Part shown: one piece after another, positions 1-24,245 of the stretch
How the letters are laid out: every line of letters begins with the position of its first letter
How positions within the stretch are numbered: the first letter of the stretch is position 1
DNA from: Calditrichaceae bacterium
Lineage (GTDB): Bacteria; Calditrichota; Calditrichia; Calditrichales; JBFXGD01
Reading direction: 5' to 3'
NCBI GenBank assembly: GCA_050178385.1
Contig: JBFXGD010000040.1
Coordinates: 1-24,245, forward strand
Length of the DNA stretch: 24,245 nt
Notes under the pieces: generated by a model
Seen by the model: the letters and a program-made list of their open reading frames with translations, nothing else
Database searches by the model: none
Told to the model about the DNA's origin: nothing
Made by a program: the position numbers and the translations under genes

Positions 1-17
1 CGACGCTCTTCCGATCT
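1..17. other. Illumina TruSeq adapter remnant (assembly artefact)
   Basis: CGACGCTCTTCCGATCT matches the 3' end of the Illumina read-1 primer. The reverse complement AGATCGGAAGAGCGTCG is the classic adapter read-through. It lies at the very start of the window. Confidence 0.95.
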
Positions 18-1408
18 GAAATCTGGAAATCATTCTGCAGATAATATCCATTGATTTCATAGATACTAGTACCTTTATCCGTCATATCTGTTTTAACGCC
101 AAATTCGTCAAGATCAAATGTTTCTGAATCACCATTTTCCCGCTCGGCAGTGATCCCGCCGATAATAGAATTCCTTTTCCCAAGGATAAAAAATGACCGC
201 TGCAGCCTTATTTCTCCACCAAAAAGATTAATGTCATCTTCGCTGGTAAATGTGTCGTTGTAACCACCCTCATTCTTACTATTTCTAAAAAAGAGATTGG
301 TATTCAGGTCAAAGCCCGATTCAAAATGCTTTTTGTGTGTGATCCCCATCCTGAACATTTCCTTTTTGCTTCCCGCGAACTTGCTGCTGCTTTCGATTGT
401 GCGCGTTTCAAACTCATCCTTACTCAGAGGTCCGGGAAAATCTGTATCACTCTGTATATAGTCCAACGACAGCATCATATTCCCAAATCGCTCGTAATCC
501 GCCTGGAGCTTTGCGGCAAATTTATCCGCGTTATAGGAATTTCTGTCTCTGTAACCGTTTGTGGAATGATCCGACGCGCTGAGATATACACCGTATTGGC
601 CTAATTTACCGCCGGCGCTCATGGTAAATTTTCTCAAATCATAGGCGCCGAATGATGATTCGATTTTGCTTTCAAATTTTTCCGGGGCCTTTTTTGTAAC
701 GATATTAATAACTCCCGTAATACCATTAGGACCGTATAATGCTGATACCGGACCTTTAAGTACTTCTATTTTTTCGATATTTCCGAGATCAATCCCTTCA
801 AAATCAACCCGGCCCATCGCTTCATTAATGGATATTCCATCGACCAGAACCAAAATTCCTCTTGTCACATGAGAATGCAGTCCCACCCCGCGAAAACTCA
901 CCACATTATATTCTGAATGAAATCGGTCTTCAGTAAAAACTCCCGGAATTTTTTGCAGCATCGTCTCCACATTTCTCATCTCAGCCTGTTTTATATCATC
1001 CATTGAGACCAGATACACCGAAGCCGGAATATCCTTTATTTCTTTTTCCATTTTTGTGGCCGTAACAACGACTCTGCCTTCCGATTCATATATGGTTGGG
1101 CTAAGACTAAAATTGATGGTTGTAGTTTCACCGGCTACCACCCGGATATTTTTTTTTGTCACTTTTTCATAACCGATCAACAATGCCTCTACGGTATAGA
1201 CACCTGGCTTGACATTGCGAATTTCATAGTTGCCTGCATAGTCGCTTACATCACCTAAATATTCGCCTTCGATATATATTTGAGCTTCCTGTAATACTGT
1301 TTTTGTCACGATGTCATTCACATTCCCCATAATGACACCGGATTCCTGAGCAAAAACCATATTTGCAAAGAAAAACAGTGACAAACCTAAAAATGTGAAA
1401 TATTTCAT
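18..1408 (-). CDS. TonB-dependent outer-membrane receptor with N-terminal carboxypeptidase-regulatory-like domain (3'-truncated at window edge)
   Basis: Not in the ORF track because there is no stop codon. Manual translation from ATG 1408 (SD AGGAGAG at 1414-1420) gives MKYFTFLGLSLFFFANMVFAQESGVIMGNV (signal peptide), GNYEIRNVKPGVYTVEALLIGY (CarboxypepD_reg-like), VVVTATK, and plug motifs LVLVDGI and IEKIEVLKGPVSALYGPNGITGVINIVTKK. The frame stays open with beta-strand-like sequence to the edge. Confidence 0.93.
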
Positions 1409-1491
1409 TTAAACTCTCCTAGTTCTAATGATCATTATTAATTTTTAATCAAATGCGTCTTGCTAAGAGCTAATTCACTATAACATGAGAG

Positions 1492-1977
1492 TTATTTCTG
1501 TTTGTTCTTTTCCGCCATACGCTCCATTCTGATCGCAGTGGCTGTCTTTATCATTTCTAAACCGGTTAGATATGTACCGCCGTAATGCGCGATAAACAAT
1601 TCTGCATTTTCACTGCTTATGAAAGCAAATGCCGGCATCATCGCGTAAGCCGGGAGAATGTTGCTGCCAACCACAAAACAGGCATCATTAATTTCGATCA
1701 GGGCGCCGGTGTAAAAATCTTTTACTTTGGCGGAACTGTACTTATTTTTGTCCATTAATACTGTCGCGCAGCCCATAGCACAGGCATGTGTCACGGAATT
1801 CGCTACATCTGACAACTCGACCCGTGTCCACATTTTTTCATAAACATCCATTCCGCAGATCGGGCAGGAGCCGATTTTATCACCCAGATCCGGCTTTAGA
1901 ATCGCGCCGGCATTTTGTGAATACCCGATGGCAGTTAATAAAAAAATACAAACTATCATTGATTTTAATGATTTCAT
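1492..1977 (-). CDS. nosL: NosL-family copper chaperone-like exported protein (divergent paralogue)
   Basis: Signal peptide; CPICGM (CxxCxM); HACAMGCA; VKDFYTG..I....A.FVVGS; F...YGG, all resembling the NosL pattern. SD GGTGGAG upstream. Confidence 0.75.
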   Translation of the reverse strand: MKSLKSMIVCIFLLTAIGYSQNAGAILKPDLGDKIGSCPICGMDVYEKMWTRVELSDVANSVTHACAMGCATVLMDKNKYSSAKVKDFYTGALIEINDACFVVGSNILPAYAMMPAFAFISSENAELFIAHYGGTYLTGLEMIKTATAIRMERMAEKNKQK

Positions 1978-2020
1978 TTTAAGTCTCCACCCTTTTTAAT
2001 ACAGGTTAATTTTGGATGAA

Positions 2021-2506
2021 TCACATTTCCTGTCCAACAGACAGTCTCATCAGTAAATCCCATGTGACTTCGTTAAATTTTATAATTTTACCGCCCTGAT
2101 GATCTTCCTTAAATTCCTCCGCATCCTTTTTTGATTTCAGAGGCACTAGTTCATTTCCCATCGGTCCAAGAATATCACTGTCAATGACAAAATATGCGCT
2201 GTCGGCCTGAACCCACTGCAATTCATAATATTCACGCACATATATCTTTACCGGTTTTTGATCCGCGGAACCTCCGTATTTTTCCGGATGCAGAAAATAT
2301 TTGAACATATCCTTTGGCCCGTCAAAAAACTTTATCGCACCGTCTTCATAAATCATTTCCGCGATCCATTTCGGATAGGGATGAACAAACATGGCGCAAA
2401 CCGGGCATCGATCCTTCTCACCGGGCATTTTTGGATTTTGACCGGCCGCTGCGGTAACGAAAACCGTAAGAAGAACCGACAGAATGATTATTTTGAATTT
2501 TATCAT
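2021..2506 (-). CDS. nosL: NosL-family copper chaperone (signal peptide, no lipobox)
   Basis: CPVCAMFV, FFDGPKDMF, IYVREYY, AYFVIDSDILGPMGNELVP, AEEFKEDHQG are NosL hallmarks. Confidence 0.88.
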   Translation of the reverse strand: MIKFKIIILSVLLTVFVTAAAGQNPKMPGEKDRCPVCAMFVHPYPKWIAEMIYEDGAIKFFDGPKDMFKYFLHPEKYGGSADQKPVKIYVREYYELQWVQADSAYFVIDSDILGPMGNELVPLKSKKDAEEFKEDHQGGKIIKFNEVTWDLLMRLSVGQEM

Positions 2507-2596
2507 TTACAAATACCCTTTAATTATTGTGTTCAACAGACAATCGCGATATTATTCAATTGCATCTTTCAGCCTCTTGTCTGACCGTTTTGACTT

Positions 2597-3091
2597 CTAA
2601 TCGGTTCGGTGTCCGATTCTGTCAAAAATATATTTTTGAGTAAGCCATCCGACATAAATTTCAAGTATCACTCCTTCGCCACTCAGAACAAATGTGGTAG
2701 GTATTCCCTTGATTTTATAGCGCTTCGCGGTTTTTGCGTACTCATCCACCAGCATTGGGAAGGTAACGTTAAATTCAGCCCGAAAATCATCCACATGATA
2801 TTTGCTTTGTCCAACATTTACGCAAAGAATCTCTGACTGCTCCTTCTCACCAAATTGCTCATACGCGTTCTGCATCACGGGAAATTCGGATCGGCATTCC
2901 GAACACCAGTCTCCCCAAAAATGAAGAAAGACCAGTTTTCCCCTAAAATCATTTAAGGACAGTTCCTTGCCATCCACATCATTTAGAATAAAATCGGGCG
3001 CCTGCTCACCAATTTCGGGCATTCTGTCACCGCATCCCATCATAAGCATGAGAATGAGGGTGATAATCCCCATCACTGAGATTTTTTTCAA
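2597..3091 (-). CDS. TlpA/ResA-like thiol-disulfide oxidoreductase lipoprotein
   Basis: APDFILNDVDGKELSLNDFRGKLVFLHFWGDWCSECRSE (CxxC) and cis-Pro motif GIPTT. Start moved from ATG 3142 to TTG 3091, which has SD GGAG at 3101-3104 and gives a lipoprotein signal MKKISVMGIITLILMLMMGC. Confidence 0.88.
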   Translation of the reverse strand: MKKISVMGIITLILMLMMGCGDRMPEIGEQAPDFILNDVDGKELSLNDFRGKLVFLHFWGDWCSECRSEFPVMQNAYEQFGEKEQSEILCVNVGQSKYHVDDFRAEFNVTFPMLVDEYAKTAKRYKIKGIPTTFVLSGEGVILEIYVGWLTQKYIFDRIGHRTD

Positions 3092-3173
3092 TTTCAGATA
3101 CTCCGGAAAAACTCCGTCTCGTAAGAACGGGATATCAATCATGTTTTTTTAATTAGAAGACTTAAAGGATTGG

Positions 3174-3551
3174 TTATTCGGGAGGATGATAAATATCTCT
3201 TTGCAAAACAGGGATACTTAAAAAATCATTTTTTGGTCTTATCAGGGTTTGCTTATCGGGGATTAAAAGCAAATTTTCCAAAAACATTAATTTCGCGGTT
3301 AAATCCATAACCACCGGAACAATCGAGTGCATGCGTGAAGCACAGTGGGTAAAACCGATCAGCCCCGCTTCTTCGTCACAAGTGCATTTCGATATATCGC
3401 CATTGCAACCGCAATTGCAATAATGCACCAAATGCGGAAGGGCTTCAGCCTCCCGGAACGCTTCCTGAATCACCGGTATGAGGGTCATATTAAAAATGAC
3501 CAGAAAGCTCATAAACAGTGCGATGATTTTTTGTCGATTGAACCGAGTCAT
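3174..3551 (-). CDS. Small Cys/His-rich membrane/exported protein ending in HPPE; candidate DUF2946/CruR/CutF-like metal-sensing leader peptide
   Basis: N-terminal hydrophobic helix, central HLVHYCNCGCNGDISKCTC...THCASRMH (6 Cys), C-terminal IYHPPE-stop. It starts 17 bp after nosY in the same orientation. The coding call is well supported; the function is inferred. Confidence 0.7.
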   Translation of the reverse strand: MTRFNRQKIIALFMSFLVIFNMTLIPVIQEAFREAEALPHLVHYCNCGCNGDISKCTCDEEAGLIGFTHCASRMHSIVPVVMDLTAKLMFLENLLLIPDKQTLIRPKNDFLSIPVLQRDIYHPPE

Positions 3552-3568
3552 TTTAAACCGTTTTTATA

Positions 3569-4402
3569 TTATAAATCTTTATTTGAGAATATTTTTACCG
3601 CTATCGCGAGCGGCAAACCGCCCCATGCCAGCAGTGCCGTGAACAATACCAGAAATCCGCTTCCTGTTCCACCCACAAACTTCAAAACTGCTCCTGCTGT
3701 AGGGCCGAACATGATCTTCCCACCCAGGACAAAAAGGGTTCCTACCCTCACGAGATCAACCGGATTTCCAAAAAGCATTCCGAAAAGAACATTACGGAGC
3801 ACATTACCTTCAAAACTGGATGCCAGCCACATGACAAGCAGATCATAAAGAATAACAAAAATAAACCAGACAAATAATCCTATGCTCAAAGCCTGGGTTC
3901 TCTTCATCGTGATCACACTGATTAGCGCGGAGATGCTTAAAAAGATCAGACCTAAAACAAGACTCAGTAGAACAAAGGCGATATAAGCTGTCAGATCACT
4001 CGCTCCCGCTCTCCATCCTATCACCATACCTGCGGCGCCAAAACCGATACCTGTAGAGATCACTATCGCCAGGAACAGACCAAAATACTTTCCCAGCAGA
4101 TTTTCTGAGCGAAGTACCGGCTGTGATATCTGAAGCTGTAAAGCTCCGGGCTCATCCGACGCAAAACTCATTGCTCCGAGAATAAGAGCAACCAACGGAA
4201 CAAGGTAAAGATTCAAATTTAATAAACTCGCCGTCGTGCGGATAAAATCCTGAAAACCGGTAAAGCCGGATATTTTTGTACCCGCAAAACTGATTGTCAG
4301 CGCGATTACGGCAAACACAACCGAAAAAATCATAACCCAACGGCTGCGGATTACTGATAGCAATTCCTGCATGGCGATTGAATTAATAATTTTAATATTC
4401 AT
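3569..4402 (-). CDS. nosY: NosY, ABC transporter permease for NosZ maturation
   Basis: Polytopic membrane protein: IAMQELLSVIRSRW, RTTASLLNLNLYLVPLVALILG, QPVLRSENLLGKY, NPVDLVR. Start overlaps the nosL stop and nosF is nearby. Confidence 0.92.
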   Translation of the reverse strand: MNIKIINSIAMQELLSVIRSRWVMIFSVVFAVIALTISFAGTKISGFTGFQDFIRTTASLLNLNLYLVPLVALILGAMSFASDEPGALQLQISQPVLRSENLLGKYFGLFLAIVISTGIGFGAAGMVIGWRAGASDLTAYIAFVLLSLVLGLIFLSISALISVITMKRTQALSIGLFVWFIFVILYDLLVMWLASSFEGNVLRNVLFGMLFGNPVDLVRVGTLFVLGGKIMFGPTAGAVLKFVGGTGSGFLVLFTALLAWGGLPLAIAVKIFSNKDL

Positions 4403-5162
4403 AAAATTCCTTTGTTTCTTCTGCCAGATGTGCTCCGGTTACCATGAGCCTGCCAATTATTTTATCTGACTTATTTTCAAAAATATCAAACCGGTCGCCT
4501 GGTTTATCAACTTTTAATCTATACATTCTTGACTCCCCGTATGGAATTTCCATTTGCACTTCAGGATAATTCCGGATGCTTATAGAAGCATCCTTATCTG
4601 TCCGGTTCGATATACGAATCTGAATGATCTGATTCAAAGCCGTTTCAAATACTTCCGGACTAAGTCCATTCTGCTTATATTCCGCGCGGAGATACTGATC
4701 CGGTTCCTGATACTCATCCCACATTTTATTCCAGGAGAGAATGTCAGATTCACCAATAGAATTTTTAAATTCCAGAGCTGTATTCGAATCGCTGTATGCT
4801 GTTACATTAAAATCCATTACGGGAGTGCGATAATTTCCTCTGACAAAAAGAGCGCTGTCTGCCGCAACCCAGGTTTTTGTGTCGTACGCGATGACATAGT
4901 ATTTTAGAATACTATTCTTTTCTTTTGCGCGTCCGCCTGAAAAATATTGGATCATGCAGATAGGGTGATCAAATTTTACAATTTCTCCGTTCTTCTTAAT
5001 TAATTCTGCGGCATACTCAAGATCCAGTATCTCCATCCGGCATGTTATGCAAATTTCACCCTTTTCCACCGGCACAGGTTTAGGCGCGTCATTTCCGCAA
5101 CCCATAAACAATGAAAATACAATCAATGATATCAGTGAACCGCTCCATTTTAGTTTTCTCAT
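4392..5162 (-). CDS. nosL: NosL lipoprotein with C-terminal cupredoxin-like extension
   Basis: Lipobox FMG-C; CITCRMEI; KFDHPICM; TPVM. An extra ~100 aa beta-rich C-terminal domain follows. ATGA overlap with the nosF stop. Confidence 0.88.
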   Translation of the reverse strand: MRKLKWSGSLISLIVFSLFMGCGNDAPKPVPVEKGEICITCRMEILDLEYAAELIKKNGEIVKFDHPICMIQYFSGGRAKEKNSILKYYVIAYDTKTWVAADSALFVRGNYRTPVMDFNVTAYSDSNTALEFKNSIGESDILSWNKMWDEYQEPDQYLRAEYKQNGLSPEVFETALNQIIQIRISNRTDKDASISIRNYPEVQMEIPYGESRMYRLKVDKPGDRFDIFENKSDKIIGRLMVTGAHLAEETKEFYEY

Positions 5163-6067
5163 TCCTTGGTGTTCTCCGAAAATATCCTGTTGTAAACATA
5201 TTCCAGTGTGGGATCTTCGGTCCAGAACCGTTCTATCTTAGCCCCTGCCTTTCGCAGAATTTCCAGCAAATTAGGACGTTTATCAGCTTCGACGACAACC
5301 CGGAAAACATCACCTTCGATTTCAACTTCTCTCGCTCCATTTGCAAGAAGCAGATCCTTGTATTCCGGCTGTGTATTAAGAAATACAATAATCATTCTGG
5401 CGTCAGCATCTGATGTTCTCTTTAATTCAAGCGCGTCTTTTACGGCAATCAGCCGGCCGTCCTTTAGAAGGGCAATCCTGTCCGCCAGTTGTTCCGCTTC
5501 GCTCAATAAGTGAGTGGCCATGACTATGGTGCTTTTTCTTGCTTTTATCTCTCTTACAAGTTCTTTAAATTTGGCGACACCCTGAAGATCAAGGTTTATG
5601 GTTGGTTCATCAAGTATATAAACGTTCGCCGGAGACAATTTCAATAATCCTAAACCAAGCCTCTGAACCATTCCCCCTGAATAAACCCCGACAAATTTTT
5701 CGGCTGAGCCGTTCAGATTGATATCTTTTAAAATTTCATTAATATGAGTCTGGGGTTGTTGTCTTATTTTCGAGTGATATAGAAGAATCTCTTTAGCCGT
5801 TAAATTATCCGGGAAGGACAGTCTCTGGGGCAAAAACATCATATTTTTTTTAACTTCCTTGGGATATTTCCAGACATCGGTGTCATTGACTAAAATCTGT
5901 CCGGTTGTGGGCTTGATGAGCCCGATGATCATTTTTAATAATGTCGATTTTCCGCTGCCGTTCGGACCCAGCAGAGCAAAGGTTTCTCCGGGTTTGATAT
6001 CAAGATTGACGTTATTTACTGCAAGTGTGTCTTTGAATTTTTTTGAAATATTTCTGATCTTTATCAT
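5159..6067 (-). CDS. nosF: NosF, ABC transporter ATP-binding protein
   Basis: Walker A GPNGSGKS, signature YSGGM, Walker B ILDEPT, H-loop ATH. Lies between nosD and nosL/nosY. Confidence 0.92.
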   Translation of the reverse strand: MIKIRNISKKFKDTLAVNNVNLDIKPGETFALLGPNGSGKSTLLKMIIGLIKPTTGQILVNDTDVWKYPKEVKKNMMFLPQRLSFPDNLTAKEILLYHSKIRQQPQTHINEILKDINLNGSAEKFVGVYSGGMVQRLGLGLLKLSPANVYILDEPTINLDLQGVAKFKELVREIKARKSTIVMATHLLSEAEQLADRIALLKDGRLIAVKDALELKRTSDADARMIIVFLNTQPEYKDLLLANGAREVEIEGDVFRVVVEADKRPNLLEILRKAGAKIERFWTEDPTLEYVYNRIFSENTKE

Positions 6068-6083
6068 AATCCGTCCGGGATAA

Positions 6084-7505
6084 TTAAATTTCTGAATTGA
6101 ACCATCTGTTTACCCGATATATCATAAGACCGGAGAATCCGAAAAGTAAAGACGAAAAAAGAAGCATCGGAAAAATCATTTTTTTCTCGTTCGGAGGCAT
6201 GACACGGGATAGCAGCCATTCCGGCATCTGTACCGGCTTCATCAGCGGATAATGGTCCGTATGTTTGACTTGTTCAATAAACGGCAGAATGTGTTCTGAA
6301 AACACCAGTGCCTGGGCAGCGGGACTATAAACATACAGACGGAAAAATGGATATTCACCCTGGAGATGATCAAAAATCCCCTGTACGCGATGCGGGATAT
6401 CACTTATTCCATCCGCGTCAAGATCGTATCCTTTAAAATTGCTCCAGTAATTTCCATGATTGTCTTTTTCCCATGTAACAGTTACTTCCCCGCCAACCGA
6501 AACCAGATTACTCAGATTATCCACAAAAGCGTTGTCATAAAAATTGGTCCCTTCAGAACTGAGATAATATTTAATCGCGACACCGCTCTGTGCAATCAGA
6601 TTGTTGCGAACCACATTTAAATGAGACATGTCAAGAAACATACCTGTCGTATTATTTACAATAAGATTATACTCAGAAAGTGAATGTCTTACATCTTTAT
6701 AGAGAACGCCATAAGCCCTGTAACCGACATTATGAGCGAAAACATTGTACCTGAACACAAGACCTCGTTCGGAGTACATCAGGGCCACACCCGCTACATT
6801 TTCAGTAAAATAGTTATGCTCGAACACATCATAATCCGAATACATGAAATGCAGGCCGTAACGGACATTTTTAATATGGCAATAGGTTATAAGGTTGCTA
6901 TCGGCAAAATCAAAATAAATACCATCACGAGCGCCATAGATATAAAGTGAATCAAGATGATTGTTTCGGGAGTCATGAAGATGGATGCCGTTTCCCCTGT
7001 CCTCTTCCGGTTCATTATCGCGCCCGTGTATTGTAGTATTGTTTATGGTATTATAATTTGCGCTGAACAGGTAGATTCCGAATAAATTATCTTCAAACAA
7101 ACAATCTTTAATAGTATTATAATGCGCTTTATAAATTTTCAGCCCGGCATTATCATGAATCCGCTGATGTCCGCCTCCTCTGATAATAAAGCCTTTGATT
7201 GTGCAGGAATCTGCATACAATTTAACCGCGTCCCCTGAATCTGTGGGAGCGGCAAGAATCGCCCCCTGCTCTCCAATCAAAATCAATTTTTTATCTATCT
7301 CAATATTGCCGTAGTATGTTCCCGGCTTTACTATGATAGTATCTCCCGGATGGGCAGCTTCGATAGCTAAATGAACTGAATTGAATTTTTGATCAGATTT
7401 CGAAACAAATATAGTGCCGGCCGTACTGGCGGGGGGAAGCGCCAGGACGATGGCGAAATTGAGAGCAACAGCCTTCCATAGACTCATTTTCATTACCGGC
7501 ACCAT
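6084..7505 (-). CDS. nosD: NosD, periplasmic beta-helix maturation protein, with C-terminal hydrophobic helix
   Basis: Signal peptide; RGNGIHL, RDGIY, RYGLHFMYS, GVALMYS, GNYWSNFKGYDLDADGISDIPH motifs and parallel beta-helix repeats. Confidence 0.95.
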   Translation of the reverse strand: MVPVMKMSLWKAVALNFAIVLALPPASTAGTIFVSKSDQKFNSVHLAIEAAHPGDTIIVKPGTYYGNIEIDKKLILIGEQGAILAAPTDSGDAVKLYADSCTIKGFIIRGGGHQRIHDNAGLKIYKAHYNTIKDCLFEDNLFGIYLFSANYNTINNTTIHGRDNEPEEDRGNGIHLHDSRNNHLDSLYIYGARDGIYFDFADSNLITYCHIKNVRYGLHFMYSDYDVFEHNYFTENVAGVALMYSERGLVFRYNVFAHNVGYRAYGVLYKDVRHSLSEYNLIVNNTTGMFLDMSHLNVVRNNLIAQSGVAIKYYLSSEGTNFYDNAFVDNLSNLVSVGGEVTVTWEKDNHGNYWSNFKGYDLDADGISDIPHRVQGIFDHLQGEYPFFRLYVYSPAAQALVFSEHILPFIEQVKHTDHYPLMKPVQMPEWLLSRVMPPNEKKMIFPMLLFSSLLFGFSGLMIYRVNRWFNSEI

Positions 7506-7575
7506 TTTTTTCCCATCATTTTAAAGAGATATGTTTCATGTTAGTTAAAGCACTCAACCAATAGAACCTGAAATC

Positions 7576-8007
7576 TTATTTCCGCCATGTTTCCTTATCG
7601 CCAAGATTCTGTTTTTGAGCAATCTGCCCTCTTACAGCGGCAACGCCAGCTTTTATCATCCATTGCAGCGCCTGATCAAGATCTTCCGTCATCTGATAAG
7701 TACAGACCTTCTTTTCATCCATTTCCTTCTTCACTCTCTCCATATATGCGAGCGCTTTATTCTCCCACATTTTAGCGTCTTTAAGCTCCTCAAATACGAG
7801 AGTATTCATTTTTCTGGACTCAACGTCCTTTATGACAGAGTCAACAATATTTTGTGTAGCTGTACATTCATTATACTTTGCTTCACACTCCTTCATATCA
7901 AATTTCTTATCCTTATACTGTGCCTGTACCGGCGCGACAAGAAAGATGCCGAGCAATAAAATCAGCACCATCCAGGCGGGATTATAAACTTTAATGCTGT
8001 TCATCAT
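7576..8007 (-). CDS. Hypothetical exported alpha-helical protein within the nos cluster
   Basis: The ATG directly follows the nosB stop (TAG-ATG). Sec signal ending VQA-Q; charged helical mature part with 3 Cys and several Met; no CxxCH. Confidence 0.8.
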   Translation of the reverse strand: MMNSIKVYNPAWMVLILLLGIFLVAPVQAQYKDKKFDMKECEAKYNECTATQNIVDSVIKDVESRKMNTLVFEELKDAKMWENKALAYMERVKKEMDEKKVCTYQMTEDLDQALQWMIKAGVAAVRGQIAQKQNLGDKETWRK

Positions 8008-8652
8008 CTACTCCTCTGATATTTTTTGTTTTCTGGAAAAGAATATTGCCGCAACCAGTAGAGCAGCCGCAATTCCCAAAAATACGGCTCCCGATCGCGG
8101 CATATTTGTCACTCCAAAATTTGCAATCTGCCTGAATCCAATTAATGGCGGGGTAAATCCCTCAATTTTCATGGCAGCCTGCGGGGATAAATCGTGCCCA
8201 TAATTATAGAGCCATACATAAAAACGGTAAAAACTGAAGCCCGCAAGGTAACTCAGGAGCACCACCAGATCTATGAGTCCCGACATACGTCCCATGATGA
8301 GCAGCCTTAATGCCAGCAGTGAAATAATACCGATTGCCAATGGCAGCCAGGTCAGCTCCGGAAAATCACTTTCCTGTATATGTTTCATACCGATGTAGTG
8401 ATTCAGAACATTTATTTCTTTCAAATGTCTGCCGTGATCTCCGCTCTCCAGTTTGTAGGAGTAAATATTCAGAACGAGTCCTTCCGGATAGAAATTCGAA
8501 TTAAGAGTCATTCTGTAGAGTGGAAAGGCGTAGGTCATCATCAGGCTGACAATCGCGATTAAAATCAAAAAACGGGATTTTACAGTCAGCGGAAGATCGG
8601 TGAACCGATTCAGCTTTTCCAAAAAATTTTCGATTCGATTTGAATTTTTCAT
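8008..8652 (-). CDS. nosB: NosB, clade II membrane protein
   Basis: YPEGL...INVLNHYIGM...FPEL and WLYNYGHDL...FTPPLIG..QIANF motifs; about 4 TM helices; directly follows nosZ. Start moved to ATG 8652 (SD AGGAGT at 8658-8663) from the track's 8694. Confidence 0.9.
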   Translation of the reverse strand: MKNSNRIENFLEKLNRFTDLPLTVKSRFLILIAIVSLMMTYAFPLYRMTLNSNFYPEGLVLNIYSYKLESGDHGRHLKEINVLNHYIGMKHIQESDFPELTWLPLAIGIISLLALRLLIMGRMSGLIDLVVLLSYLAGFSFYRFYVWLYNYGHDLSPQAAMKIEGFTPPLIGFRQIANFGVTNMPRSGAVFLGIAAALLVAAIFFSRKQKISEE

Positions 8653-8711
8653 TAGTAACTCCTTAAAAATGCCTTTACCGGGCTCCTCATGCAACTGATC
8701 AATATCCAGAT

Positions 8712-10676
8712 TTAATTAATGAGCTTTGCATGTTTGATTTTGTTAGCAGGAGTAATCTCTAGTTTATCAGCACCCTTCGGTTTTACCAATAGATAACCCT
8801 GCATCTCCTGATGCAGCGCCGAACAGAAATTGGTGCAATAGTACGGCCAGACACCCGGTTTATTTGCCTTTAGAGTAAGTGTCTTGGTTTCACCCGGGAA
8901 TAAATCTGTGTTAACATCATACTCACAAATTGCAAAACCATGAATTTCATCCCGCATTTCTTCAATATTTGTCAAATGAATTGTTAGATTATCCCCTTCA
9001 ACACATTCGATTTTTGTGGGTGCTAATGTGCTTCGGACAACAGTCATCCATACTTCTACGTTGTTTCCGTTTCTCACAACTTTGGCATCTTTAGAATCCC
9101 AAACCGCATTTGGATGCTCATTAAAAATAGCATCGGGAGGAGCGTCTGAACCTTTTTTGTAAAACATTTCCACAACATTGGAAGCGATCAGATCAGCTTT
9201 GATAAAAACCGCATAATGAGGTTCCGGCTCTGGGAATGCCTGGAATATCATTTTCATTTTTTCACCGGAGATATCTATCAATTGTCCGCTCTCCGGCATA
9301 TCCGGGCCGACGGGTAAATGCGTTCCTTTTGACAATTTGTTAAGAGACAACAGCCAGTTTCCGTGAGGATGCATCGTTTCTCCATGAGCTACCGCCAGAT
9401 GCCCGACATTGTAGGCTACGGGAATCTTATCAACCAGTTCCCATTTATCATTCAGACCAACACTCCATTTGGCGATCGCGCTTTCAACAAACAGACTGGT
9501 ATAGGCATAACCTTTTTCATCGAACTGAGTGTGAAGCGGACCAAGCCCCACCGTTACTTCCGCTTCTCTTACGGCGTCATATCTTAATACCGGAATACCA
9601 TCTTCATCCCCTTCAAAGTCTTTGTTGGCAATTGCCTGCTGAATTTTTTCAAAACTGAAAATGGAAACTGTTGGAGACAGTTTCCCATTACCAACGATAT
9701 ATTTGCCGTCCGGAGTTACGTCAACTCCGTGAGGACTTTTCGGACAGGGCATCAGGTATACTAAACCAGGATTCTTGTCCGGATCAAGCACGGGGACTCC
9801 ACCAAGCATAATCGTTTTTCCGGAGTCTTTTATGTTTTTTTCGGCAAGCTTCCAATTGACAACGGCTATATAGTCCATTTCCTTTTGAGAAGCTGTTACT
9901 TCCAGAACACCTGTTGCTCTCTCTGAATTATAGCATGTCCAGAATGCCCATCCGTCACTCGGACCTTTACCGGCATCACCAAGATCAAAATTGAAAGGCG
10001 GCATCAATATTTCCCAGCCATAACTAAAATGACCGTCAACGGGATCAATTTTAATACCGGCCACAACTCCTTTATATGATTTCGCATAATTATCGACGTC
10101 CTCATATTTTCCCTTTGGAAGTGGTATAGAAAAACGGCTGGCCATTAATGAATACTCTGTATTCGGAGTCACATAAGCGGACCCATGATCACCCATAACA
10201 TTGGGAACCGGTCCAAATACTTCAACCGTCCTGAATGTCCGGAGATCAATTCTTGCCGTACGGTTATTGGCGTTATCGTTTACAAATAACCATCTTCCAT
10301 CATAATCACCATTCGTCTCACTCGGTGCGGGGTGATGTATGTCTCCCCATCTGAAATCACCCATCAACTCTTCACTCTCAATGTCAAATCCGTATCCTGT
10401 AGCCGCATAATCCTGAAATACGGGAATCGTACGAATATGACGCATTGATGGGACGCCATAAACATACACACATCCGTTATGCCCACCGGACAGGAATACA
10501 TAGTAATCATCAAAATCACCCGGAGCGACATAAGTTCTAAGTGCATTTTCAGCGACTTCGCTCCTGGCAGTGGTCGCCTGTTTTTCTCCTCCGCCACATC
10601 CACCGCCCATAAACATCATAAAGATGCCAGCGATTATAAAAGTGGTCAGCATTGGAACTAAAATACTGCGTTTCAT
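8712..10676 (-). CDS. nosZ: Nitrous-oxide reductase, clade II (Sec-dependent)
   Basis: FLSGGHNG..YVYGVPSMR; CuZ His motifs DIHH, GDH, PHG, GPLH, GHL, EPH; CuA HGF...CTNFCSALHQEM. No twin-arginine signal. SD AGGAGGA; nosB downstream. Confidence 0.98.
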   Translation of the reverse strand: MKRSILVPMLTTFIIAGIFMMFMGGGCGGGEKQATTARSEVAENALRTYVAPGDFDDYYVFLSGGHNGCVYVYGVPSMRHIRTIPVFQDYAATGYGFDIESEELMGDFRWGDIHHPAPSETNGDYDGRWLFVNDNANNRTARIDLRTFRTVEVFGPVPNVMGDHGSAYVTPNTEYSLMASRFSIPLPKGKYEDVDNYAKSYKGVVAGIKIDPVDGHFSYGWEILMPPFNFDLGDAGKGPSDGWAFWTCYNSERATGVLEVTASQKEMDYIAVVNWKLAEKNIKDSGKTIMLGGVPVLDPDKNPGLVYLMPCPKSPHGVDVTPDGKYIVGNGKLSPTVSIFSFEKIQQAIANKDFEGDEDGIPVLRYDAVREAEVTVGLGPLHTQFDEKGYAYTSLFVESAIAKWSVGLNDKWELVDKIPVAYNVGHLAVAHGETMHPHGNWLLSLNKLSKGTHLPVGPDMPESGQLIDISGEKMKMIFQAFPEPEPHYAVFIKADLIASNVVEMFYKKGSDAPPDAIFNEHPNAVWDSKDAKVVRNGNNVEVWMTVVRSTLAPTKIECVEGDNLTIHLTNIEEMRDEIHGFAICEYDVNTDLFPGETKTLTLKANKPGVWPYYCTNFCSALHQEMQGYLLVKPKGADKLEITPANKIKHAKLIN

Positions 10677-10762
10677 GCTTTAATCCTCCTTACGTGATAA
10701 GTAAACCCCTAACCAGATTAAAAAACAATCAGGTCATTATTTATTGTATTAATCCCCGGTTC

Positions 10763-11995
10763 CTAATTTAAATTTAGCGCTTTTAACCTCGCCGCTTCTT
10801 CCGCCCTGGCTAACTTATATGCATTATTTAAAAGCATTATAACTTCCTGCTTTTCTTTATCTGTCAGGACTATCTGCGTAGAGAGGACAACTTCCATGGT
10901 TGCTTTCGGAGTCACCATAAACTGCTCAAGTGTGAGATTAAATCGTTTCTGTACATCTTCCGCCGCCATACTCAACTCAGGCCCGATATTAGTCGGTGAT
11001 TCTACTTCATACACCTTGACACTATGACAGATAAAACATCCTTTTTCGACAAAGAATTTACCGCCGCCTTCCATCATTCTTCTTTCTTTTTCTATTTCTT
11101 CCACTGTTTTCTCTTCGGTGAGATTGATCCCGGGCAGATACTCAACAGGTACATTCATTTTCTGCCAGCTCATCACAAGCATTGCCAGGGACTGTCCATC
11201 CTTTGTCGAAAAATTGAACTGCGGCATAATTGAAGTCGGCACGAGAGACGTAGGTGAGCGTAAATGTTGTACATGCCAGTTAAAAGACGATTTATAGGAT
11301 GTTGTATAATATGTAAAATCAAGCATTTCAGGATTTTTATCTCCTTCATACATCAAATCGGGTCCGATCACTCCGCCTTGACCGTTAATCCTGTGGCAGG
11401 CGCTACAGCCCTTCGTCTTCATCAGTTTTTTTGCATGGTTGATGTATTCCATTCCGTCTGTATATCGCTCATACCGGTGACAGGCATTGCAGTTAACCTC
11501 CATGAGCGCGCCTTTTGAACGCACAAGATAAATATCTTCTATTTCCTTACCTAAGACCGGAAATTCCCAGTGAGGTACCGCGCCGTAAGCTGTCGCAAAT
11601 TCCAGAGAATACCCCTGCCCACCGTGACAGACAGTACAACCGTACTTTTCAATCGGGTGTTTTTGCAATATTTTCGAAGGATGGCTCCTGTGCGGATTGG
11701 GACTGTATTCCATACCTTTCCATGTTAAACCAAGATGACAGGATGGACATCGGTCAACACGGCCAAGATCCGCGATATAGATCTGTTTTATGCCTTTTTC
11801 GACCTTCGATGCCGTCTCTTTGCCGGATTTATCATGAACGATTTTATAAAAATCATCCTGGTAAGCAATCCAATCCGCTGAATATGATTGAATAATTATA
11901 TATCCGGTAACGATTAAGAGTAACAGCGCCAGTGAAAAAAGCAGGTATGGTTCATTCTTAATCCCGTCAAAATTAAATTTTTTAAATTTATTCAT
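10763..11995 (-). CDS. Membrane-anchored pentaheme cytochrome c, putative cytochrome c subunit of the Rieske/cytochrome b complex
   Basis: Five CxxCH motifs (CPSCH, CTVCH, CNACH, CSACH, CFICH) and an N-terminal TM helix. Start moved to ATG 11995 (MNKFKK, G-rich SD), which removes the overlap with cytochrome b. Confidence 0.92.
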   Translation of the reverse strand: MNKFKKFNFDGIKNEPYLLFSLALLLLIVTGYIIIQSYSADWIAYQDDFYKIVHDKSGKETASKVEKGIKQIYIADLGRVDRCPSCHLGLTWKGMEYSPNPHRSHPSKILQKHPIEKYGCTVCHGGQGYSLEFATAYGAVPHWEFPVLGKEIEDIYLVRSKGALMEVNCNACHRYERYTDGMEYINHAKKLMKTKGCSACHRINGQGGVIGPDLMYEGDKNPEMLDFTYYTTSYKSSFNWHVQHLRSPTSLVPTSIMPQFNFSTKDGQSLAMLVMSWQKMNVPVEYLPGINLTEEKTVEEIEKERRMMEGGGKFFVEKGCFICHSVKVYEVESPTNIGPELSMAAEDVQKRFNLTLEQFMVTPKATMEVVLSTQIVLTDKEKQEVIMLLNNAYKLARAEEAARLKALNLN

Positions 11996-12014
11996 GATAT
12001 ATTTTCCCCGCCTG

Positions 12015-13397
12015 TCAGAATCGAACCGGTATTGAAGGCCAGGCTTCCCATGGCCAGTAAAAATCATAAAATGTGCCGCGCATGAATGTGCCGACAAAAA
12101 CAAGTATCAGAATCACGATAACAATGATGATAAAAATCAGATTTTGTCTATTTCTACCCTTATGAAACCAAACCCCTATCGACCGGGTATCACTTTTGTC
12201 GATAAACGGCCAGGCGGCAAGTAAAACAAGAAGCACGCCGGGTATGATAATACCACCAATAAGCGCTCCATTCAGCATATAATCACCAATTTTGAATGAT
12301 GTATCCGCCACCAGTTCCTGCAGCCATAAAAAATACCAGGGCGCCTTTGCGACATCAGGAGTAACACCCGGATTTGCCGGCGCTTCGAGAGGCGCGTGAA
12401 ATAACATTGATAAAACCGTTGTCACAAGAAATGTCAGAATAAAAACGGTAAGGATTCTTCTTGGTAAAAACGGACTGGTATTGAGAGTATCATCTTCAGA
12501 TACCATTGAAGTGATAACGCTGGGTCTTTGTCCCCTGGCGATTCCCAAAAGTGAGTATGTTTTTGATGAGGTGGCCTCAATCGTTTTCTCTTTTCTTTCC
12601 AGAGCGAGATGATCAACACAGGCCAGTCCGCCGTCTTTGCGTATTCGCCACATGTGGTAAGAAATAAGCAGAAGAAGAAAAATCGGCAGAAACGCCACAT
12701 GCAGCACATAAAACCGGATCAGTGTGTTTTGCTCAATCTGATTGCCGCCAAGAAGAAGATAGCTCATCGTGTCACCGATCAGCGGCGCGGCCTTCGCGAT
12801 ATTTGTCCCGACAGTAATCGCCCAGTAGGCAAGCTGATCCCAGGGCAGAAGGTATCCGGTAAATGAAAGAAACATGGTGAGAAGGAGTAAAACTATTCCC
12901 GACAGCCAGTTCACCGCCCTGTTTGCGCCAATGACGCCAGAGCTGCGGTATGCTCCTGTTAAAAACACCCTTACCATATGAAAAAATACAACCGCGACCA
13001 TAAGATGAGCCGCCATTCTATGGGTGTTTCTGAGAAGCCATCCGAATGATATCACAAATTCAATATCCTTTACACTCCAATAAGCCCGTTCAATGGATGG
13101 AACATAGTAAAACATCAGGACAACGCCTGTAATTGAAAGGATTAAAAATAATGAGGCTGAAATCGTACCCAACCAGAGGGAATATCCCCAGGAAAGACTT
13201 TTTTTTGTGATTTTTGCCGGAAACCAATGCAGCAGAAAGTTCCGGATAATTGATTCTCCCGCTTCTTTCGCGCTGCGGGGAAGCCATGTCCAAATGCTTC
13301 TTTCCCAAACATCCTGCCAGTACTCCCGCGATAAAATCTTTCCGTTTCCGTTACTTTTTACATCAGGTGCTTCGGTTATTTTTTCTTGAAGATCCAT
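12015..13397 (-). CDS. qcrB: Cytochrome b of a Rieske/cytb complex (b6-like domain fused to subunit-IV-like domain)
   Basis: Heme His pairs in LRNTHR...FFHMVR and FYVLHV...SYHMW; FTGYLLPWDQLAYWA; C-terminal APLEAPANPGVTPDVAKAPWYF (PEWY-equivalent). Confidence 0.95.
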   Translation of the reverse strand: MDLQEKITEAPDVKSNGNGKILSREYWQDVWERSIWTWLPRSAKEAGESIIRNFLLHWFPAKITKKSLSWGYSLWLGTISASLFLILSITGVVLMFYYVPSIERAYWSVKDIEFVISFGWLLRNTHRMAAHLMVAVVFFHMVRVFLTGAYRSSGVIGANRAVNWLSGIVLLLLTMFLSFTGYLLPWDQLAYWAITVGTNIAKAAPLIGDTMSYLLLGGNQIEQNTLIRFYVLHVAFLPIFLLLLISYHMWRIRKDGGLACVDHLALERKEKTIEATSSKTYSLLGIARGQRPSVITSMVSEDDTLNTSPFLPRRILTVFILTFLVTTVLSMLFHAPLEAPANPGVTPDVAKAPWYFLWLQELVADTSFKIGDYMLNGALIGGIIIPGVLLVLLAAWPFIDKSDTRSIGVWFHKGRNRQNLIFIIIVIVILILVFVGTFMRGTFYDFYWPWEAWPSIPVRF

Positions 13398-13413
13398 ATT
13401 GATACTCCAAAGC

Positions 13414-13929
13414 TTAGGAAATATTGAATTCCGTTCCTTTTTTGACTTCGATTGAGGTATCTATAACCAGCTGCTGATCGTCCGGGGCTATATCGATCTT
13501 ATGCCAGGGAAGAGGTGTGGGTGCCGGTCCCGCGTAGTTTGTACCGTCTTCATAAAATTTGGAGCCATGACACGGGCAGTGATATTCATGGTTAATTTCA
13601 ACATCTTTCCCGTCGATTTTAACCGTTTTGGGTTTCGCCAATTGAACATGCTTGACTGTACATCCCAAGTGAGTACACACAGCGGTATGCGCGTGCATTT
13701 TTTTGTGATTTTTGGCGATGAATTCCTTCTGCTCACTGAAAAACTTCACCCCGTCCGGAAGATCTGCGGCCGTGCCGACTTTAAATTTCTGCAGCGGCTC
13801 ATACAGCACATTTGGAACAAACGAGCGAACCCAGGCGAAAAGATTACCGGCAAAGGCGGCAACAATTGCCCCCGCACCAAGTTTGTTTAAAAAGGAACGT
13901 CTGGTTTCTTTCTTTTTTGATTCTGTCAT
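13414..13929 (-). CDS. qcrA: Rieske [2Fe-2S] protein with Tat signal anchor
   Basis: TRRSFLNK twin-arginine motif plus TM helix; CTHLGC and CPCHGS boxes; GPAP. ATG 13929 is preceded by GAGGTG; the track's alternative start is GTG 13938. Confidence 0.95.
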   Translation of the reverse strand: MTESKKKETRRSFLNKLGAGAIVAAFAGNLFAWVRSFVPNVLYEPLQKFKVGTAADLPDGVKFFSEQKEFIAKNHKKMHAHTAVCTHLGCTVKHVQLAKPKTVKIDGKDVEINHEYHCPCHGSKFYEDGTNYAGPAPTPLPWHKIDIAPDDQQLVIDTSIEVKKGTEFNIS

Positions 13930-13944
13930 CGAACTCACCTCATA

Positions 13945-15870
13945 TCAAACTAATTGTTCATCAAATGAAAATTTTTCCATAGTCATTGCATCCGTTGGGC
14001 AAATCTTTGCGCATAGTCCGCAGCGGATGCACAAATCTGTATCCTTGATCATGACCGAGAGCGGCATATCATTTTTAAGACCAAGACTATTTGTTATTTT
14101 TTCTATATCTTCCTGATTGCTTACCATATCCTCGAAAGGTATGATCTTAAGACAATACTCCGGGCAGATATCAACACATCCGCCGCAAAGAATACATTTC
14201 TCCGAATCATATATCGTCTGAATATGACATTTCAGACACCTCTCACCCTGAGCCATGGCTTCTTCAGATGAATACCCTGTTTCGACTTCGGTAATACCTG
14301 TTCTGCGGTCAGCGGAAACGGTTGGCGGGATTTCCCGGTCACACTGTTCATAACCCGCCGGCATGTCGTAGTCTTTGGTTTGAATCACTTCGATTTTAGC
14401 GGTTATTCTGACTTCAGGTTCAGATATTTTTTGCGTAGGATTTGAAAGATATCTATGTATGGAACCGGCCGCGAGTTTACCGTTTGCCGCCGCTTCGATA
14501 AGAATTCTTGGGCCAAATGCCACATCCCCGCCGCAAAAAACGCCCGGTGCGGTGGTTTCAAGTGTGGACGGATTGATTTTTATTGTTCCCTGAGGGAGTA
14601 TTTCCACATTGTCAGAAGCTCTCAAAAACGAAAGATCCGGTATTTGTCCAATTGCTAAAATGACGGTATCAGCTTCAATCATTTTCTCAGTTTCGGGCCT
14701 GAGCTCCGGGTTAAACCTTCCGCTCTCATCGAACAATTTTTCAACTTCAAGAAATTCAACGCCGCTAAGTTTTCCGCCCTTACCGGTAAATTTTTTTGGA
14801 CCTACGGATGGCAAAAATCTGATCCCTTCCAGGGCGGCTTCGTGCAATTCATCCTTTCCCTGGACTGTTTTCGACGCCGGCATTTCATCAAAAGATTCAA
14901 GAGACGCTACAATAACTTCGGCGCCTCCCCGTATCGCGCTTCGGGCTACATCTATGGCTACATGCATCTCTCCGGCTTCAGCAACACGATCCACTTCATC
15001 CATCGGTTTATAGAATTCGCGTATCGCCGTTCTCGCCGCGTCAAGAGCAACGCTTCCGCCTCCGATGACAATAACTTTTTTACCAAGATCTATTTTATAT
15101 CCGCTGTTCACATTCAATAAATAATCAACCGCTTTTACAACACCGTCCAAATGAATTCCGGGCAGATTTAGATCACGCCCCTTCATGGCGCCGGTGCTGA
15201 TAAAAATTGATTTATACCCCATTTTCTTTAATTCTTTTAGACCAAAACCCTTGTGCAGGCTGGCATTATATTTTATCTCAACACCAAGACTCTTAATAAC
15301 GGCCACTTCCCGGTCGATCACACCGCGGGTCAGACGGTATTCCGGTATCCCGAGACGCATCATTCCACCGGGAATAGCCGCCGCTTCAAAGATTGTGACC
15401 TTGTACCCAAGGAGCGCCAGATCATGCGCGCATGCTAATCCCGCGGGACCGGCACCAATCACCGCAACTTTCACACCTTCGTTTCTGCTATTGTTTTTAA
15501 GCAGGTTTGGCAAATGCCAGGTAAACTTGCTCCCCACATCAGGCTTCCCTTCTAATAAGGAATTAACTGTGTCGGGTTTTGACGATTCCGGACCATATTG
15601 CTCCGTGACAAACCGTTTTAATCCTCTAATGGTGACCGCCTCATCGATCTTGCCTCTTCTGCATGCGTCTTCGCACGGCGCGGCGCAGACTCTTCCGCAA
15701 ATGGAGGCGATCGGATTTGGTGACTTCGCCACCAGATATGCATCTTCGAATTTATTTTCGGCGATCAACTGAACATATTTCCCTGAATCGGTATGAACCG
15801 GGCAGGCTTGAAAACAAGGGACATCACTTCTATACCATTCAAAATCACGAAGATTAGTGATATATTTCAC
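13945..15870 (-). CDS. GltD/DsrL-like FAD- and [4Fe-4S]-containing NAD(P)H oxidoreductase with C-terminal 2x[4Fe-4S] ferredoxin domain
   Basis: PCFQACP, CGRVCAAPCEDAC; FAD motif VIGAGPAG; GIPEYRL; nucleotide motif VIGGGSVA; GVFCGGD; ERCLKC; CILCGGCVDICP and CIRCGLCAKICP. GTG start with SD GGGAG; no signal peptide. Confidence 0.92.
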   Translation of the reverse strand: MKYITNLRDFEWYRSDVPCFQACPVHTDSGKYVQLIAENKFEDAYLVAKSPNPIASICGRVCAAPCEDACRRGKIDEAVTIRGLKRFVTEQYGPESSKPDTVNSLLEGKPDVGSKFTWHLPNLLKNNSRNEGVKVAVIGAGPAGLACAHDLALLGYKVTIFEAAAIPGGMMRLGIPEYRLTRGVIDREVAVIKSLGVEIKYNASLHKGFGLKELKKMGYKSIFISTGAMKGRDLNLPGIHLDGVVKAVDYLLNVNSGYKIDLGKKVIVIGGGSVALDAARTAIREFYKPMDEVDRVAEAGEMHVAIDVARSAIRGGAEVIVASLESFDEMPASKTVQGKDELHEAALEGIRFLPSVGPKKFTGKGGKLSGVEFLEVEKLFDESGRFNPELRPETEKMIEADTVILAIGQIPDLSFLRASDNVEILPQGTIKINPSTLETTAPGVFCGGDVAFGPRILIEAAANGKLAAGSIHRYLSNPTQKISEPEVRITAKIEVIQTKDYDMPAGYEQCDREIPPTVSADRRTGITEVETGYSSEEAMAQGERCLKCHIQTIYDSEKCILCGGCVDICPEYCLKIIPFEDMVSNQEDIEKITNSLGLKNDMPLSVMIKDTDLCIRCGLCAKICPTDAMTMEKFSFDEQLV

Positions 15871-15913
15871 TTTGACTCCCGCAGATACAGTTAAATTTTT
15901 CCCCAGGTGCTAC

Positions 15914-16330
15914 TTAATGATTAAATACTCTTAGGAAGTTCTTTAGATTATCACAAAGCGAAAAATTTTTGTACACATCGCAACTATGACAATCTCCATT
16001 CTTACAGATGATTTTTGCTTCAAAACAGGGTTGTTTCTTCGAAATGTACGCGGGACAAGCCTTCTCCTCACTGCAATTATTTATTTCCCAGCAGGGAATG
16101 AGCGCAAGCAGCCGCCTGATACCCTCGATGTTCATCTTTTCATTCTTAATCAGGTGTCTGATCTTTTTCAGCCACTCGAGATCGCGCTCATCATAGATAC
16201 GCCGATTCGTCCCCGTCCTGTGTGGAATAACGATACCCGCATCCTCATACATTCTGAGAGTGTTGGGAGATATATCAAGGATTCGCGCAATATCACCGAT
16301 GGAATACCATTTTTTGATCAATGTTTCCAT
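15914..16330 (-). CDS. MerR-family transcriptional regulator with Cys-rich C-terminal domain
   Basis: YSIGDIARILDISPNTLRMYEDAGIVIPHRTGTNRRIY is a MerR HTH. The C-terminus CWEINNC...CPAY...CF...C...CHSC...C has 8 Cys. Confidence 0.93.
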   Translation of the reverse strand: METLIKKWYSIGDIARILDISPNTLRMYEDAGIVIPHRTGTNRRIYDERDLEWLKKIRHLIKNEKMNIEGIRRLLALIPCWEINNCSEEKACPAYISKKQPCFEAKIICKNGDCHSCDVYKNFSLCDNLKNFLRVFNH

Positions 16331-16702
16331 ATCACACTCTTTATTTCAGGCATTTTCTGCCAATTTATATCTATATTTCAAAATGTAATCAAAATTTCTG
16401 ATTTTAAAACATACGCTAACGTATAAAATTTACGTTGCATCTGCCGGTGGGTTCATTAGGATCCGTTTCGATTTCCTAAACTACAGTCTTCAAAAGTCTG
16501 ATTAAAAACAGTCAATTTAAATTCAAATCCGACGGCAAAATCATTTTCTGTCTTGTTTAAATTCTCCCGGAAACAATTTCTTATCCAAAAAACATTATAA
16601 AAAACAGTTTGCTTTGCTCATCTTCCTCTGTCTGAGTCCATTCATAATATCCATTTTAAAATGTATATTTGCTTTTGAGCCTCGGATTTAATTTTATGGT
16701 TA

Positions 16703-16731
16703 AAAATGAAATAAAAATTAATGAATGTCAA
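16703..16731 (-). promoter_or_regulatory. Possible sigma70-type promoter for the merR-qcr-nos cluster
   Basis: Perfect TTGACA (minus strand, 16731-16726). After a 17-nt spacer the -10 is only a weak CATTTT. It lies downstream of the upstream operon's terminator. Confidence 0.35.
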
Positions 16732-16819
16732 GTGAAAAAATATACATAACAAAATGTAGAACAGAAGGCTGAAAGCTTATTTTACAACGATCAAAATGAT
16801 ATTTTGACTCAAAAGAATT

Positions 16820-16850
16820 TAAAATAGCCGTTCAATGAACGGCTATTTTA
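16820..16850 (-). terminator. Rho-independent terminator after the acyl-CoA dehydrogenase gene
   Basis: Perfect inverted repeat TAAAATAGCCGTTCA-A-TGAACGGCTATTTTA 6 bp past the stop at 16857. On the minus strand it runs into a U-rich tract (TTTTAAATTCTTTT). Confidence 0.85.
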
Positions 16851-16856
16851 CTGACA

Positions 16857-18554
16857 CTAATCGTTCATTTCGTACAGGCCGTTTAAGGCGTAAACATGCT
16901 CTTTCCAGATCTTTCCATATCTTTTTTCATCAACAACCGGCTTACGGATCATGTTCATGGCGTATTCCATTTGTTTTGAATTCGCTGTAGGTTTGCTGTA
17001 TAACAAGAGTGCGAATTTTGAAAAATCCCTTACCATAAAATCAAAAATCTGATCAATAAGCGCGTCTTCAATCTTATAAATTTTTGCGTTTTCAAGAATT
17101 AACTGACCATAAACAATCAATGTAAAAATCTCGCCAAGACTCAGGAGGAAATCAATATCTTTTGTTTGAGCTTCGTCCGGTGCCGCAGTCGCCAGCAATT
17201 TTTTAAACACAGAAATCTGTTCCTTAAAGATATTTACATTGGGCAGATCATGTTTATCATACACCTTTTTATAATCATGAAACTGTATTTTTCCGAGTCC
17301 GCGCGTCGCTCCCTGCTTAAAAAGGAAATCATCATTTTTTGGAGTATCAATCTGGCCCACTTCCGGAAAATCCGCCGGATTGAAGAAATAATTCGCCATG
17401 AATTTTACAATCAGCGCGATATTGACATGAACCGTTCCTTCAAGCTTAGGAAGGGCCCGGATATCGCGCGCCGCCATTTCAAAGAACGTGTCCTTTTCAA
17501 AACCTTTCGCCGCGATTACATCCCATAATAAATTGATCACTTCCTCACCCTGTGTGGTCACTTTCATCTTCACAACCGGATTATACAACAGATACCGCCG
17601 GTCATCCGGAGATGCTGTCCGCATATAATCTGCGGCTCTCAGAGCGAATAGTTTCATGGCAACAAGCCGGGCGTACGCGTCAGTGAACAATTGCTTCACA
17701 TGCGGAAAATCGGTCACATACATATTGTAGAGCCGGCGGTTGGCGGCATGATTGATCGCTTCGTAGAACGCATGAGTGCTAATGCCGATGGATGCCCATC
17801 CCAGATTGTATTTTCCGATATTTACCGTATTTAACGCGCTGTCCCAGGCTTCCTGCCCTTTAGACAGAATCTCATTTTCGGAAATCGGGTAATCACGCAA
17901 GAGATATTCGGAAACATAATTCTGTGTGGAAACGATATTTTTGATACATTCATAATTTTTATGGCTATAGTTCGCGACAAAGAAAACATAATCTCCGGAT
18001 TCTGCCATTTTCCCGAACGTGGACACCATTGGGGCCACATTTCCGTTGCCGATATAATATTTACTGCCGTTTGCCAGATAAGTACCGTCACCCTTTGCCT
18101 TGAGATTCATCTCGGTCGAATACACATCAGCCCCGTGATCCTTTTCCGACAGACCGAAGGCGAATACTTCGCCATCCTGCAGAAGTTTGGCGGCATGTTT
18201 TTTCTGAGTTTCATTCAGGCTCATCCAGATGGGTCCAAGTCCGAGTATGGTCACCTGCCAGGTGTACCAGTACGCGAGTCCGTAAAAAGCGAGAATTTCA
18301 TTGAATTCGCAAATCCGCCATGTATCCCAGCGGTAATTTTCATCTCCGTATTCTGTAGGAGTCAGCAGTGTGGCGAATAATTTTTCCTTTTTTTGAAATT
18401 CGAGAAAATCAGAGTACCATATTCGTTTATGGTCATCATCCTTCAGTTTTTGTTTGCCTTTTTGCTCAAAAAATTCAATCGTTTTCAGCATCAGGTCTTT
18501 TGTTTTTCCATCGGGATAATGACGAACATGATTTTTGGGATTTAACAGAATCAT
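16857..18554 (-). CDS. Acyl-CoA dehydrogenase
   Basis: AFGLSEKDHGAD, ANGSKYYIGNG and KLEGTVHVN ACAD motifs. SD AGGAG. Confidence 0.92.
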   Translation of the reverse strand: MILLNPKNHVRHYPDGKTKDLMLKTIEFFEQKGKQKLKDDDHKRIWYSDFLEFQKKEKLFATLLTPTEYGDENYRWDTWRICEFNEILAFYGLAYWYTWQVTILGLGPIWMSLNETQKKHAAKLLQDGEVFAFGLSEKDHGADVYSTEMNLKAKGDGTYLANGSKYYIGNGNVAPMVSTFGKMAESGDYVFFVANYSHKNYECIKNIVSTQNYVSEYLLRDYPISENEILSKGQEAWDSALNTVNIGKYNLGWASIGISTHAFYEAINHAANRRLYNMYVTDFPHVKQLFTDAYARLVAMKLFALRAADYMRTASPDDRRYLLYNPVVKMKVTTQGEEVINLLWDVIAAKGFEKDTFFEMAARDIRALPKLEGTVHVNIALIVKFMANYFFNPADFPEVGQIDTPKNDDFLFKQGATRGLGKIQFHDYKKVYDKHDLPNVNIFKEQISVFKKLLATAAPDEAQTKDIDFLLSLGEIFTLIVYGQLILENAKIYKIEDALIDQIFDFMVRDFSKFALLLYSKPTANSKQMEYAMNMIRKPVVDEKRYGKIWKEHVYALNGLYEMND

Positions 18555-18612
18555 AGCGGCTCCTTTTTAATTCAACCGGTCATTTATCTTAAAATTTGTC
18601 TAAAACAATCAC

Positions 18613-19761
18613 TCATCTAAGCCAGAAGCCGACGCCGACACCGATGAATGTGGCAACCGCGTACCCCAGTGTTCCGCAAAGAATGGCCGGAATGATAAGC
18701 GCTTCCCATCTTCTGGCGACAGCCATCGCGGCCGCGGTTGTCGGTCCGCCCATATTCGCGTTTGAAGCAATGACAATTTCGGCCAGGTCTAATTTAAACA
18801 TTTTTCCGGCGATCAGTATAAAAAGCAGATGAACAAGAAGAATGAGCCCGGCAAAGACAAAAAGAACCGGTCCTACTTTCAGAACGATCATGATGTTGGC
18901 GCTCGCGCCGATGGTGGCAAAAAACACCTGCATCAGCAACGTGCCTATCTGATCCGCCCCGGTTATTTTTCCCAGCTGTTTCGGGAAAACGGTGGCCGCG
19001 ATAACGATCAAAGCAGTAATAAACAGAATCCCGCTCCCATCGATTCCTGACAAGTCGGCAAAGTAAAATCCGGCAGCGCATACCGCCAGACCGATGGCGA
19101 GACTCTTCCCCATATTCAGCAGATTTAATCCGCTTGCATCCATATAGGAAACACTTTGGGCGTCAACCGAATTTTGCGCCTTTTCTTCATGATGCGTGGG
19201 AAATTTTCTCTGTAGAAAAGCAATGGAAGGAAGGGCGAAAAGCACCAGAAAATAGATGGTCATCACGAGATTATCGGCTGCCACACCCGCGGCGAGAAGG
19301 TCACTCGATTTTAGCTGCAGAGCTTCCGCGGAAGCGACAAAATTCATCGATCCGCCGATATAGGTGGAACAGAAAATTCCCGCTAATTTCCACCCTTCAG
19401 GTCCCAGAGGAATCGTCTGAAAAGCGATCCACGTGCCAATCACCGTACCGATGGCTCCGAATGTGAAGGCCAGCAGAGTGGGACCGGCTTCTTTTATTAT
19501 CCGTCGTAAATCCGCCCTGAAAAGCAGGAGGGGGATGGCCAGCGGGACGAGATATGACCAGACAATATCATATGCGGGGGCGGACGCCGGTATGATGGAC
19601 AAATTTGATAAAATAAACGTTCCGAGAATCGAAATGACTACAGCGGAAAGCCGCGCTCCCCATTTTGTTTTTTCCGCCCAAAGACCAAACGCGGCTACCG
19701 AGAAAAGCACTGCCCAGATAATCCAATGTTGATTTTCAGATATAAGCGTCGTTTCAAACAT
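18613..19761 (-). CDS. DUF819-family integral membrane protein (putative transporter)
   Basis: About 10-12 TM helices; LVPLAIPLLLF, STYIGGSMNF and ASNANMGGPTTA match this family as I recall it. Start moved to ATG 19761 (SD AGGAG) from GTG 19791. Confidence 0.82.
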   Translation of the reverse strand: MFETTLISENQHWIIWAVLFSVAAFGLWAEKTKWGARLSAVVISILGTFILSNLSIIPASAPAYDIVWSYLVPLAIPLLLFRADLRRIIKEAGPTLLAFTFGAIGTVIGTWIAFQTIPLGPEGWKLAGIFCSTYIGGSMNFVASAEALQLKSSDLLAAGVAADNLVMTIYFLVLFALPSIAFLQRKFPTHHEEKAQNSVDAQSVSYMDASGLNLLNMGKSLAIGLAVCAAGFYFADLSGIDGSGILFITALIVIAATVFPKQLGKITGADQIGTLLMQVFFATIGASANIMIVLKVGPVLFVFAGLILLVHLLFILIAGKMFKLDLAEIVIASNANMGGPTTAAAMAVARRWEALIIPAILCGTLGYAVATFIGVGVGFWLR

Positions 19762-19803
19762 TCCGGTTCTCCTTGTGAAGTCGTTCCACACGATTATTCG
19801 AAT

Positions 19804-21435
19804 TTAAAATTGTTCATCATATTTTGTCCACAATTCATCCCCGAGTTTCCAGGCGCGGTCAACTACTTTGTTTCCCCAATCCATGGAGTATTTGGTTAAA
19901 AATGCCCTGGATTTATTCTTGTTTTTATTATAAAGTTTCAACGCTTCGTTTTCTGTGTTTTTCTGATTGGCGAACACTTCCGCCTGCATAGGATTCCAGA
20001 CGGCGTCCACATCTTTTCTCATATCGCCCCAGCGCTGCGCGGCAAGGGTTCCAAGCCGGTTAAACGCCCACCAGGCGGATTCATACGTAAATCCGTTCAC
20101 CCTTCCAGGCGTTTTATAAGATTTTGGTACATCAGTGATGCTGCAGTAAAAAGGCACATATATAGAAGTGGCCGTGTTATCCATCGCCATCCAGACCACC
20201 CCGCCAATCTCATCCGGCAGCCAGTCTCTCGACTGTGTAATGGTCGCGTACATGGTAAACCAGCGGGCGATGGGTCTTTCACCTCGCCAGCCCCAGCCCC
20301 CGTTCACGTTAAAAATAGGATTCATATCGTACGGCATGAACGGATTGGCGAATGGTGAAATCTCCGTTTTACCATCCTTATTTGTCCGGGTGATATGCTT
20401 TACGAAATTATAATCCGTTCCTTCATAATAATCTTTGAAAATTTCGACCATTTTTTCGAGAGTAATCAACGTATCGGGTTTAACCGAAAACGGATAATTT
20501 TCTGAATTCGGATGCAGCCCCAGCGAAGGAGCGGCGAGATCCAATACGCGCCATTCTCTTCTCCGGGCAGCAAAGGATGTCCGGCCTTCGGGATCATAAG
20601 CATAACAGAATTCAAACGGACCATCTTCCGGATTCCACCAGCCGCTGTCCTGAGCGACGGAGAATACATTTCCGGAGGCCATAAAGTAATCGCTGTTTTT
20701 AAGATCGATTTGGCGGATTCTGCTGGCATTGGCATTGACGGAAATCTCACCGTCCGGCACACGCTGAGCCGCCCATACCGCCCCTAAATGGCCTTTCCCC
20801 GGTCCGATAATTTCCAGACTCCACACTTCCTTTGCATCAGCAATAGTCAGACATTCGCCATAGTCATTCCAGCCGTATTCCTTCATGAGATCGCCGGCAA
20901 GAAGGATCGCTTCACGGGCGGTTGCCGTTCTCTCCAGCATCAGACGGACAAGCTGCTGACAATCGATTAATCCGCTGTCGGAGTGCATGGATTCTCTTCC
21001 TCCGAATGTGGATTCACCTATTCCAAGCTGTTTGTCGTTCATACAGGGATAGGCTGTATTGATAAAGCCGTGAGTATATTCAATCTGCGGGATTTCGCCG
21101 ATCGGGATATGTTTGTAAGCCGGCATCGCCAGGGAATCATTTCTTACCCGCTTTTTCATGGTCACCATTGTCCCCTTTTTATGCTTCCGCGCCGATTCAA
21201 TATCCAGCCAGGATCTTGTGCGGTGACTGTCATCGGTATGGGAAGTCATTACCGATCCATCCGCGGAGGCCAGCTTACCCACCATGATTGTCGTACAGCC
21301 ATTGGGACGACCGCCTTCCCAGTCAGGCTTTTCGAAATCGTCTGACTGCGCGTTGACAGGAATTGCGGATATTAAAATAAAATTTAAAACAAGAAACGGT
21401 AAACGGTATTTGAAGAGTGTTCTGACAATAAGCAT
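19804..21435 (-). CDS. C69-family dipeptidase (Ntn hydrolase), exported
   Basis: Signal peptide; nucleophile motif GCTTIMVGKLASADGSVMTSHTDD; MNDKQLGIGEST; LERTATAREAI; ANASRI. Confidence 0.9.
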   Translation of the reverse strand: MLIVRTLFKYRLPFLVLNFILISAIPVNAQSDDFEKPDWEGGRPNGCTTIMVGKLASADGSVMTSHTDDSHRTRSWLDIESARKHKKGTMVTMKKRVRNDSLAMPAYKHIPIGEIPQIEYTHGFINTAYPCMNDKQLGIGESTFGGRESMHSDSGLIDCQQLVRLMLERTATAREAILLAGDLMKEYGWNDYGECLTIADAKEVWSLEIIGPGKGHLGAVWAAQRVPDGEISVNANASRIRQIDLKNSDYFMASGNVFSVAQDSGWWNPEDGPFEFCYAYDPEGRTSFAARRREWRVLDLAAPSLGLHPNSENYPFSVKPDTLITLEKMVEIFKDYYEGTDYNFVKHITRTNKDGKTEISPFANPFMPYDMNPIFNVNGGWGWRGERPIARWFTMYATITQSRDWLPDEIGGVVWMAMDNTATSIYVPFYCSITDVPKSYKTPGRVNGFTYESAWWAFNRLGTLAAQRWGDMRKDVDAVWNPMQAEVFANQKNTENEALKLYNKNKNKSRAFLTKYSMDWGNKVVDRAWKLGDELWTKYDEQF

Positions 21436-21700
21436 GAGCGCTCCTTTTTGGCCGGTATTGATTTCACGCGTAAATTAAAAATAAGGTAATAAATTTCTGC
21501 TTCAAATTAAAATGAACAGGGGCATTATTAGACAAAAGATCTTTAAACCGCAGTAAAATGTTCTGTAAATTTTGATTTCAGAATGATTTATTTACCGTTT
21601 GTTTGTAAATAATGCTATAATTTCAGAATTTACTTTTCTGAAAAACCGAAGAAAAAAATTGATGTGCAGACCGAACGGGGATGATTATGTTCTTATTGAT

Positions 21701-22063
21701 TTATCGGGCAAATGTAACCTTAACCTGGGCGTATTTTCCGGATTCATGAACAATTTCACTCTGAGCGTTATATGATTTAAGAGCATCATCGACCTGCGCG
21801 CTCCAGACGGGAAGTTCCGCGGCGTCGGTGAATGCCATAAAACTGAGAAGATAGTCTTTATCCCTCAAATCAAGAGAAATTTCCATGGGCTGAGCTGTTG
21901 TCTGATTCAGATAATTCATGATGTAATTGATCACCTTTATCAGCGGTTTGGGATCATCCGCTTCAAAACGGCAGCCTTCATCGAGACATAAATTTGTCTG
22001 GATATCTTTATTTTCATTGATCATTATAATCAAATTTTTTAAATCAACCGTATTTTCCGTCAT
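21701..22063 (-). CDS. Hypothetical protein (possibly degenerate HATPase-like fold)
   Basis: 120-aa ORF with SD GGAG and protein-like composition. The fold guess comes from the pattern DPKPLIKVINYIMNYL...EISLD. Confidence 0.65.
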   Translation of the reverse strand: MTENTVDLKNLIIMINENKDIQTNLCLDEGCRFEADDPKPLIKVINYIMNYLNQTTAQPMEISLDLRDKDYLLSFMAFTDAAELPVWSAQVDDALKSYNAQSEIVHESGKYAQVKVTFAR

Positions 22064-22267
22064 TATTTACTCCGTTTATTTAGATTATCCGGATTGTACC
22101 TGACATCGACAATTAATATTATCGGTTATAATTCTGAATTATTAATTTCTGCCCGAAAATTTCATTCCATTCTCATCATTTCTAATTAGATCGGCCAAAT
22201 ACAAGAGAATGTTTAGTAATTTATTATTATATTCAGAAATTTGATCCTGAAAATCAATCGAAATAAA

Positions 22268-22684
22268 TCAGGATTCTGACTGTGTTTCGAAATGATCCAC
22301 TATCAGTACAAGCCCCTGAATTTCTTTGATAACAACACGTCCACCTTTTTTCACTGGACTCGCCCCGTCATATAACCGCGCCCGCCATAATTCGCCACCG
22401 ACGCGTATCATTCCCTCCGGATTAAGCGGTTCGTTCGCGACACCTTTCCCCCCGATCAGATTATTTGATCTTGCGGGACGCGACGGATCGTAGGAATGCC
22501 AGACATGAGGAAAGAGAAGAACATCCTTGACCAGCCACAGGGAAATAATGACAAGATTTATCCAAACCGGATAATCAATCCACTCACCCGCGGCAAAAAG
22601 TATGGTACTGAGTATGACAATTCCGGGTATTTGTAAAAATATATACCTGATCAGAATCTTTTTCGTCCACTCATCTTTTTTCAT
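22268..22684 (-). CDS. NfeD-family membrane protein (C-terminal OB domain)
   Basis: Two TM helices followed by LIGGKGVANEPLNPEGMIRVGGELWRA...GGRVVIKEIQGLVLIV. Start moved to ATG 22684 (SD GGAG). Confidence 0.85.
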   Translation of the reverse strand: MKKDEWTKKILIRYIFLQIPGIVILSTILFAAGEWIDYPVWINLVIISLWLVKDVLLFPHVWHSYDPSRPARSNNLIGGKGVANEPLNPEGMIRVGGELWRARLYDGASPVKKGGRVVIKEIQGLVLIVDHFETQSES

Positions 22685-22977
22685 TTCACTGCTCCAGGAT
22701 GCTCCGGTTTGATTTATAAACGGCACGTCTGTCCAGATGGATTCGAGTCATCTCGGCTGCTTTCAGTCTGATTTTTTGACAAATATTTTAGATAGACTTT
22801 TAGATGTCTGCAACTCTCATGGGATCAATCTCTCAAAAATATCCCCGGTAATCAATAAAATAATCCGTTTAATAAAAAGAGATGTCGAAAAAATGATCAA
22901 TTAATTTTATTGTCTAATAATTAAATGTTTACAAAATAACCGTCGATAATCTAAATAGATAGAAAGAAAGGAATGTT

Positions 22978-23862
22978 ATGCAAAAATTCCAATCGACCAA
23001 TCAACCGCATGAACATTTTTATGAACATGTGGGTGAGGTAGTAAAAGCTTTGGATAATTTGAAGATTATACCCGTGCATGAGCATGGTATCAAGGCGGTA
23101 TTTAAAGAACTTGACCGCCAGAATATACAACCGGCTTTTGGAAGTCTGAGAATTGACCGTGACAAAGAAGGAAGAGTATTTATAAAAGAATACCGGCCTT
23201 CACCTTCACTGTTCAGAACCGGATATTTCCATTCCATTGATTCGCAGCTCCCGTTTTGGGAAAAAGTGGGGAGCGCCATTATCCGACTGTCGGAAAACAA
23301 AATCCGACTGCTTAAAGAACCGGATCAGCAGCCGAAAGGCAAAAAATCCTGGTTTAAAAAAGGCAGCGAATTTTGTATCATTCTTCAGGGAAATATGGAT
23401 AAAAATTATCTAAAAATCCTGATAGAACAGGGACGGATAAGCTATGACACCAATAAAGATAATCTAAGAGAAGAAAATATTTTTTCCGCGCTCGAGATTC
23501 TCTCGAAGACTGCTATGAATCAGATCATCGAAATACGAATCCTGAACAAACAATTTTATCTGAAAGAGATAGGCGGAACACTTCTTCTCAGAGATAAATC
23601 CACCCGTGACATTGCCTGTATAATCGGTCGAAAAACGGACGGCGCACTCTATACGGCGCCCGGTGAATATAATTCCGAAATTTCTGAAAATGATCTGAAT
23701 CTGAAGGTGGGTCCCGTGGAAGTATCCAGGGAGATCAATCTTTGCGGTGACGCGCTTGTCAGAGAAAAGAAAATGCTGATTCTGGATGAAATCACTCTTG
23801 AAGACCTGAAAGAATTCCTGAAAAACGCTGAAGCATATTACACTGAATTATCTGAAGTATAG
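22978..23862 (+). CDS. Hypothetical protein
   Basis: 294-aa ORF with SD AAGGA; the only credible plus-strand gene. No motif recognised. Confidence 0.8.
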   Translation: MQKFQSTNQPHEHFYEHVGEVVKALDNLKIIPVHEHGIKAVFKELDRQNIQPAFGSLRIDRDKEGRVFIKEYRPSPSLFRTGYFHSIDSQLPFWEKVGSAIIRLSENKIRLLKEPDQQPKGKKSWFKKGSEFCIILQGNMDKNYLKILIEQGRISYDTNKDNLREENIFSALEILSKTAMNQIIEIRILNKQFYLKEIGGTLLLRDKSTRDIACIIGRKTDGALYTAPGEYNSEISENDLNLKVGPVEVSREINLCGDALVREKKMLILDEITLEDLKEFLKNAEAYYTELSEV

Positions 23863-23892
23863 ATAATCTGAACCGGCAAGTTTTTTCATCCC

Positions 23893-24245
23893 TTAGTACC
23901 GGAGAATCAACCTGGCCGAATCCGCCAAGGCGCGGTAGATCGCCCTTACATCATTTCGGTCAAGAACCAGACTGATCCGCTTGTCACGATCTTCCGGCTC
24001 CCGGAACATCGCCGGAACATTATCGGAATCAATGCCGGTCTCACGGGCCAACAGACGCAAACCGCGGTCAAACTCCAGTTCAAACATAAATTCCTGATTC
24101 TCCACAGGCCTTTTCAATAAAAAAAGCGCGTCGGATGTGTCCGGCTTTGATGTTATATCTTTTACCAGAATCGGTTGTTTCGGCAGCGTCGCCTGTTCAT
24201 TTTGGAGAGTAAACGGCTTAGACAGCCATTCCTTTAATCCGCCCT
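23893..24245 (-). CDS. Hypothetical protein, C-terminal part (5' end outside window)
   Basis: The frame of the 74-aa track ORF stays open to the right edge (...GGLKEWLSKPFTLQNEQATLPKQPILVKDITSKPDTSDALFLLKRPVENQ...). It converges on 22978..23862. Confidence 0.75.
   Translation of the reverse strand, partial: GGLKEWLSKPFTLQNEQATLPKQPILVKDITSKPDTSDALFLLKRPVENQEFMFELEFDRGLRLLARETGIDSDNVPAMFREPEDRDKRISLVLDRNDVRAIYRALADSARLILRY

Follow-up and report, generated by a model that had tools for sequence, protein, structure and literature searches.

P0001, a 125-residue protein encoded on the minus strand of the window (the whole stretch of 24,245 nucleotides of Calditrichaceae DNA analysed here), is probably, by analogy with CruR and CutF, a co-translational copper-sensing arrest peptide that forms a sequence family of its own, ends in a new xHPP motif and is encoded inside an operon. 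The general kind of regulator, the CruR/CutF type, is already known; the xHPP motif and the operon-internal position are what is new in the P0001 family.

The P0001 gene and its neighbourhood

Positions 3174–3551 of the window hold a real protein-coding gene, which starts at ATG 3551 and ends with the TAA stop at 3176–3174. The dN/dS of this ORF is 0.13 with respect to the orthologue of the same genus (86% identity) and two other close pairs gave 0.21 and 0.12; these values (0.12–0.21), together with the distant relatives described below, rule out a chance ORF. The earlier note had extended the feature leftwards to position 3097, which lies outside the ORF, in the intergenic region and the leader of tlpA. 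The hydrophobic N-terminus, the His/Cys cluster and the terminal HPP placed one residue before the stop, which it had also described, are all present in the ORF.

Upstream, nosY, coding for an ABC-2 permease (3569–4402, minus strand), ends 17 nt before the start of the ORF, and is accompanied by a NosL-like gene, nosF, nosD and nosZ, as assigned with Pfam. Downstream and on the same strand, Pfam confirmed the thioredoxin, the two NosL proteins and the TonB receptor read earlier from the sequence: a TlpA/ResA-type thiol:disulfide oxidoreductase lipoprotein (2597–3091; AhpC-TSA/Redoxin, E 2e-26), a NosL copper chaperone (2021–2506; E 6e-32), a second, divergent NosL-like protein (1492–1977; a weaker NosL match, E 7e-6) and a TonB-dependent receptor cut by the end of the window (2–1408; plug domain), which is YncD/PqqU-like and not of the OprC type. 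The tlpA gene was at first called at 2597–3142, with an ATG at 3142. This codon reads TTG in the sister genome, where a 1-nt indel follows, and the start at which the frame is conserved is TTG 3091 (MKKISVMGIITLILMLMMGC, lipoprotein-like). With the start so corrected, the intergenic region from the ORF stop to tlpA is therefore 82 nt long (3092–3173). When the genome's 7398 ORFs of 60–170 aa were scanned by rules for paralogues, 15 passed; P0001 alone among them combines six Cys with a strong helix, the others carrying 2–4 Cys.

Architecture of P0001 and definition of the family

Hydropathy, the AF2 model and the alignment all point to an export signal at the N-terminus (a signal peptide or an N-in/C-out helix). 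The transmembrane or signal-anchor segment spans residues 9–28 (3468–3527), with a Kyte-Doolittle 19-residue mean of 2.38; AF2 places a helix at residues 3–36 (pLDDT 73–92), and an aligned hydrophobic segment is found in 30 of 30 family members. Residues R3, R6 and K8 precede the segment, and the sequence suggests an N-in, C-out orientation. The helix is followed by a His/Cys cluster (residues 40–70, 3342–3434) with the pattern HxxHxCxCGCxGDxxKCxC...GFxHC, to which H40, H43, C45, C47, C49, C56, C58, H69, C70 and H75 contribute in P0001. A linker (residues 71–119, 3195–3341) leads to the proposed arrest motif I-Y-H-P-P (residues 120–124, 3180–3194), encoded in part by CAT CCT CCC at 3188–3180, which contain CCUCC; the protein terminates as YHPPE.

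A phmmer search over 1.84 billion representatives returned 12 matches at E<=1e-3, namely P0001 itself, ten small proteins of 120–134 aa and one large protein (P0008, 3128 aa), a TIG/NHL repeat protein without CxCxC whose match to residues 40–80 is spurious. The distant relatives have E-values of 1e-10 to 7e-5 in the HMMER search, and a profile search added 16 members. A weak match from Gammaproteobacteria (L031) was discarded as an unrelated Pro/Ala-rich protein encoded beside RuBisCO genes, and scans for further genomic contexts with subgroup alignments or single members yielded no relative. About 30 distant relatives share 21–41% identity with P0001, which matches none of the Pfam and NCBIfam models. 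Judged by their sequences, these TM-Cys6-HPP proteins are a previously unnamed, separate family. Look-alikes retrieved with a protein language model include DUF2946/CzcI, DUF6769 and DUF6660 clusters at 0.93–0.94, which we take as a lead only.

In the alignment of 30 sequences M1, C45, C47, G48, C49, C56, C58, C70, P123 and P124 are invariant, giving the family pattern CxCGCxG..xxCxC...C (that is, CxCxC-x6-CxC-x11/12-C). The terminal motif predicted in the earlier note to persist in relatives does so: both prolines are invariant, and at least 90% of the aligned sequences retain H122, with E, D, F, Y or K before it. The predicted constancy of the distance between the Cys cluster and HPP is borne out as well. 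Of 33 sequences, 28 have a distance of 51 residues from the last Cys to the His, two have 52 and three have 50, despite a poorly conserved linker sequence. The distance from Met1 to the first Cys ranges among the members from 38 to 51 residues, and 1–21 residues follow PP.

These features can also be read in another way. P0001 could act in trans, as a stable Cu(I)-binding protein that is anchored to the membrane on the periplasmic side and works as a metallothionein-like buffer or chaperone; it would pass copper from the outer-membrane receptor to NosL, TlpA or NosZ, and its C-terminal I-x-H-P-P would serve as a docking or metal-ligand motif. The compact cluster of six invariant Cys and several His and the purifying selection across the whole protein speak for this possibility, which we regard as a doubtful one. 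The AF2 model computed with 30 sequences has a mean pLDDT of 58.5, with values of 42–64 after residue 40; AF2 cannot model metal-dependent folds, so these low values leave such a fold possible for P0001, and a fixed linker length is likewise compatible with a small metal-dependent fold. Nevertheless, the membrane helix is the sole structure predicted with confidence, and a stable protein of this kind would not explain an unconserved linker whose length is held within one residue between flanks that vary by 13–20 residues. A role as a cis-acting leader and Cu(I) binding in trans are not mutually exclusive.

Genomic context across lineages

The evidence from codons and context comes from ten loci in six related lineages of one phylum, about 20 other (metagenomic) members standing outside these counts. 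As the earlier note had anticipated, the gene is followed by copper genes in each of the six lineages for which DNA was at hand: 82–286 nt downstream lies a copper-type TonB receptor gene (four lineages) or a TlpA/ResA gene (the remaining two, one being that of the window). Among NCBIfam models, TIGR01778, 'TonB-dependent copper receptor' (OprC/NosA-type), fits the receptors of the four lineages far better than any other, with E-values of 5e-82, 2e-78, 5e-76 and 2e-80, each below the curated cut-off. The module adjoins a nos cluster in five of the six lineages. Two genomes that carry it are assembled as a single contig. In four of them the gene is operon-internal, the ORF starting 10–18 nt after the preceding gene (nosY in three lineages, an inserted HicB-like gene in the fourth), and a first position in the operon is found or possible in the other two.

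The copper-handling neighbours (NosL, TlpA and copper-type TonB receptors) would suit a trans-acting Cu(I)-binding protein too, but the constant presence of an 82–286 nt spacer after the gene is left unexplained by it. Quite unlikely, in our judgement, is a cis-acting leader with a Pro-Pro pause that responds to a signal other than copper, be it zinc or another thiophilic metal, the periplasmic redox state or the load on Sec and secretion. It would fit the thiol:disulfide oxidoreductase gene directly downstream in two lineages and the YncD/PqqU-like receptor of the window; against it stand the receptors with TIGR01778 as best model in four of six lineages, the adjoining nos clusters and the NosL genes downstream in the window. 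Each dimer of nitrous oxide reductase, the enzyme of the nos cluster, requires 12 Cu. It is very improbable that P0001 gives rise to a chalkophore-like peptide, modified and secreted to bind copper, which the neighbouring TonB receptor would then import: such a role would agree with a Cys-rich small protein beside such a receptor and with the MbnPH-like genes mentioned for CruR operons in the consulted part of Roy et al. (PMC9426467), but genes for modification, protease and export are absent from all loci examined, the N-terminal membrane anchor and the length of 125 aa are unlike known precursors, and the invariant C-terminal PP with its fixed spacer would have no role. A leader that senses copper is the reading followed below.

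Proline codons and the downstream spacer

The first Pro codon of the PP pair is CCT in nine of ten loci, thereby creating CCUCC, in a background where CCT accounts for 4–19% of the Pro codons of those loci. Over the whole source genome the share of CCT is 21% among Pro codons in general and 27% among those that open a PP pair. In the sister genome the first Pro is encoded by CCA, and the pairing predicted there between this stretch and the downstream Shine-Dalgarno sequence is low (0.68). For five lineages, our own arithmetic on this bias arrives at about 1e-5 to 4e-5. The codons at the other invariant residues of the family vary. A motif acting purely at the protein level would not hold a synonymous codon constant, and a stable Cu(I)-binding protein offers no reason for it.

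The CCUCC of the Pro codons is complementary to the downstream Shine-Dalgarno sequence, which in the window is the GGAG of tlpA (3101–3104, minus strand). In seven of eight loci 2.1–5.0 of the five possible pairs are predicted to form between both elements (MFE structures were also computed). Shuffling the interior of the spacer gave as much pairing as the native sequence in four of eight loci, so that the pairing follows from complementarity alone. The spacer of the window is 86% identical to that of the sister genome, against 67–74% at third codon positions, and in the source lineage it is more conserved than synonymous sites. Its fold is no more stable than those of shuffled sequences (z 0.66). 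A short, weak terminator-like hairpin, CCGUU...GACGG followed by a U-run (3114–3130, minus strand), is partly kept in the sister genome. Attenuation by an intrinsic terminator was rejected, as it would depend on this one weak hairpin and U-run, and the five terminator-like sites of the region against 2.6 expected are not significant. The spacers lack the C-rich, G-poor composition of classic Rho sites, and Rfam at gathering scores, run on the window and six loci, detected no riboswitch or known RNA in them.

Comparison with known leader peptides

CruR (BP2923) of Bordetella pertussis is a DUF2946 (PF11162) protein of 145 aa (Roy et al. 2022, PMC9426467, consulted in part, as were the other papers cited here). 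Like P0001 with its 125 aa, it is a small exported protein in which a Cys motif is followed by a Pro-Pro near the C-terminus, a few residues short of the stop. The distance between both elements is conserved in the two cases (CXXC to RAPP 45 +/- 2 in CruR, 51 +/- 1 in the new family), and both genes are followed by a long spacer, of 162 nt before the TonB receptor gene of CruR and of 82–286 nt here. TIGR01778 receptors, AhpC_TSA genes and long spacers are also the usual company of CruR homologues (PMC9426467). The differences lie in the motifs, CXXC and RAPP in CruR as opposed to six Cys without a conserved CXXC and an xHPP whose prolines are 1–21 residues from the end; in the position, CruR being first in its operon and the new family operon-internal in four of six lineages; in the phylum, Proteobacteria versus Calditrichota; and in the spacers, which in the new family bear no sign of a Rho site.

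Membership of DUF2946, which a profile search had been expected to reveal, could not be detected. PF11162 matched none of 30 members at E<=10, nor P0001 at E<=0.1, nor anything in the whole source genome at E<=1. An hhalign comparison of the family profile with one DUF2946 protein gave 1.3%, a weak comparison with a single-sequence template; single sequences had to be used because DUF2946 members were too few, two in the 98 genomes searched. In view of both results P0001 is an analogue of these leaders and not a detectable DUF2946 member, and the word 'analogous' chosen in the earlier note was apt.

CutF of Rhodobacter capsulatus (PMC9973294, and a 2025 preprint) regulates a multicopper oxidase involved in detoxification, and its stalling is brought about by copper. 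The CutF protein itself is reported to escape detection or to be quickly degraded in vivo. According to the passages of Ozturk et al. (2023, PMC9973294) that define them, CutF-like proteins are shorter than 150 aa, carry PP among their final 15 residues and an export signal at the N-terminus, and have a downstream gene that lies on their own strand within 1000 nt. P0001 agrees with all of these (125 aa, PP one residue from the end, N-terminal helix, tlpA 82 nt downstream); one of 26 database members, P0021, with a tail of 21 residues, escapes the 15-residue rule. The output proposed for CutF, a paused ribosome that frees a masked Shine-Dalgarno sequence, also fits the CCUCC:GGAG(G) pairing predicted here. 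CutF nevertheless differs in its CxxxC and PPP-type end, compared with six Cys and xHPP, and in its target, a detoxification gene instead of the uptake and delivery genes of the new family, so that a response of opposite sign would be expected. CutF-like genes have been described abutting or overlapping nosZ or nosR (PMC9973294), and the view that a control layer of this sort had gone undescribed for nos clusters is partly anticipated by that report; the P0001 gene, in contrast, stands at the tail of its nos cluster and not before nosZ or nosR.

The uncharacterised, Bacteroidota-type family DUF6660 (PF20365) offers a third parallel. One example in a Calditrichota locus (L034) shows the same architecture of N-terminal helix, Cys clusters, linker and an end in IWQPPDSDR, with Pro codons CCT CCC and 85 nt to a TonB receptor gene. 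In this example, however, the Cys pattern is different, the spacer from Cys to PP is shorter (~38 residues) and WQPP takes the place of xHPP. The Pfam search with PF20365 matched none of the 30 family members, and hhalign against one DUF6660 member, a single-sequence comparison, reached 2.6%, with an alignment confined to the last 17 columns.

The RAPP-like arrest peptides SecM, ApdA, ApdP and the RQH family (Fujiwara et al. 2024, 2025; PMC10987492, PMC12992588) are, like the new family, small proteins of secretory or membrane type that show little sequence conservation upstream of a conserved C-terminal xxPP, and RAPP/RGPP proteins occur upstream of metal-homeostasis and thioredoxin-domain genes (Fujiwara et al. 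2025, PMC12992588). The published motif is [R/Q/H]-[A/G]-P-P (Fujiwara et al. 2024, PMC10987492). The x-H-P-P of the family falls outside this RQH definition, having His at the A/G position and E, D, F, Y or K before it, and its genes are not upstream of sec or yidC genes. The consulted sections of both papers (PMC10987492, PMC12992588) contain no documented arrest at xHPP.

Proposed mechanism

In the mechanism that we propose, the N-terminal helix would bring the nascent P0001 chain to the Sec translocon, exposing the six-Cys cluster in the periplasm. The fixed linker of 51 residues would be long enough to cross the ribosome tunnel and the translocon when the ribosome is at the I-x-H-P-P codons, at which point the last ligand Cys would have just emerged. 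The ribosome would pause at Pro-Pro, and loading of the cluster with Cu(I) would decide the duration of the pause, in analogy to CruR, in which the arrest is lifted by copper (PMC9426467). The paused ribosome may in turn control the downstream genes, tlpA-nosL-nosL-TonB receptor in the window and the OprC/NosA-type copper receptor in most relatives, either by covering the CCUCC of the Pro codons, otherwise paired with the downstream Shine-Dalgarno sequence, or by blocking Rho in the long untranslated spacer. With the ORF placed 17 nt after nosY, expression of the copper-uptake genes would therefore require both transcription of the nos operon and a shortage of periplasmic copper.

A more specific version, tentative and in its entirety rather unlikely to be correct, gives the Pro-Pro codons of xHPP two roles, arrest site and anti-Shine-Dalgarno element, for which CCU would have been selected. 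Across the 82–286 nt spacer the CCUCC would mask the next gene's GGAG(G) until a ribosome standing on the Pro codons unmasks it, for a time set by the Cu(I) loading of the six-Cys cluster 51 residues away, beyond the translocon. Located behind nosY, the element would operate as an AND gate, with the import and delivery genes translated when nos transcription coincides with scarce periplasmic copper.

Implications

Nitrous oxide reductase is, to our knowledge, the only biological sink of N2O, and it fails under copper shortage. If the proposed function is true, a post-transcriptional copper gauge is built into some clade II nos clusters, and it would tie copper import (through the OprC/NosA-type receptor) and delivery (through TlpA and NosL) to the enzyme's expression. 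Among arrest peptides the P0001 family would be the third that can be recognised independently, next to DUF2946 and DUF6660, with a different metal site and a different stalling motif, xHPP. The conserved synonymous codon predicts that a change of CCU to CCG alters regulation and leaves the protein unchanged, and the sharply fixed spacer between the last Cys and HPP could act as a natural ruler of the tunnel-plus-translocon distance.

The HPP ORF and its gene neighbourhood

The 125-aa ORF at window 3174–3551 (minus strand), called here the HPP ORF after its C-terminus, ...DIYHPPE*, carries a strongly hydrophobic segment at residues 9–28 (19-residue Kyte-Doolittle mean 2.38) with the basic residues R3, R6 and K8 on its N-terminal side, followed in the stretch 40–75 by H40, H43, C45, C47, C49, C56, C58, H69, C70 and H75. 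These features had been described correctly from the window sequence in an earlier note, and the observation is confirmed; of the limits given there (3097..3551) the left one is displaced, since 3097 falls within the intergenic spacer 3' of the ORF. An overlapping 167-aa ORF on the plus strand (3345–3848), which also covers part of nosY, was taken as a shadow ORF because the minus-strand genes are the conserved ones under purifying selection.

On the minus strand, the stretch at 12015–16330, 5' of nosZ, holds a Rieske protein, a cytochrome b and a multihaem cytochrome c, together possibly a dedicated complex for electron input; further out come an Fe-S/FAD oxidoreductase and, at 15914–16330, a regulator of the MerR family. 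Towards the HPP ORF the order continues with nosZ (8712–10676), two small membrane or unknown proteins, nosD, nosF, a NosL-like protein of 256 aa, nosY (3569–4402) and the HPP ORF, and after it a TlpA/AhpC-TSA thioredoxin-fold lipoprotein, a NosL, a second, divergent NosL and a TonB-dependent receptor truncated at the end of the window, all on the minus strand. In the 256-aa protein (4392–5162, minus) a NosL domain at the N-terminus (E 3e-7) is joined to a C-terminal half with weak similarity to cupredoxins (E 0.0085), possibly a NosL-cupredoxin fusion; counting the two genes 3' of the HPP ORF, the NosL-type genes of the cluster would total three.

The tlpA start deserves comment. The ATG at window 3142, which opens the longest ORF, is a TTG in the same-genus sister genome (L001), where a 1-nt indel after that site breaks the frame. 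The frame-conserved start is TTG 3091 (minus), from which the product (N-terminus MKKISVMGIITLILMLMMGC) carries a signal peptide of the lipoprotein type whose last residue is Cys, and the spacer between the HPP ORF and tlpA is therefore 82 nt. Window and sister spacers are 86% identical, versus 67–74% at third codon positions; in two other close pairs the spacer showed no excess conservation over third codon positions.

A small family with a fixed Cys-to-HPP distance

The same-genus orthologue is 86% identical in identical synteny, with a dN/dS of 0.13; two further pairs of closely related members give 0.21 and 0.12. Pfam and NCBIfam gave no match to the HPP ORF, and a word-based search found nothing beyond this orthologue. 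HMMER against 1.84 billion representative proteins returned 12 matches at E<=1e-3: the query itself, ten proteins of 120–134 aa at 27–34% identity, and a giant TIG-repeat protein rejected as spurious. A profile search added 16 members. Across the phylum, 11 of 86 Calditrichota genomes have a match at E<=0.001, one of them (G062) doubtful, being a 49-residue match within a 494-aa frame. With so few matches the family is small and patchy; its taxonomy, where named, is Calditrichota/Calditrichia. Pfam DUF7732 matches 7 of the 30 aligned members (alignment A2) weakly (best E 0.0025) and the query not at all.

In the 30-sequence alignment M1, C45, C47, G48, C49, C56, C58, C70, P123 and P124 are invariant, and P26, G51 and H122 reach at least 90% conservation; in a single member HPP is replaced by PPP. 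The terminal motif is thus retained in relatives, as the earlier note had proposed to check. The linker from C70 to I-x-H-P-P is poorly conserved in sequence and nearly constant in length: 28 of 33 sequences show a distance of 51 residues from the last Cys to the His, two show 52 and three 50, a count that includes seven locus translations, some near-duplicates of database entries. Across these 33 sequences, Met1 to the first Cys spans 38–51 residues and the tail after PP 1–21. AlphaFold2 on the family alignment was confident solely for the N-terminal helix (residues 3–36), the remainder having block means of 42–64.

Genomic context in six lineages

DNA context was available for ten loci from six lineages, all Calditrichota. 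Downstream of nosY, the ORF is followed in the window and L001 by a spacer of 82–83 nt and tlpA, nosL, nosL and receptor, at locus L025 by 158 nt and a ResA/TlpA-like gene, and at L024 by 140 nt and a TonB receptor. A TonB receptor also follows at L021, L022 and L023 (170–179 nt), where nosL (then cytochrome c in L023) and a gap of several hundred nt precede the ORF, at L026 and L027 (162–163 nt), and at L029/L030 (286 nt), behind a secreted metalloprotease-like gene. At L026 (8183–8873) and L027 (7758–8448), in two related genomes, a toxin-antitoxin pair of PIN-domain and HicB-like type has been inserted behind nosY, and the family ORF begins 14 nt beyond the pair. At L023 (9665–12037, minus) nosD and nosF are fused in a 790-aa ORF with a NosD and an ABC ATPase domain.

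In the four lineages where a receptor comes immediately after the spacer, TIGR01778, 'TonB-dependent copper receptor', outscores every other NCBIfam model by a wide margin (E 5e-82, 5e-76, 2e-78 and 2e-80), with bit scores of 257–277, under the curated cut-off of 472; the window-lineage receptor, unlike these, is YncD/PqqU-like. Common to the six lineages is thus a unit in which the family ORF and a long spacer precede a gene for copper uptake or delivery, so that the predicted position upstream of such genes holds. In most cases a nos cluster adjoins this unit, and in four of the six lineages the gap between the preceding gene and the ORF is merely 10–18 nt.

A fixed proline codon and complementarity to the downstream Shine-Dalgarno

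At nine of ten loci HPP has CCT as its first Pro codon (the sister genome has CCA), while CCT makes up only 4–19% of Pro codons in the long ORFs of those loci. In the window genome its share of Pro codons is 20.7% overall and 27.1% where a P opens a PP pair (1073 pairs), and at HPP it is used in 8 of 27 cases. No such constancy is seen at the His, at the second Pro or at Gly and Cys of the invariant cluster, whose codons differ among these loci. By our own arithmetic, leaving out the window lineage, using local CCT shares and assuming independent lineages, the chance of CCT in the five others is ~1e-5, or ~4e-5 with a PP-context factor; codon and context evidence alike come from six related lineages only.

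This codon yields CCUCC, the complement of GGAGG, and the Shine-Dalgarno sequences (SD) of the downstream genes are GGAG, GGAGG, GGAGGG, AGGAGG or GAGGAGG. In RNAfold minimum-free-energy structures CCUCC pairs with the SD in the window, L022, L023, L024 and L026, partly in L025, and not in L001 or L027; the ensemble expectation is 2.1–5.0 of 5 pairs in seven of eight loci and 0.68 in L001. Two results speak against this reading: with the spacer interior shuffled, 28–47 of 60 trials reached the native pairing in L022, L023, L024 and L025, compared with 2–10 for the window, L001, L026 and L027, and the window spacer fold has no unusual stability (z 0.66). Hence it is the complementarity itself that carries the pairing, not a conserved architecture of the spacer. 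The bias could alternatively reflect an effect of CCU decoding on pausing; both readings point to a role at the translational or RNA level and against a protein-docking motif.

These results bear on the main rival, a stable protein that would act in trans as a chaperone or buffer for Cu(I). The Cys cluster and neighbouring genes agree with such a protein, yet it leaves unexplained the fixed synonymous codon, the unconserved linker of fixed length and the constant long spacer, and we regard it as rather unlikely, although a chaperone role and a leader role could coexist. A leader sensing a signal other than copper is less probable still, and a chalkophore precursor, whose modification genes are absent nearby, is very improbable. 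With three of the four computational tests proposed in the earlier note in its favour, together with the unforeseen codon signal, the reading of the HPP ORF as a copper-sensing arrest leader is supported at the level of sequence.

Relation to known copper-sensing leaders

According to Roy et al. (2022, PMC9426467), CruR/DUF2946 proteins have a CXXC and a RAPP three residues before the end, a 45-residue spacing conserved to 1–2 residues, an export signal in >95% of members and an operon-first position followed by long spacers, with neighbours including TIGR01778 receptors and AhpC_TSA genes; arrest is relieved by copper, and Rho then terminates ahead of the receptor gene. CutF, as shown by Ozturk et al. 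(2023, PMC9973294), responds with opposite sign, a stem-loop masking the SD of the next gene, and CutF-like proteins are defined there through simple rules, with which the HPP ORF complies. Because the same source notes that CutF-like genes whose spacers are very short or overlapping often stand 5' of nosZ or nosR, a copper-sensing leader tied to nos genes is an already-known idea, and the earlier suggestion of an undescribed layer is in part anticipated. Neither the family nor its motif nor its placement at the nos-cluster tail was found in the literature searched; sequence family, metal site and candidate stalling motif appear new, the ORF sits inside the operon in clade II nos clusters of Calditrichota, and some members may already be in list D of Ozturk et al. 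The RAPP-like motif, given as [R/Q/H]-[A/G]-P-P by Fujiwara et al. (2024, 2025), does not accommodate the xHPP of this family.

The search for DUF2946 membership was negative. None of 30 family members matches DUF2946, DUF6660, DUF6769 or CzcI, PF11162 has no match in the window genome, and hhalign gave 1.3% against one DUF2946 protein and 2.6% against one DUF6660 protein, the last 17 columns alone being aligned in the latter. Language-model look-alikes are mostly of these four families, at scores (0.93–0.94, 101–123 shared features) that go with remote kinship or with superficial resemblance. On these results the HPP ORF is filed as a putative separate family of the same functional kind, outside DUF2946. 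A DUF6660 protein of another Calditrichota genome (L034 1438–1743, minus; ...IWQPPDSDR*, Pro codons CCT CCC) has the same layout of helix, Cys clusters, PP end and TonB receptor 85 nt 3', and DUF6660 may be another arrest-type metal-sensor family. For comparison, two Gammaproteobacteria DUF2946 genes (L032 1459–2512 and L033 457–852) end in ...IRAPPENRIF* and ...IRAPPHAV*; their Pro codons are CCA CCT and CCA CCA. Behind one of the genes come a His-rich protein of 176 aa, presumably PCu(A)C-like, and then a proline-rich protein, presumably TonB-like; close to the other is a protein of thioredoxin fold, assumed to be Sco-like.

Proposed mechanism

The N-terminal helix would bring the nascent chain to SecYEG in an N-in/C-out orientation. 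With the ribosome on Pro123/Pro124, C70 lies 53 and C45–C58 65–78 residues from the peptidyl-transferase centre, roughly what tunnel and translocon together would span, so that at Pro-Pro the whole Cys cluster would just have arrived in the periplasm. Cu(I) bound there would alter the pulling force on the chain and hence the lifetime of the pause at I-x-H-P-P. The paused ribosome would cover CCUCC and leave the downstream SD free, or shield the spacer from Rho. The expected sign is that of CruR: low copper would prolong the pause and turn the uptake genes on, and high copper would release it and turn them off. As merely 17 nt separate the HPP ORF from nosY, it is probably co-transcribed with nosDFLY, and sharing that transcript its output would need both nos transcription and copper shortage.

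What the first reader, a model, noticed from the sequence alone, without database searches (positions are those of the whole stretch)
8008..16330. Dedicated Rieske/cytochrome b complex with its own NAD(P)H flavoprotein wired directly to clade II NosZ: candidate new electron route for N2O respiration
Seen: merR, flavoprotein, Rieske, cytochrome b, pentaheme c, nosZ and nosB are co-oriented with gaps of 43, 15, 16, 19, 86 and 59 bp, and I saw no terminator between them. No nosR, nosX, nosG/nosH or monoheme nosC is in the window. Known: clade I NosZ relies on NosR, Wolinella-type clade II clusters use NosGH/NosC/NosB, some clade II clusters carry Rieske/cytb genes, and anammox Rieske/cytb gene clusters include NAD(P) oxidoreductase genes proposed to take part in bifurcation. 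Inference: quinol oxidation could send the high-potential electron via Rieske and pentaheme c to CuA of NosZ, and the low-potential electron via the b hemes to the cytoplasmic Fe-S flavoprotein and NAD(P)+. Alternatively NAD(P)H feeds the complex, giving a self-contained NAD(P)H:N2O chain. I do not know of a characterised example.
Basis: partly seen in the sequence, partly recalled or inferred. Interest (0 to 1): 0.88.

Follow-up and report, generated by a model that had tools for sequence, protein, structure and literature searches.

The report
NosZ operon with NAD-linked Rieske/cytochrome b
This uncultured bacterium's nitrous-oxide-reductase operon carries its own quinol-oxidising membrane complex plus a cytoplasmic NAD(H)-type iron-sulfur flavoprotein, a conserved but biochemically untested relative of the puzzling anammox complexes.

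Summary
On the minus strand lie merR, an Fe-S flavoprotein, Rieske, fused cytochrome b, a membrane-anchored pentahaem c, Sec-type nosZ and nosB, with gaps of 43/15/16/19/86/59 bp and no terminator-like site in any gap.

The linkage is conserved. All 51 flavoprotein-orthologue loci long enough to tell (Calditrichaceae, Acidobacteriota) carry the same order up to nosZ. NosZ proteins with this module fall in one NosZ clade, apart from 18 other Calditrichota NosZ.

The flavoprotein belongs to the cytochrome b, not to NosZ. Paralogues sit with Rieske/cytochrome b/multihaem c in 15 of 15 other loci I picked, there beside cbb3 oxidase or type II DMSO-reductase-family enzymes.

It is an NfnB/GltD-type protein with a C-terminal ferredoxin domain and a Glu where NADPH enzymes have Arg-Arg, so NAD(H) is likelier than NADPH.

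The composition matches the anammox Rieske/cytochrome b complexes. The co-occurrence of this cytochrome b type with NAD(P)-binding Fe-S proteins has been noted in print. The direction of electron flow is unresolved.

This scan found the same module at least eight times before on other DNA. New variant of a known, uncharacterised kind.

The parts
16820..16850 (-). Intrinsic-terminator-like hairpin ending the upstream acyl-CoA dehydrogenase gene; upstream boundary of the nos unit
   Evidence: 14-pair stem then T-run; 15-nt arms, 100% complementary
16372..16387 (-). Conserved dyad TACATTT-N2-AAATGTA (one mismatch here), about 50 bp upstream of the merR start; candidate operator
   Evidence: aligned upstream regions of the window, G038 (L009) and G075 (L123); sequence read. 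Function not tested.
15914..16330 (-). MerR-family regulator with a Cys-rich C-terminal half
   Evidence: Pfam MerR_1 74 bits; below every NCBIfam cut-off; present upstream of the flavoprotein only in the three Calditrichota loci
13945..15870 (-). Soluble cytoplasmic Fe-S flavoprotein: N-terminal 2x[4Fe-4S] domain, FAD and NAD(H) domains, C-terminal 2x[4Fe-4S] ferredoxin domain
   Evidence: Pfam Fer4_20, Pyr_redox_2, Fer4; closest solved relatives 9bov/9bp5, 9n5u 'NfnA', 8oh5, NfnI 5jca, GltD, and FwdF 5t5i for the C-terminus; no membrane segment or signal; invariant S323-L324-E325 where the relatives have Y-R-R
13414..13929 (-). Rieske [2Fe-2S] protein with twin-arginine signal (TRRSFL) and boxes CTHLGC / CPCHGS-K-F
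   Evidence: Pfam Rieske; sequence
12015..13397 (-). Fused cytochrome b6 + subunit-IV-type cytochrome b with 7 membrane helices, four haem-ligand His, Trp at the haem-cn Cys position and an APWY Qo motif
   Evidence: Pfam Cytochrome_B, Cytochrom_B_C; NCBIfam ExtP/ExtQ-like below cut-off; alignment to b6 of 1vf5; invariant columns in 32 orthologues; hydropathy
10763..11995 (-). Membrane-anchored pentahaem cytochrome c (periplasmic)
   Evidence: five CXXCH; one N-terminal helix; Pfam cytochrome c families
8712..10676 (-). Clade II (Sec-dependent) nitrous-oxide reductase NosZ
   Evidence: TIGR04246 828 bits, cut-off 625; N-terminal hydrophobic signal without twin arginine
8008..8652 (-). NosB, polytopic membrane protein
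   Evidence: motifs LNHYIGM and YGHD as described in PMC9697520; conserved after nosZ in 44 of 62 loci
7576..8007 (-). Exported protein of 143 aa, no family; kept between nosB and nosD in the Calditrichota loci only
6084..7505 (-). NosD
   Evidence: Pfam NosD 139 bits
5159..6067 (-). NosF (ABC ATPase)
   Evidence: Pfam ABC_tran; synteny
4392..5162 (-). NosL-domain protein (256 aa)
   Evidence: Pfam NosL 31 bits
3569..4402 (-). NosY (ABC-2 permease)
   Evidence: Pfam ABC2_membrane_2; synteny
3174..3551 (-). Cys-rich membrane-anchored protein of 125 aa, no family
   Evidence: 42% identical copy in G075
2597..3142 (-). ResA/TlpA-like thiol-disulfide oxidoreductase
   Evidence: Pfam AhpC-TSA/Redoxin; NCBIfam ResA below cut-off
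1492..2506 (-). Two further NosL-domain genes (2021-2506 and 1492-1977)
   Evidence: Pfam NosL 111 and 27 bits

Best explanation
The window holds a complete clade II nos operon of an uncultured Calditrichaceae bacterium. Behind a MerR-type regulator, its first four genes encode a dedicated menaquinol-oxidising Rieske/cytochrome b complex.

Shown:
- The four genes are a Tat-exported Rieske protein, a seven-helix fused b6/subunit-IV-type cytochrome b with both b-haem sites, a membrane-anchored periplasmic pentahaem cytochrome c, and a soluble cytoplasmic flavoprotein of the NfnB/GltD type with four predicted [4Fe-4S] clusters and an NAD(H)-type Rossmann motif.
- These four genes travel together, and with one NosZ clade, across two phyla.
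- The flavoprotein accompanies this cytochrome b type also where the neighbour is not NosZ.

Inferred:
- Quinol is oxidised at the Qo site. The high-potential electron goes Rieske -> pentahaem c -> CuA of periplasmic NosZ.
- The flavoprotein docks on the cytoplasmic face of cytochrome b, probably at the conserved N-terminal His57 region and the conserved helix D-E linker K-T-Y-x-L-L-G-x-A-R-G.

My committed but least secure step: the low-potential electron leaves haem bL/bH through the Fe-S chain to FAD and reduces NAD+, as proposed for the anammox complexes. The very positive N2O/N2 couple would pay for this, and the NADH could re-enter through complex I.
For: - Gene content, order, gaps and absence of terminator-like sites.
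- Conserved unit: of 62 flavoprotein-orthologue loci (63 found, L064 dropped as a 35% non-orthologue), Rieske is in 62, cyt b in 61, cyt c in 54 and NosZ in 51. All 11 without NosZ end less than 3 kb after the Rieske start.
- Tight packing across loci, with heuristic start codons: median gaps are flavoprotein-Rieske -4 bp (n=39), Rieske-cyt b 10.5 (n=46), cyt b-cyt c 1 (n=41) and cyt c-nosZ 30 (n=32).
- Counts started from NosZ. Calditrichota: NosZ in 39 of 86 genomes, with the module next to it in 3. Acidobacteriota sample of 301: NosZ in 35, of which 16 are at least 56% identical to the window's. Of those 16, 13 have the flavoprotein about 5 kb upstream on the same strand. None of the 19 more distant ones does.
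- NosZ tree (64 rows, quick LG+G4): 29 module-linked plus 3 azurin-linked NosZ form one clade (SH-aLRT 98). All 32 others lie outside, including 18 Calditrichota NosZ.
- Flavoprotein tree: the 21 NosZ-linked rows plus one contig-edge row form one clade (support 100).
- The flavoprotein belongs to the cytochrome b. In 15 of 15 loci with flank that I picked across the identity range, paralogues (37-53% identical) lie with Rieske + cyt b + multihaem c. Neighbours there are cbb3 oxidase (2 loci) or a type II DMSO-reductase-family enzyme (4 loci).
- The linker motif is present in 12 of 13 fused cytochromes b that have a flavoprotein gene nearby. It is absent in 6 of 6 fused relatives without one.
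- Dedicated rather than general: the genome has two further Rieske/cyt b loci without a flavoprotein.
- Cofactor sites: four haem His aligned to b6 and invariant; Rieske boxes; NAD(H)-type Glu325 invariant in 38 of 38 family members where 9bov and 9n5u have Arg-Arg.
- Parallel with anammox (PMC12954380, passages read): an NAD(P) reductase on the negative side; its fold relatives 9bp5 and 5t5i also match our protein by sequence; a His-ligated extra haem is proposed at an N-terminal His with an Arg/Lys pair after helix D, at about the spacing seen here (H57 and R253/K254 are 196 residues apart, against 204 in both anammox proteins).
- The Rieske protein has Ser + Phe after box II, as in Kustd1480, which that paper measured at +335 mV.
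Against: - No experiment or expression data exist for this organism.
- Binding of the flavoprotein to cytochrome b is inferred from gene linkage and conserved cytoplasmic-side motifs only.
- His57 is also conserved in six to seven fused relatives that have no flavoprotein gene within 5-6 kb, so it is not specific to the flavoprotein.
- The haem-cn CxGG motif of the anammox and b6f proteins is missing (Trp75). Cytochrome b is fused with three, not five, subunit-IV helices. The anammox model therefore cannot simply be carried over.
- Three of 16 NosZ of the same clade have no module and instead an azurin-type cupredoxin (seen in 2 of the 3). This NosZ type therefore does not need the module.
- The organism is probably a heterotroph with a complex I NuoD gene. 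It has no obvious need to make NADH from quinol unless the loop pays in proton-motive force. The opposite direction is equally allowed by the sequences.
- A promoter-like site (9 of 12 matches) lies in the 86-bp cyt c-nosZ gap, so separate transcription of nosZ is not excluded.
- Both trees are quick searches without an outgroup. The module-linked rows were gathered through the flavoprotein, not at random.
Confidence: 0.45

Rival explanations
1. Same complex, opposite direction. NADH is the donor: electrons enter through the flavoprotein and its Fe-S chain into the b haems or the n-side quinone site. With Qo-site turnover, the unit then works as a self-contained NADH:N2O oxidoreductase chain, the reader's alternative, much like the proposed FNR-b6f route in cyclic electron flow. 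For a peptide-fermenting heterotroph this would be a fast sink for NADH.
For: All structural evidence for the best explanation fits this equally. The NAD(H)-type motif suits a catabolic donor. The R-K pair after helix D and the b6-like n side are kept, so an n-side quinone site is not excluded.
Against: The genome has a complex I NuoD gene, which would conserve more energy from NADH. The authors of PMC12954380 reject this direction for anammox as 'an enormous energy loss'. The module's neighbours are all enzymes of high-potential couples (NosZ, cbb3, type II DMSO-reductase family). That pattern is expected if a strong high-potential pull is needed, and unnecessary for a plain NADH dehydrogenase.
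Confidence: 0.27
2. The Rieske/cytochrome b/pentahaem complex is an ordinary Q-cycle complex dedicated to NosZ. The flavoprotein is a co-expressed soluble enzyme that does not exchange electrons with cytochrome b, for example a redox-balancing NADH:ferredoxin-type or assembly/repair reductase.
For: No physical evidence of binding. All four b-haem ligands and a Qo motif are intact. Similar fused cytochromes b exist with Rieske and multihaem c but without a flavoprotein gene nearby (L141-L146), so the membrane part can evidently work alone.
Against: The flavoprotein gene is next to Rieske/cyt b in 62 of 62 orthologous and 15 of 15 paralogous loci. It usually overlaps the Rieske start by 4 bp. 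A cytoplasmic linker motif of cytochrome b co-varies with its presence. In anammox bacteria the homologous subunits were reported to co-migrate (de Almeida 2016, as cited in PMC12954380 and PMC5600118; the original was not seen).
Confidence: 0.2
3. The adjacency to nosZ is incidental: this is simply the cell's general complex III, placed near nos by chance or by assembly error.
For: Single contig of a metagenome-assembled genome; no expression data.
Against: Same order in 51 of 51 informative loci from two phyla. Two other Rieske/cyt b loci lie in the same genome. NosZ and flavoprotein trees are congruent. A 96%-identical NosZ sits in the same arrangement on a 169-kb contig of another assembly (L009).
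Confidence: 0.03

Closest known systems
Anammox Rieske/cytochrome b complexes Kuste4569-4574 and Kustd1480-1485 of Kuenenia stuttgartiensis (Kartal et al. 2013 proposal; PMC12954380, passages read)
   Same: A Rieske protein, a b6-type cytochrome b, a multihaem cytochrome c and a cytoplasmic NAD(P)-type Fe-S flavoprotein are encoded together. The flavoprotein has the same solved relatives (9bp5 NfnABC, 5t5i FwdF). There is an N-terminal His and an Arg/Lys pair after helix D at similar spacing. The Rieske has Ser/Phe after box II, as in Kustd1480. The neighbour is an enzyme of a high-potential couple.
   Different: Here cytochrome b is fused to a three-helix subunit-IV part and lacks the CxGG haem-cn site. 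The cytochrome c has five haems, not six or eight. The terminal partner is NosZ, not an HAO-like octahaem protein. The nucleotide motif is of NAD(H) type. The host is a heterotroph.
Clade II nos clusters drawn with 'Fe-S, Rieske (S), cy-b, cy-c, nosZ, nosB' genes (tradition of Sanford et al. 2012; legends seen in PMC11096178 Fig. 5 and PMC13122619 Fig. 2)
   Same: Sec-type NosZ, nosB directly downstream, nosDFYL, no nosR or nosX, and iron-sulfur, Rieske, b-type and c-type cytochrome genes upstream.
   Different: In the passages I could read, the 'Fe-S' gene is only a label. None of them describes it as an NAD(H)-binding flavoprotein or discusses what that implies. Whether their 'Fe-S' gene is this one I could not check: figures are not held and Sanford 2012 is not held.
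Cytochrome b subfamily G / clade G' of Dibrova et al. (2013; 2017 = PMC5600118, passages read)
   Same: They note that these cytochromes b co-occur with large NAD(P)-binding, Cys-rich oxidoreductase proteins in many genomes. They also note that long cytochromes b of clade G' lie in large conserved operons of unknown function.
   Different: No link to NosZ is made in the passages read ('nitrous oxide' occurs 0 times). Membership of the window's protein in subfamily G was not tested, for lack of reference sequences.
Wolinella succinogenes clade II route: NosGH, NosC1/C2, NosB plus the housekeeping Rieske/cytochrome bc complex (Hein et al. 2017; title and citing text only)
   Same: Clade II NosZ, NosB, and a Rieske/cytochrome b complex in the electron route.
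   Different: There are no NapGH-like NosGH and no monohaem NosC here. The Rieske complex is encoded in the operon and carries a flavoprotein. NosZ has no fused cytochrome c domain.
Ordinary Calditrichota nos loci of the same phylum
   Same: nosZ-nosB-(nosL)-nosD-nosF-nosY order.
   Different: They start with an Rrf2-family regulator (8 of 8 examined) and usually a monohaem cytochrome c (5 of 8). They do not start with MerR + flavoprotein + Rieske + cyt b + pentahaem c. Their NosZ is 50% identical to the window's or less.
NfnAB / GltD / DsrL-type NAD(P)H Fe-S flavoproteins
   Same: N-terminal two-cluster domain, FAD and nucleotide domains. The added C-terminal ferredoxin domain resembles the DsrL architecture as I recall it.
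   Different: There is no NfnA-like partner gene. Glu replaces Arg-Arg at the nucleotide site, a conserved insertion lies in the nucleotide domain, and the protein is always encoded with a Rieske/cytochrome b complex. The DsrL comparison is recalled and was not tested.

Membership tests
Clade II (Sec-dependent) nos gene cluster | NosZ scores above the curated cut-off of the Sec-dependent NosZ model | tested here: met
   TIGR04246 828.3 bits, cut-off 625; the TAT-type model scores 456 bits, below 625
Clade II (Sec-dependent) nos gene cluster | Signal peptide without twin arginine | tested here: met
   N-terminus MKRSILVPML... with a hydrophobic stretch at 5-23 and no RR; no signal-peptide predictor was run
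Clade II (Sec-dependent) nos gene cluster | nosB directly downstream of nosZ | tested here: met
   8008-8652; polytopic; motifs LNHYIGM and YGHD as quoted in PMC9697520
Clade II (Sec-dependent) nos gene cluster | No nosR or nosX; nosDFYL present | tested here: met
   (window). In the whole genome, FMN_bind hits lie only in ORFs of 200-244 aa. The genome is 94% complete, so absence is 'not found'.
Rieske/cytochrome b complex | Rieske boxes CxHxGC and CxCHGS; membrane-anchored or Tat-exported | tested here: met
   CTHLGC, CPCHGS, TRRSFL
Rieske/cytochrome b complex | Four His ligands of haems bL and bH | tested here: met
   aligned to b6 of 1vf5; H126, H140, H233, H248 invariant in 32 sequences
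Rieske/cytochrome b complex | Qo-site PxWY-type motif in the subunit-IV part | tested here: inconclusive
   Invariant A-K-A-P-W-Y-F. The WY is kept but the acidic residue of PEWY is replaced. What this means for quinol type is recalled, not tested.
Anammox-type Rieske/cytochrome b complex with NAD(P) oxidoreductase subunit | NAD(P)-binding Fe-S flavoprotein encoded in the operon | tested here: met
Anammox-type Rieske/cytochrome b complex with NAD(P) oxidoreductase subunit | Flavoprotein related to NfnABC (9bp5) and polyferredoxin FwdF (5t5i) | tested here: met
   The sequence search hits 9bov/9bp5 (E 1.6e-79) and 5t5i (E 7.5e-11). The paper found them by fold.
Anammox-type Rieske/cytochrome b complex with NAD(P) oxidoreductase subunit | Haem-cn site (CxGG) in cytochrome b; split b6 plus five-helix subunit IV | tested here: not met
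   Trp75 at the Cys position; fused protein with 4+3 helices
Anammox-type Rieske/cytochrome b complex with NAD(P) oxidoreductase subunit | N-terminal His proposed to bind an extra b haem at the dimer axis | tested here: inconclusive
   His57 is invariant but also present in relatives without a flavoprotein gene. No anammox sequence was aligned.
Anammox-type Rieske/cytochrome b complex with NAD(P) oxidoreductase subunit | Subunits co-migrate as one complex | not testable with these tools
   needs biochemistry
Wolinella-type NosGH/NosC1C2 electron module | NapG/NapH-like NosG/NosH and monohaem NosC genes | tested here: not met
   None in the window. The best NapH-model hit in the genome is 102 bits against a cut-off of 213, a lone gene on contig C7.
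Cytochrome b subfamily G / G' (Dibrova et al.) | Placement in that clade of a cytochrome b tree | not tested
   No reference sequences were available. Only the described traits fit: a co-occurring NAD(P)-binding Fe-S protein, and a long cytochrome b without CxGG.

The most novel reading that the evidence does not exclude
The module is a general 'turbo' complex III for very high-potential acceptors. Qo-site bifurcation sends one electron to N2O (or to O2 via cbb3, or to a type II DMSO-reductase-family enzyme) and pushes the other uphill through the b haems and four Fe-S clusters to NAD+. Complex I then re-oxidises the NADH, adding about four pumped protons per two electrons delivered to N2O. 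If so, abundant soil N2O reducers (Vicinamibacteria, Thermoanaerobaculia, some Calditrichota) conserve more energy per N2O than textbook schemes allow. The disputed anammox mechanism would then be a widespread principle, testable in heterotrophs.
Probability: 0.3. Interest if true: 0.85.

Novelty: new variant of a known kind. Interest (0 to 1): 0.63.

Why it matters
NosZ is the only known biological sink for the greenhouse gas N2O, and clade II carriers dominate soils. PMC13122619 reports Acidobacteriota nosZII, mainly from Vicinamibacteria, among the most abundant groups.

How electrons reach clade II NosZ is known experimentally only for Wolinella. Here, and in about a third of the NosZ-bearing Acidobacteriota sampled, the donor is a Rieske/cytochrome b complex. 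It comes with an NAD(H)-type flavoprotein of the kind so far discussed only for anammox bacteria, where its function is still argued from models.

If the flavoprotein makes NADH, the energy yield of N2O respiration has to be recalculated. If it consumes NADH, these bacteria have a short NADH-to-N2O chain. Either way, the same four-gene module also sits beside cbb3 oxidase and type II DMSO-reductase-family enzymes, so it is a portable respiratory unit that nobody has characterised.

Tried and rejected
- **Complex prediction.** I folded a cytochrome b dimer (residues 28-442, alignment A1) with the C-terminal 167 residues of the flavoprotein (alignment A2). ipSAE was 0.26 and 0.15, under the mark of 0.32. 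The result is no verdict, not evidence either way.
- **Expression.** I asked for RNA runs holding window 8000-16900 and no RNA holder was listed. Read laying was therefore not used, and co-transcription remains untested.
- **Structure in the 86-nt cyt c-nosZ gap.** The fold is no better than shuffles (z -0.02), so there is no sign of a terminator or riboswitch.
- **Pentahaem protein against a monohaem NosC-like cytochrome of another Calditrichota locus.** Only haem-motif matches appeared (E 0.037 for the single comparison), so no homology is shown. Its solved relatives are only short CcoO-like stretches.
- **Literature for an explicit description of the flavoprotein in nos clusters.** Nothing was found. 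Sanford 2012 could not be opened. Hein 2017, Hein & Simon 2019, Kartal 2013, Dibrova 2013 and de Almeida 2016 are not in the library, so a description there cannot be excluded. Supplements and figures were not seen.
The single genome-contig scan went to the flavoprotein, and no handle in those phyla was available.
- **The claim in earlier scan notes that the module occurs in at least seven phyla and in culturable Anaeromyxobacter.** I could not check it. I verified two phyla only.
- **A recent lateral transfer from Acidobacteriota.** Rejected. The Calditrichota trio is a separate deep branch in both trees, so the sharing is old or the unit was lost many times.

Full report
**What is there.** The window is a whole 24-kb contig (C40) of a 3.9-Mb, 94%-complete metagenome-assembled genome. 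Its nearest public relative is a Calditrichaceae MAG: the flavoprotein is 93% identical and NosZ 96%. All genes of interest lie on the minus strand. A strong terminator hairpin at 16850-16820 closes an unrelated acyl-CoA dehydrogenase gene. A 490-bp AT-rich spacer follows, then:
- a MerR-family regulator (15914-16330);
- a 641-aa Fe-S flavoprotein (13945-15870);
- a Tat-type Rieske protein (13414-13929);
- a 460-aa cytochrome b (12015-13397);
- a 410-aa cytochrome c with five CXXCH motifs and one N-terminal helix (10763-11995);
- NosZ (8712-10676);
- NosB (8008-8652);
- an exported 143-aa protein, then NosD, NosF, a NosL-domain protein and NosY;
- a Cys-rich 125-aa protein and a ResA/TlpA-like thioredoxin;
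- two more NosL genes and a TonB-dependent receptor.

None of the 19 terminator-like sites of the scan falls in a gap. The 86-nt gap before nosZ folds no better than shuffled sequence and ends in a good ribosome-binding site. It does contain a weak promoter-like match. NosZ is clearly of the Sec type (TIGR04246, 828 bits against a cut-off of 625). No nosR, nosX, napGH-like or monohaem cytochrome c gene is in the window.

**Is the linkage real?** A scan of one genome per species with the flavoprotein returned 63 loci. One, from a Clostridia genome at 35% identity, is not an orthologue and was dropped. Of the other 62 (one Calditrichaceae, 61 Acidobacteriota, mostly Vicinamibacteria and Thermoanaerobaculia, 52-58% identical):
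- 62 have Rieske, 61 cytochrome b, 54 the cytochrome c and 51 NosZ, in the same order and on the same strand;
- the 11 without NosZ all end less than 3 kb after the Rieske start.

Gene spacing across these loci is tight, with heuristic start codons. The median is -4 bp between flavoprotein and Rieske, 10.5, 1, and 30 bp before nosZ.

That set was gathered through the flavoprotein, so I also started from NosZ.
- In 86 Calditrichota genomes, NosZ occurs in 39. The module is next to it in only three: this genome, its 96% twin G038, and G075, where it is split over two contigs. G075 also has the MerR gene, the 143-aa gene and the Cys-rich gene.
- In an even sample of 301 Acidobacteriota, NosZ occurs in 35. 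Of the 16 whose NosZ is at least 56% identical to the window's, 13 have the flavoprotein about 5 kb upstream on the same strand.
- The other three have no module within 6 kb. Two of them have an azurin-type cupredoxin directly upstream, the arrangement PMC13122619 describes for Luteitalea pratensis.
- None of the 19 more distant NosZ has the module.

A NosZ tree of 64 sequences puts the 29 module-linked and the 3 azurin-linked proteins in one clade (SH-aLRT 98). All 32 others are outside, including 18 NosZ of other Calditrichota (quick search, LG+G4, midpoint root). The window's NosZ is thus closer to acidobacterial NosZ (about 60%) than to those of its own phylum (50% or less). The flavoprotein tree tells the same story. 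In both trees the Calditrichota trio is a separate deep branch, so the unit is old and was shared or lost, not recently transferred.

Ordinary Calditrichota nos loci begin instead with an Rrf2 regulator (8 of 8 examined) and usually a monohaem cytochrome c (5 of 8).

**Whose partner is the flavoprotein?** The same acidobacterial sample holds full-length homologues (42-53% identical) in 55 further genomes without a NosZ next to them. I fetched 17 such places, chosen across the identity range. Two sit at contig ends. The other 15 all have Rieske, cytochrome b (fused or split) and a multihaem cytochrome c beside the flavoprotein. The order is either as here or Rieske-cyt b-cyt c, 3-4 kb, then flavoprotein. 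The neighbours there are:
- cbb3 oxidase subunits CcoN/CcoO (2 loci);
- a 1150-1250-aa type II DMSO-reductase-family enzyme, well below every specific cut-off (4 loci);
- an extra monohaem cytochrome, or nothing recognisable.

The flavoprotein therefore belongs to this type of cytochrome b, not to NosZ. The module is a portable unit that sits beside enzymes of high-potential couples. The window's own genome has two other Rieske/cytochrome b loci without a flavoprotein, so the nos-linked one is a dedicated extra copy.

**Anatomy.**

*Flavoprotein.*
- It has no membrane segment or signal peptide.
- Its closest solved relatives are the NfnB-like parts of 9bov/9bp5, 9n5u and 8oh5, then NfnI, GltD and dihydropyrimidine dehydrogenase. 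The last 90 residues match the polyferredoxin FwdF.
- It therefore carries an N-terminal two-cluster domain, FAD, a nucleotide domain and a C-terminal two-cluster ferredoxin domain. That makes a wire of four predicted [4Fe-4S] clusters.
- At the end of the second strand of the nucleotide fold, 9bov and 9n5u have Tyr-Arg-Arg. This protein has Ser-Leu-Glu, invariant in 31 orthologues, and the Leu-Glu is kept in all 38 family members, whatever the neighbour. By the general Rossmann-fold rule, recalled rather than tested, an acidic residue there means NAD(H), not NADP(H).

*Cytochrome b.*
- It is closest to b6. All four haem histidines are present, and Trp replaces the Cys that binds haem cn.
- It is fused to a three-helix subunit-IV part with an invariant APWY motif, giving seven helices in all.
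- Two conserved elements face the cytoplasm. One is N-F-L-L-H57-W-F-P-A-K before helix A. The other is K-T-Y-x-L-L-G-x-A-R-G in the helix D-E linker.
- The linker motif is present in 12 of 13 fused cytochromes b that have a flavoprotein gene nearby. It is absent in 6 of 6 fused relatives (Rieske-cyt b-multihaem c loci of other Calditrichota) that have none within 5-6 kb. I take it as the likeliest docking site.
- His57 is kept in both groups, so it is a trait of the wider subfamily.

*Rieske.* It has a perfect Tat motif and Ser plus Phe after box II.

**Comparison with what is known.** Three strands of literature touch this.
- Clade II nos clusters are routinely drawn with 'Fe-S', Rieske, cy-b and cy-c genes (legends in PMC11096178 and PMC13122619; text in PMC9697520; passages read).
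- Dibrova et al. [quoted passage not shown] They add that long cytochromes b of clade G' lie in conserved operons of unknown function.
- For Kuenenia, Kartal et al. proposed that two such complexes use Qo-site bifurcation to reduce NAD(P)+. PMC12954380 (passages read) supports this with Rieske potentials above +300 mV. Its AlphaFold3 models place the reductase on the negative side. They also show an extra b haem held by an N-terminal His of each cytochrome b, near an Arg or Arg/Lys after helix D.

The window's proteins match in composition and in the flavoprotein's solved relatives (9bp5, 5t5i). They also match in the Ser/Phe Rieske pattern of Kustd1480. The His-to-Arg spacing is similar too: 196 residues here against 204.

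They differ in lacking the haem-cn site, in the fusion, in haem number and in the NAD(H)-type motif. I could not align anammox sequences, so orthology is untested.

In eight full-text searches I found no paper that links the nos-cluster 'Fe-S' gene to an NAD(H) flavoprotein or to the anammox proposal. Key subscription papers and all figures and supplements were out of reach.

This scan has reported the same module at least eight times on other genomes. One earlier agent called such a locus ordinary. My own counts agree that it is common in Acidobacteriota, and that it is the exception in Calditrichota.

**How it most likely works.** Three things are shown: the parts list, their topology by sequence, and their co-inheritance.

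The rest is inferred. Quinol oxidation at Qo sends one electron through Rieske and the pentahaem cytochrome to periplasmic NosZ. The flavoprotein sits on the cytoplasmic face and exchanges the low-potential electron with the b haems through its four clusters.

The direction is open. I favour quinol-to-NAD+ (about 0.45 including all steps) for three reasons:
- every recognisable neighbour of the module handles a high-potential couple, which is what a bifurcating device needs;
- the Rieske pattern resembles the high-potential anammox protein;
- a cell with complex I (NuoD present) gains nothing from a non-pumping NADH entry, but could gain about four extra protons per two electrons by cycling NADH through complex I.

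The reverse, NADH as donor, is a serious rival (0.27). A flavoprotein that is merely co-expressed comes third (0.20).

Against my reading:
- three NosZ of the same clade manage with azurin and no module;
- membrane parts much like this one exist without any flavoprotein gene nearby;
- no binding, expression or activity data exist.

**Verdict.** This is a new variant of a known but biochemically uncharacterised kind of respiratory complex. It is widespread in soil N2O reducers and worth an experiment.

Noticed in passing
window 15914-16330 and 16372-16387: The MerR-family regulator has a C-terminal half with nine Cys (CWEINNC...C...C...C...C..C..C......C) and scores below every NCBIfam cut-off. 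A dyad TACATTT-N2-AAATGTA about 50 bp upstream of its start is conserved in the three Calditrichota loci. Other Calditrichota nos loci use an Rrf2 regulator instead.
   Followed up: partly
window 1492-5162: Three NosL-domain genes in one operon (256, 161 and 161 aa), plus a ResA/TlpA-like thioredoxin and a Cys-rich 125-aa membrane-anchored protein (YCNCGCNGDISKCTC) with a 42% identical copy in G075. This is an unusually rich copper or thiol maturation set.
   Followed up: no
window 7576-8007: An exported 143-aa protein without family lies between nosB and nosD. It is kept at 65-90% identity in the two other Calditrichota loci and is absent from the acidobacterial ones.
   Followed up: partly
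window 2-1408: A TonB-dependent receptor (Plug + CarboxypepD_reg) follows the nos genes. Weakly similar receptors also follow or flank nos genes in L109, L120, L121 and L129. It could be a NosA/OprC-like copper importer (recalled, not tested).
   Followed up: no
L088, L091, L093, L103 (Acidobacteriota): The same flavoprotein-Rieske-cyt b-multihaem c module is followed by a 1145-1245-aa type II DMSO-reductase-family catalytic subunit (TIGR03479, 306-320 bits, far below cut-off; NarG/EbdA-like). Its substrate is unknown.
   Followed up: partly
L089, L090 (Acidobacteriota): Rieske-cyt b-multihaem c is followed by cbb3 oxidase CcoN and CcoO and, in L089, a DsbD-like protein and a CcoG/FixG-like protein. 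The flavoprotein gene lies 3-4 kb downstream on the same strand: an oxidase-linked version of the module.
   Followed up: partly
G000 contigs C6 (about 39200-42000) and C184 (about 640-3740): The same genome has two more Rieske/cytochrome b loci, each with a multihaem cytochrome c (429 and 599 aa) and no flavoprotein. The C184 cytochrome b is divergent (47-53 bits to Pfam Cytochrome_B).
   Followed up: partly
L141-L146 (other Calditrichota): These are Rieske + fused cytochrome b (33-42% identical to the window's by tblastn) + pentahaem-like cytochrome c loci without a flavoprotein gene within 5-6 kb. They keep the N-terminal His but lack the linker motif, which makes them natural controls for the flavoprotein question.
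   Followed up: partly
L113, L108 (other Calditrichota nos loci): A fasciclin-domain protein is encoded directly upstream of nosZ in two loci.
   Followed up: no
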